Source: Candidatus Latescibacterota bacterium (GTDB lineage: Bacteria > Latescibacterota > UBA2968 > UBA8231). Taken from it: DNA of 64,000 nucleotides. The notes below the pieces were generated by a model. The model saw only the letters and a list, made by a program, of their open reading frames with translations. It was not told where the DNA came from and did not search any database. The stretch spans positions 1,152,001-1,216,000 of the forward strand of contig CBDETY010000003.1 in assembly GCA_965243025.1 (NCBI GenBank), written 5' to 3'. Below, one piece after another: positions 1 through 64,000 of the stretch (position 1 is its first letter; every line of letters begins with the position of its first letter). The position numbers were made by a program, and so were the translations under genes.

Positions 1-1
1 C

Positions 2-223
2 GGTGACGCGATCTTCTTCACCGAGAGCCTGAGGCACGGGGGGCTGACCAATCGCACCCCCCAGGTGCGCAAGACCCTGCACGTCGGGTACGGCCCGCAC
101 TTCATGATGTCGCAGAACATCGCCACCATGGACGAACTGCCGTACATCACCGAGGGCACGAGGGCCCGCCTCAGCGAGGACCAGTACAACCTCTTCCGGC
201 CGTACCCGGAAAACGGCCGCTAA
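2..223 (+). CDS. C-terminal part of a phytanoyl-CoA dioxygenase (PhyH) family protein, truncated by the window edge
   Basis: Frame 2 reads GDAIFFTESLRHGGLTNRTPQVRKTLHVGYGP...ENGR*, matching the PhyH C-terminal pattern GD-x-x-FF...H-G-x-x-x-N...R; TAA at 221-223. Confidence 0.8.
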   Translation, partial: GDAIFFTESLRHGGLTNRTPQVRKTLHVGYGPHFMMSQNIATMDELPYITEGTRARLSEDQYNLFRPYPENGR

Positions 224-239
224 CCAGGGAGAAACAAGA

Positions 240-974
240 ATGAACGGCAATGGAGTCCCGCCCAAAGAGGCGGGGGAAACGAGGGTGGTCTACCTCGGCG
301 GCGACCAGCTGCACAACGGCACGGGCCAGCGCCAGTCGGTTCAACAGGTGTTCGACGAAACCGGGTGGCGGCTGCTGTTCACCCAGGACGCCCGCAACGT
401 CACGCCCGGGGTCCTCGCCGAAACCGATCTGCTGATGATCACGCGCTGGGGCGGCCCCATCGAGGGGTGGTGCCCCGACCCCTTCCACGAGGGGAAGATG
501 GAAAACGACGGGTACATGAGCGCCGAGCTCGAGGAGGCGATCGTCGCCAACGTCGTCGAACGCGGCATGGGGTTCATGGCCCTCCACTGCACCTGCTGGT
601 CGCCGGACCAGGTCAAGTTCAGCGAGATGATGGGGATCGAGGGGATCATGCACGGGCCGGTGCAGGACGTCTCGATGTACAACTTCAACCCCGATCACCC
701 GGTCAGTGCCGGGATCGAGGATTTCGTCATGCCTGAGGACGAGAACTTCGGGGTCATCCTCAAGCACCCGGACGCGGTCCCGCTCTACGAGACCCTCGGC
801 GCCAGGGACAAGAGGCACGACATCGCCGGCTGGGCCCTCGAGAACGGCAAGGGCCGCATAGTCGGACTCGTCGCCGGGCACACCTACACCGCCTGGCGCA
901 ACCCCACCTACCGCAAGCTCTACTGGCGCGGCGCCCACTGGGCGCTGGGACGGGAGATCCCGGATTCCGGATGA
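240..974 (+). CDS. ThuA-like / class I glutamine amidotransferase-like domain protein
   Basis: GGDxxH N-terminus, GMGFMALHC, HPV, DE, GKGRIVGLVAGH...YRKLYWRGAHWA; GGAG RBS upstream. Confidence 0.8.
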   Translation: MNGNGVPPKEAGETRVVYLGGDQLHNGTGQRQSVQQVFDETGWRLLFTQDARNVTPGVLAETDLLMITRWGGPIEGWCPDPFHEGKMENDGYMSAELEEAIVANVVERGMGFMALHCTCWSPDQVKFSEMMGIEGIMHGPVQDVSMYNFNPDHPVSAGIEDFVMPEDENFGVILKHPDAVPLYETLGARDKRHDIAGWALENGKGRIVGLVAGHTYTAWRNPTYRKLYWRGAHWALGREIPDSG

Positions 975-1023
975 AGCGCCGCACCGGAACGGCGGGTCTT
1001 TCTCAACGGGGCAGGCGGCGCAG

Positions 1024-2628
1024 GTGAGGGGCGGCGTGCCGGTCCTGTCCGCGGCGGACCACGAGAACTTCCTCGAGCACGGGTACGCAGTCGTGCCCGG
1101 CGCCGTCTCTCCCGAAACGATCGCCGCGGTGCTGCCGGTCCTGGAGAAGGACAACGGCAGGAGCCGCGACCTCCCCGAGATCCGCGCCTGCGCCAGCGAA
1201 CGCCTGATCGCCGCGGTTGCCGAGCTGTTCGGCCCCGGAAACGAACCGGTGCGCATGACCAGCGGGCGGGACATGGTCCGGCCGTACGAGCCGGAGGCGG
1301 AATGGAGCGGGGCGACCGCTCATGTCGACGACGCTTACCCCACCCTGATGCCGAACGGCTGGGCCATCGGCTGCTTCCTCTTCCTGACCCGCGTCAGATC
1401 CGGCGGAGGCGCCTTCATCTTCTTTCCCGGCTCACCCTGGCGCAACCGCGGATTGATGGAAGAGAACTGGCAGGCGGCAAAGGATGCGGTGGCCCTGCCG
1501 GAAAACTCCGGGGCCCCGCGCGAGTTTCTCGCCAGGCCCGGGGACGCCCTCCTGTTCCACCACCTGATGGGGCACTGCGGCTCTCCCAACGTCTCGGACC
1601 CGGAGGTCACCCGCCACGCGATCCTGACGCGGTGGCGCCCGCGGCGGCGCATCGTCCCCGGGATGAAGCCGTTCGCCCGCATGACGACCATCGAGAAGGC
1701 GAACTCCGCCCGCTGCTCCGCCCGCCGCCGCCAATGCCCCGAGCCGTCGCCGACCGTTGCGGACCCCGGGACCTGCGCCCTCCTCGCCGAGGGTCTGCAG
1801 GGGTTGGGCCGGGTGGCCGGCTGCGCCCTGCTTCATCACGGGGACGGGGTTCACCTGTTCTGCGCCGAAGAGCAGGAGGCCGGGCTGAGCCATCTCTTCA
1901 GCCGGGACCTGGTGCGCTGGGAGCGCCGGCCGCTGGAAGGAGTCGCCGCGGCCGGGGTGCGCTCCCTGCAGGTGCACCAGTACGGCCTCGAGGTCATCCT
2001 CGCCGTCGCTTCAGGCGCGGGGCGGGTCGCCCTGCACTCGTCGCGGGACTGCACTGCCTGGAAGGAGGTCGCCGTCGTCGAGGACTGCGAAACCGCGACG
2101 CCCTGGTTCACGTACTTCAAGTACGCGAGCAAGGTGGCGAAGGACCACACCCTGTTCACCGTGCCGGCGGGCAGGCCGGAAGAGATATTCTGCACCTGGG
2201 GGGAGCGCTGGGAGGAGGCCGCGGCCTGGGAGACTCGGTCCCTGGCCGCCCGAGCTCCTGAAGGGCGGCGGATCGCCGACGTCACGGTGGCGGCCCAGTA
2301 CTCGGAGACCGAGTGCGCCTTCGTCGCCGACCTCCGGGATCCCGGGGCGGAGGGGACCCTTCCGCACTATGCCCTGACCCGGGACACGGCCGCCGAGGGG
2401 GTAACCCTGCGGCCGCTGGCGTTTTCCGGAGCCGCGCCCCCGCGCACCGTGCGCGTGCTGAACAGGGCGCAGAGCTACTGGCTGGTGAGCTTCCTGGCGC
2501 GCGCCCCCGGCGGGGAGGACCGCCTGTTCTGGGGGGCGATCGACTGGTCGCCTCCTGACCCGGCGCTGGTCGGGCTGGACAGTCCCGAGGCCCTCGACGA
2601 GGCGCGCGCCATCGTGGGGATGCTGTAG
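1024..2628 (+). CDS. PhyH-family dioxygenase fused to a C-terminal beta-propeller-like domain
   Basis: FLEHGYAVV, HVD iron motif, PGDALLFHHLMGH...PN...R; C-terminal half has SRDLVRW and SRDCTAW Asp-box-like motifs; GTG start. Confidence 0.75.
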   Translation: MRGGVPVLSAADHENFLEHGYAVVPGAVSPETIAAVLPVLEKDNGRSRDLPEIRACASERLIAAVAELFGPGNEPVRMTSGRDMVRPYEPEAEWSGATAHVDDAYPTLMPNGWAIGCFLFLTRVRSGGGAFIFFPGSPWRNRGLMEENWQAAKDAVALPENSGAPREFLARPGDALLFHHLMGHCGSPNVSDPEVTRHAILTRWRPRRRIVPGMKPFARMTTIEKANSARCSARRRQCPEPSPTVADPGTCALLAEGLQGLGRVAGCALLHHGDGVHLFCAEEQEAGLSHLFSRDLVRWERRPLEGVAAAGVRSLQVHQYGLEVILAVASGAGRVALHSSRDCTAWKEVAVVEDCETATPWFTYFKYASKVAKDHTLFTVPAGRPEEIFCTWGERWEEAAAWETRSLAARAPEGRRIADVTVAAQYSETECAFVADLRDPGAEGTLPHYALTRDTAAEGVTLRPLAFSGAAPPRTVRVLNRAQSYWLVSFLARAPGGEDRLFWGAIDWSPPDPALVGLDSPEALDEARAIVGML

Positions 2629-2818
2629 TGCCTGCGCGCGAAATCCCCCCTGATTCCTGTCGACGCGTTGACTTCGCTGGCCGTAGGCCCCCGGCAGGAC
2701 CCGCTCGGGAGCCTTGCGAGCCGGGCGCACCGCCGCCCTCGTTCGTGCGCTTGCCTGCGCGTGCAGGCACGAAGATGGCGGAAACGGAGTCCCATCAGAA
2801 CCGACCGGGTACGGGCTG

Positions 2819-3646
2819 ATGGCGGTAATCCTGGTCACCGGCGCCAGCGGATTCATCGGACGCGGCCTGTCCGCGGAACTCGCCGGCCGCCACGACGTCA
2901 TTGCCATGAGCCGCAACGATCCGGGGCTCGACCTGCCCTGGGTGAAGGGGGAGTTCTTCGCCTGGGAGGACCTGCGCCGGCTCGACGGCCGCGGCATAGA
3001 CGTTGCCGTGCACCTGGCCGCGGTGCTGGCGAACGTTCACGAGCGCGAGCAGATGCGGGTCAACGTCGAGGGCACCCGCTGCCTGATGCGCTACCTGATC
3101 GATAACGGCTGCAGGAAGTTCGTCACCGCCAGCTCGATCGCCGCCGTCGGAATCCAGGACACCCGGTTCCGCCCCCTGCGGCTGCCGGTGCCTGACGACC
3201 ATCCCTGCCTCGACCGCTCGGGATACGGGTTCTCCAAGTTCATGATGGAGGAGGTGACCCGGTACTGCCAGCGCCGGAACGAGGAGGTCGACGTCATCAA
3301 CCTGCGGCTCTCCTCCGTGGCCCCCGACGACGGGATGCCGGAGAAGCGCACCGTCTCCCCCTTGCGGACCTGGACCCTGGGGTCGATCACCTTCATGGCC
3401 CTGTCCGACGCCGTCCGCGCCTTCGCGCTCGCCGCGGAGGCCCCTCACCGGGCAGGTGTGCGAACCCTGAACGCCGCCTCTCCCCGGGCCTGGGTGGCCG
3501 ACCCGGTGGCCGACATCCTGCGCGGATGGTGGGGAGACGAGGTCGACGTCAGCTGGTACGAGCAGCCGGGGCGGGAGTTCGACTCGGCGTACGACGTGAC
3601 GGGCATACGGAAGGAGCTCGGATTCGCGGCCGGGATCACGGAGTGA
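2819..3646 (+). CDS. NAD-dependent epimerase/dehydratase (extended SDR)
   Basis: ILVTGASGFIG, HLAA, NVEGT, YGFSK (YxxxK); start moved to ATG 2819 within ORF 2714-3646. Confidence 0.85.
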   Translation: MAVILVTGASGFIGRGLSAELAGRHDVIAMSRNDPGLDLPWVKGEFFAWEDLRRLDGRGIDVAVHLAAVLANVHEREQMRVNVEGTRCLMRYLIDNGCRKFVTASSIAAVGIQDTRFRPLRLPVPDDHPCLDRSGYGFSKFMMEEVTRYCQRRNEEVDVINLRLSSVAPDDGMPEKRTVSPLRTWTLGSITFMALSDAVRAFALAAEAPHRAGVRTLNAASPRAWVADPVADILRGWWGDEVDVSWYEQPGREFDSAYDVTGIRKELGFAAGITE

Positions 3647-3683
3647 TCCCAGGTCCGGGGAATCGACGAATGAAAGGACTGAG

Positions 3684-4415
3684 ATGAAAGGTGTAGTCCT
3701 CGCAGGCGGCCTGGGCACGCGGCTGCAGCCGTTGACGCGCATTACCAACAAGCACCTGCTGCCGGTGTACGACAAGCCGATGATCTACTACCCGATGCAG
3801 ACGCTCGTCGACGCCGGCATCACCGACATCATGCTGGTGACCGGGGGCGACTCCGCGGGGGATTTCCTGCGGCTCATAGGCAACGGCGAGGACTTCGGCC
3901 TGTCGCGCATCAACTACGCGTACCAGAAAGGGGAGGGGGGGATCGCCGAGGCGCTCGGCCTCTGCCGGGAGTTCGCCGGCGACGACAAGCTGATCGTCGT
4001 CCTCGGGGACAACATCCTCGAGAAGGGGATCGCCGCCGGCGTCGAGGCCTTCGCCGCCCAGGAAGCCGGGGCCCGCATCTTCCTCAAGCAGGTCGACCAC
4101 CCCTGGGAGTACGGCATCGCCGAGACCGACGGCGACAGGGTAATCCGCATCATCGAGAAACCGCAGGATCCCCCGACCGACCTCGCCGTCATCGGGGTGT
4201 ACATGTATCCCCCCGACGTCTTCGACATCATCCCCGACCTGGAGCCCTCCGGCCGCGGCGAGCTCGAGATCACCGACGTCAACAACGCCTACATCGAGCG
4301 CGGCCGGATGCAGTTCGAGATGCTCGAGGGCTGGTGGATGGACGCCGGCGAGAACCACGAGTCGCTGCTGCAGGCCAACCTGACGGTCGCCCGCCATGCC
4401 GGCGTCGCGATCTGA
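3684..4415 (+). CDS. Sugar-1-phosphate nucleotidyltransferase (short RmlA/SpsI-like)
   Basis: MKGVVLAGGLGTRLQPLT, KHLLPVYDKPMIYYP, LGDN, EKP, RGELEITD. Confidence 0.9.
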   Translation: MKGVVLAGGLGTRLQPLTRITNKHLLPVYDKPMIYYPMQTLVDAGITDIMLVTGGDSAGDFLRLIGNGEDFGLSRINYAYQKGEGGIAEALGLCREFAGDDKLIVVLGDNILEKGIAAGVEAFAAQEAGARIFLKQVDHPWEYGIAETDGDRVIRIIEKPQDPPTDLAVIGVYMYPPDVFDIIPDLEPSGRGELEITDVNNAYIERGRMQFEMLEGWWMDAGENHESLLQANLTVARHAGVAI

Positions 4416-4472
4416 GTTCCCGGCCCTGGAAACGGCGGAGTCGCGGAAACCGAATTCCCGAGGAAGGTCGTC

Positions 4473-5144
4473 GTGAGCCTGCCACGGGTTCCGGAGCCTG
4501 AGCTGATGTCGGCAGATGAACAGGCACGGGCCTACGCCGGCGCCGACTTCGAGGAGCCGCACGGCAACTTCATCCGCCTCCTGAAGGAACGGCTTCCCGG
4601 GCTGCCGGAGCAGGGGACCGCCCTCGACCTCGGCTGCGGTCCGGGCGACATCGGCATCCGTTTCGCCCGCGCTTTTGCCGGCTGGAACCTGCACGGCCTC
4701 GACGGCTCGGCGGCCATGCTGGCGCTCGCCCGCGAAGCGGTCGACGCCGCCCGCCTCGCGCACCGCATCGAACTGATCGAAGCGCGGCTGCAGGACGGGC
4801 GGCTGCCCGCGGCGGCCTACGACCTGGTGTTCTCCAACAGCCTTCTCCACCACCTCGAGGACCCGGCGGTCCTGTGGGAGTCCGTCAAGCGCCACGCGCG
4901 GCCCGGAGGCCAGGTTTTCGCGATGGACCTGATGCGCCCCGAAAGCGAGAGCCGGCTTGTAGAGCTCGCCGCGACCTACCGGGACGAGCCGGAGGTGCTG
5001 CAGCGGGACTTCCGCAATTCCCTGCGCGCGGCGTACCGGTTGGGTGAAGTGCGGCTGCAGCTGGAGGAGGCCGGCATGCCCGGGCTTCAGGTGGGGCCCG
5101 GGTCCGACCGCCATCTCATGGTCTGGGGACGGATTCCCGCCTGA
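4473..5144 (+). CDS. Class I SAM-dependent methyltransferase
   Basis: RVPEPELM N-terminus, LDLGCGPG motif I, LDGSAAML, SNSLLHHL, DLMRP. Confidence 0.9.
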   Translation: MSLPRVPEPELMSADEQARAYAGADFEEPHGNFIRLLKERLPGLPEQGTALDLGCGPGDIGIRFARAFAGWNLHGLDGSAAMLALAREAVDAARLAHRIELIEARLQDGRLPAAAYDLVFSNSLLHHLEDPAVLWESVKRHARPGGQVFAMDLMRPESESRLVELAATYRDEPEVLQRDFRNSLRAAYRLGEVRLQLEEAGMPGLQVGPGSDRHLMVWGRIPA

Positions 5145-5259
5145 CCTCGGCTCCGGCCTTTTTTCATCGGGCGGGTGGGCAGGGACTGCGGGGCGGCGTG
5201 AGAACGCCTGTGATCCAGAGGATGTGAAGGATGGTTCAAGGAAGGAAAGGAAGCCGCAG

Positions 5260-6105
5260 GTGAAACAGGAAGATTTCGATTTCTTCAAGGAGAACGGCTA
5301 CCTCCTGCTCGAGCAGTTCCTCAGCGACGAGGAAGTAGCCCGCTATGTGGATGTGTTCGAACGGGAAAGGCGGGACTACGGCCGTTTCTGGACCAACAAC
5401 GGCATCTGGCAGACCCAGTACTGCCAGTCGCTGCTGACAGCGCCCGAGTTCGATGGGATCATCCGCCACCCCAATGTCATGGAGCCCCTCCGGGGCCTGA
5501 TGGGGGGCGAAGCATGCTTCGGACAGATCTGCCTCAACAACATGGAGCCGTACCAGGGGGAACCGGTTCCCGGGATGACGTCGTGGTACGGACCCGTGGG
5601 GCGCCGCTGGCACCGCGACGGGGGGGCGCGGCTGATGTGGCGGGAACACCCGCTGCGCATCGGCTACATGAGGCTGCAGGTCTACCTGACCGGCGTCGAC
5701 GAAACGACTCACAGCTTCGCCATTTCTCCCGAATCGATCGATCAGGAGCTTCTGAGCAAGGACGATCAGCTGGCGCGGGGCGGGGTTCGCGACCTGCAGG
5801 GCCGGGCGGGTGCGGCGATTCTGTTCAACATATCCTGCCTGCACACGGTCTGCATCCGTCCGACGCAGGCGGAAAGAAAAACCGTGGGTATCTACTACGG
5901 TCACCGGCACCGGGAGTACCACAGCGACCATACCTATGTCCCTCCCTCCCTCTGGCGGGACCACCCGGACGGGGAAGTTCGCGGGTTCTACGGCGTTCTC
6001 AACGGAATGACCCGGACCTACCTCGAGCGCACGGCCGGGCGCGGGGAGGTTGCCGCGAACGAGGCGCTGGAGATTCTGGAGGGCATTCCGCCGGCAAGGC
6101 CATGA
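5260..6105 (+). CDS. PhyH-family dioxygenase
   Basis: FFKENGYL, WHRD, YLTGV, GAAILFN...LH; GTG start after AAGGAAAGG. Confidence 0.85.
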   Translation: MKQEDFDFFKENGYLLLEQFLSDEEVARYVDVFERERRDYGRFWTNNGIWQTQYCQSLLTAPEFDGIIRHPNVMEPLRGLMGGEACFGQICLNNMEPYQGEPVPGMTSWYGPVGRRWHRDGGARLMWREHPLRIGYMRLQVYLTGVDETTHSFAISPESIDQELLSKDDQLARGGVRDLQGRAGAAILFNISCLHTVCIRPTQAERKTVGIYYGHRHREYHSDHTYVPPSLWRDHPDGEVRGFYGVLNGMTRTYLERTAGRGEVAANEALEILEGIPPARP

Positions 6106-6294
6106 AACCGCCGGAACGTTGGCGAAGCCGCACCCGAGACACCGGGCAAACATCGCGGCGATGGCCTGGGGACGGCTTTCCGGCCTGGAATGGCAGCTTC
6201 CGGTGCCGGCGCGGGTAATTGAGCGTACGAAACGAGCGAGCCGGGATGCGGCGGCGACCGGATTCGCGCGGAATCGGGCAAGCAGGCAGCAGGC

Positions 6295-7377
6295 TTACCG
6301 ATACCTGTCCCGCAGCAGCCGCGCCCCCCGGCACATGGCCGAGAGCTTGAGGAAGGAGCGGTCGAAGTTCGCGCCGTTGCCCGCGGTGGTGGCGAAGCCG
6401 CAATCCGGATTGAGCGAAATCCTCTCCTTGTCGACGAACCGCATCGCCGCCTTCACCCGCCGGACGACCGTCTCCGGCGTCTCCACCTTCGGACTGCCGG
6501 GCGCTATCACCCCCAGTCCCAGCAGCTTGTCGTCGGGAAACCCCTCCAGCGGCTGCAGCTGCCGCGCCACCGGGCTGTTGAACTCCATCGCGAAGCGGTC
6601 CGCCGGCATTCTCCGCACCGCGCCCATGATCAGGTCGCGGGCCTGCGGGATGACCCGGTTCCGGTCCCCGTGGGCGTGGCACAGGTGGACGCTGAGGAAG
6701 GTGCCGTCGAGTCCCTTCGCGACCTCGCCGATCGTCTCCACGGAGAGCTCCACGGCGGCCTGCAGCGAAGCCGTGTCCGCCTCCAGGCCGTAGGTCTCCG
6801 GGTCGGCGAGGCGCGGCAGCAGCGGCTCGTCGAGCTGAACGGCGTCGACGCCGGACCGGGAGAGGGCGAGGATCTCGTCCCGGAGAACCGGCGCGCAGGC
6901 GCGGGCGAAGCTTTCCCTGGAGGGATAAGCCTCTGCCGAGTGCCGCGGATGCCACAGGAGGTCGGCGACGGCGCAGGGAGAGGGCAGGGGAACGATGATC
7001 CTGCGATCGGTAATGCGGCGCAGGAACTCCGCCTCGTCGCTGACGATGGGGCCCCTGGGCTGAAGCTCCTCGACGACGAAGGCGTGCAGCAGCAGGGGGC
7101 CGCGCTGGACTTTCTCCCGGCGGAAGCCGCCCACCTTGTCGGCGAACACGCGGGTGTAGTTCTCGCGGCGGCACTCCCCGTCGGAGAGGTAGTCGAGGCC
7201 GGCGCGCTCCTGCATCAGGACAGACGACCGGACCGCGGCGTCGAGGAGCTTGTCCGCCCCGGGTGCGCTCAGGCGCCCGGCGATGCGGTCGGCGATGACA
7301 TCCTGCACCCATCGCGGGCGGGGGAGGCTGCCGATCACCATGGTGGGAAAAAGGGTATCCAGTGGAGGTGCGGTCAT
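6295..7377 (-). CDS. Cobalamin-independent methionine synthase II family (MetE C-terminal-like) protein
   Basis: IGSLPRP, QERAGLDYLSDGE, QLDEP, HLC zinc ligands, LGLGVI, NPDCGF. Confidence 0.9.
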   Translation of the reverse strand: MTAPPLDTLFPTMVIGSLPRPRWVQDVIADRIAGRLSAPGADKLLDAAVRSSVLMQERAGLDYLSDGECRRENYTRVFADKVGGFRREKVQRGPLLLHAFVVEELQPRGPIVSDEAEFLRRITDRRIIVPLPSPCAVADLLWHPRHSAEAYPSRESFARACAPVLRDEILALSRSGVDAVQLDEPLLPRLADPETYGLEADTASLQAAVELSVETIGEVAKGLDGTFLSVHLCHAHGDRNRVIPQARDLIMGAVRRMPADRFAMEFNSPVARQLQPLEGFPDDKLLGLGVIAPGSPKVETPETVVRRVKAAMRFVDKERISLNPDCGFATTAGNGANFDRSFLKLSAMCRGARLLRDRYR

Positions 7378-7607
7378 TGAAGGGGTGCCCAGGTCATTTC
7401 AGTCATCCCGAGGTTTCGGCCATCCAAGGAGTTTTGGCGGCGGCTTGGAGCCCGGCCGGGTTGTTGGTTGGCGCGGGAAGCAACGGCAGTCCGGACGGGA
7501 GTCAAGGCACGCCGCGGGAGCACAGGAAGCCATGGAGAGAATGCTCTTCGCTATATTGGTCCGCACCGGAGCCGGCCGCTGTCAATCCACCGGACAGGTC
7601 ACCTGAA

Positions 7608-8429
7608 ATGACAACCCGACTCACAGACGCTCACTTCGAGGAATTCCGTGCCAGAGGCTACCTGATCGTGCGCGATTTCATCTCCGAAAGGCAACGCCGG
7701 GAGATGGCGGCCGCCCTGCGCAGGCTGCTCAGACCCTGGGAGGAAATAAAGGATGATGCACCGGAAGACCGCAGCGACCATCGCATCTTTCCCTATCCCG
7801 AACCCTGTCTGAACCGGGCCATCCTCCATCCCGAGGCCCTCGCATTCGCCAGACGCTGGCACCAGACCGACCACATCCACTACCGCCAGGGTGTGGCCAT
7901 GGTCCGCTATCCCGGTTTTGCCGGCGATTCCGGCAAACCCCACATCGACAACGGCAACAACTCCCTGTTGCCCGCCACCGAGTCCGACCGGCGCCACGCG
8001 CAGATCGTCTTCTGGGTCTTCCCCGAGGACGTGGACGAGGACCAGGCTCCGCTCCGCATCATCGCAACCGCGGGCGGCCGCGACCTCGGCAAGTCCGAAG
8101 TGGCGGCCGTGCCCGGCGGATCAGCAGCCATCTTCCACACTTATACCTGGCATTCGGCCGGCAATTACCTGAGGCCGGACGGCCAGCGCTATTCCTGGAG
8201 CTTCGGGTTCGGGCGGGCGGACCATTACTGGGAAGGCGTCAAGCACTACACCGACCAGGGATCCAACCCGGATTTTCGAGCCTTCATCGGGTCCCTGACG
8301 GCGAAAGAGCGGGAGGTCTTCTGGTTTCCGCCGCCGGGCCATTCCTACTACACCGGCCAGACCCTCGCCTCGCTGGAGGAGCAGTACCCGGGTTGGAATG
8401 CCCGCGGGGAGTACCGGCCGAACAGCTGA
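7608..8429 (+). CDS. PhyH-family dioxygenase
   Basis: EFRARGYLIV, HID, GSAAIF...TWH; ATG 7608 in frame with ORF 7362-8429. Confidence 0.85.
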   Translation: MTTRLTDAHFEEFRARGYLIVRDFISERQRREMAAALRRLLRPWEEIKDDAPEDRSDHRIFPYPEPCLNRAILHPEALAFARRWHQTDHIHYRQGVAMVRYPGFAGDSGKPHIDNGNNSLLPATESDRRHAQIVFWVFPEDVDEDQAPLRIIATAGGRDLGKSEVAAVPGGSAAIFHTYTWHSAGNYLRPDGQRYSWSFGFGRADHYWEGVKHYTDQGSNPDFRAFIGSLTAKEREVFWFPPPGHSYYTGQTLASLEEQYPGWNARGEYRPNS

Positions 8430-8589
8430 AAGTTGCCGACCGGATATCCGGCGGAGAACCGCAGGTGTCAGGGCGGGGCCCGAAACGTACGCGTCCTGCT
8501 CGGAGCGCCGGCCACCTGGGGCGAGCCGGCGCCCCGGGTGTCTGCCCGGCGCCGCCCCCCGGCCGGAACAGCGACTTGTCAACGGGCTG

Positions 8590-9609
8590 TCACAGCCGGC
8601 TCCAGTCGAAGACGGCTCCGAGGTACTCCTCCCGCTTGGAGGTCAGCCCATCGTAGATGCGCTGGCAGTCCGCCGGCGGGGCGAGCTGGTCGAGCAGCGG
8701 CGCCACCCGCAGCTTCCCAGATGCGATCCAGTCGGCGATCTGCCGGTAGTTGGCCGCCAGGTCCCGGGTCCGCTCGCTCTCGTGCATGGGCCAGCGCCAC
8801 TCCAGGGAGCCGATCATGCGGATCGCCTCGAGGTGGAGCCGCAGCAGCATGGGGGTGACGTCGAAGGTCGCCGGCGCCCTCGGGCTCCCGAGCAGGATCA
8901 CCTCCCCGTGGCGGGCGGTCTGGGCGACCGCCTGGCCGACGACTTCGCTGACGCCGATCGCCTCGACGGCGATGCGGGCCTTGCGTCCCTCCGTCCACTC
9001 GTCGACCGCTTCACCGAGATCGTCGGCCGCCGGATTGACGGTCCGCTCGATGCCGCACTCCCGCGCCCGCCGCAGCCGGTAGTCCGACAGGTCGGCGGCC
9101 ATGACGTCGGCCCCGGCCATCCGGAAGAGCTGGGCGGCGAAGTTGCCGACCAGCCCCATCCCCATGACCAGAACCGTGTCGCCCGGCTGCACCGACGACG
9201 AGCGCAGGGCGGCGATGCTGACCCCGGCCATGCGCGAGAAAACCATCTGCTCCCCCGGGGCGTCACGGGGGACCGGAAGGGCGAAGCGGCCTGCGTCCGC
9301 CTTGACGACGCTGGCGTGGCTGGAAAAGCTCAGCACGCGGTCGCCGGGACGGCACATCAGATCCCCGGAACCGACGGCGATCACCTCGCCGAGATTGCCG
9401 TACCCCGTGGGGCGCGGGTACCTGCCGGCATCGCCGAACGGCATCTCCTTCACCAGGCCGGTGAACCCGGCCCCCTCGGTCCCGGCGCTGACGATGGAGT
9501 ACTCTGTGCGCACCAGGGCCTCGTGCGGTGCCAGCTCCTCGTCGAGCGCCGCCGCCTGCAGCTCGATGCTTCCGGGTTCGGTTACGATCAGCCGATGTGT
9601 TTCCAACAC
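8590..9609 (-). CDS. Medium-chain (zinc-binding type) alcohol dehydrogenase family protein
   Basis: SAGTE, GYGNLGEV, PGDRV, GMGLVG Rossmann motif; GTG start after GGAGG. Confidence 0.85.
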   Translation of the reverse strand: MLETHRLIVTEPGSIELQAAALDEELAPHEALVRTEYSIVSAGTEGAGFTGLVKEMPFGDAGRYPRPTGYGNLGEVIAVGSGDLMCRPGDRVLSFSSHASVVKADAGRFALPVPRDAPGEQMVFSRMAGVSIAALRSSSVQPGDTVLVMGMGLVGNFAAQLFRMAGADVMAADLSDYRLRRARECGIERTVNPAADDLGEAVDEWTEGRKARIAVEAIGVSEVVGQAVAQTARHGEVILLGSPRAPATFDVTPMLLRLHLEAIRMIGSLEWRWPMHESERTRDLAANYRQIADWIASGKLRVAPLLDQLAPPADCQRIYDGLTSKREEYLGAVFDWSRL

Positions 9610-9708
9610 TTCATCCTCCGAACAGTTGAACGGCCCCGCGGCGACTGGACATCCCCCGCGGGAGCGCATAAAGTAGTCGCCCCGGTAACCCGGACCAGCA
9701 ATCGGACG

Positions 9709-10485
9709 ATGAGCTACCTCGAGCAGTTGTTCTCCCTGGAAGGGAAGCTGGCGGTCGTAACCGGCGGCAGCCGGGGCCTGGGCCGGGGCATGGCGGAGGC
9801 CCTGCTGGGAGCCGGCGCCGAGGTCGTCCTGGTGAGTGCCGACCGGGATCGGTTGCAGGCGGCAACCGCGGAGCTTCGCGCCTCCGGGCGGAAAGCCTCC
9901 TCCTGCCGCTGCGACCTGCAGTCGGCCGCCGAGATCGACCGCCTGTGCCGCTTCGTCGAGAAGGAGCACGGCGGTCTCGACGTACTCGTCAACGCCGCCG
10001 GGGTCACCACCGGCTGGAACGAGGTGCTCGAGTACCCGGACGAGGCCTGGGAGAAGACCCTGAAGATCAACCTCGAGGCCCCGTTCAGGTTGTGCCGCGG
10101 AATGGCGCGGCTGATGGCGGAGAAGGGCGGGGCCATCGTCAACGTCACCAGCCTGGCGGTTGAACGGGGGGCTCCCGACAACCCCGCTTACGGCGCCGCC
10201 AAGGGGGGACTGCGGTCGATGACGAGGTCCCTGGCGGTGAGCCTGGGGAAGTACGGAATCCGCGTAAACAACATCGGCCCCGGGTACATCCGGACCGACA
10301 TGACCGGCCTCAGCTGGAACGACCCCGGGCTGCGCGAACGGCGCCGGCAGGCGACGATCCTCAAGCGCTGGGGGCGGCCGGAGGACCTCGCCGGAACGGT
10401 GCTCCTGCTGGCATCCGACGCCGGCAGGTACATAACCGGCCAGGACATCTACGTCGACGGCGGCTGGCTGGCAAACTTCGATTGA
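9709..10485 (+). CDS. Short-chain dehydrogenase/reductase (gluconate 5-dehydrogenase/KduD-like)
   Basis: [44 protein letters not shown]. Confidence 0.92.
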
Positions 10486-10490
10486 GAGAA

Positions 10491-11528
10491 ATGGCAGACA
10501 GAACAGTAGACCTGAGAAGCGACACCACGACGCGGCCGACCGCGGAGATGCGCGCCGCCATGGAGGCGGCCGAGGTAGGCGACGACGCCTTCGGCGAGGA
10601 TCCGACCGTCAACCTCCTGCAGGAGAAGGCGGCCGCAAGGCTGGGAATGGAGGCGGCCCTGCTGGTGCCCTCCGGGACCATGGGGAACGGCCTCGCCCTG
10701 ATGGTCCACACCGAGCCTGGGGACACCTTCTTCAGCCACGAGCGCGGCCACGTGATGGGGAGGACCCCGTTCCACACCGCCGCCGGAATCGAGCCGCGCA
10801 CCTTCGCCACGGAGTTCGGGGTGATCGCTCCGGACGAGCTGGCCGGCCTCGTGCAACAGGACCGCTCCGCCGGCGGCCACCCCGGCCTGCTGTGCCTGGA
10901 GAACAGCCACAACCACAGCGGCGGCTACGCCTGGCTGCCGGAGGAGGTCGCCGCCGCAGGCGGGGCCGCCCGCGACCTCGGACTGAAGGTCCACATGGAC
11001 GGGGCGCGCATGTTCAACTCCTGCGTCGCCCTCGGCGTCGAGCCGGCCCGGTACGCAGGGCACGTCGACTCGGTGATGTTCTGCGTCTCCAAGGGGCTGA
11101 GCGCCCCGGTCGGCTCGCTCCTGTGCGGAAGCCGCGCCTTCATCGACCGGGCGCGCAAGGTGCGCAGCAGCATCGGGGGGACGATGCGCCAGGCCGGCAC
11201 GGTGGCGGCCGCCGGCATCCTCGCCCTCGACAGGATGGTCGACCGACTGGCCGAGGATCACCTGCACGCGCGCATGCTGTTCGAGGGGCTGAACGGGATC
11301 GCGGGGATTTCCCCGAGGCAGCCGCCGAATCCGACCAACTTCGTAATGGTCGACGCCGCAGGGCTGGGGTGGTCGAGCTCCGACCTCGATGAAAGGGTCG
11401 CCGCGGAGGGGGTGCTGACGATCAGGAGGCCGCCGAAGGATCTCAGGCTGGTGCTGCACCGTCACCTGGGCCCGGAGGACGTCGAGTTCGCCGTCGGGGC
11501 GTTCGCCCGGGCGGCGGCAGCCGCCTGA
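10491..11528 (+). CDS. ltaE: Low-specificity L-threonine aldolase
   Basis: [47 protein letters not shown] (PLP lysine), GGTMRQAG. Confidence 0.9.
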
Positions 11529-11687
11529 TTCCGGGGTAGCGGATTCCATTCCGGCCGGCGGGAGCGCACGCGCTTTTCGGACCGCTTTGTCCGAGGGTTC
11601 GGCACGAGTCCGAAGGGCTCGCGGCCGCAAGGGCCGGCCGCAGCCCGGACCTTTCAGCGAATTGCTGATGACGGGAACGAGGAGAGC

Positions 11688-12635
11688 ATGATACGAGTTG
11701 CTGTAATCGGTTGCGGCGGCCGCGGGCGCGGCGAGCTGGAGAACCTGTCCCGGTTCGACGACGTCGAGCTGGCCGCGGTCTGCGATCCGGTGGCGGAGGC
11801 CCGCGACCGGGCTGCCGACGCGCACGGCATCAAGCGCCGCCACGAGTCTATCGAGGAGATGCTGGACGCCGGCGGAATCGACGCCGTCTGGGTGACCACC
11901 CCGGCCCATCTCAACGCCCCGTCCGCCCTGCCCTGTCTCGAGGCAGGGGTGCACACCCTGCTCGAAAAACCGCCCGGCATGTACGTCGAGGAGACGCGCC
12001 GCCTGCGCGATGCGGCGAAGGCCTCCGGAGCCAAGGGGATGGTCGGCTGGCAGCGGCGCTTCGACCCCATGGTGGTCGAGGCTCGCCGGGCGATCCTCGA
12101 GCGCGGACCGATCGTCCAGCTCGTCGGGGAGTTCCACAAGAGCATGTCCGGCTTCGAACGGGACGGGCGCTTCCCGGAGATCGTCATGGAGCGGATGCTG
12201 ATGGAGTCGCCGATCCACGCCATCGACCTGGTGAGGTCCCTGGCCGGATCCGACGTCGCCGAGGTGCACGGCATCGTCAAGCGGCGCTTCTCGAAGTACA
12301 ACGACGTGCACGCGGCCCTGGTGCTGTTCGAGAACGGCTGCGTAGCCCACCTGAGCGCCAACTACACCACCGACGCGCGGCTCGAGCGCTACGAAATCCA
12401 CGGCCGCGAAATCTCCGCCTACCTCGAGGGGATCCGGACCGGCAAGCTGGTCTGCGACGGGCAGGTGCGCGAGCTGACCAAGGATGATTCCGAGACTCAG
12501 CGCGACAAGGACCGCCATTTTCTCGACTGCATCCGCGACGGCCGGCCCGTCGGATTGCCGGGGGCCGACCTCGACGAGGCGGTCAAGACGATGGAGCTGG
12601 CCGAGGCGATCCTCGCGGGGTTGCGCCCGGACTGA
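11688..12635 (+). CDS. Gfo/Idh/MocA family oxidoreductase
   Basis: IRVAVIGCGGRG, AVCD, TTPAHL, LLEKP, IHAID; GGAG RBS. Confidence 0.92.
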   Translation: MIRVAVIGCGGRGRGELENLSRFDDVELAAVCDPVAEARDRAADAHGIKRRHESIEEMLDAGGIDAVWVTTPAHLNAPSALPCLEAGVHTLLEKPPGMYVEETRRLRDAAKASGAKGMVGWQRRFDPMVVEARRAILERGPIVQLVGEFHKSMSGFERDGRFPEIVMERMLMESPIHAIDLVRSLAGSDVAEVHGIVKRRFSKYNDVHAALVLFENGCVAHLSANYTTDARLERYEIHGREISAYLEGIRTGKLVCDGQVRELTKDDSETQRDKDRHFLDCIRDGRPVGLPGADLDEAVKTMELAEAILAGLRPD

Positions 12636-12646
12636 GAGGGAACGCC

Positions 12647-12730
12647 GTGAAACTGAGCTTCCACACCTGCGGGCTGGAGCGGTACTCCCTGGAGGGGATA
12701 TTCGACCTGGCGGCCAGGACCGGGCTGTAG
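12647..12730 (+). pseudogene. Probable 5' remnant of a sugar-phosphate isomerase/epimerase (xylose-isomerase-like TIM barrel) gene
   Basis: GAGGG RBS, GTG start, reads MKLSFHTCGLERYSLEGIFDLAARTGL*, the typical start of this family, ending after 27 codons. Confidence 0.45.
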
Positions 12731-12732
12731 CG

Positions 12733-13710
12733 ATGGCTGCCGGCGACCTGCCCAAAGTCCGCTTCGGCCGCACCGATCTCATGGTGTCGCGGCTCTGCCA
12801 GGGAACTGCCTTCCGCACGATGGCGCGCAGCGAAGCCAACGAGAGGGGGGTCGAGGTGCTGCGCTACTGTCTCGATGCCGGGGTCAACTTCTTCGATTCC
12901 GCCATCGCCTACGGCTGGGGAGGCGCGGAGAAGGCCCTCGGCAGGGCGGTCGCCGGACGCCGCGACCGGGCGGTAATCTGCACCAAGGTCCCCACCACGC
13001 ATCCCCCGCCCTCCGGCGGGGAGCCGGGGGAGCCGGCGGCGTTCACTCCCGCCAACCTCGAAAGTCAGCTGCACGGGTCCCTGCGCCGGCTCGGGACCGA
13101 CTATCTCGACCTGTTCCTCCTCCACCAGCCGGACGGTGTCACCGGTGCCGGGGATATCTGCGCGGCGATGGACGCCTTCGTGCGGGCCGGCAAGATCCGC
13201 TACTGGGGGATCTCCAACCATTCCGCCGCGGCGGTCTCCGAGCTGCACGAAACCGCCCTGGCGGCAGGAACCAGCCCTCCCGCCGGGATCGAGGATTACT
13301 ACACGGTGGCCGGGGTCACCGTATCGGATGACAACCAGGCACGCACCCGCCTGTTCGAGCGCGAGATGTTCCCGCTGGTCGGCGAGCTGGGCTTGGGGGT
13401 TATGACCTTCAGCCCGATGGACCAGGGGTTCCTGGCCCCGGGAAGGAAGGTCGAGCACGGCCCCCCGATGGAGGGGATCCTCGCCGAGCTCGACGCGGTC
13501 GCCGGGGAGCTGGGGGTATCGCGGGCCGCGGTCTGCGCCGCCTGGGTGCTGGCGCGCCCCGAGGTGACCAGCGTCCTCGCGGGAAGCGAAAGCGAGGAGC
13601 ACGTCGACCAGATGCTGGACGGGACAGCGCTCTGTGTCCCCGCCGAGCTGATGGACCGGCTCGACGCGGCGAGCCACCGTTTCACGAACGAGATGGAGCA
13701 GCGGGCCTGA
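12733..13710 (+). CDS. Aldo/keto reductase
   Basis: FGRTDLMVSRLCQGT, GVNFFDSAIAYG, ICTK, SLRRLGTDYLDLFLLH, GKIRYWGISN. Confidence 0.92.
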   Translation: MAAGDLPKVRFGRTDLMVSRLCQGTAFRTMARSEANERGVEVLRYCLDAGVNFFDSAIAYGWGGAEKALGRAVAGRRDRAVICTKVPTTHPPPSGGEPGEPAAFTPANLESQLHGSLRRLGTDYLDLFLLHQPDGVTGAGDICAAMDAFVRAGKIRYWGISNHSAAAVSELHETALAAGTSPPAGIEDYYTVAGVTVSDDNQARTRLFEREMFPLVGELGLGVMTFSPMDQGFLAPGRKVEHGPPMEGILAELDAVAGELGVSRAAVCAAWVLARPEVTSVLAGSESEEHVDQMLDGTALCVPAELMDRLDAASHRFTNEMEQRA

Positions 13711-13711
13711 C

Positions 13712-14155
13712 ATGAACGCGCCCGGCTCCGTCTCCCTGCGGATCGCCCACAGAACAGCCGCCCAACCGGACGCTGTTTTCGCCGCCTTCACCGATCCGGA
13801 GCAGCTGATGGACTGGTGGGGCCCTCCCGGATTCACCGCCCCGAGCGCCGAGGTCGACCTGAGGGCAGGCGGCGCCTACCGCCTGGAGATGCAGGCCCCG
13901 GACGGGGACCACATGTTCGTCAAGGGGATTTTCCGGGAAATCCTCCCGCCCCGCAGGCTGGTCATGACCTGGGAATGGGAGCAGACCAGCATGGACGGGG
14001 AGGTTTCAACAGTGACCATCGAGTTCCGCCGCAGCGGCAAGGGAACCGCGATCGACCTGCTGCACCAGGGATTCAGCTCCGAGGATGTCGGCGCCCGTCA
14101 CCAGAGCGGCTGGGAAGGATGCCTCGCCTCCCTGGACGCGCACCTGGCCGCGTAG
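13712..14155 (+). CDS. SRPBCC/AHSA1 domain protein
   Basis: VFAAFTDPEQLMDWWGP, DLRAGGAYR, F.EI.PP.RLV.TW, H..GW...L..L. Confidence 0.9.
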   Translation: MNAPGSVSLRIAHRTAAQPDAVFAAFTDPEQLMDWWGPPGFTAPSAEVDLRAGGAYRLEMQAPDGDHMFVKGIFREILPPRRLVMTWEWEQTSMDGEVSTVTIEFRRSGKGTAIDLLHQGFSSEDVGARHQSGWEGCLASLDAHLAA

Positions 14156-14179
14156 CACAGCGACCGGCAGCGGGGGTGA

Positions 14180-14262
14180 CTCCGAGAGCACGGCATCGAC
14201 TGCCTCGATGCCCTCGAGTCCGCCCCGGCCTCGGAAAAGACTCGACCGTGCAAGGCTCGGAG
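14180..14262. other. Intergenic multi-stem (three-way junction) palindromic structure
   Basis: Perfect stems CTCCGAG/CTCGGAG, GCACGG/CCGTGC, CATCGA/TCGATG and TCGAGTC/GACTCGA in nested order between convergent genes. Confidence 0.5.
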
Positions 14263-14324
14263 CAACCAGGGAGAAGATCGCCCGCCAACATCGCCGCGCG
14301 GCGGGCTGGAGGAGCAGCTCGCTC

Positions 14325-15326
14325 CTACCTCGGGGACGCGAACAGGAATGACAACAGCGAGAAGCGCTCCCCCGAAGTCACCGGGAGCACCTCGTGCAGA
14401 AGCGAGCTGGAAAAGAGGATGGCCGCCCCTGCCGGTGGGCGGTACAGGTCAGGGCCGTACTCGGGGAAGCGCAGCTCGCCTCCCTCGAAGCCGCCGTTGA
14501 GATTGACGGTGAGCCCGAAACGGCGGTGCGCCGTCGACGGGCTGAGATTGTCCCGGTGGGCGTGGAAGAAACCGCCTTCCTCGGCCCCGTAACAGACGAT
14601 CTTGAACCCCTCGAAACGGCTGGCCCGGTAGGCGAAGGCCTTGTGCAGCTCGGGGATGACCCGGCGCCCGACATGCGAGGTCAGCCGCTGCAGCAGCCCG
14701 GGATCGCCGACCACGTGGTCGCGGCGCCGCTTGCGGTCTCCGGCGACGACACCGACGCGGCGCCCCCCCAGACTCGCCTCCACCCCGGCAGGGGCGGCTC
14801 CCTCCCGCCGCCACACCGAGATCAACTCCGCGCCCCAGGCCCCGTCCAGCACCCTCGGGACCAGGAGCACGGGCGCAGGTGATTCGACGAGCTGTCCTTC
14901 CCGCCGGCTGCAGGCCGCAGCGAGGAGCGCGGCCACTCCAGCTGCCGCCTTGGCCGGGTCGGCGAGACCCCACCACCCGAGGATGCGCAGGTTTTCGTCG
15001 AGGAGACAGGCCGTCGGTTTCGAGGCGACCCCGTACGGCTCGCTGACCGCGGTTCCGGGCTCGGTGAAGGTGTCGAAGGAGAACGGCGTTTCCCCGCTGG
15101 GGCGGCCTCCCCCGGATATGACCCCCAGGATTTCCACCCTGCCCTCGCAGGCGCGGGCAAGGGCGGCGGCGAACTTTTCGACCGCGGCCTCCTGGGAGCG
15201 GTCGGCGAAGATCAGGGCGCACGGCACGCCGCCGGCGCGGCCGTAGAAACGCACCGGGTCCCCGGAAGGGCAGGGCAGGGCGAAGTCCGGGGCGCGCATG
15301 CCCGGCGCCAGGGGGCCGCCGCTCAC
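14325..15326 (-). CDS. 2OG-Fe(II) oxygenase with N-terminal redoxin-like domain
   Basis: PG.RAPDFAL start; C-terminal GGFFHAHRDN, FEGGELRFPEY, LHEVLPVTSGERF; start uncertain (GTG 15326 or ATG 15299). Confidence 0.85.
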   Translation of the reverse strand: MSGGPLAPGMRAPDFALPCPSGDPVRFYGRAGGVPCALIFADRSQEAAVEKFAAALARACEGRVEILGVISGGGRPSGETPFSFDTFTEPGTAVSEPYGVASKPTACLLDENLRILGWWGLADPAKAAAGVAALLAAACSRREGQLVESPAPVLLVPRVLDGAWGAELISVWRREGAAPAGVEASLGGRRVGVVAGDRKRRRDHVVGDPGLLQRLTSHVGRRVIPELHKAFAYRASRFEGFKIVCYGAEEGGFFHAHRDNLSPSTAHRRFGLTVNLNGGFEGGELRFPEYGPDLYRPPAGAAILFSSSLLHEVLPVTSGERFSLLSFLFASPR

Positions 15327-15668
15327 CGGACCCGGTCCCGGGATGGAGGCAGATGGATGAAACGCAGGGAAATCGCTCGTACCGGCCGGCGCTGGATTCG
15401 CATTGCGGGCATTCGAAGATCCACTCGAATTTCTCCCCGGGAACGTTTCGTCCCTCGACGCAGTTGTACCGGTGAAACCTTCCCCCCTCGTGCCTTTCCC
15501 GCGGGCAGACGACCCTGCCCCGGACCCGGGCTGTTGCAGCCGGGGGGCGCAAGCGATGGAGGGGACCCCGTCTCCTTCCTTACTTTCCCGTGACTGGCAG
15601 GGTTGACGGCGCCGCCCGGGTCGCGGTGTTCGAAGGGCATGGCATCTGCTGGGGGGTGAGCGACAAAC

Positions 15669-16898
15669 ATGAAAGGGCCGTTTCCACATGGCAAGCAGAC
15701 TGCGGGGGTCTCCATGCTGCTGGCCTCGGCACTCGTCGGTTGCTACACCCTGTCCGGCCGTTCGGACGACTTCGGCAGTGGGGCCGGCCACCTCGATGAA
15801 CGCTCGCTCGGCCAGACGCGCACGGCCGCGGCGAGGGAGGGTCAGGCCGTCGTCCTCCACCTCGAAAGCCCCGAGGCGGTGAATGCCCACCGCGGCGATA
15901 CGGGAGAGACAGGAACAGACGTGATTCCCTATGTCTTCGAGCGCCGGTCGCGCCGAACCCTGCGCATCGGGAGCTGGGCGCGCGCTTCGAGCCGGGTCGA
16001 GCTTGTCGATGCTGCCGGAGCGGTTCTGCTCACCGTCAGCGGGGCCTCACCGTCGGCCTCGGCCGAGGTTCCCCCCGGGCGCTACCGACTCCGCGTGTCC
16101 AAGGGCGAGGGGCGCAGGGGGGTGGGAACGCTGTTCGTTCGGCCCGACACGATGGTGGTCTCCAAGGACTGCCCCGGCTGCAGCCTTTCCGGGGCCGACC
16201 TCAGGAGGGCGCGGCTGGCGGCGGCGAACCTGACCGGGGCTCGCCTGAGAACCGCGGACCTCAGCCATGCGGACCTGACCGGGGCCAGGCTTTCCGGCGC
16301 CGACCTCCAGGGGGCGGTTGCCAACCGGGCGCGCATGTCCGGGGCGAACCTGAGGGAGGGGGATCTTTCCTCGTCCGACGTGATCGCCTGCGACCTGTCC
16401 GGGGCGGATCTCGGAGGGGCCGTTGCCCGCGACGCCAGCTTCGACAGCACGGCCCTGAAGGAGGCCGTCCTCTCCGGTGCCGACCTGACGCGGGCGACCC
16501 TGCGCGGCGTCGTGCTCAGCGGCGCGGACCTGCGCGGGGCCCGTTTCGTGCGCTCCGAGCTCGACGGGGCGGTCCTGAAGTCCGCACACCTGGGAGATTC
16601 CGATTTCGAGGGTGCGCGGCTGGTGGGGGCCGACCTCGGGGAAACCGTAATCGACAAGGTCAACTTCATCGCCGCCGACCTGCGCCGGGCCAACCTGAAG
16701 GGGGCCCGCCTGCGGCGGGTCAAGTTCCAGGGTTCCAGCCTGATCGGCGCAACGTGGACAGACGGGACGGTTTGCGGATACGGATCGCTGGGGCGCTGTA
16801 TTCCGATGCCCCCGGGAATGCTGCTGCCGGGGCTGATCCGGTCCGTGGTCCCGGCGGATTCGGGGGCTGTCGAGGCTCCGGGGAGGTCAGACAAGTGA
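15669..16898 (+). CDS. Pentapeptide-repeat protein, putative lipoprotein
   Basis: CPGCSLSGADL followed by many A(D/N)Lxx repeats, ending ATWTDGTVC; ALVGC lipobox-like motif. Confidence 0.85.
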   Translation: MKGPFPHGKQTAGVSMLLASALVGCYTLSGRSDDFGSGAGHLDERSLGQTRTAAAREGQAVVLHLESPEAVNAHRGDTGETGTDVIPYVFERRSRRTLRIGSWARASSRVELVDAAGAVLLTVSGASPSASAEVPPGRYRLRVSKGEGRRGVGTLFVRPDTMVVSKDCPGCSLSGADLRRARLAAANLTGARLRTADLSHADLTGARLSGADLQGAVANRARMSGANLREGDLSSSDVIACDLSGADLGGAVARDASFDSTALKEAVLSGADLTRATLRGVVLSGADLRGARFVRSELDGAVLKSAHLGDSDFEGARLVGADLGETVIDKVNFIAADLRRANLKGARLRRVKFQGSSLIGATWTDGTVCGYGSLGRCIPMPPGMLLPGLIRSVVPADSGAVEAPGRSDK

Positions 16899-17455
16899 AG
16901 GGAAATGCCGGAAGGATCGCCGCACGCGGGTTTGCCCGCTCTCGCCGGCTGGCCCTGGCGGCCGGGGCAGGCCTGTTTCTGACTGCCGCCGCCGGCGCGG
17001 CTCCGAAATCGCAGTTCACGCTGCCGACGCTGGGCGGCGGGCAGTTCTCACTGGAGGAGGCGCTGAAGAAGGGTCCGGTGGTCCTCGATTTCTGGGCGAC
17101 CTGGTGCAAGCCCTGCATCAAATCCCTGCCGAAGCTGCAGGAGATCGCCGGGGAGTATGGGGAGCGCGGGGTCGGGGTGTACACCGTGAACACCGACGGG
17201 CCGCGCAACCAGCCCAAGGTGCGGCCGTTCATGAAACGCCACCGGCTCGAGCTTCCGGTCCTTCTCGACCACACGAGACAGGTGATGAAGCAGTTTCAGC
17301 TCTCCGTCCTTCCGGCTTCCTTGATCATTTCGACCGAAGGGGCGGTAGTTTACAGGCACGTGGGGTACAAACCAGGGGACGAGACCGGGCTCCGCGACAA
17401 GCTGGCGGAGCTGCTGGGAGCGCAACCCGATTCGACGGAAGGCAGGAGCGAATGA
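16895..17455 (+). CDS. TlpA-family thiol:disulfide oxidoreductase
   Basis: Signal-like N-terminus, LDFWATWCKPC, LP cis-Pro loop; GTG start overlaps the upstream stop (GTGA). Confidence 0.9.
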   Translation: MKGNAGRIAARGFARSRRLALAAGAGLFLTAAAGAAPKSQFTLPTLGGGQFSLEEALKKGPVVLDFWATWCKPCIKSLPKLQEIAGEYGERGVGVYTVNTDGPRNQPKVRPFMKRHRLELPVLLDHTRQVMKQFQLSVLPASLIISTEGAVVYRHVGYKPGDETGLRDKLAELLGAQPDSTEGRSE

Positions 17456-18333
17456 AAGCCAGGATCAGGACTCGATGGCGAAAGGCCGCAGCGGTCGCGT
17501 GCGGTGCATTTCTCGTCGGCGGGCCGGGCGGGGCGGCGGGGCAGGTGGTCGCCGGCGACATCGCCCCCGACTTCGAGCTCGAGACCGTGGACGGACAGCT
17601 CGTCTCGCTGAGCGGCTTTCGCGACGAAAAGGTTGTCTTTCTCAACATCCTGGGGAACACCTGACCGTACTGTATCGCGGGGGCCGCGAATTCCGAAGCG
17701 ATATGGCAGGACTACGGGGGGGACCGCTTCGTCGCCCTCGGCATCGACATCTGGAACGCCAGTCCCGCCAACGTCCGGGCGGTGTGGATCGACGACGGGC
17801 TGGCCACCTATCCGATGCTCGTCAACGGGTCCGACGTCGGCAACCAGTACGGCGTGGGACAGGACTACTACTTCGTGATCGATCACGAGGGGTTCGTACG
17901 CTACCGCTCCGGCCCCGGGCCGCTCGGGGAGCGCTTCGTCGACGGGGAGATCCGCGACGCCATCGAGGCCTCCCTCGAGGCCCTCGCCGATTTTCTGGAA
18001 GAAGAGGAAGAGGTGGAGGAGATAACCACGGAGGTGGCGTCATCGCCGCAGCTTCCGGCCCGGTTCGAGGTGGGGAACGCGTATCCGAATCCCTTCAATT
18101 CCGAAACCACCCTTTCGTTCGCGGTAAGCGCGGCCGGTCTCCTCAACCTGACGCTCTTCGACCTTGGAGGCCGGGTGGTGCGGGACTGGTCCGGGCAGTA
18201 CGAGGCCGGCAGGCACTCCCTGACCTGGGACGGCCTGGACGAGGCCGGCAATCCAATGGCCAGCGGGGTGTACATCGCCTCGGCGCGCCAGGGAAGCCGC
18301 GCGATAACCCGGAAGGTCACCCTCCTGAAGTAG
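17452..18333 (+). CDS. Predicted selenoprotein: secreted AhpC/TSA/TlpA-like redoxin (UxxC) with C-terminal T9SS type-A/FlgD-Ig-like domain
   Basis: ORFs ending at 17664 and starting at 17782 are in one frame, separated only by TGA 17662-17664; read-through gives APDFELETVDG..VSLS.FR..KVVFLNILGNT-U-PYC...FVALGID...YFVIDHEG.VRY; tail YPNPFN...WDG.DE.G...SGVY...KVTLLK. Confidence 0.85.
17670..17706 (+). promoter_or_regulatory. Candidate bacterial SECIS element
   Basis: TCGCGG(17675-80)-GGG-CCGCGA(17684-89) hairpin with a G loop starting after a 16-nt spacer from the TGA; alternative longer stem TATCGC(17673-78)/GCGATA(17698-703). Confidence 0.55.
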
Positions 18334-18372
18334 CCCACCGGCAGGGCCCCGGATCTCCGTACCGGGGCGGAT

Positions 18373-19155
18373 TCACCACCGCCGGACCGGCTGCTCCACG
18401 AGGGCCTCCCTGAGGCTTTCGATCTGCCTGCCGGACAGTCCGGCGGAGCGGGCGAACCCCTCGGCCCCTCCGTACCGGGTCTCGAGGAAGTCGAGGACCT
18501 TGAGCATGCTTTCCGGCGGGCAGAACTCGCGCTGGTAGTCGCGCCAGTCGCGAAGGACCGCTCCCCCTTCGACCTCGGGGGGTGCCGACTGCCAGCGATC
18601 CCACAGGTACCTCCCCGTCAGGCCGTAGTCCTCGGCAATCGTCTCCTTCGCAACACCGGCGAGCTCGAGAAGCAGGGCGCTGATCACCCCGGTCCGGTCC
18701 TTGCCCCCGGCGCAGTGGTACAGGGCCGGAAGGGCTTCCGGCTCGGCCAGGGTCGCCAGCACCTCCCCGACCTGTTCTTCGCGATGCTCGATCCAGGAGG
18801 AGTAGGAGCCGAAGATCCTTTCCGCAGGGGTGCCGTCGGCGATGGAATAAGGGAGGGGCTCGTCGCCGGCGAGGTTGTGGTGGCGGTAGCTGACCTCCGC
18901 CGAGGACGCGAAGACGTTGGGCAGCTCAGCCAGCTCCCGGGTCCGGCGCAGGTCGATGACGGTGCGCAGCCCGAACCCGAGGAGGGTCTGCTGGTCGTCT
19001 GCCGTCAGCCGGTACATGTTGTCGGCCCGGAAGAAGGTTCGCCACCGAACCCGGCGTCCCTCCGTCGTGGGGTAGCCCCCAATGTCCCGGATGTTGAATG
19101 CCCCTTCCATTTCGATTCTCCGGCCGGGTTCTTCGCCCATTGCTTTCCTTTCCAT
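18373..19155 (-). CDS. Tyrosine/lipid phosphatase (Y_phosphatase3, PtpB/LipA-like)
   Basis: NIRDIGGY, FRAD, TVIDLR, HCAGGKDRTG P-loop, I.EDY.LT. Confidence 0.92.
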   Translation of the reverse strand: MERKAMGEEPGRRIEMEGAFNIRDIGGYPTTEGRRVRWRTFFRADNMYRLTADDQQTLLGFGLRTVIDLRRTRELAELPNVFASSAEVSYRHHNLAGDEPLPYSIADGTPAERIFGSYSSWIEHREEQVGEVLATLAEPEALPALYHCAGGKDRTGVISALLLELAGVAKETIAEDYGLTGRYLWDRWQSAPPEVEGGAVLRDWRDYQREFCPPESMLKVLDFLETRYGGAEGFARSAGLSGRQIESLREALVEQPVRRW

Positions 19156-19296
19156 TTTTCGGGTTGAATCGTGCCCGCAGTCGGGTCGGTTGGTACCGGG
19201 TTTGTCGACAGGCGGTGGCTTGAGATCGGGCGGCCGGAGGCAGGGACTTTCAGATCAAACAGCCCGCCCCTGTTGCTCCGACCGGTTCGCAATCGA

Positions 19297-20853
19297 TTAC
19301 AGCACTTTGCTCGTAAGGCGAATCTCCAGCCCTTCGAATCCGAGCACCTCGTAGCAGGTTCCCCCGGTGCAGGCGAGACCGGTGCGCCGTTTGCCGGCGA
19401 ACAGGGTTGCGGTATGCGCCTCGCGGAACAGCCAGCTCGTCCCCAGGGCCCACCACCAGGTCGCGCCCGCCTGCGAGGCCCCGGTTTCAAGCGGGTCGTT
19501 GGACCGCTGCAGCTGCAGCGACCAGGTCCAGGCGGGAAAGCGGCTGACCTCGGCCGCCGCCAGCAGGTTCTCGTAGGGGAAGCGCCTGCTGCCGAAACGG
19601 CGGTCGACGTCCTGGAACTGAAGGTCGGCGGCAAGGGCGTACCGGGAGCCCGCGGACCAGTCCCACCGGGTGCCCGCGGTCACCCGCTTCTCGTTCTCCA
19701 GTATGCGGGTGCGCGCGTAATCGAAGAAGACCTGCCCGTACAGCGCCTCCCCCACCGGGGAATCGAGCTGCATGAAGTACTCGCTCAGGGACTTCGCCTC
19801 CTCGCCGGGACGGGGCCCCCGGCGGGTGGCGAGGTTCCAGGCGGCGATCAGCCCGACCTGCCGCGGCAGGGCCCAGGTCAGCTCCGCCTGAAACCCGGTT
19901 TCGTCGTCGGGCAGCAGGGTGTGCGTCTGCCGGTTCAGGAGGAAGGCTTCGTGCTCCCGGATCAGCGTCGGCGGGTTGTTGATGGCGGGGAAGTTGAAGC
20001 CGTCGTAGTCCTTGAACTCGAGGCTCAGCCCCCAGGCGCCCCCCGTGAAGGTGCTTGAAAGGTAGAGCCCCCGCGCGTGCTCGCGGTCGAGGGAGAACCA
20101 GCTGTCGAGAGCCGGATCGATGCGGGCGTACTCGCCGTACAGGTCGCCGTACCAGTCCGGCAGACCGAGCGCCTCCAGCAGCCGTCCGAGACGGACCCGG
20201 GCATGGGTGGTGGCGCCGCGTTCTTCGCCGTCGAAGTCGAGCACTCCCGTCCCGAACTCGAGGCCGGTCCAGGGGCTGGCCCTGAAAGCCCCCCCGGAAA
20301 CGCGGCCGAGGCGGCGGTCGGGGCCCTTCCTGCCGGGGGCGACCTCGCTGTCCACCGGGCGGCCGGTGAGCAGCAGCACCTCGACGTCTCCCCGGCGGTA
20401 GCGGACCTGGAACCCGTCGAGGTCCTGCGTTATCTGGTAGCGTCTCCGGGAGACGCGGTTTTCGGTGATGACCCCGGGAAGCTCGAAGGCGTGCAGCAGC
20501 AGGCCGCTGCCGACCAGGGTGAGGCAGGTCCCCGCGGTCGCCTCGAAGCCTCCCTGCCGGTAGGAGAGGGAGCGCTGGGCGAGATGGAAGTAGTCGCGTC
20601 CGCTTTCGCTGGAGCGGAAGGCCTCGCTGCGCAGGCTGGCGAGGAATCCCGAGGTTTCCAAACCGAAGTTCAGCTGCTGGTACACGGTGCGCAGATCGCG
20701 CGGCTCGGACCCCGGCAGGTTGCCTAGCTGGTACTCGTGGTGGGCGGTGAGCTGCGGCTGGGAGACGGCGGGGGGCGCTGCCAGCATGCCTGCGAGAAAC
20801 AGACGGGCGGCTCGCCGGCGGGGTGATGTAGCTTTATCTGCTTTCTGCGGCAT
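19297..20853 (-). CDS. Putative outer-membrane beta-barrel protein, DUF6029-like
   Basis: Signal peptide, GSGLLL..FE, EFKDY, NNPPTL..EH, DETGFQAE, amphipathic strands, C-terminal GLACTGGTC...FEGLEIRL. Confidence 0.7.
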   Translation of the reverse strand: MPQKADKATSPRRRAARLFLAGMLAAPPAVSQPQLTAHHEYQLGNLPGSEPRDLRTVYQQLNFGLETSGFLASLRSEAFRSSESGRDYFHLAQRSLSYRQGGFEATAGTCLTLVGSGLLLHAFELPGVITENRVSRRRYQITQDLDGFQVRYRRGDVEVLLLTGRPVDSEVAPGRKGPDRRLGRVSGGAFRASPWTGLEFGTGVLDFDGEERGATTHARVRLGRLLEALGLPDWYGDLYGEYARIDPALDSWFSLDREHARGLYLSSTFTGGAWGLSLEFKDYDGFNFPAINNPPTLIREHEAFLLNRQTHTLLPDDETGFQAELTWALPRQVGLIAAWNLATRRGPRPGEEAKSLSEYFMQLDSPVGEALYGQVFFDYARTRILENEKRVTAGTRWDWSAGSRYALAADLQFQDVDRRFGSRRFPYENLLAAAEVSRFPAWTWSLQLQRSNDPLETGASQAGATWWWALGTSWLFREAHTATLFAGKRRTGLACTGGTCYEVLGFEGLEIRLTSKVL

Positions 20854-20902
20854 CGTAGTTTCTCGACACAGGGAAAAACAAGCGATTCGGCGGTTAGGCT
20901 CA

Positions 20903-21688
20903 ATGGAGCGATCTGTTTTCGAGGGGCTGGACGGCAAGCAGGGGGCAGAGCGGTCGGAGAAACCGCGGACGGCAGGCCTGACCATGGCGGTCGACTGGGG
21001 CATGGGGCTGAACCGGCAAAGAGACCTGCAGGATTCGAGCGGTCCTTACATTGATTTTGCAAAGGTGGCGGTCGGTGTTTCCCGGCTTCTTTCCGGCTCC
21101 ATGCTGCAGGAAAAGATCGACTCCTATCTCGCCGCGGACATAGAGCCTTTTCCGGGGGGGCAGTACCTCGAGTACGCCGAAAGGGAAGGGAAGCTGGAGC
21201 GCTATTTGGAGGCGGTCGCCGAGGCCGGTTACCGCTGGGTGGAGGTCTCCGACAACCTGCTTCCCGCAACAGCGGCCTGGAAGGAAAGGACCATACGCAG
21301 GGCCCGGGAGGAGTTCGGCCTGAACGTCCTCGGCGAGGTCGGCAGGAAGGAGGGCCTCGAGAACTCCATACCCCTGCCCGACAACGCCGGTATATGCCTC
21401 GGAGCCGGGGCCCGGCTCATCCTTCTGGAAGCCGCCGAGCTGCTGGCAGGCGACGCCGCGACGCCGGCAGCAGTCGAGGAGATCGTCGCGGCCGCCGGCC
21501 TGGAGAAGGTGATGTTCGAGCTTCCCGGGCCGTGGATCGAAGGGGTGACCGACACCGACGTCCACCGCCTTCGGCGCGACCTGATCGACCGCTACGGAAC
21601 CGAGGTCAACATCGGCAACGTCGCTCCCGACGACCTGATGTCGCTCGAAACCTACCGCCGCGGACTCGGAGTCAACGCCGGCAGCTGA
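20903..21688 (+). CDS. comA: Phosphosulfolactate synthase (ComA family)
   Basis: KPRTAGLTMAVDWG, YIDFAK, PGG..LE, VEVSD, EVGRK, ILLEA, KVMFE, VNIGNV, LETYRRGL. Confidence 0.88.
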   Translation: MERSVFEGLDGKQGAERSEKPRTAGLTMAVDWGMGLNRQRDLQDSSGPYIDFAKVAVGVSRLLSGSMLQEKIDSYLAADIEPFPGGQYLEYAEREGKLERYLEAVAEAGYRWVEVSDNLLPATAAWKERTIRRAREEFGLNVLGEVGRKEGLENSIPLPDNAGICLGAGARLILLEAAELLAGDAATPAAVEEIVAAAGLEKVMFELPGPWIEGVTDTDVHRLRRDLIDRYGTEVNIGNVAPDDLMSLETYRRGLGVNAGS

Positions 21689-21744
21689 TCTGTCGGCGCA
21701 CTTCGTGACGTTTGTGATTACAAGTTCGCGCCGCGCCTCGAATT

Positions 21745-21768
21745 GCCGTTCGCCCGCCGGCGAACGGC
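21745..21768. terminator. Perfect 10-bp hairpin downstream of comA (possible terminator or processing site)
   Basis: GCCGTTCGCC-CGCC-GGCGAACGGC; no clear U-tract. Confidence 0.3.
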
Positions 21769-21838
21769 CACGGAAATCGGTATAAATGACATTCAGCCCG
21801 ACACTGTACAGGACAGCGGTCCCCGCAGGCCGTGCTCC

Positions 21839-22684
21839 ATGAGGTCGGCCACCGCTTTCGCGCCCGGAAGCATTTCCGGTCTCTTCAAGATCATCGCCGA
21901 CGACGACCCGGAGAAGATGCACTCCCTCGGGCTCAGCTTCACCGTTGCCGAGGGGGCCGCGGTCACCGTTTCGGAAGCCTCGCGCACCGCCGTCACCTTC
22001 AACGGCGAGGAGATCCGCTTCCCGACGGTGGCGACCCTCGCCGGGCGGCTGAGCGACGGCGCTTTCGATATCGCCGTCGAGTCGCCCCTGCCGCTGAGCT
22101 GCGGATTCGGCCTGAGCGGGGCCTCCACCCTCGCTGCGGCTTACGCCATCGACCGCCTCCTCGGCCTTGGTATGGCGGCCGAAGAGCTGGCCCTGCACGC
22201 CCACGTGGCCGAGGTGGAGAACCTGACCGGCCTCGGCGACGTCTGCGCCCAGTACCACGGCGGATGCCTGGTCAAGCTGGCCCCCGGGTCCCCGCTGGTC
22301 GCGCAGCGCCTCGCCGTGGCGGAGGGAGAGCCGATCCACTTCCGGTATTTCGGGCCCATAAGCACCAGGGAGGTGCTGTCCGATCCGCGCCGCGCCGCCG
22401 CGGTCAACCGGGCCGCCGACGCCGCCCTGCGGCAGCTGTCCGGGCTGACCGGCCGCGAACAGGTGCCGGTCTCCGAGTGCGTGCGCGTCTCCAGGAGGTT
22501 CGCCGAAGACAGCGGCCTGATGACCGATCCGCGGGTCGGGGAGACGGTCGCCTCGGTGGGTGCGTCCGGCGGGGAGGCCTCGATGATCATGCTCGGGCAC
22601 GCCGTCTTCAGCACTGTCCCGTTCCCGGGCTCGACCGAGACTTCGCTGTCCCTGGTTCCTGCCAGGGTGCTGGACGGACCATGA
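21839..22684 (+). CDS. pok: Archaeal-type pantoate kinase (GHMP kinase family)
   Basis: AFAPGSISGLF, S.G.SF, PLSCGFGLSGA, AHVAEVENLTGLGDV.AQ..GG, ASMIMLG.AVF. Confidence 0.85.
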   Translation: MRSATAFAPGSISGLFKIIADDDPEKMHSLGLSFTVAEGAAVTVSEASRTAVTFNGEEIRFPTVATLAGRLSDGAFDIAVESPLPLSCGFGLSGASTLAAAYAIDRLLGLGMAAEELALHAHVAEVENLTGLGDVCAQYHGGCLVKLAPGSPLVAQRLAVAEGEPIHFRYFGPISTREVLSDPRRAAAVNRAADAALRQLSGLTGREQVPVSECVRVSRRFAEDSGLMTDPRVGETVASVGASGGEASMIMLGHAVFSTVPFPGSTETSLSLVPARVLDGP

Positions 22685-23412
22685 CCGACGTACCGGAAAC
22701 CCACCCGCGCTACGAATCGCTGCGCCTGCGGGACGCCGTGGTCGCCGGCGTCGAACGCGGGGTGACCTCGGTCCACGGGCTGATCGCCCACGGCCGCGGC
22801 GAGGCCTTCGACTACCTGCTCGGAGAGCGCACCCACGACTTCGCCCATGAGGCGGTCGCCGCCGCAGCGGCCATGCTGGCGTCGGCGCAGCGGCCGGTGG
22901 TGTCGGTCAACGGCAACGCCGCGGCCCTGGCGGCCGACGGGCTGGTGGCGCTGGCCGAGGCCCTCTCCTGCCCCCTGGAGGTCAACCTGTTCCACAAATC
23001 GCGGGAGCGCGAGCGTGCCATCGAGGAGCTGCTGGTCGAAAGCGGGGCGGCCCGGGTGCTGCTTCCCGACCCCGGCACCTTCCTCGAGGGGATCGACTCC
23101 AACAGGCGCTACGTCCACCCCGAGGGGATTCACCGGGCGGACGCGGTTTTCGTGCCGCTCGAGGACGGCGACCGCTGCCGGATTCTGCGCGCCGCCGGCA
23201 AGGAAGTGGTGACTGTCGACCTCAATCCCCTGTCGCGCACGGCGAAGCTGGCCAGCATCTCCATAATCGACAACGTCGTCAGGGCGATGCCCCTGCTGGT
23301 CGACGCGGTGTCGGCGGCGGCCTCCGGCCCGCATGGGAGCCGGCGCCTGCTCGAGGAATATGACAACGGCCGCATCCTGGAGGCGGCGGAGCGATGCATG
23401 AGGAACCGATGA
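22681..23412 (+). CDS. pps: Archaeal-type 4-phosphopantoate--beta-alanine ligase (phosphopantothenate synthetase)
   Basis: HPRYESLRLR, GLIAHGRGEAFDYLLGERT, PVVSVNGN, LEVNLF, VPLEDGDR, VDLNPLSRT, DNVVRA; ATGA overlap with the kinase gene. Confidence 0.92.
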   Translation: MTDVPETHPRYESLRLRDAVVAGVERGVTSVHGLIAHGRGEAFDYLLGERTHDFAHEAVAAAAAMLASAQRPVVSVNGNAAALAADGLVALAEALSCPLEVNLFHKSRERERAIEELLVESGAARVLLPDPGTFLEGIDSNRRYVHPEGIHRADAVFVPLEDGDRCRILRAAGKEVVTVDLNPLSRTAKLASISIIDNVVRAMPLLVDAVSAAASGPHGSRRLLEEYDNGRILEAAERCMRNR

Positions 23413-23584
23413 GGTCCCGGTCCCTGCTGACTGTAACAACCGGAGTCGCCCCGCTTGCGTTGCCAGCCGGTTCAGACGCGAGGGAGCGGGGAGCTGTTTC
23501 CGGCTCCGCGGTTCCCGGGGACGACCCCTTTCCCGAACGCCGGTGCGGCCGTCCCCGGCCGGGTCCGGAGGGGAAAAGGGGGGA

Positions 23585-24574
23585 ATGAAGCTGTACCCCG
23601 ACCACGAGCTGCCGACCCGCGACGATGTGGTCGCGGCGCACCGTTTCATCGGCCCCTACCTGCCGCCGACCCCGCTGGTCCGGGCCCACTCCCTGTCGCA
23701 GCAGCTCGGGTTCGACTACTGGGTCAAGTGCGAAAACGCGCAGCCGGTGGGGGCCTTCAAGGTCCGCGGCGGGGTCAACCTGCTGGGCAACCTCGACGGC
23801 GGGGTGAAACGCCTCGGAGTGGTCACCGCGAGCACCGGCAACCACGGACAGTCGATCGCCTATGCCGGCGGCCTCTTCGGAATCCCGGTGATCATCTACG
23901 CCCCCGAGCGGAACGTCAACCCGGTGAAGATGCAGGCGATGCGCGGCCTCGGAGCGGATGTGCGCCTGTTCGGGCGGGACTTCGACGAGGCGCGCGGGGA
24001 GGTGGAGCGGGTAGCCGCGGGCGAGGGCATGCGCTACGTCCACTCGGGCAACGAGCCGCTCCTGATCGCCGGGGTCGGCACCATCGGCCTGGAGATCGCC
24101 GGGGCCCTCCCGGACGTCGAGGTGATCATCGTCCCTGTCGGAGGGGGCAGCGGCGTCTGCGGTACCGCCCTGGCGGTGAAGGAACAGCGGCCGGCGATCC
24201 GCATCATCGGCGTCCAGTCCGCTTCGGCGCCCGCCTGCCGTGAGGCCTGGAAAACCGGAAACCTTCAGGTCGAGTGCGCGATGAACACCGAGCACGAAGG
24301 GCTGGCGACCCGGGTGCCGTTCGCGATGACCATGCAGCTGATGTGGGAGCTGCTCGACGATTTCCTGCTCGTCACGGACGCGGAGATCAACGAGTCCATC
24401 CGCCTGCTGGCGCGGCACACACGGCAGCTGGCGGAGGGGGCCGGGGCGGCGGCCACCGCTGCCGCGCTCAAGCTGAGGGAGGAGCTGCGCGGGAAGAGGG
24501 TCGCCGGAGTGCTGAGCGGGGGCAACCTGCCCCTGGCGCGCCTAGCCGGCCTGTTTGCCGGAAGTGAATCCTGA
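23585..24574 (+). CDS. PLP-dependent threonine/serine dehydratase family protein
   Basis: KCEN.QP.GAFKVRG, ASTGNHGQ, PVGGGSG, EGAGAA, LSGGN; no ACT domain. Confidence 0.9.
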   Translation: MKLYPDHELPTRDDVVAAHRFIGPYLPPTPLVRAHSLSQQLGFDYWVKCENAQPVGAFKVRGGVNLLGNLDGGVKRLGVVTASTGNHGQSIAYAGGLFGIPVIIYAPERNVNPVKMQAMRGLGADVRLFGRDFDEARGEVERVAAGEGMRYVHSGNEPLLIAGVGTIGLEIAGALPDVEVIIVPVGGGSGVCGTALAVKEQRPAIRIIGVQSASAPACREAWKTGNLQVECAMNTEHEGLATRVPFAMTMQLMWELLDDFLLVTDAEINESIRLLARHTRQLAEGAGAAATAAALKLREELRGKRVAGVLSGGNLPLARLAGLFAGSES

Positions 24575-24686
24575 AGGAGGCTGGCCGGGCTCCCAGGTCG
24601 CTGATTCCCGGAGGGCTCATGGCTCCCGGCCGGCTCAACCGTTTGTTCGATCCCATGTCGACATCTGTGAGTCTTTTTCGAAAGGC

Positions 24687-25787
24687 ATGACCATGGCACC
24701 AGCGACAACCCCCGAGCAGATCAGGGCCAACCTGGCGGAGATTCCCCGCATCAGGTGGTCGCACATCCCCACCCCGTTGGAGGAATGGAAGAGCCTGCGG
24801 AGCAGGATCGGCGGTCCCCGCCTGCTGGCCAAGCGGGACGATACCACCGGGCTGGCCTACGGGGGGAACAAGTCGCGGCACTTCGAGTTCGAGATGGCCC
24901 ACGTCAGGAACCAGGGTTTCGACACCCTGATCTGCGTCAACAACTTCCACTCGAACCACGCCCGGGTCGCCGCCGCCGGATGTGTCAAGGCCGGGATCCG
25001 CTACATCCTGGTTTCGGTGGGAGAGACGGAGCGCCCCATTCAGGGGAACCTGCTGCTGGTAAAGCTGATGGGAGGGGAGATCCACCGCCTGCCCGCGGGG
25101 GAGGATTCCTCGGCTTGCGCCGAAGCCATAGCCTCCAGGGTGCGGGCCGAGGGCGGTAACCCGTACATACTCAACGACGACTGGTTTCCGCAGATCATCG
25201 GGACCATCGGCTTCGTCGAGGCCGGCCTCGAGTTGATGACCCAGCTCGCCGCGTACGGCATCGAGCGCATCCACGTCTGGGGGCTGGTCGGCGCCTCCCT
25301 GCCGGGACTGGCCTTGCTGGCGAAGAACCTCGGGCTCGACTGGAAAGCCACAATGGTCCTCTACAGTCCCGGCGATGTCGGCGCGGTCCGCGCCGGGATG
25401 GTGGACCGGGGCAGGAAGGCGGCGGAGTTCATGAAGCTGCCGCTTTCCCTCGACCCGGAGGACGTCGAGATCGTCGACGGCTTCTCCGGACCGGCGTACG
25501 CGGCCCCGACCGAAGCCGCCTTCGAGGCGATTCACCTCGTGGCCCGGACCGAGGCGGTGATTCTCGACCCCAACTACACCGGCAAGTCGATGTCGGCGCT
25601 GATCGACCGCGTCCGGTCGGGCCGGTTCCCCGAAGACCGGACGGTGCTATTCCTGCACTCGGGCGGACTGCCGCAGGTGTTCGCCTTCAACGAGGAGCTT
25701 GCCGCCTGGAGAGGCCCTGATGAAGACTGGGGCCGCCTGTCCGGGAATGGGGCCGGGCGGCGGGGGACAGGTGGCGGCAGCAGGTAA
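24687..25787 (+). CDS. D-cysteine desulfhydrase / ACC deaminase / cysteate sulfo-lyase family PLP enzyme
   Basis: PTPL, KRDDTTGLAYGGNK.R, SNHAR, GNLLL, EAVILDPNYTGK, FLHSGG. Confidence 0.85.
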   Translation: MTMAPATTPEQIRANLAEIPRIRWSHIPTPLEEWKSLRSRIGGPRLLAKRDDTTGLAYGGNKSRHFEFEMAHVRNQGFDTLICVNNFHSNHARVAAAGCVKAGIRYILVSVGETERPIQGNLLLVKLMGGEIHRLPAGEDSSACAEAIASRVRAEGGNPYILNDDWFPQIIGTIGFVEAGLELMTQLAAYGIERIHVWGLVGASLPGLALLAKNLGLDWKATMVLYSPGDVGAVRAGMVDRGRKAAEFMKLPLSLDPEDVEIVDGFSGPAYAAPTEAAFEAIHLVARTEAVILDPNYTGKSMSALIDRVRSGRFPEDRTVLFLHSGGLPQVFAFNEELAAWRGPDEDWGRLSGNGAGRRGTGGGSR

Positions 25788-25823
25788 ATCCCGGGGCGGG
25801 GAGCGGACCCGCCGGATTCCCGA

Positions 25824-27776
25824 ATGTTATCCGTAGACAACGTAGCCAAGATTTTCGGAGACCAGGTCCTTTTCCGGAACGCGAGCTTCGCCGTGGGCGC
25901 CGGCGAACGCATAGGAGTAGTAGGACCGAACGGCGCCGGCAAGACGACCTTTTTCCGCATGCTCGCCGGTGAACTGCTTGCCGACGAGGGGGAGATCCGG
26001 TCGCCGAAGAACTACAGCGTGGTCCAGCTTCGGCAGGAGTGGCTGCCGCTCCAGGGGGATACCGTGCTCGAGGCGGCGCTGCGGGAGTTCGCTCCCTGGT
26101 TCGAAGCGCGCGCCGGGATGGACCGGATCGAGCGGCAGCTGTCCGAATCCTCTGACGAGAAGCTCGTCGGGCGCTACCGGGAGATCGAGCACCGGTTCAG
26201 CATGCTCGGCGGCCACCAGGTCGAGCAGACGGCGAGGGAGCTGCTCGCCGGCCTCGGCTTCGCTTCCGGTCAGTTCGGCGAGCCCGCGGTGCAGCTCAGC
26301 GGCGGCTGGCGGATCCGCTGCCACCTCGCCGGCCTGCTGCTGCAGGAGGCGGATCTGCTGCTCCTCGACGAGCCGACCAACCACCTCGACATCCGTTCGG
26401 TCAAGTGGTTCGAGGAGTTCCTCGGGCAGTACCGCCAGTCGTTCATGCTGATCAGCCACGACCGCCGGCTGGTGCAGCGTCTCGCCCGCGGCATTCTCGA
26501 GTTCGCGCCTCCGCAGCTCACCCTGTGGCCCGGGTCGCTCCGGCAGTACGAGACCCTCAAGCAGCAGCGTATCGACCAGCTGGAAGCGACGATCGCCAAC
26601 AGGCAGAAGGAGGTGGAACGGCTCGAGGATTTCGCCCGGCGCTTCCGCGCCAAGGCGACGAAAGCGCGCCAGGCCCAGAACCGGCTCAAGACCGCCGGCC
26701 GCTACCAGGAGCAGATCGAGGAGCTGCAGAAGTCGATGCCGGTGATTTCCAGGCGTCCGGCCAGCTTCCGGCTGGAGCTGGAGCGGCGCCTGCCGAGCCG
26801 GGTGCTGGAGTTCGAGAAGGCGGTTTTCGGGTACCGCGCCGACAGGCCGCTGTTCGAGCTGCCGCGTTGCGTCATCGAAGGGGGCAGGAAGATCGGCATC
26901 GTCGGCGTCAACGGCGCCGGCAAGTCGACCTTCCTCAAGTGCTGCGCCGGAGAGCTGCCGCTGCTTTCGGGCAGCAGGCAGCGGAGCGACCAGGTCGCCA
27001 CCGGCTTCTTCGCCCAGCACCGCATGGAGGAGCTGCCCCTGCCCAGCGTCGCCCTCGATTATCTCGCCGAGCAGAGCTTCGGCAACCCTCCGGCGCGGGT
27101 GCGCTCCCTCGCCGCCAGCCTCGGGCTCTCGGGAGGGGATCTCGAGAAGCGGATCGAAGTGCTGTCTGGCGGTGAGAAGGCCCGCGTCAGTCTGGCCCGC
27201 ATCCTGTTGTCGAGGCCGGGCATGCTGCTGCTCGACGAGCCGACGAACCACCTCGACCTCGAAGCCTGCGACGCTCTCAAGCGCGGACTGGCCACGTACG
27301 AGGGAACCTTGCTGATCGTTTCCCACAACCGCGACTTCCTCGATTCCCTCGTCGACTCGATTCTCGAGATCCGGCCGGGAGAGGCGGTCCTGCATCACGG
27401 CAACTACAGCGAGTGGCTCGAGCGCCTCGAAGCCCGGGAGCAGGATGGGCTCCAGATGGCAGATCAGCCGAAGAAGCCGGCGGGGAAGGGGAGGAAGACG
27501 GCGGAGATGAAACGGCGCGAGGCCGAGCAGCGGCAGCAGCGCTCGAACCGTCTGAAGAAGATCCGCGGGGAGGTGTACGCGGCGGAGGCGAGGCTCAGAA
27601 AGTGCACCGCCGAGCTCGCCGATCTCGACCGCAGGCTGTGCCTGCCGGAAAGCCCCCGGGAGCCTTTGTTTCCCGAGTGGCTGAGGCGGCACGCCGAGCT
27701 GACCGCAGACCTTCCCCGACACGAGCAGCGCTGGCTGGAGGCGTCGGAGGAGCTCGAGCGCTTCGAGGGTCAGTAA
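25824..27776 (+). CDS. ABC-F family ATP-binding protein
   Basis: Two NBDs (GPNGAGKTT, LSGGW, LLLDEPTNHLD; GVNGAGKST, LSGGE, DEPTNHLD), linker KATKARQAQ, C-terminal coiled coil, no TM segments. Confidence 0.95.
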   Translation: MLSVDNVAKIFGDQVLFRNASFAVGAGERIGVVGPNGAGKTTFFRMLAGELLADEGEIRSPKNYSVVQLRQEWLPLQGDTVLEAALREFAPWFEARAGMDRIERQLSESSDEKLVGRYREIEHRFSMLGGHQVEQTARELLAGLGFASGQFGEPAVQLSGGWRIRCHLAGLLLQEADLLLLDEPTNHLDIRSVKWFEEFLGQYRQSFMLISHDRRLVQRLARGILEFAPPQLTLWPGSLRQYETLKQQRIDQLEATIANRQKEVERLEDFARRFRAKATKARQAQNRLKTAGRYQEQIEELQKSMPVISRRPASFRLELERRLPSRVLEFEKAVFGYRADRPLFELPRCVIEGGRKIGIVGVNGAGKSTFLKCCAGELPLLSGSRQRSDQVATGFFAQHRMEELPLPSVALDYLAEQSFGNPPARVRSLAASLGLSGGDLEKRIEVLSGGEKARVSLARILLSRPGMLLLDEPTNHLDLEACDALKRGLATYEGTLLIVSHNRDFLDSLVDSILEIRPGEAVLHHGNYSEWLERLEAREQDGLQMADQPKKPAGKGRKTAEMKRREAEQRQQRSNRLKKIRGEVYAAEARLRKCTAELADLDRRLCLPESPREPLFPEWLRRHAELTADLPRHEQRWLEASEELERFEGQ

Positions 27777-27894
27777 GGTTCGGAGTGTCTCCCCGGGGAG
27801 GCAGCGAGTCACCGATCGGCCACGGTGGGACCGCCGCATTCCTCCCGCCGGCAGCCGGGGGAACCGGAAAAAGGCGCGGCACGATTCTTGCGGA

Positions 27895-27923
27895 TTGCCT
27901 ACCGCCGAGCCCCGGGCTATACT
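27895..27923 (+). promoter_or_regulatory. Putative sigma70 promoter for the repeat-protein gene
   Basis: TTGCCT(27895-900)-17 nt-TATACT(27918-23), 17 nt upstream of GTG 27941. Confidence 0.5.
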
Positions 27924-27940
27924 CGCGAAAGGGATTTGCC

Positions 27941-28744
27941 GTGTCCGATGATCTCACAACCCGCGACGTGTTCCAGCAGGTCGACAGCCGTCTCACCCGC
28001 GTCGAGGAGGATTTGCGCCAGCTGAGGGCCGATACGACCGCCGGATTCGCCCGCCTCGATCTGCGGATCGACCAGTTTCAGCTGGGGCTCACCAAGCGCA
28101 TGGATCAGTGGCAGCAGGGCCTCAGCCAACGCATGGACGAGGGTCAACGGAGTCTTTCCCAGCGCATGAACGAGGGGGACCAGGGGCTTATCCAGCGTAT
28201 GGACGAGGGTCACCAGGAGCTGGCGCAACGCATGGACGAGGGCCAACGGAGTCTTACCCAGCGCATGGACCAGGGCGACCAGGGGCTTATCCAGCGTATG
28301 GACGAGGGTCAACGGAGTCTTACCCAGCGCATGGACGAGGGTCACCAGGAGCTTGTGCAACGCATGGACGAGGGCCAACGGAGTCTTACCCAGCGCATGG
28401 ACCAGGGCGACCAGGGGCTTATCCAGCGTATGGACGAGGGTCAACGGAGTCTTACCCAGCGCATGGACCAGGGCGACCAGGGGCTTATCCAGCGTATGGA
28501 CGAGGGTCAACGGAGTCTTACCCAGCGCATGGATGAGGGTCACCAGGAGCTGGCGCAACGCATGGACGAGGGTCAACGGAGTCTTACCCAGCGCATGGAC
28601 CAGGGCGACCAGGTACTTGTGCAACGCATGGACCAGGGCCAACGCGGGCTTTCCCAACGCATGGATCAGCTGCAGTGGCGGATGGTCGGTCTCTTCGTCG
28701 TCACCTGGGTCACGGTGGTCGGATCCATCTGGCTGAAATCCTGA
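27941..28744 (+). CDS. Membrane-anchored coiled-coil protein with 11-aa tandem repeats (DUF1640/CCDC90- or Bdr-like architecture)
   Basis: Short head MSDDLTTRDVFQQVDSRL, repeats RM(D/N)(E/Q)Gxxx(L)xQ, C-terminal TM WRMVGLFVVTWVTVVGSIWLKS. Confidence 0.8.
   Translation: MSDDLTTRDVFQQVDSRLTRVEEDLRQLRADTTAGFARLDLRIDQFQLGLTKRMDQWQQGLSQRMDEGQRSLSQRMNEGDQGLIQRMDEGHQELAQRMDEGQRSLTQRMDQGDQGLIQRMDEGQRSLTQRMDEGHQELVQRMDEGQRSLTQRMDQGDQGLIQRMDEGQRSLTQRMDQGDQGLIQRMDEGQRSLTQRMDEGHQELAQRMDEGQRSLTQRMDQGDQVLVQRMDQGQRGLSQRMDQLQWRMVGLFVVTWVTVVGSIWLKS
28097..28657 (+). repeat. 33-bp tandem repeat, 17 units (coding VNTR)
   Basis: Units such as CGCATGGACGAGGGTCAACGGAGTCTTACCCAG at exact 33-bp period from 28097 to 28657; three recurring variants. 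Confidence 0.95.
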
Positions 28745-28755
28745 CGAATCCGGTC

Positions 28756-28998
28756 ATGTCGGAAGATCTCACCACCCGGGACGTTTTCCAGCATGCCGAC
28801 AGCCGCCTGACCCGCGTCGAGGAGGATCTGCGCCAGTTCCGCAGGGAAATGAACGCGGGATTCGACCGCCTCGATCTGCGGATCGACCAGTCTCAGCAAG
28901 GGCTTACCCAGCGCATGGATCGGCAGCAGTGGCGCATGGTCGGTCTCTTCGTCGCCATATGGATCACCGTGGTGGGCTCCATCTGGTTGAAGCAGTAG
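28756..28998 (+). CDS. Short (80 aa) paralog of the upstream repeat protein lacking the array
   Basis: MSEDLTTRDVFQHADSRLTRVEEDLRQ...RLDLRIDQ...WRMVGLFVAIWITVVGSIWLKQ; near-identical head and TM anchor. Confidence 0.85.
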   Translation: MSEDLTTRDVFQHADSRLTRVEEDLRQFRREMNAGFDRLDLRIDQSQQGLTQRMDRQQWRMVGLFVAIWITVVGSIWLKQ

Positions 28999-29745
28999 CT
29001 ACCGGTCCTCCGGCGGCCTGCGGAAGTACTCCTCCACCTTCTCTCCGACCTCGTACCCGAGAATACGCCGCGCCTTGTCGACGGGGTACTTCCCGTGCTC
29101 GAGGTAGCTGTTGAGGTTGAACCACTGGTAATGCTCCGGCAGGTCTTCGACCTCGAAGGCCAGGCGGCAGGCGTTGACGAGATCTTCCCAGACGATGGTG
29201 AAGGGCGGATGGCTGGTCCGCCCGCCCGGCTCCCGCGGCTTCGGGCCCAACCCGTTGAACAGGAACCAGACCGTGTCGATGCCGTGCTGCCGCGCGTAGG
29301 CACGGGAGATCTCCATGCCGAGGAACTTCGTCACGCAGTAGTGCCCGGTCCCCGGCGCCGGGGGAACGTCGTCGACGCCGAAGTCGTGGTCGTACCAAAG
29401 GCGAACCAGCTGCGGACCGGTGTGCAGGACGCGCCGGATGCCGTGCTCGACAAGGGCGCGGCTGATGTTCTCGACCCCGCGGGTGTTCACCTCCCAGCTC
29501 AGCACCGGGTCGTCGCGCACCACACACAGGTTGAAGACCGCGTCCTGCCCCTCGCAGGCGCGGCTCACCGCCTCCGGGTCGCGGATATCGACAGTGGATA
29601 CCGGGTGGCTGTCCGGATGCGGGACTATGTCGGTCAGGGTCAGCTCGTACTCCTCCGACAGCCCCGGCGTGATGAAGGGGCCGATGTTGCCGCACGCCCC
29701 GAAGACGACGACCCGCTTCGCTTTCCTTCCGGATTCAGCGGTCAT
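28999..29745 (-). CDS. NAD-dependent epimerase/dehydratase (uronate dehydrogenase-like)
   Basis: VVVFGACGNIG, VNTRG, YCVTK (YxxxK), ARRILGY. Confidence 0.82.
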   Translation of the reverse strand: MTAESGRKAKRVVVFGACGNIGPFITPGLSEEYELTLTDIVPHPDSHPVSTVDIRDPEAVSRACEGQDAVFNLCVVRDDPVLSWEVNTRGVENISRALVEHGIRRVLHTGPQLVRLWYDHDFGVDDVPPAPGTGHYCVTKFLGMEISRAYARQHGIDTVWFLFNGLGPKPREPGGRTSHPPFTIVWEDLVNACRLAFEVEDLPEHYQWFNLNSYLEHGKYPVDKARRILGYEVGEKVEEYFRRPPEDR

Positions 29746-30479
29746 GGGCCACCCCCTTTCCTGGCAGTGGCGAAGTCGTGCTCGAATCCCTCCCTGATCG
29801 CATCGTCGATCAGGAAACGCGGGTTCGGAGGATCGGCGCAGACGTGGCGGACCTGCCAGCGTCTCGCCCAGTTGAGCTCGGAGCCGGAGTCGCGGCCCAG
29901 GGCGGTTCGCACCGCGCGCGCCGCATCGCGGGGATCGAGCCAGCAATGGTCGGGGGCCGCCGCGTCCGCCTCCTCCTCGAAGGTCAGCGTGCCCAGGCGC
30001 AGGGAGGTGCCGGTTATCGCGTGATCGCGGGTGAACTCCCGCACCGTGAGCTCGGCGAGATAGCGCCACATGGTCTGGCCGGAAGGGGGCGGAAAAGGCT
30101 CGTGCAGCTCGCTGATGTAGACGTCGCCGGGGTAGCGGTCGAACAGGTCGAGGGTGCCGCAGTACACGAAGCGCAGGGCGCCGGCGGCGACCGCGGCAGC
30201 CATCAGGTCGTAGGTTCCGCGGGTGTACCAGTCGAGCTTGCCGCCGTCGCCGGGGGGCGGTGTCAGCGGCAGCTCCCCCGTATGGACGACGGCGTCGGTC
30301 CCGGCGACCGCCCGCTCCAGGCTGGCGAGGTCGAGGTGATCTGCCCCCACGGATTCGCAGCCCGCCGGCGGGTCGAAGGCTTCGCTCTCCAGCAGGCGCA
30401 GATCATCCCCCGTTCCGGCGAGTTCGTCGGTTATGGCGCGCCCCAGCCAACTCCGCGCCGAAGTAATGAGTACTCTCAC
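29742..30479 (-). CDS. Degenerate NAD-dependent epimerase/dehydratase-fold protein
   Basis: VRVLITSA, AVAGTDAVVH, TRGTYDL..AA, LRLG, DPRDAARA; lacks canonical GxxGxxG and YxxxK. Confidence 0.7.
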   Translation of the reverse strand: MRVLITSARSWLGRAITDELAGTGDDLRLLESEAFDPPAGCESVGADHLDLASLERAVAGTDAVVHTGELPLTPPPGDGGKLDWYTRGTYDLMAAAVAAGALRFVYCGTLDLFDRYPGDVYISELHEPFPPPSGQTMWRYLAELTVREFTRDHAITGTSLRLGTLTFEEEADAAAPDHCWLDPRDAARAVRTALGRDSGSELNWARRWQVRHVCADPPNPRFLIDDAIREGFEHDFATARKGGGP

Positions 30480-30562
30480 GATCGGGTCCTCCAACGGTCT
30501 GGAATGAGCCGGCGGGAAATCCGGCTCAGCGTTCTTCCTTTTTCAGGGCTTCCCGGCCCGGA

Positions 30563-31603
30563 TCACACCGAAACCGAGGCGAGATAGATGTTGGAGCCTG
30601 GCGATTCGCCGTACTCGTGGCTCGAGTAGTAGGCGATCAGGGCCTCGCTGTCTCCATGCGGCAGGATGGCGGCATACCCGGTGTCCCCGCCGCTTTCAAG
30701 CAGCCCCTCGACAGTCAGGTCGCCCCTGTCGCTGTCGTAGAGGAATACCCCGGTCGCCAGCCCCTGCTTGCCGAACTTGCCGGTGAGGGAGCGCTGCCCC
30801 TCGTTGTCGAAGCTGCGACCGGTGACGACGATCCGGCCGCCCACCCGGGCGACGTCGGCCCCGTAGCAGCGGGACTCCCGGCTGCGGCGGTACTCCCACT
30901 CCCGGTAGGGAGGGGATGACGTGGCCAGCACCGCGCAGTGTCCGCGGGCGCGCACGATGGCCAACAGGCGCTCGTCGTCGAGAAAGAGGAGGGCGGCTTC
31001 GGAGGGAGAGGGGGTCCCGAACCATTCGCCGTCGACGGCGTCCACAAGGTCTGCTTCCCCGGCCGCCGAACCGCGGATGATCTCCGAAACCCACGCCCAC
31101 TGCTCGCCGTCCTCGGAGGTCAGCAGGTCGACTTTGGCGTCGGCTCCCGGCGGCACCCGGCCGGCGTTGTCCGCGGTGAGGAAGTAGCGGCCGTTGTGCT
31201 CGACCGGGTGCCAGAAGTCGTGGTTCACGGCGTAGCACCGCCTCGGCCTGCTCCAGGTTTCCCCGTCCCCGGTGGCGGCCATCAGCATCCAGGAGCGGGC
31301 GACCCGGTCCCCCGCCATTACCGCTTGAGTGTCGGCGGCCCCGGCGTACATCAGCAACCGCCCGCCGGAGACGAGCAGCTGCGGTTCGGCGACGTACCCG
31401 CCGGCCGCCTCCTGCGAGATGGCGACCCGGCAGCTCCAGTTCTCCAGGTCCGTTGAGGAGAGCACCGCGCACTGGGTATCGGGCGAGTTGTGCCCCGAGC
31501 CGTCGCAGAAGGCGATGTGCCAGGCGCCGTTCCAGTGCACCATGTCGCCGACGTGCCAGCCCCTGCCGTTGGCGAAGATCCTCCTGGTCCAGTTGACGTT
31601 CAT
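30563..31603 (-). CDS. Asp-box (BNR) beta-propeller protein, sialidase-like
   Basis: SSTDLENW, TGDGETWS, TSEDGEQW; GDTGY...IAYYSSH C-terminal blade. Confidence 0.75.
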   Translation of the reverse strand: MNVNWTRRIFANGRGWHVGDMVHWNGAWHIAFCDGSGHNSPDTQCAVLSSTDLENWSCRVAISQEAAGGYVAEPQLLVSGGRLLMYAGAADTQAVMAGDRVARSWMLMAATGDGETWSRPRRCYAVNHDFWHPVEHNGRYFLTADNAGRVPPGADAKVDLLTSEDGEQWAWVSEIIRGSAAGEADLVDAVDGEWFGTPSPSEAALLFLDDERLLAIVRARGHCAVLATSSPPYREWEYRRSRESRCYGADVARVGGRIVVTGRSFDNEGQRSLTGKFGKQGLATGVFLYDSDRGDLTVEGLLESGGDTGYAAILPHGDSEALIAYYSSHEYGESPGSNIYLASVSV

Positions 31604-31627
31604 GTCAGCTCCCATGGCTGTTGGCCG

Positions 31628-33592
31628 CTATTGCAGCCGGTTTCCCGTGACTCCCGCCAGCGCGTCGACGATCCAGAAAAGGCCGTACACGGCCGTATGG
31701 CCGAGTATCATTCCCATGAAGAAGGAGCGCGCTGTCAAGTGCGAACGCTGTCCCCCGAAGCGCTTGACCAGGGTTTGCATCCCCCAGGCGATGAAGGCGT
31801 TGATCGTCAGCTTGCCGAAAACCGAGCAGACCGGGAAACCGAGCGGATGAAGCGGCCACCACGGGTAGCGCCAGCGCGCCGCCATCAGGGCGCTCATCAC
31901 CAGGCCGCCGATTCCGGTATGCATCCAGCCGCCCGCCTCGGGAGCTGACGGCCGCTGGATCAGGGAGACGGCGTAGTCGCATACCGCCTGCGGCAGCCAG
32001 GTGAAGTGCCGGGACAGGTTGAGCCCCCCGTAGGCGTGGCAGATCTCGATCAGGGAGAAGGTTCCCGTCGCCGCGGCCAGCAGCGCCGCCGCCAGCATCG
32101 CCGCGAACATCCAGCCCCGCTTGCGCCCCAGCTGCTCGCCGAGCTTCAGGCCGTTGGCGCAGTGCGGCATGGAGAAGTTGAGAATGTCGTTGGCCCACAC
32201 CCGGCTGAAAAGCAGCCCCGTCAGGCCCGACGCCCCCAGCGCCCCGGAACCGAGAATCGATACGGTGACGTCCGGGGCGACCATCGGCGGAAAAAGGGTC
32301 GCCACCCCTCCCTCGGCGCAGAGACGGGTCAAGGCGACGAAGATGACGAAAACCAGGAACAGGAACAGGGAGATTGCCAGCGGCGGGATACCGGCGAGAT
32401 ACAGCCAGCCCGCGATTACGGCAACGCTTGCCGCCAGGGCGGACAACGCCCCCCGGTAGGGGATGATCTCGTCGGAGTCGTCGATCTCCGGGGCGGGGGT
32501 GAATGCCTTGCGAACGACCTGCCCGAGGTGCCCCCTCGCCATCCACAACCCCCCCAGGACGAGAACGGCCATCGCCCCGACGCTCTGATGGGCGATGTGG
32601 TGGTGGGTGTAGGTCCAGTCGGAGACCGCGGGCATTTTCCCGCCCCAGCCGGAGATGTTGAAGACCCCGACCTGCAGGGTGTTCAGCAGGGAGAAGACCC
32701 AGAGGCTGAAGGCGATTTCCCTGTTGACGAGGTAGAAGAACCCGATGGCTCCGAAATGGATGAAGAGCTGCAGCGACGCCCCGCCGAAGACCGGGAGCGA
32801 CCGGCTCAGCGCGATCTGGGGCAGGCCCGGGAAATAGGCGTGCAGACCCTGGAAACCGAGCACGGCCACGGGCACGGCGAACCCGAGCCAGACCGGCGCC
32901 CTGCGGAAGAACGGCTTCACCGCCCCGTCTCCGTCCTCGATCATCGCGAGCGGCACCTGGATCAACGGGTAAGGCAGGTGTTCGTGCTGCGACCACTGGC
33001 GGCGCAGCATGACCATCAGGCTGAGAGTGCCGGCCTGCACCGCGGCCAGCAGCGGCAGCCAGCACAGGAGGGGAGTCGTCCACACCTTCCAGAGGTCCGT
33101 GCTGTCAACGGCCTCGGCCCCCTCGTACAGGGCGGTCAGCCCCTCGATGTCCCGCGGCGCGATCCATTCGGGAATGTGGGGGTGGAGCAGCTGGAACTGG
33201 TTCTCCGGGGTCGCGTAGTAGAAGGCGCCGCTCAGGATCGGCACGAAGTAGAAGACCAGCGAGAAGGTCGAGTTGGCGAGGACCATCAGGATGTAGACGG
33301 TGATCAGCTCGCCCCGCTGCAGGGCCCAGGCCGGCCGCCACGCCGCGAGGGCGGTGTTGACGATCCCCACGAGGATGAGAAACAGGAAGTGGGCAAGGGG
33401 GTTGATGTAGTACAGCCCCCCCGAGTTGGAGCCCTGCATGTAGAGGGCGATGTAGGGCCCGGCAGCCCCCATGGCCGCGGCGAGCCAGAGCCCGAGGGCG
33501 AGGGATCGCCGCGTCAGCGCCGAGGTCGGGGGGTGCGCCCCTGCGGCCAGGTGGCGCCGATAGCTTTCGGGAACGTCTCTCGATCGCCGCAT
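31628..33592 (-). CDS. Polytopic membrane protein, DUF6785/DUF6784-like (putative transporter)
   Basis: Many TM segments; GELITVY, FYYATPEN, LRRQW...EHLPYPL..VPL, LTRL.AEGG, WWPLHPLGF, FF.G.ILG. Confidence 0.8.
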   Translation of the reverse strand: MRRSRDVPESYRRHLAAGAHPPTSALTRRSLALGLWLAAAMGAAGPYIALYMQGSNSGGLYYINPLAHFLFLILVGIVNTALAAWRPAWALQRGELITVYILMVLANSTFSLVFYFVPILSGAFYYATPENQFQLLHPHIPEWIAPRDIEGLTALYEGAEAVDSTDLWKVWTTPLLCWLPLLAAVQAGTLSLMVMLRRQWSQHEHLPYPLIQVPLAMIEDGDGAVKPFFRRAPVWLGFAVPVAVLGFQGLHAYFPGLPQIALSRSLPVFGGASLQLFIHFGAIGFFYLVNREIAFSLWVFSLLNTLQVGVFNISGWGGKMPAVSDWTYTHHHIAHQSVGAMAVLVLGGLWMARGHLGQVVRKAFTPAPEIDDSDEIIPYRGALSALAASVAVIAGWLYLAGIPPLAISLFLFLVFVIFVALTRLCAEGGVATLFPPMVAPDVTVSILGSGALGASGLTGLLFSRVWANDILNFSMPHCANGLKLGEQLGRKRGWMFAAMLAAALLAAATGTFSLIEICHAYGGLNLSRHFTWLPQAVCDYAVSLIQRPSAPEAGGWMHTGIGGLVMSALMAARWRYPWWPLHPLGFPVCSVFGKLTINAFIAWGMQTLVKRFGGQRSHLTARSFFMGMILGHTAVYGLFWIVDALAGVTGNRLQ

Positions 33593-33712
33593 GGGTCCCT
33601 GACCGTGGTCCGGGCCGGTCGCTTGTTTCAGGAGAGTCGGGGTGCGCTGCGGCGGGGACCGGCCGCTGGGGGAAGGGGCTTCTTCACGGGCTTCCAGAGC
33701 AGGGAAACGGTG

Positions 33713-35683
33713 CTACACCGGAAGGTAATTGCCGATCATGCCCGTAGCCGCGTCGAGGATCCAGAACAGGCCGTAGGTCGCGAACTGCCCGAGGATCATC
33801 CCGAGGAAAAGGGGGCGCAATCTCATGTAGAGACCTACCCCGCCATAGCGCAGCACCGGGGCTTTTATCGCCCAGGCCAGGAAGGCGTTGAAGGCCATCC
33901 AGTTGAAGGCGGAGCTGATCGGGAAACCGATCGGGTGCAGCGGCCACCAGCTCCAGTAGCGGCGCGCCATGAGCAGGCCGCCCATCACGGCGCTGCCGAT
34001 GCCGGTGTGCAGCCAGCCCATCATGTCGGGCCCCGTCGGGGACTTCATGCGCGCCGTGATGTAATCGCCGACGTAGTTGGGAAGCCAGACGAAGTGCGGC
34101 GGGCGCAGATTGACCGCCCCGTGGGTGTAGGAGAGCTGCAGCAGGCTCCACATCGAACCGGCGATGCCGACCAGGATCGCCAGCAGCATGCACCAGAACA
34201 TCAGGCGCCGGCGGCCCTCGACCTGCTCGCCGAGCTTGAGCCCGTTGGCGACGTGGGGCATCGTGAAGTTGAGCAGGTCGTTGGCGAAGATGCGGACGAA
34301 TCCGAGACCGACGAGGCCGGAGGGGCCGTACATGGCGGTGCCGGCCGCCGAGAGGGCGGCGTCCGGAGAGACCAGGGGGGCGTAGATGACGGCGACGCCC
34401 CCCTCGACGATCACGCGCGTCAGCGTGATGTAGACGACGAAGGCGAAAAACAGCACCAGGAGAGTGCCCGGCAGGGGTATCCCGGCGGCGGTCATCCAGT
34501 AGACGATAACCGCCATGCCGAGAATCAGCCCGAGGACCGCTGCCCGGTAGGACATGATCTCGTCCCCGTCGTCGACGTCGGGCGCCCCGGCGATGGCCTT
34601 GCGGAAAACCCGCTTGATATGCTCCCTGCCGACCCAGAAGCCGCCGAGAACCAGGACGATCGAAGCCCCCATGCCCTGGTGCACGAGGCTGTGCAGCCCG
34701 TAGCTCCAGACGCTGACCGCCGGCTCCTGGTCGATCCCCCAACCGATCTCGGTGTAGATCAGCTGCTGAAACTCGTTCAGCAGGGTGAAGACCCACAGCC
34801 CCAGGGAGACTTCCGTCTGGATCAGGAAGAAGAAACCGAGGGTGGCGAAGCTGAACCGCGAGCTGAACAGCGGAAAGGGAATGCTGAAGCTGAGGGAGGG
34901 GATGAACGGGAAGTAGGCGCTGAGACCGTTTACCGAGAGCAGCAGGACCGGCATCGAGAAGCCGACCCACATGACCGGGTTGCGGAAGAACGGCTTGAGG
35001 AGCGAACCGCGGTCGTCGTCCCTGACCATCGCCAGGGGCAGCTGCATCACCGGGTAGATGAGGCGCTCCTTCTCCACCCACTGGCGGCGCAGGATCACCA
35101 TCATGCAGATCATCACCACCTGCAGGGCGATCACCAGCGGCGCCCAGGCGAGCAGCGGGCCGATCCAGACGTCCCAGGGGATCTGCGAAGCGCCCCCGGT
35201 CGAGCCCTCGAAAAACGCCTGAATCGCCACCGGGTCCCTGGGGACCAGCCAGTCCGGGATGTACGGGTGAATCATCTCCGCCCAGTCGTTTTCCGCGGAG
35301 GCGTAGTAGAACGGGCTCGAAACCAGGGGGACCCAGTAGGCGACGAGCCCGGGGACGGAGTTGGCCAGCGCCATCATGATGAACAGGATGACGAGCTCGC
35401 CGCGGTGGAAGACCCAGGAAACCCTGAGCTTTCCGAGGACGACGTTGACGAAGACGATCAGGACGAACAGCGCGAACAGCGCGATCTGGCTGGTGAAGTA
35501 GGCCGAGGCGTTGGACGCCAGCATGTGCAGCGAGATGAAGGGCACCACCGCGCCGACCCCGAAGGAGAGGGCCAGCCCCAGGAGAATGGCGCGCGCGGTA
35601 ATGCCGAGGACCGGCGGGGAGCTGGCCGGGGTGGCGTCTCCGGGGTCTTTCAGGGCCGCGGGCCGGGAGGGAGAAACCGTCAA
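33713..35683 (-). CDS. Polytopic membrane protein, DUF6785/DUF6784-like (paralog of the neighbour)
   Basis: GEL, FYYASAEN, LRRQWVEKERLIYP, LTRVIVEGG, WWPLHPIGF, LFLGMILG; start codon uncertain. Confidence 0.8.
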   Translation of the reverse strand: MTVSPSRPAALKDPGDATPASSPPVLGITARAILLGLALSFGVGAVVPFISLHMLASNASAYFTSQIALFALFVLIVFVNVVLGKLRVSWVFHRGELVILFIMMALANSVPGLVAYWVPLVSSPFYYASAENDWAEMIHPYIPDWLVPRDPVAIQAFFEGSTGGASQIPWDVWIGPLLAWAPLVIALQVVMICMMVILRRQWVEKERLIYPVMQLPLAMVRDDDRGSLLKPFFRNPVMWVGFSMPVLLLSVNGLSAYFPFIPSLSFSIPFPLFSSRFSFATLGFFFLIQTEVSLGLWVFTLLNEFQQLIYTEIGWGIDQEPAVSVWSYGLHSLVHQGMGASIVLVLGGFWVGREHIKRVFRKAIAGAPDVDDGDEIMSYRAAVLGLILGMAVIVYWMTAAGIPLPGTLLVLFFAFVVYITLTRVIVEGGVAVIYAPLVSPDAALSAAGTAMYGPSGLVGLGFVRIFANDLLNFTMPHVANGLKLGEQVEGRRRLMFWCMLLAILVGIAGSMWSLLQLSYTHGAVNLRPPHFVWLPNYVGDYITARMKSPTGPDMMGWLHTGIGSAVMGGLLMARRYWSWWPLHPIGFPISSAFNWMAFNAFLAWAIKAPVLRYGGVGLYMRLRPLFLGMILGQFATYGLFWILDAATGMIGNYLPV

Positions 35684-35738
35684 TCCGCCCTGCCGTCCCC
35701 GGCCCCGGGGGCGCCCTCGAGGTCGATGCCGGTCGGTT

Positions 35739-36524
35739 TCATCCGGCCTTCTGCAACACCCGCCAGCGGTCGTAGAACAGCCGCATCTTCTCCGGCAGGG
35801 CTTCCCTGATGTTGCCGGCAAGGCGCCAGGCGAAGCGTCCGTCGAGCTCCTCGGGGGCCTCGTCGGGACGGTAGATGCGCAGGCCGCCGGTCAGCGTCAG
35901 CCGCCTTGGCAGGTCACGGGGCTGCCGGCCGCGGTGGATGAGGTGGCCGTTCCAGAAGATGCACTCCCCGCTTTTCAGCTCGACCTGCACCTCGCCGCTG
36001 ATGGGAAGGCGGGTGTCGACCACCAGCGCCTGGCGTTCCGCTTCGGTGCGGTAGCGCTTGTGGCTGCCGGGAACCACCCACAGGCAGGGATCGTCGAGCA
36101 GGGCCAGCTGCCACTTGATGCTCCCCATCGGCCGCGTGAGAATCTCCATCTCGCGCTCCCGGGAGACGTCGCGGTCCTTGCCGACGTCCCGGTGCCAGCC
36201 GGTGTCGTACCCGCTGTCGGCGCACCACAGGTGCACGTGGCCGAGCCGCAGCTCATCCCCCAGGAAAGCGCGGACGTAGCGCAACACCGGTTCCGAGATC
36301 AGGTACTCGGCGAAGACCGGCTCGCCGAACTCGGGGGCGATGAGGCCGAAAATGGCGGTTGCATCGGGGTCGTTCCCGGCGACGTCCACCTCCCCCGAGC
36401 GGACCTTGGCCCACACCCGCCCGGCCGCCGCCTGCAGCTCGTCGAGCATGCCGGGCTCGACCGCGTCGTCGGCGACGAAGTACCCCTGATCGAAGTATTG
36501 CTCTTTCGCTTTTTCCACATCCAT
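35739..36524 (-). CDS. PhyH-family dioxygenase
   Basis: YFDQGYFV, WHRD, WVVPGSH, LKSGECIFWN..LIHRG...R. Confidence 0.88.
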   Translation of the reverse strand: MDVEKAKEQYFDQGYFVADDAVEPGMLDELQAAAGRVWAKVRSGEVDVAGNDPDATAIFGLIAPEFGEPVFAEYLISEPVLRYVRAFLGDELRLGHVHLWCADSGYDTGWHRDVGKDRDVSREREMEILTRPMGSIKWQLALLDDPCLWVVPGSHKRYRTEAERQALVVDTRLPISGEVQVELKSGECIFWNGHLIHRGRQPRDLPRRLTLTGGLRIYRPDEAPEELDGRFAWRLAGNIREALPEKMRLFYDRWRVLQKAG

Positions 36525-36685
36525 CGGGAACGGTTGAACCCGGGAAATCTGCGGTGGTCTCCGGGGGCCGGAAGTTTCGCGGAGGGGATCGATCGGATCC
36601 CCCCGCAGTGGGAGGGCTAGTCTGCACAGAAACCCCGGTACGGGCAATTGCCTGGAGCGGGAACCGCCTGTCCCGGAAACCCGGC

Positions 36686-38419
36686 TCAGCCGCCGCCTTC
36701 GACGACGACGATGGTGCGGTTGGCTTCCACGCCGGTCACCCTGTCCTCGAGACCGCTCGGCCAGACGACCACGACTTCGTCCACCGCTGTCCTTCCGCCC
36801 AGTCCGAAGCTGACGCGCAGGTCGCTGTGAGCGAGGTAGCTGTAGCTGCCCCGGACCTCGCGCACCAGGCGGAGATCTCCGGCGGCGATGCGGACGCGGG
36901 CGCCGATGCCGTCGCGGTTGCTGCGGCGGCCGGCCGCCTTGACCTTGAGCCAGTTGTTGCCGCCGCCGCGGTCGTTGCGCAGCAGGTTGGGCCGCTGCCC
37001 GACGTTGCCGACGAGCAGGTCGATATCCCCGTCCTCGTCGAAATCCCCGAAGGCGGTGCCGCGGCTGACCATCGGCGCGGTCACTGCTTCCCCTGCCGCC
37101 GCCGAGACATCCTCGAAACGGACCACACCCGCCGGGTCCGGCCCCAGGTTGCGCAGCAGCTGGTTCGCCTGCCCGTAGGTTCGCGAGCGGTCGAAGCGGG
37201 TGATGTTGTCGAGGACGTGGCCGTTGGCGATGAACAGGTCGAGGAAGCCGTCGTTGTCGTAGTCGAGAAAGCCCAATCCGAACGACAGCGGCCGCAGGGT
37301 CGGCAGCCCGATCCCGGCCGGGTAGGAGAAATGCAGGAAGGTGCCGCTTCCGAGGTTGCGGTACAGGCTGACCGGCTCCTGCTCGAAGTTGGTGACCACG
37401 AGGTCGACGGAGCCGTCGCCGTCGAAATCGCCGGCATCGACCCCCATCCCCGCCTCGCGCTGTCCGTCGAGGCCGTACGCCACCCCGGCGAGGCCGGCGA
37501 CGTCCTCGAAGGAGCCGACGCCGAGGTTGCGGTACAGGAAGTTGCGCGAACCGTCGTTGGCGACGTAGAGGTCGGGCCAGCCGTCGCGGTCGTAGTCGAC
37601 GGCGACGACGCCGAGCCCGCGCCCCTCGATGGAGACGGTGTCGACCATGCCCGAACGGCCGGTGACGTCGGCGAACGCGCCCCCCGCGTCGTTGCGCAGC
37701 AGGCGGTCCTCGGCGCCGGGAAACTGCCCGGGGTCGGGGTAGGCGCTGATTTTTTCCCCTGTTTTCCGGGGCCGTTTTTCCGTCGACTTCAGGTACGGGT
37801 CGAGATCCTCGTCGACCGAAGCGAAATCGAAGTGCACGTAATTGGTGATGTAGAGGTCGAGGTCCCCGTCGTTGTCGTAGTCGAAGAAGGCGCAGCCGGC
37901 GCCCCAGGCGGTGTCCCCCAGGGCGGACTCGGCGGTGACGTCGGCGAATCCGGGACCTTGGTTCCGGAACATTGCGTTGGCCCCGAAGTTCGTCACGTAG
38001 AGGTCGAGGCGGCCGTCGTTGTCGTAGTCGGCAGCGGCGCAGCCCATGCCGTAGCCCCCCGGATCTCCAGCCCCGGCCGCGGCCTCCACCTCGGTGAAGC
38101 GGCCCCCGTCGTTGCCGTAAAGGGCGTTGGCCGGCTCGGAGGCCTGGCTGTATCCGGGCAGCGGGGCGCCGTTGGGGAAGTAGAGGTCGAGGTCGCCGTC
38201 GCCGTCGTAATCGAGGAAGGCGACCCCGCCCCCCATGGTTTCGGGAAAGTACCGGCGCCCGCTCGCACCGGTCTGGTGCACGAACCCGATGCCGGCCCTG
38301 GCGGTTACGTCGACGAAGACAGGAGCCCCCGACCGGTCTGGGGCGGGTTCCCGGTCCCCGCCGGCCGGTGTCTGCAGCAAGACGACCGCGAGGAGCAGGT
38401 GGAAAGCGGGAGACTTCAA
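36686..38419 (-). CDS. CRTAC1-family FG-GAP repeat protein with ASPIC/UnbV domain
   Basis: Repeated DYDNDGDLDLY; F.DVT..AG; C-terminal NRDGIGARV...SYLAHSD...FGLG...V.WPSG. Confidence 0.92.
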   Translation of the reverse strand: MKSPAFHLLLAVVLLQTPAGGDREPAPDRSGAPVFVDVTARAGIGFVHQTGASGRRYFPETMGGGVAFLDYDGDGDLDLYFPNGAPLPGYSQASEPANALYGNDGGRFTEVEAAAGAGDPGGYGMGCAAADYDNDGRLDLYVTNFGANAMFRNQGPGFADVTAESALGDTAWGAGCAFFDYDNDGDLDLYITNYVHFDFASVDEDLDPYLKSTEKRPRKTGEKISAYPDPGQFPGAEDRLLRNDAGGAFADVTGRSGMVDTVSIEGRGLGVVAVDYDRDGWPDLYVANDGSRNFLYRNLGVGSFEDVAGLAGVAYGLDGQREAGMGVDAGDFDGDGSVDLVVTNFEQEPVSLYRNLGSGTFLHFSYPAGIGLPTLRPLSFGLGFLDYDNDGFLDLFIANGHVLDNITRFDRSRTYGQANQLLRNLGPDPAGVVRFEDVSAAAGEAVTAPMVSRGTAFGDFDEDGDIDLLVGNVGQRPNLLRNDRGGGNNWLKVKAAGRRSNRDGIGARVRIAAGDLRLVREVRGSYSYLAHSDLRVSFGLGGRTAVDEVVVVWPSGLEDRVTGVEANRTIVVVEGGG

Positions 38420-38457
38420 CGCCGTGGCCGGGGCGAGAAGGGGAGGGGAAGGAAGAC

Positions 38458-40155
38458 TCAGGCGGCCCTGCTCGCAGCCAGTTTCCCGACGTTGTCGTCG
38501 TACACCCGGACCTTGTCCTCGTTCTCGTAGCGAAGCTCGAGCAGGAACTCGTAGAATACCCGGTTGGCCTTGTCCCGCCTGACCAGGGCGCGCGCTCTCC
38601 GTTCGACCTTGGCGAAGGGCTCGGGATCGGCGCCGATGGTCGAGTCGAGGAGCTCGAAGATCGAATAATGCGGCCCGGCTGCCGACGCCGGCTCCGGTTC
38701 GAGAAGCTCGGAATCCGGGACGGTCAGCTCTACCGGACCGAGCAGATCCCCGGTTTCGGCGCCCCTGGCCGCCACCAGCGCCGGTCCGTACCGGCCTGTC
38801 TCGAAGGGGTGGATGTGGAACTCCCCCTTGCTGATCCGGCCCTGCCGGCGCAGGGTGTGCCGCGCCGCGAGCTCTCCCATGTCGGCGCCCCGCCGGATCT
38901 GGTCGAGGAGAGCCTCGGCCTCGGCTTCGCTCGCCACCAGGATCTCGCGAATGGTTACCGACTCAAGGGGAGTGAACTTTATCGGATTCTCCTCGTAGAA
39001 GCGCCGCGCCTCGGACTCGTCGACGAGCACGTTGGCCGTCGCTTCCCGCCTCACCGCCTGCAGCAGCAGCGACTGTTCGCGGTTCCGGTACCAGGAGACC
39101 ATCTCCTCCTCCCGGTCGATCCCGGCGACCCGCGCCGCCTCGAGAATCAGCAGGCGGGGCTCGACCACCTCCCTGGCGAACCAGTCGAGGATCCGGCGCG
39201 AATCGCCGTACCCCATCTTGATGTATTCGGAGAAGACGAGGAAATCCCCGACCGTGTAGGCCCCTCCGGTGTTTTCGAAGAGCACGGTCTGCCGCTCCTC
39301 GTCGGTGAACGGCTGCCCGGCTACCAGCCGTTCGGCGAGGAGATCGAGAGCGGCCTCGTTGGTCCTCGCCTCCAGTTTCTGTTTCAGCTCGGCGGCCAGC
39401 TCGTTCATGCGAACCGGGATCTTCAGGCCGAACAGCTCCGGTTCGATCAGCGGGCGCACGAGCTCGAACTCGATGTCGCGCTCCTCCGTTACCTGGTAGA
39501 CCCCGTACTGATCGCCGTAGAACACCGGGTCGGAGATCTCACCGGCTTTCAGGGGCCAGACCGCCTCCTGCAGGATTTCCGGCTTGAGCTCGTCCTTGAG
39601 AAGCATTCTGCCGCCCGAAAGGCCGGTCTCTTCGAGGATGGTGCGGGCCGCCAGCTCGTCGAAATCCGCGCCCTGGCGCCAGGCAGCGGCGACGTCCCCG
39701 GCTTCTGCTTCGCTGCGCAGGACGATGCGCCGCACCCGGACTGCGCGGTCCCGCCCGGTCTCCTTCTGCAGCTCCCGGAGCTCATCCTCGGTGTACTCGA
39801 TCCTGTCGTACACCTCGACCTTCAGGAACCGTTTTATGATGCGGTCCGCCCTTTCCTTGGACAGCTTGCCGCGCAGCTGCGGATCCTGGTCGAGGCCGCG
39901 ACGGCGCGCCTCCTGCAGCATCAGCTCCTTGTCGATCAGGGTCTGCAGGTAGTCGAGATACCCGGCGGCCCCCGGCTTTTCGCTCAGGCGGTCTCCGCTC
40001 AGGCGGCTTTCGAAATCCAGCAGGTCGGCGGCGGAAATCTCCACCTCGCCGACGGTGGCGAGCACCGTCTGTTCGTCGATGCCGCCGCAGGCGGCAAGCG
40101 AGGCGCACAGCAGTCCTCCGAGGAGCCCCTGGCGCCTGGGGGTCTTTCGTTCCAC
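38458..40155 (-). CDS. SurA/PrsA-like parvulin-domain chaperone lipoprotein
   Basis: SLAAC lipobox; LATVGEVEI, L..LID..L..QEA...GLD; two GADF/M.ELA rotamase-like domains. Confidence 0.8.
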   Translation of the reverse strand: MERKTPRRQGLLGGLLCASLAACGGIDEQTVLATVGEVEISAADLLDFESRLSGDRLSEKPGAAGYLDYLQTLIDKELMLQEARRRGLDQDPQLRGKLSKERADRIIKRFLKVEVYDRIEYTEDELRELQKETGRDRAVRVRRIVLRSEAEAGDVAAAWRQGADFDELAARTILEETGLSGGRMLLKDELKPEILQEAVWPLKAGEISDPVFYGDQYGVYQVTEERDIEFELVRPLIEPELFGLKIPVRMNELAAELKQKLEARTNEAALDLLAERLVAGQPFTDEERQTVLFENTGGAYTVGDFLVFSEYIKMGYGDSRRILDWFAREVVEPRLLILEAARVAGIDREEEMVSWYRNREQSLLLQAVRREATANVLVDESEARRFYEENPIKFTPLESVTIREILVASEAEAEALLDQIRRGADMGELAARHTLRRQGRISKGEFHIHPFETGRYGPALVAARGAETGDLLGPVELTVPDSELLEPEPASAAGPHYSIFELLDSTIGADPEPFAKVERRARALVRRDKANRVFYEFLLELRYENEDKVRVYDDNVGKLAASRAA

Positions 40156-40294
40156 GGGTATTCTCACCGTTGTCGAGTGTCCTGTCTTCAGAATCAGATT
40201 GACGAAAATCCCGCCGACGCCAGCGAATGGATCGGCGCGCAAAAAGCGGCGTCCGGGGCCGCAAGGTCCGAGAGATCACCCCGAAACCCCAGGA

Positions 40295-43189
40295 TCAGTA
40301 GCGCGATCCGAGGCCGGCCTGGATGCTGATGAAGGTCAGGGCGTTGGTGTCGGTTCCGCTGCCGCCCCCGAACTGCTCGATCTTCCTCCGGTCGACGCGG
40401 AGGCCCAGCTGCAGCATCAGGCCATAACCGGCATAGGGAGAAACGTTCGACAGCTGCAGCCCGAAGGAGGTCTCGTCGAAATCCCCGGTGGGATCCCCGT
40501 CCGCCGGACCGGAGGCCGGATCCGCGACAGGGTCCTCGTCGGCGACGAAGTCGCGGAAGATGAAGCGCTCGAAGCCGATCTCGATCCGCGACCGCTTCAT
40601 GAAGGGGATCCTCGCCATCAGCGAAACCAGTCCGCTCCAGTCGTGGCGCTCGGCCCGGGGGGAGCCGAGGAAGCGCTCGATGAGATAGGGGGTGTCGTCC
40701 ATGTAGAGCTCCTGCTTCAGGCGTGGACGCAGGTCGACCCGCCCTATCTCGACGGGGCGCTCGACCTTGGCGACCAGGCCGAAGCGCCGCGTCGTTCGCC
40801 CGAGGGGGCCGCCGCTGCGATCGAGAGCGTCCTTTTGCCGCTGCCGCAGCAACTGCCAGGTCATCTTGGTCTCGGCGTTCCAGCCGGTGTTCCGCAGCCG
40901 TTCGAACCCCAGCCAGAGACGGTTGACGATCGCGTTCCTCATGCCGAGGGGATCGGCGATCTCCTGCATCAATCCCGGGGACGTCGACATGGTTCCCAGG
41001 ACCGGCGGCCGCTGCACCCACTGCACCAGGTCGTCGGGGATGTCGTCCCTGGCCACCTTGAACAGGTCGTAGAGAGTGAGGGTGCCGAGCAGGGGAAAGT
41101 TCTGTTCGTATGCCAGCAGTCCGTAGGCGGTGCGGTTGCGCTCACCGGTAGACAGCCGGCGCACCCGCTCGATGCCGGCGGTGAATCTCGCCTCGGGGGT
41201 GATCTCCGTCCCGAGGTAGGTGTTGAACCCCCGCCGCCCGCGCTTGTAGGGATAGTCCGGTTCGTTGTCGTTCTCGAAGCGGTCGCCCCAGCCGTTGTTG
41301 TTGAGGTCGAGGGCGAACAGGTACTCGGGACGGTCGACGCTGTAGCGCAGGAACGGCTCCTCGTAGTCGGGGATGTAGTTCGGCCGCACCGGAAGGTGGT
41401 TCTGGTTGAAGTCGGGGATGAAGTCGTTGTTCTCGTCGAGTCCCGGGAACACCGCATCGTCGATGGCGCCGAGAATGGGCTGCGCCCCCGGGGGGCGCTC
41501 CTCGCCGACGCGGCCGTCGTCGAAACGGCGCTGCAGGTCGTTCTTGCGGTCGTTGTCGTCGTTGTCGTCGACGAAGTCGTAGATATGGCGCACCCGCGCT
41601 TCGTCGGTATCGGCGTAGTTGACCTTTCCGAAGGTGTCGACGAAGCGGGGGCTCGTGTTGTACTCGGAATCCATCCCGAACGCCTCGGCGAAGAAATCGA
41701 ACGGGTGGAAGGACCTGCTGAGGTGGGCCATCCAGCCGACCGCTGCGCGCTTGCCCCTGATCCCCGAGGTGGTGGAGTGCTTCTCCCGCTGGCGGTTGGG
41801 GTACTGGATGAACCGGTGGTTGACGTTGGCTTCCGCGTAGGCCCGGAAACCGGCGATGTCGTCGGCCTGCAGGGTAGCTCCGAATACCTGGGTCGCCGTA
41901 GGCAACCCGTAGTCGAACACGACGGTGCGGCGGTTGGAGTTGTCCTTGACGTTGCCCGGGGCCCGGGCAACGGTGCGGAACTGCGGGGTGGCCCCGCGCG
42001 GATCGTTGTCGGTCTGGATGTCCGAGGTCATCTCGACCTTGTAGTCGTTGCTCAGGATCATGCGCAGGCGCACGGCGTGGATGCTCTCCACCAGCCCGGC
42101 GTCGGGAATAAGCTCCTCGAGATCGGGAACGTCGGGGTTCTCGTCGGAGAAGACGTACTCGATCAGGATGCGGCCGTCCTCGCCGCGCCCCTCAGCAACC
42201 CGGAAGCCGTCCCGAAGGACGCCTCCCTCGACGGTCGGAAGGAAGCCGATCTCGCTGCCGACCAGAACGGTGTCGATGTCTCCCGTTTTCGCCGCGATCT
42301 CGATGTCGGTTGAAAAGAGGATGGGGCCTCCTTCGAAATCTTCCGGGGAGTCGTCGGAGACGCGCACGATGATGCGGTTTATGCGGCTCTCGAGCTGTCC
42401 GGTGGTCAGGGTGCCGGCGAACGGGTTCTGCTGGAAGCGCTCGGAGGTGATGCGGCCGTTGTGGGCGTTGACGAAGGTGCCGCCGATGCGCACTCCGTCG
42501 CTGACGGTCAGCTCGGTCCGCCCGCCTATCAGGTTGGTGAAGTTGTTGACGAAAGAGGGGGTGGCGGCCTGCCCTGCCCCGATCACGGGGGTGTTGATTC
42601 TCGACATGAGAACCGTGGCGGAGACCCGGTCCGAGGCGTAATCGGCCATGATCCCGTTGAAGCGGGTCTTGCGGAAGGTCATCGGGGTCAGGGTCGCCCG
42701 CAGTTCGTCTCCGATCGCTATGGAGATGTGGTGCTGCCCCTTGGCGTCGTGGCTGAGCACGAGGTTGCCGAACAGGCCGCCGAACTGGCCGGTCTTGAAA
42801 ATCCCCGAGCCGTTGGAGACCGCCGGCTGTACCTGCCGCCAGTCGTAGACCAGCCAGCCCCGGGTCAGGAAGCGGCCGTACAGGTCGTAGAAGTAGCTCC
42901 CCTCGAGCTGGGAGCTGAGGTAACGGAGGTAGCGTTCGCTGGCGTAGTTGGTGTACTCCCACTGGCGGTAGTACTGGCTCGACAGCTCCTGCGGCAGGTA
43001 CCACTTCCTCAGCGAGGGAGAGACCGCCTCCATGCGCAGCGGGGTTCCGCTGCTGTAGTAGACGGTGCGCCCCTCTTCGCGGCGCCCGAGGAGGCTGCCG
43101 TAATCCTCCTGGGCAGCCACCCCGGCGGCCGCCAGGACAGCGCCGGCGAGGACCGCCCGCATCATCGCCGCTTTCATCGCCGGCGCCAT
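40295..43189 (-). CDS. Large secreted or outer-membrane hypothetical protein with Asp/Asn-rich Ca-binding-like motifs (paralog A)
   Basis: Signal peptide; FVDDNDDNDR, PGLDENNDF.PDFNQN, DLNNNGW.DRFEND; amphipathic beta-strand C-terminal third. Confidence 0.75.
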   Translation of the reverse strand: MAPAMKAAMMRAVLAGAVLAAAGVAAQEDYGSLLGRREEGRTVYYSSGTPLRMEAVSPSLRKWYLPQELSSQYYRQWEYTNYASERYLRYLSSQLEGSYFYDLYGRFLTRGWLVYDWRQVQPAVSNGSGIFKTGQFGGLFGNLVLSHDAKGQHHISIAIGDELRATLTPMTFRKTRFNGIMADYASDRVSATVLMSRINTPVIGAGQAATPSFVNNFTNLIGGRTELTVSDGVRIGGTFVNAHNGRITSERFQQNPFAGTLTTGQLESRINRIIVRVSDDSPEDFEGGPILFSTDIEIAAKTGDIDTVLVGSEIGFLPTVEGGVLRDGFRVAEGRGEDGRILIEYVFSDENPDVPDLEELIPDAGLVESIHAVRLRMILSNDYKVEMTSDIQTDNDPRGATPQFRTVARAPGNVKDNSNRRTVVFDYGLPTATQVFGATLQADDIAGFRAYAEANVNHRFIQYPNRQREKHSTTSGIRGKRAAVGWMAHLSRSFHPFDFFAEAFGMDSEYNTSPRFVDTFGKVNYADTDEARVRHIYDFVDDNDDNDRKNDLQRRFDDGRVGEERPPGAQPILGAIDDAVFPGLDENNDFIPDFNQNHLPVRPNYIPDYEEPFLRYSVDRPEYLFALDLNNNGWGDRFENDNEPDYPYKRGRRGFNTYLGTEITPEARFTAGIERVRRLSTGERNRTAYGLLAYEQNFPLLGTLTLYDLFKVARDDIPDDLVQWVQRPPVLGTMSTSPGLMQEIADPLGMRNAIVNRLWLGFERLRNTGWNAETKMTWQLLRQRQKDALDRSGGPLGRTTRRFGLVAKVERPVEIGRVDLRPRLKQELYMDDTPYLIERFLGSPRAERHDWSGLVSLMARIPFMKRSRIEIGFERFIFRDFVADEDPVADPASGPADGDPTGDFDETSFGLQLSNVSPYAGYGLMLQLGLRVDRRKIEQFGGGSGTDTNALTFISIQAGLGSRY

Positions 43190-43205
43190 TGCCGTCCCGC
43201 CCCCG

Positions 43206-46007
43206 TCATTGCAGACCTGCGTACACCGTGATGAAGCTCGTCGTGAACGCCCTGACGTCGGTATCCCTCTCGAGTCCTTCGTCGCCGAGGACGATCTGCT
43301 CCTCCCAGGTGCGGATGTAGCTGAGCCCGAACTGGGTGGTCAGCCGGTATCCGAGGTAGGAACCGGTGGTCGACCACTGCAGGGCGAGCACGAGGTTCTG
43401 CTCGTCCTCCGTCGCCCCGGTGGGGCCGTCCTCGAGGAGCTCCCCCTCATCCCGCAGCAGTTCCCTGAACAGGACGAACTCCGCGCCTGTTTCGATCAGC
43501 GAGTTGCGCAGCATCGGTTGGCGCAGGAGGACGATACCCGTACCCGCCCACTCCTTGCGCCCCTCCTCGCGGATGGTGAATGCGGTCTGCTGCAGGAACT
43601 GGCTCTTGATCTTCGGATGGATGGTGAGGTCGCCGAGGCGCAGGGTGTAGTCCGCCTTGTTGATGATGCCGAAGAGGCGGGTGCTCTCCTCGAGGACGGG
43701 TCCCTGCTCGCGGATCCTGTAGGCGTCCCCCTGCTGCGAGTAGAGCTCGAACTTGAGTTTGTTGACGACGTTGAGCCTGTCGGAAGGCTGGTAGTCGAGC
43801 TGCAGGTAGGAGGAGGTGATCCAGGTGTCTCTCGCCGGCAGGATGTCCTGGACGATCGTCAGCGAGGTCGTCTCCAGGTGCGGGGTCATCTCGAAGCGGT
43901 CGTCGGGAATGCTGTCCTTGACCCGCTTCACCATCTCGAAGGCGCGCACCCGGGCGAAGGGATAGGTGCGGTCGAAGGTGAAAAGCCCGTAGGTGGCGCG
44001 GTTGCGGCGCTGGGAGGAGATGCTTTCCACCTGCAGGCGCCCCAGGGTCAGCTTGGCTTCCGGTCCGAGGAAGGAACCCCCGTAGAGGTTGAATCCGCGC
44101 TGGTCGGTGCGGTAGGGCAGGTCGGGGAGATCGTCGTTCTCGAAGCGGTCGATCCAGTTGTTGTTGTTGAGGTCGATCCCGAACAGGAACTCCGGCCGGT
44201 CGGCGTGATAGCGGAAGAACGGCTCGTCGTAGTCCGGGAGGCGGTTGTTCTTGTTGACGTTGTCGTTCTGGTTGAAATCCGAGACGAAATCGTTGTTCTC
44301 GTCCCAGCCGGGGAAGTTGAGGGGGTCCCCGGCCCCCTGGCTGAAGCGCGCCCAGTCGGGGTTGCGGTCGTAGTCGTCGTTGTCGTCGACGAACTCGTAG
44401 ATGTGGCTGCGCTGGTCGTCGTACTTGATCTCGCCGAGAGCGTCGACCAGGTAGGACTGGGTCGAGTAATCGGGGTCGAGATCGAAGGCCTCTCCGAAAA
44501 GGAAGTACGGGTAAGCCTGGCGGGAGAGGTTGATCATCCACGCCCGGGCGTCGCTGGCGTCGGTGGCGAACGAGCGGTCGGCGTCGGCGCGGGAGGGATT
44601 CGGGTACATCCGGTAGGCGCGGCTGAGATCGAGCTCGGCGTAGGCGTCGAACCCCCAGACGTCGGTGACCTCGACGTCGAAACCGTATACCATGCGCGCC
44701 GTCGGCAGGCCGTAGTCGAAGAGGATGCGCCGCTGGTTGGAGTTGTCCTTGACGTTGCCGTCGGCGACGGCGACGTCGAGCAGCGGCGGTTGCAGCAGGT
44801 CGACGTCCCGTCCCGTCATCGGCAGGGTGGGAGCCGTGGGGTTGCGGCCGGTCTGCTGGTCGGACCAGACCTGGATCCTGTAGTCGTTGGAGACCACGAG
44901 GTCGAAGCGGATGTCGACGATCTCCGTCGGCCTCGGGCCGGCGTAGGAGAGATCGTTGAAGTCGTAGTTGATGACGATCCTCTCGCCGCCGTCCGCCGCC
45001 AGGGCGCCCCCGCGCGGGGATCCGCCCGTTACCGCCGGCCACAGGGCCGGATCGGTGCTGACGTCGCGGGTCCTGTAGGTGGTCCGCTGCCTGGTGACCG
45101 CGTCCTCGGCGGTGATGACGATGTCGTGGGCGAACAGGGTGGCGCCGCCTTCGCCGTCCTCGGGGGAATCGTCGCCTAGGATCAGGGCGATTCCCGAAAC
45201 CGGCGCGCCGGTCTGGGCCGCCCCCAGGGTCCCGGCGAAGGGGCTGCGCTGGAAGGCCTCGGCGAAGGTGCGCGTGTTGTGGGCGTTGACCATGGTGGCG
45301 CCGACCTTGACGAAGTCGCCGATCTGCGCGACGCCGCGCCCCGCCATCAGGTTCGTGGCGTTGGAGGTTTCGCTCGGGTCGCGGTTGGGGGTGCTGCCAA
45401 TGGTCGGCAGGCTGACCCGCGAGAACAGCATCGTCGCCAGGTACTTGTCCGCGGCGAAATCCATCTGAACGCCGTTGAACCGGGGCTTGGAAAAGGTCAG
45501 CGGGGTCAGGGTGGTGCGGATGCGGTCCCCGACCGTGATCGAGTACGAATACTGGCCGTGCGAGTCGGAGTTGACGGTGATCGTGTTGAACCAGCTGTTG
45601 AAGCGCGGATCCTTGTAGATCGAGGATCCGAACTGGACGGGCTGGTTCTGGTTCCAGTCGTAGATCAGCCATCCCCGGGTCAGGTAGTTGCCGTAGAGGT
45701 CGTAGAAAGGCTCCCCTTCGATGAAGACGTTGACGTAGCGCTGGTAGGGATCGCGGGCGTAGTTGGTGTATTCCCACTGGCGGTAGCGGTAGTCGACGAA
45801 CAGCTCCTGGGGGATGAACCATTTCTTCACTGTCGGGTCGAGGGCGTCGAAGAGCACCCCCGACCCGCGCGGTTCGTAGGTGATCTCTCCTCCCCAGTTG
45901 CGCCCCAGGCGCCGGTCCCGGGTCTGGGCCTCGAGAATCTGGGCCGACAGTACGGCGAACAGGAGAACGGCGCCCAGACATCTCCAGCCCGGTAACGATG
46001 TTGGCAT
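43206..46007 (-). CDS. Large secreted or outer-membrane hypothetical protein (paralog B)
   Basis: Shares KW.PQEL...YRQWEYTNYA, FYDLYG..LTRGWL.YDW, TLTP.TF.K.RFNG, NVKDNSN...FDYGLPTA, FVDDNDD, DENNDF, DLNNN with the neighbour; ends TSFITVYAGLQ. Confidence 0.75.
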   Translation of the reverse strand: MPTSLPGWRCLGAVLLFAVLSAQILEAQTRDRRLGRNWGGEITYEPRGSGVLFDALDPTVKKWFIPQELFVDYRYRQWEYTNYARDPYQRYVNVFIEGEPFYDLYGNYLTRGWLIYDWNQNQPVQFGSSIYKDPRFNSWFNTITVNSDSHGQYSYSITVGDRIRTTLTPLTFSKPRFNGVQMDFAADKYLATMLFSRVSLPTIGSTPNRDPSETSNATNLMAGRGVAQIGDFVKVGATMVNAHNTRTFAEAFQRSPFAGTLGAAQTGAPVSGIALILGDDSPEDGEGGATLFAHDIVITAEDAVTRQRTTYRTRDVSTDPALWPAVTGGSPRGGALAADGGERIVINYDFNDLSYAGPRPTEIVDIRFDLVVSNDYRIQVWSDQQTGRNPTAPTLPMTGRDVDLLQPPLLDVAVADGNVKDNSNQRRILFDYGLPTARMVYGFDVEVTDVWGFDAYAELDLSRAYRMYPNPSRADADRSFATDASDARAWMINLSRQAYPYFLFGEAFDLDPDYSTQSYLVDALGEIKYDDQRSHIYEFVDDNDDYDRNPDWARFSQGAGDPLNFPGWDENNDFVSDFNQNDNVNKNNRLPDYDEPFFRYHADRPEFLFGIDLNNNNWIDRFENDDLPDLPYRTDQRGFNLYGGSFLGPEAKLTLGRLQVESISSQRRNRATYGLFTFDRTYPFARVRAFEMVKRVKDSIPDDRFEMTPHLETTSLTIVQDILPARDTWITSSYLQLDYQPSDRLNVVNKLKFELYSQQGDAYRIREQGPVLEESTRLFGIINKADYTLRLGDLTIHPKIKSQFLQQTAFTIREEGRKEWAGTGIVLLRQPMLRNSLIETGAEFVLFRELLRDEGELLEDGPTGATEDEQNLVLALQWSTTGSYLGYRLTTQFGLSYIRTWEEQIVLGDEGLERDTDVRAFTTSFITVYAGLQ

Positions 46008-46069
46008 TTATTCCCTCCCAGGTCCCCGCGATGCACGCGGGTTCAGGCGGTCCTGACCATCCATTGCGT

Positions 46070-48238
46070 TCAGTAGGCGACCGCCACGGAAGTCACCGCT
46101 GTTTCCGAGGCGGAATCGCTGTCGAGCTCGATACGCACCAGGTACATCCCCGGGGTGACCTTGATCCCCCCCTCGTCCTCGCCGTCCCATGTCACCGTGA
46201 AGCTGCCCCCGGCCTGCGGCGCCGCCAGCAGCTGACGGACACGGCGCCCGGAAAGGTCGAGCACGGAGATCGCAACCGGAGCCTCGTCGGCGAGGCGGGC
46301 GAGGTCGTACCCGATGCGGGTGCGGTCGTTGACGTCGTCCCCGTTGGGGCTGAAGACCGCCGGTTCGGCGGCGACGTTGATAAGCAGTTGCCCGCCGGCC
46401 CCCGAGATCGGGACATCGACGGACAGGCCCCGCTGCGTCGCCGTGCCGATTGCCACCACGTCGTCGTCTCCCTCTCCGAATTCGGCGACGTTGCCGGGTA
46501 TCACCTCCTGCCCGAGGGAGCTTCCCAGGCTGGCGAAGCCGCTGAACTTGGTGCCGAAGCGCAGCACCCGGGCGCGGAAGCGGATGGTGACGCGGGAGAG
46601 GCGGCCCCCCCCGAGGTCGGCTTCCGAAATGGCGGGGAAGCGCACCTGGAAGCGGTTTTCCTCCACCGCTTCGATCGCGAAGGAACCTTCGGCGCCGGAG
46701 ACCGGGGTTGACGACAGGTCCGCCCCGGAAAAGTCGGCCGCTTCGGTACGGCCGTCCGGGTAGATGACCTCGATATGCTCGATCTCCTCTACCCGGACGG
46801 GGGTTTCGATCTCGAGCCGGTCGAACCCGGTGTCGACGTCGCCCCTGATTTCGGTCGGCATCGCGGAATAGGTGAAGGTCACCGGTTCCCCGAGCCTCGC
46901 CGAGCGCGGGTGGATTTCCCCGAGCACCTGCGAGGCGGTGGGCGGGGAGGAAACCGTGAAAGCCAGGGGCCCGATCCCGGTGGCGGCGTCGAGGTCGTCG
47001 CTCCAGAACTCGATGCGGAACTGCAGGTAACGCCTCGGCCCCGGCGAAACGATCCTGACACCGATGCCGGGGTCGCCGATGTTCTCCTCGGTGACTTCCT
47101 GGTCGAGGACGTAGGGAGAGCTCCATGCGCTCCAGTTGCCCAGATCGTCGGTGATGGAACCTTTCGCCGGACCGAGATCGCGGTAGTCGCTCTCGGTCAG
47201 GGCGACCGCTTCCAGCTCTTGCCCGGTCAGGCTCGCGAACAGCTCTCTCGCCTCTTCGAGCGGCAGGCCGTCCAGTTCCACCTCCCCGGCATCGGTGCCG
47301 GCGACCGCCCCCTCTTTCCAGGGGACGTCCACCTGCGCCCCCCCGACGATGGTCGAGCGGCTGAAGACGAGGGGTGTGTCGTCGTTCCCGGTCCGGGTGC
47401 GCACCCGAACTCCCGAAAACCCGTCGAGCCCCGAGGTCTCCGCTATCCAGCGGATGCGCCCCCACAGGGCGAGGTCGTCCCCCAGGTCGAAGATGTCGGA
47501 GATGAAATCGGCGGTCGGAACGAATCCGGTGCCGAAGACGCGGAATTCCGCTATCTCGAAAGGCACCGGGGTGCGCGACTGCAGGCGGATGAAGCGGACG
47601 TACTGGGGGGGGATGGCGAGATCGACGATGGCGTCGTCGTTCGGTGCCTGCAGCGTGAAGGAGCCCCAGATCGGCTTGCCCTCGACCTGGTTGTCCTCGT
47701 CCCCGTCGTTGAGAAAAAGCTCGAAGGCCTTGAGATAATCTTCCTGAAACGGGAAATCGGGGGCCGGATAGTCAGGGTGGGCGTTGCGGGGAAAGAACTG
47801 GATTCCCCGAACTCCGAAGCGTGCCCCCAGGTCGAAATCCATCAGCATCCCGGCGACGACGGTCTCTCCCTTCCGGTCGAGAGCCGTGGTCCCGTCATTG
47901 TCGAGCATCAGGGCCAGTTGCGCCTCGATTTCGGAACCGAGAACGGTGGGAGAGGTGACGCTGCCGCCGCGTCCGAGGATTCCGAGAGAGAGGTTGATCT
48001 CCTCGCTCACCCGTTGGGGAAAGATCCAGCCCTCGCGGCCCTCGGGATCGAACTCGACGACGCCTCCGGGAGTGTTGCCCCGCCCGGCGCTCTCGGCGCC
48101 GGTCTTGAAGATCGGCTCGAGACCGCCGCCCCCGTCGCGCCAGGAACGGCCCTCCACGCCTCCCATGACAATGAGGATGTCGTCGGCATGGACGGTGCCG
48201 GCCAGCAGCAGGATGGCGACGGCTCTCGTTACGGACAT
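46070..48238 (-). CDS. Secreted protein with discoidin-like region and C-terminal FlgD-Ig/T9SS-B-like domain
   Basis: Signal peptide; DLGARFGV..I.FFP, EIAEF.VFG.GF, TRTGND, WSAWS.PY, RY.QFR; tail FSPNGDDVND...WDG.DE.G...PG.YL. Confidence 0.8.
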   Translation of the reverse strand: MSVTRAVAILLLAGTVHADDILIVMGGVEGRSWRDGGGGLEPIFKTGAESAGRGNTPGGVVEFDPEGREGWIFPQRVSEEINLSLGILGRGGSVTSPTVLGSEIEAQLALMLDNDGTTALDRKGETVVAGMLMDFDLGARFGVRGIQFFPRNAHPDYPAPDFPFQEDYLKAFELFLNDGDEDNQVEGKPIWGSFTLQAPNDDAIVDLAIPPQYVRFIRLQSRTPVPFEIAEFRVFGTGFVPTADFISDIFDLGDDLALWGRIRWIAETSGLDGFSGVRVRTRTGNDDTPLVFSRSTIVGGAQVDVPWKEGAVAGTDAGEVELDGLPLEEARELFASLTGQELEAVALTESDYRDLGPAKGSITDDLGNWSAWSSPYVLDQEVTEENIGDPGIGVRIVSPGPRRYLQFRIEFWSDDLDAATGIGPLAFTVSSPPTASQVLGEIHPRSARLGEPVTFTYSAMPTEIRGDVDTGFDRLEIETPVRVEEIEHIEVIYPDGRTEAADFSGADLSSTPVSGAEGSFAIEAVEENRFQVRFPAISEADLGGGRLSRVTIRFRARVLRFGTKFSGFASLGSSLGQEVIPGNVAEFGEGDDDVVAIGTATQRGLSVDVPISGAGGQLLINVAAEPAVFSPNGDDVNDRTRIGYDLARLADEAPVAISVLDLSGRRVRQLLAAPQAGGSFTVTWDGEDEGGIKVTPGMYLVRIELDSDSASETAVTSVAVAY

Positions 48239-48256
48239 CGGGGAATCAACCGCGAC

Positions 48257-50764
48257 TCAGTAGAGGACGTGGACCAGGCGCTGGGCCATGGCGTTTTCGG
48301 CATCCTCCTCGTCGGCGTCGATCTCGATCGCAACCAGGTAGATTCCGGGAGCAACCTTGCCGCCTCCGGCACCCTCGCCGTTCCAGGAAAGGGAGTACTC
48401 GCCGCTGGCCTCCGGGCGTTCCTCGACGATGCGGTGGACCAGGCGCCCGGACAGATCGAAAAAGCGCAGTTCCACCCGCTGTTGCCCGGTGAGGTTGGTA
48501 ACCGCGAACCGGAAGGTCGCCTCTTCATTGAGGCCGTCGCCGTTGGGGGTGAGTACCGGTGAGCTCAGGACGATCTCGCTCAGAATGCGGTCGCCGCCGA
48601 TGGGGCCGGTCAGGACCATCCCGGAGCCGGGAGCTATTTCAGTCGCGTCTCCGGAGTCGACGCGCTGCCAGGAACCGGGTTCGGCCGAGCTTCCGACCGC
48701 CGCTTGGAGGGCGGCCCCGGGGGTGTACAGCGTGGAGGTGAAGCGCAGTTCCAACAGGTCCGCGGAACGGGGAGGGACAGGTTCGTCCAGGCGCACCCGG
48801 AGCGAATCCGTGGCGCTCGGGATGACCTGCAGCTCGTCGTCCGCAATGGGTTCGACGGCGTTCCATTCCGCTTCGCGTCCGACGCGGAGCTCGGCGAACT
48901 GCAGCGCCATGCTGGAAGGAGCTGCCAGGAGGATTTCGTCGAACGCCTCTTCCTGACCCTCTATGCCGATGAACACCGAGAGGTCCTGCTCGACTCCGAC
49001 CTCGTCCACCGCAGTCGGAGCCAGCTCTCCCAGGAGCAGGGCAGCCAGCGGGGGCACGAAATTGAGCCGCACCGCGTCCAGGGATGCGGCGGCATAGGGG
49101 TCGGTCGAAAGCAGGCGCACCCGCATCATCAGCGAGCTGCGGGGGCTGGGGGAGGTGATGCGCTCTCCCGATTCGACGTAGGGCCTGCTCCAGCCGCTCC
49201 AGTCCGCGCCGGGAACGTAGATCTTCACCGAGTCACCCTTGCTGAAGAACCCGAGTGCGCGGTACGCCTCCTCGGTGACCTCGACTCCGGCCTTGTTGTA
49301 GTAGAGGTACTTTTCCGCCAGGCGGTTGCCGGTGCGGGTCTGTATCTCGACCCGGGTGCCGGGAGGGGCGACGGCGTCCCACTCGATCGACACGAGGTTC
49401 TTGGGGTCGCCGAGGCTGACCGGGTCAGCGGTGACCAGCTCGACCTCCGGCTGGTAGCCCTCGCCGTAGAGCTGGAGCTCCCGCGGCACGTAGTACTTGC
49501 CCCTGTGCGGGGACCAGTAGAGAATCTGGACGTAGCGGGCTATGACCGGGGAAAAGGTGGTGATCTCGTAGGCGTCGGTTGAACGGCCTTCGGGTTTTCC
49601 CGACTCGGTGGTCTGCGTCGTCCACGCCAGGCTGCCGTCGGGGGCCAGGCTTCCGTCGGAGGTCTGCACCAGGAAGTTGCCGAAAGGTGCCTGGGTGTCC
49701 TGGTAGTATGCCTGGAAGGTATCGACCCAGTAGCCGGCGTTCAGGTCGAAGAAGAGGGGTCTGCGGACTCCCGAGGGGCCGGCGTTGATGTTCTTCAGGC
49801 TTTCGAACTCCCCGTCGATGAGTCCGAAGATCGATTCCCCGAGGAAATCCAGGGCGATGCCGGCCCGGTCCCTGATGCCCAGGGCGAGGTTCTCACCGGT
49901 GCTGACGACCTCGAGCTCGGCCAGTCGCGGCCGCTCGCGGCGGTAATGCCGCACCGAGCCGCGGCGCTCCGGGGAGATCGCCTCGTAGGTTGCCTGACTG
50001 ATGCGGACTTCTCCGTCGGGGAGAGTCTTGTAGTAGTCGACCGCTCCCCGGTCGTCGCCGGAGAGGCCGGAATACTCCTCTTCGGAGACGCGGGCGCCCC
50101 GTTCGCCGTCGGTGGCGGTTACGACCACCTGGACGAAGCGTACCATTTCTCCTTCGTAGTCGGGGTCGTTGTTGGGCCGGGTAGGGCGCAGCGGGATTTC
50201 GAAGAGGCGTTGTTCCTTGTGGTCCCGGCGGGTGCGGAACTGCTGCTGGAAATCGAAGATCCCCTTGACCCTCTCGTCGCCGTCGGAAGTCAGCACGACG
50301 AACTGCAGGAAGGGATCCCCCCCACCCGGGGGAACGAACTTCAGCAGGATCTGTTTTGCCGAAACCAGCCGCCCGAGGTCGACCTGGAACCACCACTCCC
50401 CGAGGGGACTGTCGCCGGCCGGCTCCCAGTAGGTGGTCTCGTCGTCGTCGAACAGGTTTGCGACCGCCGCAAGGTTTGTGCCGGCCTGGAGAGCATCGGC
50501 GAGGGTCACGTCGGCGGGGTCCTTGCCACCGGGCGGGTTGCGCATGAGGTGGTCGACAATATCGCTGGTGGCATCCGAGTTCTTGGGCACGAAGTGGGGG
50601 GAGATGACCCCCCCTTCGATTTCTACCGTGCCCTGCGGAAACTGCCACTGCTCCCAGTGCGACTGGCTGTCGACCACGACCTGATCGCCGCGCACGGAGG
50701 CGGTCTGCCCCCACGCCGTTTCAATGCCGAGAAGGGCGATTGCGGCGATGGCGAAAGGCTTCAT
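48257..50764 (-). CDS. Secreted protein with discoidin-like regions and C-terminal FlgD-Ig/T9SS-B-like domain
   Basis: Signal MKPFAIAAIALLG; FDDD.TTYW, QVDLGR, ELQLYGEGY, TRTGN, WSGWS.PY; tail LTPNGDGLNE...WNG...PG.YL. Confidence 0.8.
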   Translation of the reverse strand: MKPFAIAAIALLGIETAWGQTASVRGDQVVVDSQSHWEQWQFPQGTVEIEGGVISPHFVPKNSDATSDIVDHLMRNPPGGKDPADVTLADALQAGTNLAAVANLFDDDETTYWEPAGDSPLGEWWFQVDLGRLVSAKQILLKFVPPGGGDPFLQFVVLTSDGDERVKGIFDFQQQFRTRRDHKEQRLFEIPLRPTRPNNDPDYEGEMVRFVQVVVTATDGERGARVSEEEYSGLSGDDRGAVDYYKTLPDGEVRISQATYEAISPERRGSVRHYRRERPRLAELEVVSTGENLALGIRDRAGIALDFLGESIFGLIDGEFESLKNINAGPSGVRRPLFFDLNAGYWVDTFQAYYQDTQAPFGNFLVQTSDGSLAPDGSLAWTTQTTESGKPEGRSTDAYEITTFSPVIARYVQILYWSPHRGKYYVPRELQLYGEGYQPEVELVTADPVSLGDPKNLVSIEWDAVAPPGTRVEIQTRTGNRLAEKYLYYNKAGVEVTEEAYRALGFFSKGDSVKIYVPGADWSGWSRPYVESGERITSPSPRSSLMMRVRLLSTDPYAAASLDAVRLNFVPPLAALLLGELAPTAVDEVGVEQDLSVFIGIEGQEEAFDEILLAAPSSMALQFAELRVGREAEWNAVEPIADDELQVIPSATDSLRVRLDEPVPPRSADLLELRFTSTLYTPGAALQAAVGSSAEPGSWQRVDSGDATEIAPGSGMVLTGPIGGDRILSEIVLSSPVLTPNGDGLNEEATFRFAVTNLTGQQRVELRFFDLSGRLVHRIVEERPEASGEYSLSWNGEGAGGGKVAPGIYLVAIEIDADEEDAENAMAQRLVHVLY

Positions 50765-50976
50765 GGATAGCGGGTTTTCCAGATTGTCAGCGGATGCGGG
50801 TCCTGCGGCATGCACGGCCAATTCGCGTAAATTCTAATTTCATTCGCAGTTTGCAGCAACAAATCGCATCGCCGCCTCCCGGCCGGAGCGGGACCCGCCG
50901 GCGTTGCCGAATTCCGGGAATCTGGAGCATGCACCAGAGCAAGAAAGAACTGCATCCGTGCGCCGGGGCCGGTATA

Positions 50977-52893
50977 ATGCACCGGCTCTCCGTCCTTCTC
51001 ATCGCCGCCATCTGGCCGCTCAACGCCCTCGCGGCGGAGCCGGTGCAGATTGCCGAGCCGCAGGAGATCCTCGATCCGCACTGGCTCGGGGAGCGCCGCG
51101 AGGCCCAGCTGGGAATGGCCGGGGAAATCGGTGTTTTCCACGGCTTCCGGTTCAGCGACCGGGTCGAGGAGAGCGGCATCGCCTTCGAGCACCGCATTGT
51201 CGACGACGCCGGGCGCAACTGGAAGCCCAACCACTACGACCACGGCAACGGCATGGCGATCGCCGACGTCGACGCAGACGGCCGCTTCGACATCTACTTC
51301 GTCACCCAGGTCGGGTCCAACGAGCTGTACCGCAACCTCGGGGGGGCGCGGTTCGCCCTTTCGGAAGCCGGTCCGGACCTCGCCCTCGCCGACCGCATCG
51401 GGGTCGCCCCCTCGTTTGCCGACACCGACAACGACGGCGACCCCGATCTGTTCGTAACCAGCGTGCGCGGAGGAAACGCACTGCTGGCCAACGACGGGAG
51501 GGGAATGTTCCGCGACATATCGGGCAGGTCCGGCCTCGACTATTCAGGCCATTCCTCCGCCACGGTCTTCTTCGACTACAACCGGGACGGCATGCTCGAC
51601 GCCTTCGTCGCCAACGTCGGGAAATACACCCGCGGCAGCGAGCCTGCGCCCGTGATAGGGTTCGCCCGCGACGGCGACGACGGAGAGTTCAGCTACTACC
51701 CCGGGTACGCCGACGCCTTCGAGGGCCATTTGAAACCGCTGCGAACGGAGAGAAGTCATCTGTACGAGAACGGGGGGGAGAACCGCTTCGCCAACGTCAC
51801 TGCCCGAACGGGTCTTCTCGACGAAAGCTGGACCGGGGCGGCCACCCCGATCGATGTAAACGAGGACGGCTGGCTCGACCTGTACGTGCTGAACATGCAG
51901 GGGCATGACGAGTACTACGAGAACGACGGGGGCGAGCGTTTCACGCGCAAAAGCCGGGAGCGGTTTCCCAGGACTCCCTGGGGCTCGATGGGTGTGAAGG
52001 TCTTCGACTACGACCAGGACGGAAACCTCGATCTCTATCTCACCGACATGCACTCCGACATGAGCGAGGACATCGGCGTCGAGCGCGAGAAGCTGAAGGC
52101 CGACATGAAGTGGACGGAAAGCGTCCTGCGCAGCGGCGGCATGAGCATTTTCGGCAACGCCTTCTTCCGCAACGCCGGGGGAGGGGAGTTCGTGGAGATC
52201 TCCGACGCGAACGGAACCGAAAACTACTGGCCGTGGGGCCTGAGCGCCGGAGATCTCAACGCCGACGGGTACGAGGACCTGTTCGTCACCTCGAGCATGA
52301 ATTACGGCTTCCGCTACGGCGTCAACTCCCTGCTGCTCAACGACGGCTCGCGCTTCCACGACAGCGAGTTCATCCTCGGAGCGGAGCCGCGGCGCCGGGG
52401 CCGCACCGCCAAACCCTGGTTCGAGCTCCAGTGCTCGCGAGCCGACTCCTCCCACAATCTGTGTGAGAGCCACGAGGGCCCGCACGTCTTCTGGGGGGCT
52501 CTCGGCTCGCGCACTTCGGCGATCTTCGACCTCGACGACGACGGGGATCTCGACATCGTCACCGGGGAGTTCAACGACGGTCCCATGGTGCTTCTCAGCA
52601 ACCTGAGTGAGAGAAGAGAAAACCTGCGCTACCTGAAAGTCGCCCTGAGCGGCACCCGGACGAACCGGGACGGGCTCGGGTCCCGGGTCCGCGTTCACGC
52701 CGCCGGCAGGATGCTGACCAACATGTACGACGGGCAGTCGGGATACCTGTCGCAGAGCTCGTACCCGCTCTATTTCGGGCTCGGGGAGGCCGCCGAGGTC
52801 GACAGCGTCGAGGTGCGCTGGCTTTCCGGGCAGCGCCAGGTCGTCAGCGGCCCGATCGCGGCCAACCAGCTGATCCGGATCGTCGAGCCCTGA
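50977..52893 (+). CDS. CRTAC1-family FG-GAP/ASPIC-UnbV protein
   Basis: Signal peptide; DVDADG, DTDNDGD.DLF, DYNRDG, DLNADG; NRDGLGSRV...GYLSQS..PLYFGLG...VRW.SG. Confidence 0.92.
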   Translation: MHRLSVLLIAAIWPLNALAAEPVQIAEPQEILDPHWLGERREAQLGMAGEIGVFHGFRFSDRVEESGIAFEHRIVDDAGRNWKPNHYDHGNGMAIADVDADGRFDIYFVTQVGSNELYRNLGGARFALSEAGPDLALADRIGVAPSFADTDNDGDPDLFVTSVRGGNALLANDGRGMFRDISGRSGLDYSGHSSATVFFDYNRDGMLDAFVANVGKYTRGSEPAPVIGFARDGDDGEFSYYPGYADAFEGHLKPLRTERSHLYENGGENRFANVTARTGLLDESWTGAATPIDVNEDGWLDLYVLNMQGHDEYYENDGGERFTRKSRERFPRTPWGSMGVKVFDYDQDGNLDLYLTDMHSDMSEDIGVEREKLKADMKWTESVLRSGGMSIFGNAFFRNAGGGEFVEISDANGTENYWPWGLSAGDLNADGYEDLFVTSSMNYGFRYGVNSLLLNDGSRFHDSEFILGAEPRRRGRTAKPWFELQCSRADSSHNLCESHEGPHVFWGALGSRTSAIFDLDDDGDLDIVTGEFNDGPMVLLSNLSERRENLRYLKVALSGTRTNRDGLGSRVRVHAAGRMLTNMYDGQSGYLSQSSYPLYFGLGEAAEVDSVEVRWLSGQRQVVSGPIAANQLIRIVEP

Positions 52894-52908
52894 TGCCCCC
52901 GAGGGAGG

Positions 52909-54603
52909 TCAGCGCTCCCGCGGGCTCCTTCGCGTGACCTCGATCAGACGATTCACCTCGAGGTCTTTGATTACCTCCAGGTTCCCGTCCGGCCAGCGGA
53001 TCTCCAGCGCCTCGACGCTCCGCTCCCCCCCCAGGCCGAAGTGCAGCCTGGTATCGTCCTGGGAGAGATAGCCTGTCCCCGCCCTCACCTCGCGGATCTG
53101 GGAGGTCCCGCCGGCAACCACGGCGACGCGGGCGCCGACGGCCTGGGTGTTGTGTCCTTCCTGAATGAGCTTGACCTGCAGCCAGTTTCCCCGGTTGCCG
53201 CCGTCGTTGCGCAGCAGGGTCGGCGGCGAATCCTGGTTGACGACGACGAGGTCCAGGTCTCCGTCGTCGTCGAAATCGGCAAAGGCCGAACCCCTGCTGG
53301 GAGCGGCGACGGCGAACCCGCTTCCCGAGCTGTCCGACACATCGCGGAAACCGCCGCCGTCGTTCTCGAAGAGCTGGTTGCGCTGGTCGTAGCTCGAACC
53401 GACTCCATGGCCGTCGACGGCGGGGTAGACGTGGCCGTTGGCGACGAACAGGTCTTCGTCCCCGTCGTTGTCGGCGTCGAAGAAGGCGGCACCCCAGCCG
53501 AGCTCGGTGAAGCTGGCCGCCCCCAACCCCGCCGCGGAGCTGGCGTCGAAGAAGATCCCGTCTCCCATATTCCGGTACAGGGTGTTGTAATCGTTGGCGA
53601 AGTTGGTCACCAAGAGGTCGAAGTCGCCGTCGTTGTCGTAGTCGCCGGCGGCGATCCCCATGCCGGCCTGCTCCAGTCCGTTTTCGCTCAGGGCGGCGCC
53701 GCTGAGCTGCGCCGTCTCCTCGAAGCGGCCGCCGTCGTTGCGGTAGAGCAGGTTCGGGGTCGAGTCGTTGGCGATGTAGAGATCCGGGTCTCCGTCGTTG
53801 TCGAAATCCCCGGCCACGGCTCCCAGACCGTAGTAACGGTGTGCGGCCAATCCGAACTCTTCGTTGGCGACTGAATAGGACCAGGACTCTCCCGGCCCGT
53901 TGTTGCGGTAGAAGAGATCCCCGGCTCCGGCAAGGCCGGTCGGCCCGCAGAAGACGTCGAGACCCCGCCACCGGCACAGGTTCGGGTCCGGGGGGCGGTA
54001 CTCCGGATCGAAGTCGATGTAGTTGCTCAGGTAGAAGTCGAGATCGCCGTCCCCGTCGAAATCGGCGAAAGCTGCCGCCGACCCCCAACCGGGGTGGGCG
54101 ACTCCCGCCTGTGAGGCGACGTTCGTGAAGACCCCTCCGCTGTTCCGGTAAAGGGCGTTGGGACCGTAGTTCGCCAGGAAGAGATCGAGCCATCCGTCGG
54201 CGTTGTAATCGGCCGGAGTGCAGCCCATTCCCCAGCCGGCGTGATCGACTCCGACGCCCGTGCCGACGTCGGTGAAGCGCCAGTCCCCCTCGTTGCGGAA
54301 CAGGGCGGCGCGCGGCTCCTCCCCATTCTCGAAACCCCCGAGCCGGGAGCCGTTGACGATGTAGATGTCGACGTCGCCGTCGTTGTCGTAGTCGAACACC
54401 GCGGTACCCCCGGTCGTGCTCTCGACGATGTACTCCTTGGCCGGAGTGCCCGAAACGGTGAGCAGGTCGACCCCGCTGGCCTCGGCGACGTCGACGAACG
54501 CCGGCCACTCCCCAGCCCGGGGACCGGGACCGGTATCCGCCAGACCGGGTGCCGCAGTCAGGGCCGCGAGCGCGCCAGCCGCCTTGAACCCGCTCGCGCT
54601 CAC
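52909..54603 (-). CDS. CRTAC1-family FG-GAP/ASPIC-UnbV protein
   Basis: DYDNDGD.DIY repeats, QAGMGIA, VGARV...GYLSQDD.RLHFGLG...IRWPDG; GTG start overlaps the TPR gene stop. Confidence 0.92.
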   Translation of the reverse strand: MSASGFKAAGALAALTAAPGLADTGPGPRAGEWPAFVDVAEASGVDLLTVSGTPAKEYIVESTTGGTAVFDYDNDGDVDIYIVNGSRLGGFENGEEPRAALFRNEGDWRFTDVGTGVGVDHAGWGMGCTPADYNADGWLDLFLANYGPNALYRNSGGVFTNVASQAGVAHPGWGSAAAFADFDGDGDLDFYLSNYIDFDPEYRPPDPNLCRWRGLDVFCGPTGLAGAGDLFYRNNGPGESWSYSVANEEFGLAAHRYYGLGAVAGDFDNDGDPDLYIANDSTPNLLYRNDGGRFEETAQLSGAALSENGLEQAGMGIAAGDYDNDGDFDLLVTNFANDYNTLYRNMGDGIFFDASSAAGLGAASFTELGWGAAFFDADNDGDEDLFVANGHVYPAVDGHGVGSSYDQRNQLFENDGGGFRDVSDSSGSGFAVAAPSRGSAFADFDDDGDLDLVVVNQDSPPTLLRNDGGNRGNWLQVKLIQEGHNTQAVGARVAVVAGGTSQIREVRAGTGYLSQDDTRLHFGLGGERSVEALEIRWPDGNLEVIKDLEVNRLIEVTRRSPRER

Positions 54604-56150
54604 CGGGACTCGAGCTGGTCGATCCGCGCGCGCACTTCCCCCAGACGTTCGTCTCCCGGGGAGGCGTTGGCGGCGAAAGCCCTGTACGCCTCCCGGGCGG
54701 CCCGGAGGTCGTCGTTTCGATCGTGTGCCCTGGCAAGGGCGAGATGCCCCTGGGCGAAGGATGGTCTCGACTCCACGAGGCGTTCGAGCTCCTCGATGGC
54801 CTCGTCCAGCTTTCCGGCGCGTTCCAGGCAGGTGGCGAGACCGTACCGGGCCCCGGTGAGGTCCGGAGCATGCCGCAGCGCCGCACGGTAAGACTCCCCG
54901 GCCGCGGCGAGCCGACCCTGCATCGCGCGCACGTTGCCGAGGCCGACGTGGGCGTCGGCGAAAGAGCTGTCGAGGGAAGCGCTCCGCGCGAACGCCTCGG
55001 CCGCATCTTCCAGTCTGCCCTCGCGTGCGCCGGCAAAGCCGATGACATACCAGGCACGGCTGGCGACAGGGGCTTCCGGAGATGCGGAAACCGCCCTGCG
55101 GGCCCGGGCAACCGCCTCCTCGAGCTTGCCCCCGTGCAGCAGCAGCCGGCTCGACCCGGCCAGCGCCTGAACCTGACCGGGCTGGCGCTGCAGCAGGGCG
55201 TCGAAGGCTTCGAGGGCTGCGTCGGTCTGGCCGAGTTCCGAGTAGGAGGCCGCCAGCTGCAGGTAGATTCGGGCGTCTCCTTCTCCCCTGGAGATGGTTC
55301 GTTGCAGGCGCTCGGCGAGGTCGACGTGATGGCTGAGGCGCTCGAACTCGGCCAGCAGGCTCTTCGCCTCCCGGGAGCGCCCCTGGATCGCCAGCAGGTT
55401 GGCGAGGTTGTGATGCAGCTTCTCGTGCCCCGGCCCGATGTCGAGGGCGCGCCGGAAAAGCTCTTCGGCTTCCCGGTAGTGTCCGGCGCCGGTCAGGACG
55501 AGCCCGAGCTCGCGCAGGGATTCGACGTCCCTTCCGTCGACAGCCAGGGCCCTGCGGAAGGCCGCCTCCGCCTCTTCCCGGCGCCCGAGCATCCTCATGA
55601 AGTTGCCCAGGGCCTGGTGCGACCGCACGTCCGTGGAGTCGGCGCGGATGGCGCGAATCAGGGCTTCTTCCGCCCTGGAGTATTCCCCCTGCTGCTGGTG
55701 GAAGAAAGCCGCGAAGCGGTGGGACTCGGCGGCCCCCGGATCTATTCGCAGGGCCCGGTCCAACTGCTCCAGGGCCTCGGGGTACCGCCCCTGCTCGCCG
55801 TAGGCTGCGGCGAGGTTGTGATACGATGGGAGGAACGTCGAATCGAGGCGGATGGCGGTCCGGTAAGCGGCTATGGCATCCTCCCAGCGCCACAGCCCGA
55901 CGTAGGCGTTGCCGAGGTAGCAGTAGGCGGGGGCGTACAGGGAATCCAGGGCGACGGCGGCTCCGTAGGCCTCGGTAGCCTCCTGGAAACGACCTTCCTG
56001 AAGGTGGGCGTTGCCCTGCTGGTAGTGGCGGTCCCTGTCCGGGTGCCCCGGCGGGGGCGATGGGGCGGGCAGATGCTGTTCACATCCGGAAATCGAGCCG
56101 GCCAGCACCCACCAGAGCAGGGAGCCGGAAAGGAGGCGGAGGGTGTCCAA
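54600..56150 (-). CDS. Tetratricopeptide-repeat lipoprotein
   Basis: SISGC lipobox; serial A...LG......G....A...Y..A TPR units. Confidence 0.88.
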   Translation of the reverse strand: MDTLRLLSGSLLWWVLAGSISGCEQHLPAPSPPPGHPDRDRHYQQGNAHLQEGRFQEATEAYGAAVALDSLYAPAYCYLGNAYVGLWRWEDAIAAYRTAIRLDSTFLPSYHNLAAAYGEQGRYPEALEQLDRALRIDPGAAESHRFAAFFHQQQGEYSRAEEALIRAIRADSTDVRSHQALGNFMRMLGRREEAEAAFRRALAVDGRDVESLRELGLVLTGAGHYREAEELFRRALDIGPGHEKLHHNLANLLAIQGRSREAKSLLAEFERLSHHVDLAERLQRTISRGEGDARIYLQLAASYSELGQTDAALEAFDALLQRQPGQVQALAGSSRLLLHGGKLEEAVARARRAVSASPEAPVASRAWYVIGFAGAREGRLEDAAEAFARSASLDSSFADAHVGLGNVRAMQGRLAAAGESYRAALRHAPDLTGARYGLATCLERAGKLDEAIEELERLVESRPSFAQGHLALARAHDRNDDLRAAREAYRAFAANASPGDERLGEVRARIDQLESR

Positions 56151-56151
56151 G

Positions 56152-58341
56152 TCAGGAACCTCCCAGGCGGTAGCTGGTCAGGTCGAGACGCGTGAACCGG
56201 TCCTTGCCCTCGACGACCTCGATGAAGGCATCCATGGGGACACTCGGGAACAGCTGGGTTCGCCCCGTCGACGGCCAGTGCACCTCGAGGTTCTCGATCC
56301 GGACGGCATCCCCGAGACCGATGGTCTGGCGCAGCGGGTTGGCGCCGAACGAGCCGCCGCTTCCGACCGACTTGTAGATGGATCGAGGCCCGTCGGGAGT
56401 ATCGACCGCGACCTTTATGCGCGCACCGATGGCGGAGCGGTTGGAGCCGGTTCCCACCAGCCTGACCGACAGCCAGCGATTGCCGAATCCCGGGTTTTCG
56501 TAGAGGGTGTCGCCGAAGCGGTCGCCCGGGTAGGCGCCCCCCATCTCGGCGAACACGTCCTGGTCGCCGTCGTTGTCGAAATCGGCAAAGGCGATCCCGT
56601 GACCCTTCTGCAGGTGCCCCATTCCGGAGGCGGCGGTGACGTCGAGAAACCCGCCGCCGCCGTCGTTGCGGTAGAGCATGTTGGGCATCAGGTCCTCGTA
56701 GTGCACGTCGCCGGTTCCGAGGTAGAAGTCGAGGAACCCGTCGTTGTCGATGTCGCCGAAGTTGGAGCCCATCGGCGTCGTCGGGCGCAGCAGGTTGAGG
56801 TCTGCGGCCACGTCGGCAAAGCCCCCGGTCCCGTCGTTGCGGTACAGACGCGCCATCTCGGCATCGTGCGGCAGTCCGAGATAGGAGGCGGCGAGGTGCT
56901 CGATGCCGGCCTCGTAGGAGGCGACGTAGAGATCGAGGTCGCCGTCGTTGTCGAAGTCCCAGAACCAGCAGGGGAAGCTCGACCTCGGCCAGGCCACACC
57001 GAGCCGCATGGCTGCGTCGGCGAAGGTGCCGTCCCGGTTGTTGCGGTAGAGCCGGTTGAACCCGTCGAGATTGGAAACGTACAGATCGGGGAAACCGTCC
57101 CCGTCGTAGTCCCCCCAGGCGACACCTTTGGAAAAGCGATGGTTGCCGACCCCGGCCTGGAGGGCGGTCTCCTCGAAGCGGCCGTTTCCCAGGTTCAGGA
57201 ACAGCTGGGAGGGTGCCGAAAGCTCCCCGGTGGACTCGTTGCCGATGTAGAGGTCGAGGTCGCCGTCGAGGTCGCAATCGGCCCAGGACCCGGTCTGGGT
57301 GGGATAATGCCTCTCACCCAGGCCGGCGGCGAAGGAGACATCCGTAAAACCGCTCCCGCCGTCGTTGCGCAGGAGTGAGTTGGGATGCCTGCCTGCCCTC
57401 CCTGACCAGGCGCCCCGCAACACCAGGGCGTCGACGAAACCGTCGTTGTCGTAGTCTGCCTGAACGAGGTTCAGCCCTCCGTAAATCCCCCTGAGTCCCG
57501 CTTTCCCGGTGGCGTCGGTGAAGGTCCCGTCGGCGCCGTTGCGGAAGAACCGCAGCTGGCCGCGCGTATCCCAGTTGGAGACGAGCAGATCGAGGTGGTG
57601 GTCGTTGTCGAAATCGTCGGCGATCACCCCCCCGGAAAGGCCGAAGGTGTCGACCCCGAGCCGGGGGGCGACGTTCAGCAGCCGCGGGAATTCCCCTTCC
57701 GACCGGAACGCCTCCAGCGGAATCAGAAGATCGGGCGGCAGCGATCGGGGGTGCTCCCCGAGGGTCATGCAGGCGATGTTGAGCAGCCATCGCGCCTGCA
57801 TCCACTGCTTCGAGCCTGGGGGAGCGTCGCGCAGCACCTCCCTGAAATGGGCGGCCGCCCGGCGGGAACCTTCCTCGACCTTGTGGATGCCTCCCGGCCG
57901 GATCGGCAGGATGCAGCTGTCGGTGGTGAAGCGCAGGCAGCAGTTCTCGGTCTCGCCCAGGCGCAGGTAGGCGAGGCCGAGCCGGAATTCCAGTTCCGAG
58001 GCGACTGCCGGGTCGCGTACCGGGAGCGCCATGTACAGGGACCTGGCCGAATCCAGCCGCGCGATCGCTTGCCGCTCGCGCCCCAGGTAGAGGAGGGCGA
58101 TTCCCAGCCGGTAGTTCAGGCTGGATCGCGTCTGGACGGAGGCGCCGGCTGGCAAGGTCGACAGCTGCCGCTCCAGGCGTCCGGCTTCGAAACTACCGAG
58201 GTAGGGATGCTCTTCCGGGGTGAGATCTGCAACCTGGGCAAGGGCGCGCACCATGCGCTCGTGGCTGGAACGCGCCAGTCCGGGCGTTATCTCTGCCTCG
58301 ACCTGGCCGGCAAGACAGAGGGTGGCCAGGACGGTCGCCAT
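56152..58341 (-). CDS. CRTAC1-family FG-GAP/ASPIC-UnbV protein with N-terminal TPR-like region
   Basis: LAYLRLGETENCC...SCILP, RWLLN; DFDND/DYDNDG repeats, HLQKGHG, NRSAIGARI...SGGSFG.NPL. Confidence 0.9.
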   Translation of the reverse strand: MATVLATLCLAGQVEAEITPGLARSSHERMVRALAQVADLTPEEHPYLGSFEAGRLERQLSTLPAGASVQTRSSLNYRLGIALLYLGRERQAIARLDSARSLYMALPVRDPAVASELEFRLGLAYLRLGETENCCLRFTTDSCILPIRPGGIHKVEEGSRRAAAHFREVLRDAPPGSKQWMQARWLLNIACMTLGEHPRSLPPDLLIPLEAFRSEGEFPRLLNVAPRLGVDTFGLSGGVIADDFDNDHHLDLLVSNWDTRGQLRFFRNGADGTFTDATGKAGLRGIYGGLNLVQADYDNDGFVDALVLRGAWSGRAGRHPNSLLRNDGGSGFTDVSFAAGLGERHYPTQTGSWADCDLDGDLDLYIGNESTGELSAPSQLFLNLGNGRFEETALQAGVGNHRFSKGVAWGDYDGDGFPDLYVSNLDGFNRLYRNNRDGTFADAAMRLGVAWPRSSFPCWFWDFDNDGDLDLYVASYEAGIEHLAASYLGLPHDAEMARLYRNDGTGGFADVAADLNLLRPTTPMGSNFGDIDNDGFLDFYLGTGDVHYEDLMPNMLYRNDGGGGFLDVTAASGMGHLQKGHGIAFADFDNDGDQDVFAEMGGAYPGDRFGDTLYENPGFGNRWLSVRLVGTGSNRSAIGARIKVAVDTPDGPRSIYKSVGSGGSFGANPLRQTIGLGDAVRIENLEVHWPSTGRTQLFPSVPMDAFIEVVEGKDRFTRLDLTSYRLGGS

Positions 58342-58419
58342 GCCGCCTGTTCGGATCACCGGTCTGCGGGATGGAAGCGAAGGATGAGGGCGTACGTGAG
58401 GAAAGGAACCCGCGGGCCC

Positions 58420-58456
58420 AAAAAAAGGGGGATGCACGATTCGTGCACCCCCCTTT
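58420..58456 (-). terminator. Rho-independent terminator of the 58493-59413 gene
   Basis: Minus strand AAAGGGGGGTGCACGA-A-TCGTGCATCCCCC followed by TTTTTTT, ~35 nt after the stop. Confidence 0.8.
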
Positions 58457-58492
58457 GAGACCGAATCGGACCGGAGGTCCGAAGCAATCAAC

Positions 58493-59413
58493 CTACTTGA
58501 CGAAGGCTTCCTTGATGCGTCCCCAGGAGTCCTCTTCCACCGCGGTGAAATCAACGCGCGGGTCGACCGGGGCGAGCAGGAAGTCGGAAGCCGAAGCCGA
58601 GGTCTTCCAGGCATCGGCGGCGCCGGACATGAACCAGGTCTCCACCGGCGGCTTCTCCTCGTTGGTGCCGGAGCCGTCCTGGTCGCCGAACATCCACCCC
58701 AGACCGATGATGTTCTCCTCGGTGAGGTCGTGCTGGACCGAGGCGCCCGGATCGTTCCAGATGAACTCGTCCCACATCACGCGGTTGAACTCGATGTAGA
58801 CGGTTGCCTCGCCCTGGTTCAGCTGTCCGTCGATCTGGAAGCCCCAGTCCATGTACTCGGGCTGGTCATGCCAGGTCGACTGGCTGACCCAGAACCACGC
58901 CCAGGTCTCGCCGCCTTCGCCGGTGCTGCCGGGAAGGTCCGGGAAACGGGTGTGGTAGGTCTGCGCATAGCGGCCCATGTTCAGGGCGCGCTCGTCGGCA
59001 TCCGGAAAATCGTCGCCGCTTACCCAGAAAGGCTCGCCGCCGTGGTCGCCGTCGTGATGCATCTCGATGGTGTCATCGCCGCCGGCTCCGCCGCCGACGC
59101 CGTCGCGATCGTAGAAATCATCGAAACGCTGGTCCATCACATAGAGCTTGTTCTCGCTCTCGCTCCAGCCGACGATGACTTCGGAGTTGAGATCGCTGAA
59201 GTCAGTCGGGGGGTTGCCTTCGCCGTCGAGGCAGATCGAGAAGGGGATGCGGTAATCGTCCGGAACGATTTCCCATTCCGAAAGGTCCCCGTCCAAGGTC
59301 GGCTCGGTGCCGGCCGGCCACTGGAAGGCCTGATGGACGACCCCTTCGGGAGCATGGGCGAAGGCGGCGGATGCCAGACCCAGGCTCAGGACTAAGGTGA
59401 GAAGGCGCTTCAT
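58493..59413 (-). CDS. Secreted DOMON/CBM9-like acidic protein with C-terminal TAVE..SWG.IK tail
   Basis: Signal MKRLLTLVLSLGLASAAFA; P.LDGDLSEW, VGW...NKLY, DD..E...DGD; ends FTAVEEDSWGRIKEAFVK; GGAGG RBS. Confidence 0.75.
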   Translation of the reverse strand: MKRLLTLVLSLGLASAAFAHAPEGVVHQAFQWPAGTEPTLDGDLSEWEIVPDDYRIPFSICLDGEGNPPTDFSDLNSEVIVGWSESENKLYVMDQRFDDFYDRDGVGGGAGGDDTIEMHHDGDHGGEPFWVSGDDFPDADERALNMGRYAQTYHTRFPDLPGSTGEGGETWAWFWVSQSTWHDQPEYMDWGFQIDGQLNQGEATVYIEFNRVMWDEFIWNDPGASVQHDLTEENIIGLGWMFGDQDGSGTNEEKPPVETWFMSGAADAWKTSASASDFLLAPVDPRVDFTAVEEDSWGRIKEAFVK

Positions 59414-59515
59414 ATCGGTGATTTTCCTCCGTCAGAGATTGCGATTGGCGCCAAACAAGCCGGGAAATTACGGCAAAACCCCGGAAAATCCAAATCCCTC
59501 CCGGGGCAGGGCGGA

Positions 59516-61078
59516 TCAGGGTGACGCGAGTCTTGCCAGCCCCTGCCTGGCCTGCTCCTTCAGGTTCTCGCTCCCTGTCCACCTGCCGAGAAAGCTTGCG
59601 TACGCTTCCCGGGCGGCGGCGCGGCGGCCGAGCTGCTCCTGCGCTTCGGCCAGGGCGAGGAAGGCTTCGCTGCGGCCGGGGTCGAGCTGCAGGGTCCTCT
59701 CCAAATGGGGGATTGCCTCCTCGAATTTCGTCTGGAGCATGCGGACGGTGCCGAGTCCGTGATGCGCGGCGGCGAGTCCGGGATCGATTCCAAGAGCTGA
59801 TTCGTACGCCGCGGCCGCCCGGGGATAGTCCCCCTGCAAGGTGAGGACCTTTCCCAAGTTGAAATGGAGACCGGAGCTGCCGCGCTCCAGTGCGAGGCCG
59901 TCGAGCAGGGCCTGCGCTGCCTGTCCCAGATCACCGGACCGCGCCAACGCCAGCCCCAGGACCGAATAGGCTCTCGCGGCGGCTTCCGGTTCGGGGCTCA
60001 GGGCGATCACCCGGCGCGCCAGCCGCGCCGCTTGCGCGAGGTTCCCCTGGTTCAGGTGAAGCTGCGCCATCCTTTCCAGTGCTTCGACCTTTACCGGATC
60101 CCGCTCCACGACAGCGGCGTAGGCGTCGAGCGCTTCCTGGCTGCGCCCCATCCGCTCGAGAATCTCCCCCAACGCCAGACGCGCTTCCAGATGGTCGGGG
60201 CGCTCGGCGATCCCGGTCCGCAGGGTCTCGGACCGTTCCTCGAGCCGGTCGAGGTGCTCGAAGCGGTCTCGATGGGTTTCCGCCTCCTCGCTCCGGCCGA
60301 TCAGTTCCAGCAGCTCTCCCAGGTCTCGATGGGCCTCGGCGTTGGTCGAGTCGAGCCGTATCGCCGTCTCCAGGGCGGCGACCGCCCGGTCGGCCTGCTG
60401 CGACTCGACGTAGGTGTTCCACAGCCCCTTCCAGCTCTCCCTGTCGAGGGAATCCAGGCCGACCGCCGACAGAAGCTGTTCCTCGGCGAGGCCGTAGCGC
60501 CCCTGCTTCCGGTAGAGGTCGCCGAGGTTGCGGCGGCTCCCGGCATCTTCGGGGTCGATCCGCAGGGCCGCCAGCAAGGCCTGTTCCGCCGCTTCGAAGC
60601 GGTGCTGCTGCCCGTAGATGAAGGCGAGCGAGCGGTGCGCCCCGGCGTTGGACGGATCGAGACGCAACGCCTTCCGCAGCTGCTCGACCGCATCGTCGTA
60701 GCGGCCCTGTTCAAGGCAGGCGATGGCGAGGTTGTGGCGGGCGGGAACGTCCGTCGAGTCGAGCCTGATTCCGCGCCTGTAGGCCGTTTCCGCCTCGGAA
60801 AAATACTTGAGCTGGAGATAGGTGTAGCCGAGGCCGAAGTGCGCCTGCGCACGGAGGGAGTCCCCGGCGACCGCCTTGCGGAAAAGTTCGAGGGCGTCGT
60901 CGTAGCGCTGCTGCTGCAGGTACACCCTTCCAAGCGCGAGCAGCTGGTCGAGCTGCCCGGAGTCGCTGCCGGGCTGCCCCCTGTCGCCGGCGCAGGCGAC
61001 GAATGCGATGGCTGCCGCCGCGATCGAGGCGCTGCGTCCCAGGGATGCGATGGAATGTTTAGAATTGTGAGTCGGCAT
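59516..61078 (-). CDS. Tetratricopeptide-repeat lipoprotein
   Basis: AFVAC lipobox; more than 10 TPR-like units; similar C-terminus to 54600-56150. Confidence 0.88.
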   Translation of the reverse strand: MPTHNSKHSIASLGRSASIAAAAIAFVACAGDRGQPGSDSGQLDQLLALGRVYLQQQRYDDALELFRKAVAGDSLRAQAHFGLGYTYLQLKYFSEAETAYRRGIRLDSTDVPARHNLAIACLEQGRYDDAVEQLRKALRLDPSNAGAHRSLAFIYGQQHRFEAAEQALLAALRIDPEDAGSRRNLGDLYRKQGRYGLAEEQLLSAVGLDSLDRESWKGLWNTYVESQQADRAVAALETAIRLDSTNAEAHRDLGELLELIGRSEEAETHRDRFEHLDRLEERSETLRTGIAERPDHLEARLALGEILERMGRSQEALDAYAAVVERDPVKVEALERMAQLHLNQGNLAQAARLARRVIALSPEPEAAARAYSVLGLALARSGDLGQAAQALLDGLALERGSSGLHFNLGKVLTLQGDYPRAAAAYESALGIDPGLAAAHHGLGTVRMLQTKFEEAIPHLERTLQLDPGRSEAFLALAEAQEQLGRRAAAREAYASFLGRWTGSENLKEQARQGLARLASP

Positions 61079-61112
61079 TGATCTGGAAATGTAAGGCACC
61101 GATGGAGGCTGG

Positions 61113-62315
61113 ATGCCCAGCTGCTGCCAGGCCGCACGGCTTCTTTGCGCCACCGCGCGGTTCCCGTTTCCCGCCGCCCTTCCCATCCTGCTCGCCCTCG
61201 CCGCGGCCTGCGGACGGGGCGGCCCGGCCCCGCGCGACGACACCAGCTACCTGGTGTACCCTGGCGGGGAAATACAGCCCGCCCTCGAAGCCGCGGCAGC
61301 GGATCCGGTCCGCAAAATCGTCAAGGTCCACGCCGGGACCTACCGGCCGCAGCGGCCCGGGCAGGCGATGATCTGGTTCAACGCCCGCCACGACGGCATC
61401 ACCCTGGAAGCGGCTGGCGAAGTCGTGTTGACCGCGGCAAACCCCGATATCGCCGACCCCGAGGCCGACAGTTTCCCCGCGGTCGTCAACCACGTCGTCT
61501 ACTTCGGCGACGGGGTTTCGGCGAACACGGTCCTGCGGGGATTCGAGGTCACCGGCGCCAACCACTTCGTCACCCACCTGGAGGAACCGGAAGATATTCA
61601 GCCCCACAGCGAGGACGTGATCTGGAAGAAGGGGATGTTCTTCTACACCGACGGCGGCGGCATCAAGGTTTTCGGCCGCTCCTATCCGACCATCGACCGG
61701 GTCGTGGTGCGCGGCAACTACACCAGTCCCTGCGGCGGCGGGGTGTCGATAGAGCACCGCGGTTTCAACGACAGGGAAGCGGTGTTCACCGACTGCATCT
61801 TCCGCGGCAACCGCTGCCAGGTCACCGGTTCGGCCGTCGACGTGCTCGCCGGCAGCGCCGCGGTATTCGAGAACTGCCTTTTCGTCGGAAACGTCTCCAA
61901 CACCGGGGTCGACTACATCGGCCGCCGGGACGGCTACGAGTACAACGTCGAGCACGGCTCCGGCGCCCTGACCGTGTTTCCGAATTCGCGGGTCGAGGTC
62001 CGCGGCTGCACCTTTACCGGCAACTGGAACGGCGCCGACGACAAGGGGACCGGTTCGGTGTACACGCGGTCGATCTTCTGGAGAAACAACCTGCCGGGGG
62101 GCATTTCTCCCGGCCTTCGCTACGAGCTCGACATCCTCGACGGCGCCGGCGTCAGCGGCTGTTTCATCAACGGCGAAATCGAGGACCTGCGGGGCACCCT
62201 GGACCCGGAAACCAACGAGATGTCTGCACCGGACCCGGATTTCGACGCCGCTTTCAGTCCCCGAAACCCCGCCTACGCAGGGACAGGCTACCGGCCTCCC
62301 CCGGAATTCCCGTAG
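61113..62315 (+). CDS. Right-handed beta-helix repeat lipoprotein
   Basis: LAAAC lipobox; IQ.ALE.A...V.AGTY, LRGF.VTG, GGGI, NC.F.GN repeats, SIFW.N. Confidence 0.8.
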   Translation: MPSCCQAARLLCATARFPFPAALPILLALAAACGRGGPAPRDDTSYLVYPGGEIQPALEAAAADPVRKIVKVHAGTYRPQRPGQAMIWFNARHDGITLEAAGEVVLTAANPDIADPEADSFPAVVNHVVYFGDGVSANTVLRGFEVTGANHFVTHLEEPEDIQPHSEDVIWKKGMFFYTDGGGIKVFGRSYPTIDRVVVRGNYTSPCGGGVSIEHRGFNDREAVFTDCIFRGNRCQVTGSAVDVLAGSAAVFENCLFVGNVSNTGVDYIGRRDGYEYNVEHGSGALTVFPNSRVEVRGCTFTGNWNGADDKGTGSVYTRSIFWRNNLPGGISPGLRYELDILDGAGVSGCFINGEIEDLRGTLDPETNEMSAPDPDFDAAFSPRNPAYAGTGYRPPPEFP

Positions 62316-62360
62316 ATTGTTGTGGACCGCGACACCCACATGGGACGCGGGAGACCCGAG

Positions 62361-64000
62361 ATGACACCACCACGACTGCTGGCAATGGCGCTGATTCTTT
62401 CCGGGGCGACCGCGGCGCAGGCCCTGACTCTGTTCCGTATCGGCGGGGAGGAGCTTCCCGAGCCGGAGCTCGAGGCGCCGTTCGACTTCGTTCAACTGCC
62501 CTGGGAAGGGATCGACGAGAATCAGTTCGGGGGCATGATCAACCTCGAACTGCAGCCCGGGTTCATCTCCCCGGAGTTCGCCGATTCCGAGGTGAATCTC
62601 ACGCCTTCGACGCTGGAGGGGAATTTCCGCTACAAGGACCTGGGCGGCGACTGGCAGATCCCCGAGCGCGTTCCTCAGTACATCGACCGCCGCTGGTCGG
62701 TCCGCTTCGCCGACGCCGACCCGAACTCCTACTACGCCGACGACCGCAGCATCGAATACCTGTTCGACTTTCAGAGACAGGTGCACCTCAGCCGCATCCG
62801 CTTCTACACCCGGGTGGACGACGGCACCATCGTAACCTGCGGTTTCGGGAGGAACCAGGCCGGCAGGGGATGCCGCAGCGGCAATCTCGAACCTATCCCC
62901 GAATTCCTCATCGGCACCAGTGACGGCGACCCCGCAAAAGAAGGGAGCCGCCCCTTCATGCCGCGGTATCATCAGCGCGTCGGCCCGGGAGAGCGCTACG
63001 ATTTCGACGTCGTGTACGAAGGCCAGGGACGCGACCTCGTCGACCTGAATTTCCCGTCGATTCCGACTCAGCGCCTGCTGTTCAAGATTGCCGGACAGCA
63101 GGGAGTGGAATGGGAGATCGCCGAGTTCGAGATCTACGCCAGCGGTTATGCGCCGACCGCCCGCTACACCTCCAACGTCATCGACCTGGGGGAGGAGTTC
63201 AGCCTGGGAGACCTTGCCTGGGCGGGGCTGCAGGGAAGCGACCCGGACAGTCGCGTCGAAATCACCATGCGCAGCGGCGACGACGAACAGCCCAACGTTT
63301 ACTGGCGCCGGACTTTCCGGGGGGACGAGCAGGTCCCCTTTTCGAGCAGGGGCGCCCCGCTCACCCCCGCGGCCTACAACCGGCTGGAGCCGCCCGAGAA
63401 AGGGGACATCCGCCACGACAACGAGAACTGGGTGACCTGGAACGCCGCCTACGACTTCGCTCCCGGCAGGGGGCGCGCCAACGCCGACCGCCCGCGGCGC
63501 TACGTCCAGTTCGATGTCTCGTTCCTGTCGACCCCCGAGTCTGGGGGACAGGTGCAGTACCTGCAATTCCCCGCCTCTCCCCCACTGATCACGGAAGCCC
63601 CGGCGGAGATCACCCCGGCCGCCGCGCCGGTGGGGGAAGTTACTGCCTTCACCTACCGGATCAGGCCCCGGCTCGAGCCGGGAGACGGAGGTTTCGACGG
63701 CATAACAATCGAAACACCGGCGCAGATCGTCGCGGTGGAGCCAGTGGGGCGAATCGGCGGCAGCGAAGTCGAGGTCGAGGTCATACGAATGGACGAAGAG
63801 GGTTTTGCCGTTCAGATTCCCCGCGTCGACATCGAGCGCACCGAAGAGCTGGTCGAGGTCACTTTCCAGGCCCGGGTGTTCGAGTACGACACCCCCTTCA
63901 TCGCCCGCCTTTCCGACAGCGAGACCCCCTTCGAGGTTCCGCAACCGGTCACCGAAGGGGACGCCGACGAGGCGACCGACAGCAACCGCCTGCGGGTTGC
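62361..64000 (+). CDS. Secreted protein of the same family as 46070-48238, running off the window end (absent from the ORF track)
   Basis: ATG 62361: MTPPRLLAMALILSGATAAQALTLFRIGG; later WEIAEFEIYASGYAPTARYTSNVIDLG, MRSGDDEQP, RYVQF, EITP...FTY.I.P, GFD.I.IETP. Confidence 0.8.
   Translation, partial: MTPPRLLAMALILSGATAAQALTLFRIGGEELPEPELEAPFDFVQLPWEGIDENQFGGMINLELQPGFISPEFADSEVNLTPSTLEGNFRYKDLGGDWQIPERVPQYIDRRWSVRFADADPNSYYADDRSIEYLFDFQRQVHLSRIRFYTRVDDGTIVTCGFGRNQAGRGCRSGNLEPIPEFLIGTSDGDPAKEGSRPFMPRYHQRVGPGERYDFDVVYEGQGRDLVDLNFPSIPTQRLLFKIAGQQGVEWEIAEFEIYASGYAPTARYTSNVIDLGEEFSLGDLAWAGLQGSDPDSRVEITMRSGDDEQPNVYWRRTFRGDEQVPFSSRGAPLTPAAYNRLEPPEKGDIRHDNENWVTWNAAYDFAPGRGRANADRPRRYVQFDVSFLSTPESGGQVQYLQFPASPPLITEAPAEITPAAAPVGEVTAFTYRIRPRLEPGDGGFDGITIETPAQIVAVEPVGRIGGSEVEVEVIRMDEEGFAVQIPRVDIERTEELVEVTFQARVFEYDTPFIARLSDSETPFEVPQPVTEGDADEATDSNRLRV

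Follow-up and report, generated by a model that had tools for sequence, protein, structure and literature searches.

In the window, that is, the whole 64,000-nucleotide stretch of Latescibacterota DNA analysed here, a gene that appears in the open reading frame list as two pieces almost certainly encodes a real selenoprotein, its UGA at 17662 being recoded as selenocysteine (Sec). The predicted product is a secreted redoxin with a UxxC active site and a C-terminal sorting tail. Comparative evidence makes it very probable that this redoxin is functionally linked to two neighbours, a TlpA-like periplasmic reductase and a DUF6029 outer-membrane beta-barrel, within a conserved redox module of the cell envelope. 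For the mechanism of this module, the preferred reading of the sequences is a thiol-disulfide electron relay across the outer membrane, to which we assign a probability of about one half.

The first-pass annotation had taken the locus for one gene split at a TGA codon; the two listed pieces, 17104–17664 and 17782–18333, indeed lie in the same frame, and translation from ATG 17452 to TAG 18333 gives a single open frame with one internal TGA (LNILGNT-U-PYC). The features of the locus are collected in Table 1. At the N-terminus, the best 9-residue hydropathy is 2.5, and the basic start and hydrophobic core are, read by eye, kept in orthologues. The redoxin carries UxxC in a thioredoxin fold, as the disulfide reductases TlpA, ResA and DsbE carry CxxC. 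Scanned alone, the portion downstream of the TGA yields the tail match and no redoxin domain; a further model of the tail, PF18962, stays under its cut-off (22.4 bits, cut-off 27). None of the NCBIfam selenoprotein models attains its cut-off on the 293-aa protein, and single-sequence structure prediction of it reached a pLDDT of 41, too low to use.

Table 1. Features of the selenoprotein locus, in window coordinates
Feature	Position	Strand	Score or basis
TlpA/ResA-like periplasmic reductase; WCKPC at 17102–17116, signal-peptide-like start, probable GTG start at 16895	16895..17455	+	
Predicted selenoprotein gene, 293 aa: signal peptide, UxxC redoxin, acidic linker, T9SS-A/FlgD-like tail	17452..18333	+	
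Probable Sec-pathway signal peptide: basic start, hydrophobic core, small residues then Gln	17452..17541	+	judged by eye
Thioredoxin-fold redoxin domain, residues 34–152	17551..17907	+	AhpC-TSA 48.9 bits (cut-off 26); Redoxin 42.2 bits (cut-off 26.6)
In-frame TGA, predicted Sec71, position 1 of U-P-Y-C; Cys74 at 17671–17673	17662..17664	+	
Putative bSECIS hairpin TCGCGG-GGG-CCGCGA: 6-bp stem, G loop at 17681–17683	17675..17689	+	
C-terminal sorting domain, matches at residues 211–289	18064..18330	+	TIGR04183 33.1 bits (cut-off 23); FlgD_ig 37.2 bits (cut-off 27)
DUF6029 predicted outer-membrane beta-barrel, 518 aa, single copy in genome	19297..20853	-	PF19494 48.4 bits (cut-off 27)
Cys495-x4-Cys500, near-invariant, on a beta-hairpin in the last long loop of the barrel	19354..19371	-	

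The genome (6.8 Mb, 96% complete, 6% contamination) has all of selA, selB, selC and selD: the three protein genes match above their cut-offs, a tRNA-Sec is present, and selD carries an in-frame TGA of its own. Searching 168 genomes from the phylum gave 82 redoxin matches, spread over 59 genomes; 80 of the matches have one internal TGA. The codon stands on query column 71 in 31 of 32 alignments from 30 loci, the remaining one having Cys, and it is kept at this column across four families. The earlier proposal that the TGA takes the place of the first Cys of a CxxC motif is thus borne out by homologues with either TGA or Cys there; the neighbouring TlpA directly upstream reads DFWATWCKPC. Cys orthologues of full length, with the same tail and in the same cassette, are 31% identical end to end; with a Cys orthologue as query, CxxC was found in 146 of 150 representatives and a similar tail in 59. 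In the Cys homologues, the column of the resolving Cys74 is invariant. A tree of the redoxins (77 rows, 146 columns, midpoint root) needs four Sec/Cys changes, counted without direction. A pattern scan of a collection of genome contigs gave distant TlpA-like proteins only, at 25–59% over partial matches. One paralogue in another genome (G099, loci L040/L133) has a TAG shortly before the TGA and, from its sequence, is probably a broken copy; the same genome holds other copies.

Independent assemblies also read TGA at 17662. A contig from another study (X5, record 21) has identical letters over 17560–17793, TGA included, and a second one, likewise from another study (X7, record 25), extends across the locus and differs at 14 positions, none of those listed falling on the TGA codon; sponge metagenomes are among the holders of the sequence. 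In RNA run X20, the TGA is covered by a low-depth contig of a related strain only, by which transcription is not shown. As the first-pass annotation had foreseen, such proteins are mis-annotated as fragments: the best 32 matches in protein databases are all pieces of 162–219 aa covering 37–74% of the query, and each of the 13 inspected begins downstream of the TGA. By database label, the closest tail fragment comes from Gemmatimonadetes and the relatives of the neighbouring barrel come from Latescibacterota.

Recoding of the UGA by SelB bound to the downstream hairpin is likewise indicated by comparison. The hairpin lies exactly where it had been claimed, with the claimed G loop and 16-nt spacer. 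The published bSECIS model calls for a loop of 3–9 nt, a stem of 4–16 bp, G within the first two loop positions, a spacing of 16–37 nt and a minimum free energy of at most -7.5 kcal/mol (PMC13188914); the 6-bp stem, GGG loop and 16-nt spacer agree with it, at -8.8 kcal/mol in a 39-nt window. This part of the fold check stood, and the other part did not: against shuffles, stability is nothing unusual for GC-rich DNA (z = +0.94, -0.42 and -0.54 in three windows), and a 59-nt window folds preferentially into a different structure. The support for the hairpin, as a sequence feature, is comparative and not thermodynamic. The 6.8-Mb genome contains its 15-mer a single time, and orthologues of only ~45% protein identity keep it nearly unchanged, which argues for more than chance. 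At 77 distinct active sites, a stem-loop (perfect stem of at least 5 bp, G-containing loop centred 15–21 nt downstream) occupies the bSECIS position in 47 of 61 TGA sites versus 2 of 16 Cys sites and 2.6% of 7931 control windows drawn from the same genes, and at least three different stem sequences supply it. At 27 sites chosen for the present hairpin type, the Ala codons of the downstream arm, which played no part in the choice, are GCC in 26 and GCG in all 27, flanking codons being free to vary. Such patterns indicate that selection acts on the hairpin. A genome-wide search for the same hairpin sequence gave no second gene and the selD hairpin differs, so that there is no genome-wide sequence consensus. 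Two paralogues of the Cys form (L038:121-552 and L155:4573-5004) have kept the hairpin, which would fit a recent change from Sec to Cys.

Export beyond the periplasm is probable. With TIGR04183 above its cut-off, the tail counts as a type A sorting domain of T9SS cargo, and it matches about 100 other places in the genome. SprA, PorV and two PorU genes score above their cut-offs; the search for GldM/PorM and GldN/PorN, which divergent versions could escape, came up empty both here, in a genome 96% complete, and in a sister genome, yet did match in two Bacteroidota genomes taken as positive controls. Export would therefore be T9SS-like rather than canonical. As to the earlier claim of export to the cell surface, SprA, PorV and PorU are present, the canonical machinery is incomplete by this search, and the surface location itself is a prediction. 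The tails at the 61 Sec sites, in classes assigned by our own patterns with the EF-hand class backed by a domain scan, are of the present type in 37 cases, EF-hand/dockerin-like in 19 and short SWG..K in three, with none detected in two; being exchangeable among orthologues, the tail is supported as an address label. The selenoprotein would pass the inner membrane by Sec and the outer membrane via the SprA/PorV machinery, and PorU would anchor it outside or release it. The architecture had been called unusual; since signal peptide, redoxin and T9SS-A tail are common together in Cys form, this applies to the Sec alone. Two orthologues (L029, L030) have ~350 extra residues between redoxin and tail, which, from a motif, we take to resemble a beta-lactamase-fold serine hydrolase, a possible substrate clue. 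In family f4, Sec-redoxins (L146:8874, L231:7351, L232, L234) are fused to extensions of 690–1630 residues and unlinked from the barrel.

The stop codon of TlpA overlaps the ATG of the selenoprotein gene, and the DUF6029 gene, a partner that the first-pass annotation had missed, lies ~1 kb downstream in convergent orientation; the phosphatase gene between them is found there in the own genus only. DUF6029 is present in 101 of the 168 phylum genomes, nearly always in one copy. TlpA adjoins the barrel in 52 of 53 loci. In 48 of the 52 own-family genomes that have the barrel, a redoxin match lies within 5 kb of it, with the gene order varying; two of the other four cases fall at the end of a contig. 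Separation of the redoxin from the TlpA-barrel pair is seen in two own-family genomes and is the usual state in family f4. Barrel and redoxin occur together in 99 genomes, neither occurs in 61 and one only in eight, so that 160 of 168 genomes are concordant, as counted with a profile of Cys homologues at an E-value threshold of 1e-25 picked after viewing the data, over related and hence non-independent genomes of which some with neither are incomplete. Sister species of eight genera lack both jointly. In a sample around a Bacteroidota genome, 31 of 121 genomes have DUF6029. Among 30 loci of this sample (one further locus without an intact barrel frame being left out), TlpA lies upstream in 24, and an exported CxxC protein follows downstream within 1.5 kb in 24, the other six having no CxxC neighbour in that interval; six of these 24 proteins belong to the redoxin family, and the remaining 18 are of another type, whose single scanned member is Omp28. 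DsbD is present in the genome of the window.

Several further observations concern these loci and their surroundings. In a Zixibacteria locus (L193:357-1406, minus strand), TlpA and DUF6029 are immediately followed by an Omp28 protein that has both UxxC and a T9SS tail; no solved structure was matched by the sequence of this protein. The Omp28-related Paraprevotella protein 00502 was considered as a functional clue and rejected: the relevant passages of its report mention neither disulfide nor thioredoxin, and the bead-bound protein acts alone (PMC9477747). A pentapeptide-repeat gene (15669–16898, plus strand), whose stop overlaps the probable TlpA start, adjoins the cassette in the own genus only. 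Beyond the barrel, a ComA-like gene, a GHMP kinase and a phosphopantothenate synthetase (PF02006) at 20900–23412 (plus strand) are presumably an archaeal-type coenzyme A route in a bacterium, and an open reading frame at 27413–28744 (plus strand) has many near-identical, coiled-coil-like QRMDEG-type repeats. Elsewhere in the genome, ARAGORN reports an unusually long tRNA-Gly(tcc) of 91 nt (G000:C3:306604-306694) and tRNA-Val(gac) of 94 nt (5363388-5363481), each with a normal-length isoacceptor at another place.

A structural model of the barrel from a 116-row alignment (pLDDT 92.6) is all beta, with ~24 strands by our own reading and no plug domain. At the sequence level, the DUF6029 alignment matched no solved structure. 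Conservation among the cysteines of the barrel is confined to Cys495 and Cys500 (79 and 80 of 83 rows, with truncated frames among the misses); the model places this pair on a two-strand hairpin in the loop that precedes the last strand, which by usual barrel topology would face outward. Disulfides in the outer loops of barrels are often structural. A second barrel bears on this point. Two genomes of family f2 have Sec-redoxins and no DUF6029 match; each of them encodes, between the redoxins and a TlpA-like gene that itself has UxxC, a PF13557 barrel of 302 aa with CCRIQ as its last residues. Used as a query, this barrel gave 22 metagenome loci, the four closest at 52–63% identity: redoxins lie upstream in three of these four, and three reach the barrel end, all with a Cys-Cys tail, one of them apparently the same record as a genome already in the set (G039). 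No such tail occurs in the 18 distant loci or on two similar PF13557 barrels elsewhere in the genome of the window. A relay would lead one to expect a Cys pair in two unrelated barrels that each stand between one periplasmic and one exported thioredoxin, an arrangement not expected of a purely structural disulfide; the evidence for the second barrel comes from a handful of related contigs. Loci in which a PF13557 (SphA-like) barrel with a Cys-Cys tail adjoins Sec-redoxins and a UxxC-bearing TlpA-like gene include L140:11352-12838, L226:3228-4853, L241 and L243, the last having two such barrels in tandem.

The relay could operate in the following manner: DsbD would reduce periplasmic TlpA, which in turn would reduce Cys495-Cys500 on the barrel loop. 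This loop, mobile in the open lumen, may then re-reduce Sec71-Cys74 of the exported redoxin. The final targets of the redoxin would be surface, host or substrate proteins, whose disulfides or other forms of oxidised sulfur it would reduce, with Sec possibly serving as the more reactive nucleophile outside the cell.

The barrel may instead be an usher-like pore for export, docking or assembly of the redox protein, with a structural Cys pair and a TlpA that only keeps the Sec or Cys of the cargo reduced in the periplasm before export. The ushers FimD (Z 18.7, rmsd 4.8, 363 aligned) and PapC (Z 17.6, rmsd 5.3, 365 aligned) are the top fold matches of the model, recognisable GldM/GldN are missing from the genome, and PorA gets to the cell surface without T9SS (PMC7712824). 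We nevertheless regard such a pore as unlikely: at 9–12% identity, the fold likeness is that of large barrels in general, and the cargo already has a widespread sorting tail. Moreover, the same barrel family serves partners with other tails or lipoprotein-like starts, and the unrelated smaller barrel with terminal Cys-Cys stands in its place in the f2 genomes.

Somewhat less credible is a channel for small thiols, disulfides or reduced substrate pieces, in which the thioredoxins on either side communicate through a diffusible mediator or the Cys pair acts as a redox gate. The wide, plug-less barrel with a thioredoxin-fold protein on each side would suit this role, and the only paper found to name DUF6029 speculates on polysaccharide export from an HHpred likeness to Wzi-type barrels (PMC9603273). 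Around the loci examined, which came from selected queries, thiol proteins are the constant neighbours instead, with no constant transporter or polysaccharide gene among them, and a mediator would need no invariant Cys pair.

The chemistry of the redoxin itself leads to another possibility, an exported peroxidase for the detoxification of peroxide, selenium or metals at the surface of a sponge symbiont, with any relay merely recycling it. Sec favours peroxide reduction, AhpC-TSA is the top Pfam match, and the peroxiredoxin AhpE is among the weak sequence matches. The cis-Pro of TlpA is absent, its column being held by Asp138; in the redoxin alignment, Asp occupies this column in 38 of 77 rows and Pro is outside the five commonest residues. 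As an atypical redoxin, the protein lacks the cis-Pro and WCxxC signature of TlpA/ResA/DsbE (ResA model 25.2 bits, cut-off 170), which leaves room for peroxidase-like chemistry. However, it has UxxC in place of the peroxidatic TxxC of peroxiredoxins (BCP model 17.9 bits, cut-off 140), the column of the resolving Cys74 is invariant in the Cys homologues, and the partner of the barrel is exchangeable for Omp28-type CxxC proteins; a peroxidase is accordingly rated as distinctly improbable. A true stop or an assembly error, leaving a pseudogene or two small genes, is effectively refuted: the unremarkable hairpin stability and the TAG-broken relative in G099 would fit it, but the TGA column is conserved in four families, independent runs agree, the hairpin appears to be under selection, and the Sec machinery is complete.

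The components of the module have known counterparts. UxxC selenoproteins are catalogued as 'Prx-like thiol:disulfide oxidoreductase' (PF00578) and 'Redoxin family' (PF08534) (PMC13188914), and share with the protein of the window the Pfam families, the UxxC and the in-frame bSECIS; the latter differs by its signal peptide, C-terminal sorting tail and barrel partner. The main text of this catalogue contains no mention of secret-, T9SS, FlgD, Omp28, dockerin or Latesci-. HBP35 of Porphyromonas gingivalis, found at the cell surface, has a thioredoxin motif as well as a C-terminal sorting domain; in vitro it reduces the disulfides of insulin, it binds hemin, and the physiological role of its thioredoxin domain is stated to be unknown (PMC2907840). 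It resembles the selenoprotein in combining motif and sorting domain and differs in having Cys instead of Sec and in binding hemin; it is not among the PDB sequence matches of the selenoprotein. Another T9SS-exported Cys thioredoxin is noted in a 2026 preprint (PMC13404670). UxxC redoxins and T9SS-exported thioredoxins are thus each known and the Cys architecture is common; Sec in the secreted form is the unusual part. No description of the three-gene module was found in the literature searched (supplementary selenoprotein tables, which could list the family, being outside its scope), nor any of the cassette under selenoprotein, T9SS, DUF6029, Omp28, HBP35, PorA, Latescibacter or outer-membrane disulfide transfer. 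The family adds a large and systematically mis-annotated group of secreted selenoproteins from an uncultured, sponge-associated lineage.

For the relay, two systems offer themselves for comparison. In the periplasmic reducing pathway from DsbD/CcdA to TlpA, ResA and CcmG, Cys pairs hand electrons through a membrane, and the acceptor has a thioredoxin fold. The proposed relay likewise uses Cys pairs and a thioredoxin-fold acceptor, and DsbD and TlpA are present here; it differs in that the proposed step crosses the outer membrane via a beta-barrel. The MtrAB porin-cytochrome conduit is a large barrel for outward electron transfer. Its structure (6r2q) matches the DUF6029 model with Z 15.3 and rmsd 4.6 over 358 aligned residues, a generic fold likeness, and its lumen holds a multiheme cytochrome where the relay would have a Cys pair. 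Taken together, and with confidence just short of even, TlpA, DUF6029 and an exported thioredoxin-fold protein may form a heme-free, cysteine-based electron conduit of the outer membrane, a counterpart of DsbD, widespread in the FCB group, that evolved from unrelated barrels on two or more occasions and ends here in a surface selenoenzyme. DUF6029 thereby gains a function to test in culturable Bacteroidota with the all-Cys version. The cassette is also a testable candidate for what keeps surface thioredoxins such as HBP35 reduced beyond the outer membrane.

Follow-up and report, generated by a model that had tools for sequence, protein, structure and literature searches.

In bacteria, pantoate and beta-alanine are canonically converted to 4'-phosphopantothenate by pantothenate synthetase (PanC) and a pantothenate kinase (the type III enzyme CoaX in the relatives considered here), and it has been suggested that which of the two middle reactions of CoA synthesis comes first can serve as a marker for telling Archaea from Bacteria. 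[quoted passage not shown] This locus raises the questions (i) whether the two genes are what they appear to be; (ii) whether they stand in for the bacterial route in this organism; and (iii) how a bacterial lineage came to have them. Judging from comparative sequence analysis, we consider it likely, with a probability of roughly 85%, that the pair is a translationally coupled operon for CoA steps in the archaeal order, which displaced PanC and type III pantothenate kinase (PanK) in this Latescibacterota lineage.

A coupled gene pair with the hallmarks of PoK and PPS

The pair comprises the following genes:

21839..22684, plus strand: PoK-type GHMP kinase, 281 aa (ATG at 21839, TGA ending at 22684)
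22681..23412, plus strand: predicted PPS (4-phosphopantoate--beta-alanine ligase), 243 aa (ATG at 22681)

The start of the PPS gene overlaps the stop of the PoK gene in an ATGA at positions 22681-22684, which can be read directly in the sequence. Both open reading frames lie where the original prediction had placed them, and the hallmark motifs that it had named are all present in the translations: HAHVAEVENLTGLGDVCAQ in PoK, and GLIAHGRGEAFDYLLGE, VPLEDGDR and DLNPLSRT in PPS. As sequence matches, these motifs are far beyond chance. PoK and PPS are each present in a single copy in the genome.

By family, the product of 22681..23412 is clearly a PPS, with a predicted activity to match. It scores 204.7 bits against PF02006 (E 1.1e-60; cut-off 26.4) and 314.7 bits against the NCBIfam subfamily model NF010324, above its cut-off of 227, and falls just short of the cut-off of the narrower archaeal equivalog NF041123 (286.2 bits; cut-off 300). 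Among solved structures it matches the Thermococcus PPS entries 4mb0 (E 6.2e-63) and 3wdk (E 3.8e-62), aligning with the Thermococcus enzyme (E about 1e-62) over residues 1-235 of 243 with all long conserved motifs. Of 71 columns with at least 90% conservation among 50 archaeal PPS, it is identical at 69, the exceptions being L128 (Gly in archaea) and I196 (Val in archaea).

The kinase is more distant from its archaeal counterparts. It has a GHMP_kinases_N domain (PF00288, E 2.7e-12), and its top NCBIfam match is the pantoate kinase model NF040725 (149.8 bits, E 7.7e-44), far under the cut-off of 380; a second pantoate kinase equivalog, NF041122, gives 67.6 bits, likewise far under its cut-off of 500. 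These models rest on sequences from methanogens and Thermoplasmata. The next family other than PoK is homoserine kinase at 28.9 bits, which leaves pantoate kinase ahead by about 120 bits. Its closest solved relative is the T. kodakarensis pantoate kinase 6jbc (E 8.5e-15, residues 6-260), followed by mevalonate kinase (2e-5). In a tree of 54 rows, rooted with three further GHMP kinases from this genome whose branches are 5-7 changes per site long, the window kinase falls in the PoK ingroup with archaeal PoK (split from the outgroup, SH-aLRT 84). The genome's other kinases of this superfamily, which resemble IspE, ThrB and sugar kinases, stand apart from it, so that one doubt attached to the original prediction, that the kinase might cluster with another GHMP subfamily, is not borne out.

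The residues that we take to be the catalytic and pantoate-binding ones of the T. kodakarensis enzyme (Tomita et al. 2012) are Ser28, Ser104, His131, Glu134, Asp143, Arg155 and Thr186. In a pairwise alignment, S29, S93, H122, E125, D134 and T176 of the window kinase correspond to S28, S104, H131, E134, D143 and T186, so that the presumed catalytic Ser, Glu and Asp positions are kept. The seventh, Arg155, is replaced by K146; the residue is Lys in 33 of 33 rows of the bacterial clade and Arg in 18 of 18 archaeal rows. At position 11 the bacterial clade has Asn or Ser where the 18 archaeal PoKs have His, and at position 28 it has His where they have Gly; 27 of 34 archaeal-conserved columns are identical in the window protein. 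Because the whole bacterial clade differs from archaea at conserved positions, substrate recognition by these kinases may be altered.

The CoA pathway of the host genome

The original prediction set the pair against the PanC and CoaA or CoaX that bacteria normally use. Consistent with a replacement of the bacterial route, panC (PF02569), coaX (PF03309) and coaA (TIGR00554) have no match in the 96.2%-complete genome, while bacterial panB, coaBC, coaD and coaE are retained. Since PanC is absent, as are pantothenate kinases of the two types searched for (coaA and coaX), and since panB and the downstream coaBC, coaD and coaE are kept, PoK and PPS appear to be the sole visible route to 4'-phosphopantothenate.

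We infer the activities and substrates of the two enzymes, and their essentiality, as follows. The GHMP-family kinase would use ATP to phosphorylate D-pantoate at its 4-hydroxyl; the PPS ligase would then join 4-phosphopantoate with beta-alanine to give 4'-phosphopantothenate, which would enter the genome's ordinary bacterial CoaBC, CoaD and CoaE. The proposed route thus shares its start and end metabolites and its downstream enzymes with PanC and CoaX, but it uses unrelated protein families in the reverse reaction order and never forms free pantothenate. In principle, an organism with this route could neither release nor salvage vitamin B5 through it.

We found no PanE-type ketopantoate reductase and no match to panD in the genome, and none of its decarboxylases reached the curated aspartate-decarboxylase cut-off. 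With neither PanE nor a curated aspartate decarboxylase, neither substrate has a complete supply on paper.

Distribution among relatives

We determined the distribution of both routes in 41 genomes, this one together with 40 relatives. Wherever PF02006 is present, so is PoK, and the reverse holds too; all 18 genomes concerned have the two genes side by side. Together with the ATGA overlap in the window and the absence of coaA and coaX, this adjacency in 18 of 18 carriers marks the two genes as partners. PanC and CoaX occur together in 22 other genomes, namely in six relatives of the same family and in each of the 16 that represent the class outside that family. The two routes never coexist in one genome, and a single genome, 90% complete, has neither. 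This either/or pattern is what replacement of one CoA route by the other predicts. PanB is present in all 41 genomes.

Across the phylum, 33 of 168 genomes were found to have PPS; apart from this genome they are 31 of the 75 others of its family and one elsewhere. The pair spans 14 genera of the family, in which PoK and PPS are 52-67% identical to the window proteins.

Neighbouring genes and other functional readings

The pair has the following neighbours in the window:

20984..21688, plus strand: ComA-like phosphosulfolactate synthase (PF02679, E 2.1e-43; TIGR03849, 132.7 bits, under the cut-off of 280)
23543..24574 (start codon tentative), plus strand: PLP enzyme resembling threonine/serine dehydratases (PF00291, E 8e-78; threonine dehydratase models come first in NCBIfam, none reaching its cut-off)
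24687..25787, plus strand: CuyA/XcbE-like PLP enzyme of the D-cysteine desulfhydrase family (PF00291, E 3e-34)

The ComA-like gene ends 150 nt upstream of PoK and is a linked neighbour for which the proposed route has no need; in genera g1, g6 and g18, ComA precedes PoK at a distance of up to 3 kb, and it was not found within 8 kb in g9, g11 and g3. The dehydratase gene, 130 nt downstream of PPS, is the most consistently linked neighbour and follows PPS in g1, g15, g6, g8 and g18. The CuyA/XcbE-like enzyme (NF052482 cysteate sulfo-lyase, 223 bits; NF052537 XcbE, 198.6 bits; both under cut-offs of 450) is a neighbour in this genus only, collinear in just the two other genomes of the genus. Genera g18 and g8 have tight, partly overlapping operons in the order ComA-(S15 peptidase)-HAD-PoK-PPS-dehydrogenase-aldolase-dehydratase, of which g6, g15 and the window's genus have smaller versions.

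These arrangements might indicate that the pair belongs to a larger operon, with ComA, a HAD phosphatase, a D-2-hydroxyacid dehydrogenase, an HpcH/HpaI aldolase and the PLP dehydratase, which acts on a sulfonated acid or another 2,4-dihydroxy acid supplied by the neighbouring enzymes and makes a pantothenate-like but different amide. An aldolase and a D-2-hydroxyacid dehydrogenase would be expected to yield 2,4-dihydroxy acids, the class to which PoK substrates belong, and the clade-wide changes in the kinase, including Arg to Lys146, fit such a shift. We nevertheless consider this reading improbable. Against it stand the strict either/or relation to PanC and CoaX over 41 genomes and the retention of CoaBC, CoaD and CoaE where no other phosphopantothenate route is visible; in g9, g11 and g3 the additional genes are missing from the 8 kb around the pair; the ubiquity of PanB leaves the aldolase unneeded for ketopantoate; and PPS keeps nearly all of its conserved columns. 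Moreover, in one genome of the same genus ComA appears split over two reading frames, possibly by an assembly error, while PoK and PPS are intact.

The aldolase beside PPS in some relatives was also considered as a substitute for PanB in a formaldehyde-dependent synthesis of ketopantoate, a role rejected on the same distribution of PanB. A search of the window's own genome for orthologues of the aldolase/dehydrogenase cassette gave many paralogues and no clear orthologue (best identities 44% and 30-36%).

Still less probable, in our view, is that PoK and PPS are decaying relics in an organism that obtains phosphopantothenate, pantetheine or CoA precursors from the sponge host or from neighbouring microbes. 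The host-associated lifestyle suggested by the run labels would suit such a dependence, as would the gaps at PanE, PanD and aspartate decarboxylase. However, the open reading frames are intact, single copy and translationally coupled, with nearly all conserved residues kept; the pair has been retained over 14 genera at the identities given above, with no internal stop codon in any of the 33 PPS matches; and PanB is never lost. There may also be transcripts in a relative: the ComA-PoK and PoK-PPS junctions are crossed by contigs, some 95% identical to the window, of an RNA library that carries the label sponge metagenome. As these contigs may contain DNA and come from a relative rather than from this strain, they are a weak hint of expression. 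They leave 2 of 30 bins uncovered. A scan of positions 20600-26000 for sigma-70 promoters and terminators found none on the plus strand and is uninformative for this phylum.

Integrity of the locus

PoK and PPS in the archaeal order remain our preferred reading. The genome is rated 6% contaminated, and PF02006 is typical of archaea (among 14 control genomes, present in 4 of 4 archaeal and 0 of 10 bacterial ones), so that a false join between archaeal sequence and a bacterial contig, or simple contamination, had to be considered. Yet the pair lies 1.17 Mb inside a contig of 6,776,184 bp that also bears bacterial-type rpoB (1824 bits), panB, coaBC, coaD and coaE, and its window neighbours belong to bacterial families (DUF6029, FG-GAP/ASPIC-UnbV, DUF6785, ABC-F), as the original prediction had it. 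The predicted match in codon usage was also found, the two genes having GC3 values of 0.89 and 0.90 and their neighbours values of 0.81-0.90. Because of this depth within a bacterial contig and the host codon bias, the pair is not chimeric. The collinear block of PTP, DUF6029, ComA, PoK, PPS, dehydratase, CuyA-like enzyme and ABC-F recurs in two other assemblies of the genus, one of which is a single 7.05-Mb contig, and parts of the locus are also bridged by DNA contigs of three more runs with the label sponge metagenome. With the pair also present in 31 further family members, an assembly or binning artefact is already contradicted, and we give it virtually no weight.

Phylogeny and age of the acquisition

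The window genes belong to a bacterial clade that is separate from the sampled archaea and includes sequences labelled Poribacteria. Its SH-aLRT support is 98 for PPS (87 rows) and 99 for PoK (54 rows), and 99/97 in a more careful PPS tree of 47 rows. No tree resolves the archaeal donor or sister group; the grouping with Thermoproteota in the 87-row PPS tree rests on a branch of length 0.0017. An old cross-domain transfer had been proposed at the outset. Its age stands: since the composition is fully ameliorated, 14 genera carry the pair and both gene trees broadly track the rpoB tree, the acquisition is old. A direct transfer from an archaeon to this lineage is not upheld by a separate bacterial clade of which the archaeal sister is not resolved.

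Within the family, the exchange of PanC and type III PanK for PoK and PPS would be a single switch, followed by mostly vertical inheritance. The maximum-likelihood rpoB tree places PanC/CoaX genera inside the family; a single clade of carriers is not rejected (AU p 0.208), and PanC/CoaX genomes fall on one side in 45% of bootstrap trees. The PanC of a family member finds its closest named relatives under the label Latescibacterota (4 of 10 organism-named matches in the best 120), and it is only 54-55% identical to that of a sister family. These sequence data are compatible with vertical descent and with re-acquisition of PanC alike.

Sequences labelled Poribacteria are 60% (PPS) and 56% (PoK) identical to the window proteins, and 77% and 67% identical, respectively, to those of one Latescibacterota family member. 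In AU tests on PPS, the hypothesis that Poribacteria are not nested within the family was rejected only when three other short-contig labels were added (p 0.0024); for Poribacteria alone, p was 0.227, and in the PoK test it was 0.293. We tentatively suggest a scenario that is possible but rather doubtful as a whole. A single ancient archaeon-to-bacterium transfer might have founded the bacterial PoK/PPS lineage, with this Latescibacterota family as its main reservoir. The Poribacteria genes, and perhaps also those on contigs labelled Planctomycetota, Gammaproteobacteria and Lentisphaeria, might then have been passed on secondarily from one bacterium to another among sponge symbionts, instead of each coming independently from sponge archaea, and the D-2-hydroxyacid dehydrogenase that follows PPS in PanE-less genera might be the long-missing ketopantoate reductase of PoK/PPS bacteria.

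Comparison with known systems

The Thermococcus enzymes (PoK, 6jbc/6jbd; PPS, 3wdk-3wdm and 4mb0/4mb2) belong to the same two families and have the same predicted order of kinase before ligase. Unlike the archaeal systems, the window pair resides in a bacterium, with CoaD and CoaE of bacterial rather than archaeal type, and is ATGA-coupled, whereas archaeal PoK lies within 1.5 kb of PPS in just 18 of the 50 loci used for the trees.

The original prediction pointed to a report of this pair in Poribacteria, and such a report exists. The main text of Thomes & Lescure 2020 (PMC7883664) describes PoK/PPS genes in sponge-symbiotic Candidatus Poribacteria ('Entoporibacteria'), which have no PanC, PanK or classical ketopantoate reductase and whose DPCK and CoaBC are bacterial-type. 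As far as that account goes, the window's genome is alike in its bacterial identity, its sponge-type habitat and each of these pathway features. It differs in that its host belongs to another phylum and that its pair is linked to ComA and the PLP dehydratase. The same main text places the Poribacteria genes nearer Euryarchaeota, whereas our trees resolve no archaeal sister. If the shared bacterial clade is taken into account, what was published as a transfer from sponge archaea may have been a spread among symbiotic bacteria.

Latescibacterota are not mentioned in the main text of that report, and we found no PoK/PPS of this phylum in the searchable literature since 2020 that mentions 'pantoate kinase'. 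To the extent of these sources, this is a new lineage for a known phenomenon, a swap described before only in Poribacteria that live in sponges. The one published exception to the Archaea/Bacteria marker of CoA step order is joined here by a second phylum of bacteria, and a well-sampled one. Its near-complete genomes allow the swap to be mapped against the rpoB tree, apparently as one switch in a single family, strictly either/or with PanC and CoaX and then passed on vertically, and they offer a clean set of natural replacements for asking what lets one route take the place of the other. The swap would also matter for models of sponge-symbiont metabolism, since free pantothenate is neither made nor used by an organism with PoK/PPS.

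The suggestion that the lineage had not yet been reported holds for this literature but not for the databases, since NCBI and JGI already label such proteins 'pantoate kinase' in Latescibacterota MAGs. Annotation is affected as well: many such kinases are still called 'sugar kinase' or 'GHMP kinase'.

Identity of the PoK/PPS gene pair

[quoted passage not shown]

21839–22684, + strand: PoK, 281 aa, GHMP kinase N-domain
22681–23412, + strand: PPS, 243 aa, PF02006 (PPS_PS), E 1.1e-60

PPS lies above the cut-off of the NCBIfam subfamily NF010324 (314.7 bits, cut-off 227) and just below that of the narrower archaeal equivalog NF041123 (286.2 bits, cut-off 300). For PoK, 'pantoate kinase' (NF040725) scores highest among the NCBIfam models, at 149.8 bits (E 7.7e-44); this is far below the 380-bit cut-off, and the next non-PoK family, homoserine kinase, follows about 120 bits lower. 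Among solved structures, Thermococcus PPS (4mb0, 3wdk) aligns with residues 1–235 of the window PPS (E ~1e-62), and PoK matches the T. kodakarensis pantoate kinase 6jbc (E 8.5e-15), followed by mevalonate kinases at 2e-5 or weaker. The window proteins share 52–67% identity with those of other genera of the family; identity to archaeal proteins is 44–56% for PPS and 28–40% for PoK.

Host genome

The pair is part of a bacterial genome and not an artefact. The 6.80 Mb assembly (completeness 96.2%, contamination 6.0%) comprises three contigs, and the contig of 6,776,184 bp that contains the window (at 1152001–1216000) also bears a bacterial rpoB (1824 bits), panB, coaBC, coaE and coaD. GC3 values of PoK (0.89) and PPS (0.90) compare with 0.81–0.90 for flanking genes, 0.87 for panB and 0.89 for coaBC. 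In a domain search, 29 further window ORFs showed only bacterial-type or neutral families, including four FG-GAP/ASPIC-UnbV and two DUF6785/DUF6784 proteins, pentapeptide, TPR, SDR and aldo-keto reductase domains. The nearest named PPS record (86% identity, eight collinear genes) is labelled 'Candidatus Latescibacterota bacterium', as is a second at 61% identity. The window stretch or close variants of it occur in runs labelled sponge (three DNA, one RNA), coral and marine metagenome.

CoA biosynthesis in the genome

No match to panC (PF02569), coaX (PF03309), coaA (TIGR00554), the pyruvoyl aspartate decarboxylase gene panD (PF02261) or panE (TIGR00745) was found in the genome, while control genomes responded in these searches. 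Present are panB, coaBC, coaE and coaD. The genome also encodes three group II PLP decarboxylases, none of which reaches a curated cut-off; they score best with the models for diaminobutyrate decarboxylase (208, 214 and 91 bits, cut-off 900) and for PanP, the PLP aspartate decarboxylase (127, 123 and 82 bits, cut-off 606). Since panC, coaX and coaA were not found and coaBC is present, PoK/PPS is the only visible link from pantoate to CoaBC. According to the main text of Thomes & Lescure 2020 (PMC7883664), Poribacteria likewise have bacterial DPCK and CoaBC and lack a classical ketopantoate reductase.

Across the window genome and 40 relatives, PanE exceeds its cut-off in 18 of 41; within the family it is absent from the window genus g1 (3/3) and from genera g2, g6, g8, g18 and g16. 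The panB gene adjoins panC in relatives having PanC/CoaX (e.g., 1844457–1846114 on contig C1 of G035 and 48612–50213 on contig C12 of G017), and stands alone, apart from the pair, in PoK/PPS carriers; in the window genome it is located at position 1560751 of the same contig, ~386 kb from the pair.

Distribution of the two routes

The close-relative set comprised the window genome and its 40 nearest relatives, 24 from the same family and 16 from three other families of the class. Matches to PF02006 and to the PoK protein came from an identical set of 18 of these 41 genomes, namely the window genome and 17 of the 24 family members, and in none of the 16 others; the two genes are adjacent in all 18 carriers. 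PanC and CoaX likewise co-occur, in 22 other genomes (6/24 family members and 16/16 outside), and no genome of the 41 contains both routes. One family member, 90% complete, has none of PoK, PPS, PanC and CoaX.

Phylum-wide, PPS was detected in 33 of 168 genomes: the window genome, 31 of 75 other family members and one outlier elsewhere (G071). Carriers occur in 14 genera of the family, and four genera (43 genomes) are without any. The same search was positive in 31/31, 15/25 and 23/25 archaeal controls, and in 2 of 151 genomes of a small-genome phylum (0.7–2.1 Mb) found via an 'uncultured bacterium' match.

The pair is thus real and was read correctly, and it represents a new lineage for an already known phenomenon. 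The main text of Thomes & Lescure 2020 (PMC7883664) reports PoK for 31 and PPS for 34 of the 38 Poribacteria that are sponge symbionts, and the bacterial route for free-living Poribacteria; Latescibacteria are not mentioned there. In the literature searched, only that paper among those since 2020 naming 'pantoate kinase' treats bacteria, and no publication containing both 'Latescibacter' and 'pantothenate' appeared relevant by title or opening of the abstract. NCBI and JGI already label some Latescibacterota MAG proteins 'pantoate kinase'; for others the annotation is still 'sugar kinase', 'GHMP kinase' or 'hypothetical protein'. New here are the strict either/or map of PoK/PPS and PanC/CoaX within one family, the evidence that bacterial PoK/PPS form a clade of their own in which Poribacteria are included, the clade-wide kinase substitutions and the PanE gap.

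Phylogeny of PPS and PoK

A PPS tree of 87 rows (quick IQ-TREE, LG+C20; omitting same-genome duplicate loci, one partial and one weak archaeal match, and two family members lacking a usable locus) groups all 30 family rows in one clade (SH-aLRT 98) with the small-genome bacterium G168 and with four sequences that NCBI assigns to Planctomycetota (one), Gammaproteobacteria (two) and Poribacteria (one); all sampled archaeal PPS lie outside this clade. This bacterial clade has support 99/97 in a careful 47-row PPS tree and recurs, with support 99, in a 54-row PoK tree for which three other GHMP kinases from the window genome served as root; the latter omitted two truncated family rows and included archaeal PoK only where located ≤1.5 kb from PPS (18 rows). 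Poribacteria- and Lentisphaeria-labelled PoK are placed next to the genera that they adjoin in the PPS tree, which indicates that PoK and PPS travelled together. None of these trees singles out an archaeal sister group of the bacterial clade.

The trees suggest that the Poribacteria sequence is nested inside the Latescibacterota family: it belongs to a four-row clade (support 99/94), and Poribacteria sequences share 77% and 67% identity with family genome G012. With all four other labels treated as outsiders, a family-only clade was rejected by the AU test (p 0.0024), for a grouping already seen in an earlier tree; it was not rejected with Poribacteria as sole outsider (p 0.227) or for PoK (p 0.293). 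The non-Latescibacterota labels rest on MAG contigs of only 3.4–14 kb and might result from misbinning.

Two other PPS, from the outlier G071 and from a second small-genome bacterium (G243), fall outside the bacterial clade among archaeal PPS and are separate acquisitions. In G071 (another family of the phylum; locus L065:7239–8805), the PF02006 PPS gene (NF010324, 307.8 bits) has as its immediate neighbour a gene resembling type III pantothenate kinase (TIGR00671, 69.8 bits, cut-off 58.2). PoK is missing from the surrounding 8 kb, and panC from this 96%-complete genome. G071 may possibly have a hybrid route, with the archaeal-type ligase acting as pantothenate synthetase or the CoaX-like kinase acting on pantoate.

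History within the family

For the rpoB tree we used 25 family genomes and five outgroups from the 41 genomes with coordinates, omitting the other 11 outgroup genomes. The family is recovered with support 100/100, and the six genomes with PanC/CoaX group together as a single clade (77/96). As the two main carrier clades recur in the PoK and PPS gene trees, vertical descent is indicated. The maximum-likelihood tree nests the PanC/CoaX clade within the family, a position that would imply a basal PoK/PPS gain and a later reversal; however, the relevant nodes are weak (55/88, 53/87), a single clade of carriers is not rejected (AU test, p 0.208), and PanC/CoaX falls on one side in 45% of bootstrap trees. 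We conclude that there was one route switch within the family, either direction of which fits the data; the PanC of a family member, whose best named relatives are labelled Latescibacterota, is also compatible with either.

Besides the normal rpoB, two genomes of genus g9 contain another rpoB-like reading frame, divergent and ~1,930 aa long (G010:C1:33719–36163, G023:C3:766009–768453), with matches to three distinct regions of the RpoB model. An open frame of ~1,030–1,130 aa resembling the C-terminal part of RpoB is also present in many genomes across the class.

Gene neighbourhood and expression

Gene order around PoK/PPS in genera of the family
g1 (window genus): ComA-like, 150 nt, PoK/PPS, 130 nt, dehydratase-like PLP enzyme, CuyA/XcbE-like PLP enzyme
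g18: ComA, (S15 peptidase), HAD phosphatase, PoK, PPS, D-2-hydroxyacid dehydrogenase, HpcH/HpaI aldolase, dehydratase; partly overlapping
g8: HAD phosphatase, PoK, PPS, D-2-hydroxyacid dehydrogenase, HpcH/HpaI aldolase, dehydratase
g6: ComA, S15 peptidase, HAD phosphatase, PoK, PPS, dehydratase
g15: PoK, PPS, dehydratase
g9, g11, g3: PoK/PPS pair alone

All genera with linked extra genes belong to one rpoB clade. In g18 and g8, PPS is separated from the PLP dehydratase by a dehydrogenase and an aldolase (L063:8555–10385; likewise loci L057, L060–L062, L066 and L068). As PanE is missing from these genera, their D-2-hydroxyacid dehydrogenase may serve as a non-orthologous ketopantoate reductase; the PoK/PPS cluster of the window genome contains no such gene. 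A role of the HpcH/HpaI aldolase as a PanB substitute is ruled out by the presence of PanB in all 41 genomes. By established ComA chemistry, ComA together with a phosphatase would yield sulfolactate, for which the CoA route shows no chemical need, and we therefore treat the ComA linkage as unexplained.

PoK, PPS and ComA are each single-copy in the window genome. In a same-genus genome (L015:2374–3074, L051:9641–10341), the ComA-like gene is in two pieces in different frames, reflecting either a frameshift or an assembly indel, and the adjoining PoK and PPS are intact.

One RNA library labelled sponge metagenome contains contigs ~95% identical to the window. Some cover ComA and others the two PLP genes; one spans the ComA–PoK spacer, with 41 letters in place of 107, and one the PoK–PPS junction. 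These contigs, which derive from a relative, might include DNA carry-over and cannot prove a single transcript, give a weak hint that the locus is expressed.

Elsewhere in the window, four large paralogues with FG-GAP and C-terminal ASPIC/UnbV domains lie within 22 kb (36686–38419, −; 50740–52893, +; 52909–55893, −; 56152–58614, −), adjoined by two FlgD_ig proteins (46070–48238 and 48257–50821). Tandem DUF6785 + DUF6784 proteins are encoded at 31628–33592 (−) and 33713–35821 (−), with E-values of 1e-109 and 1e-121.
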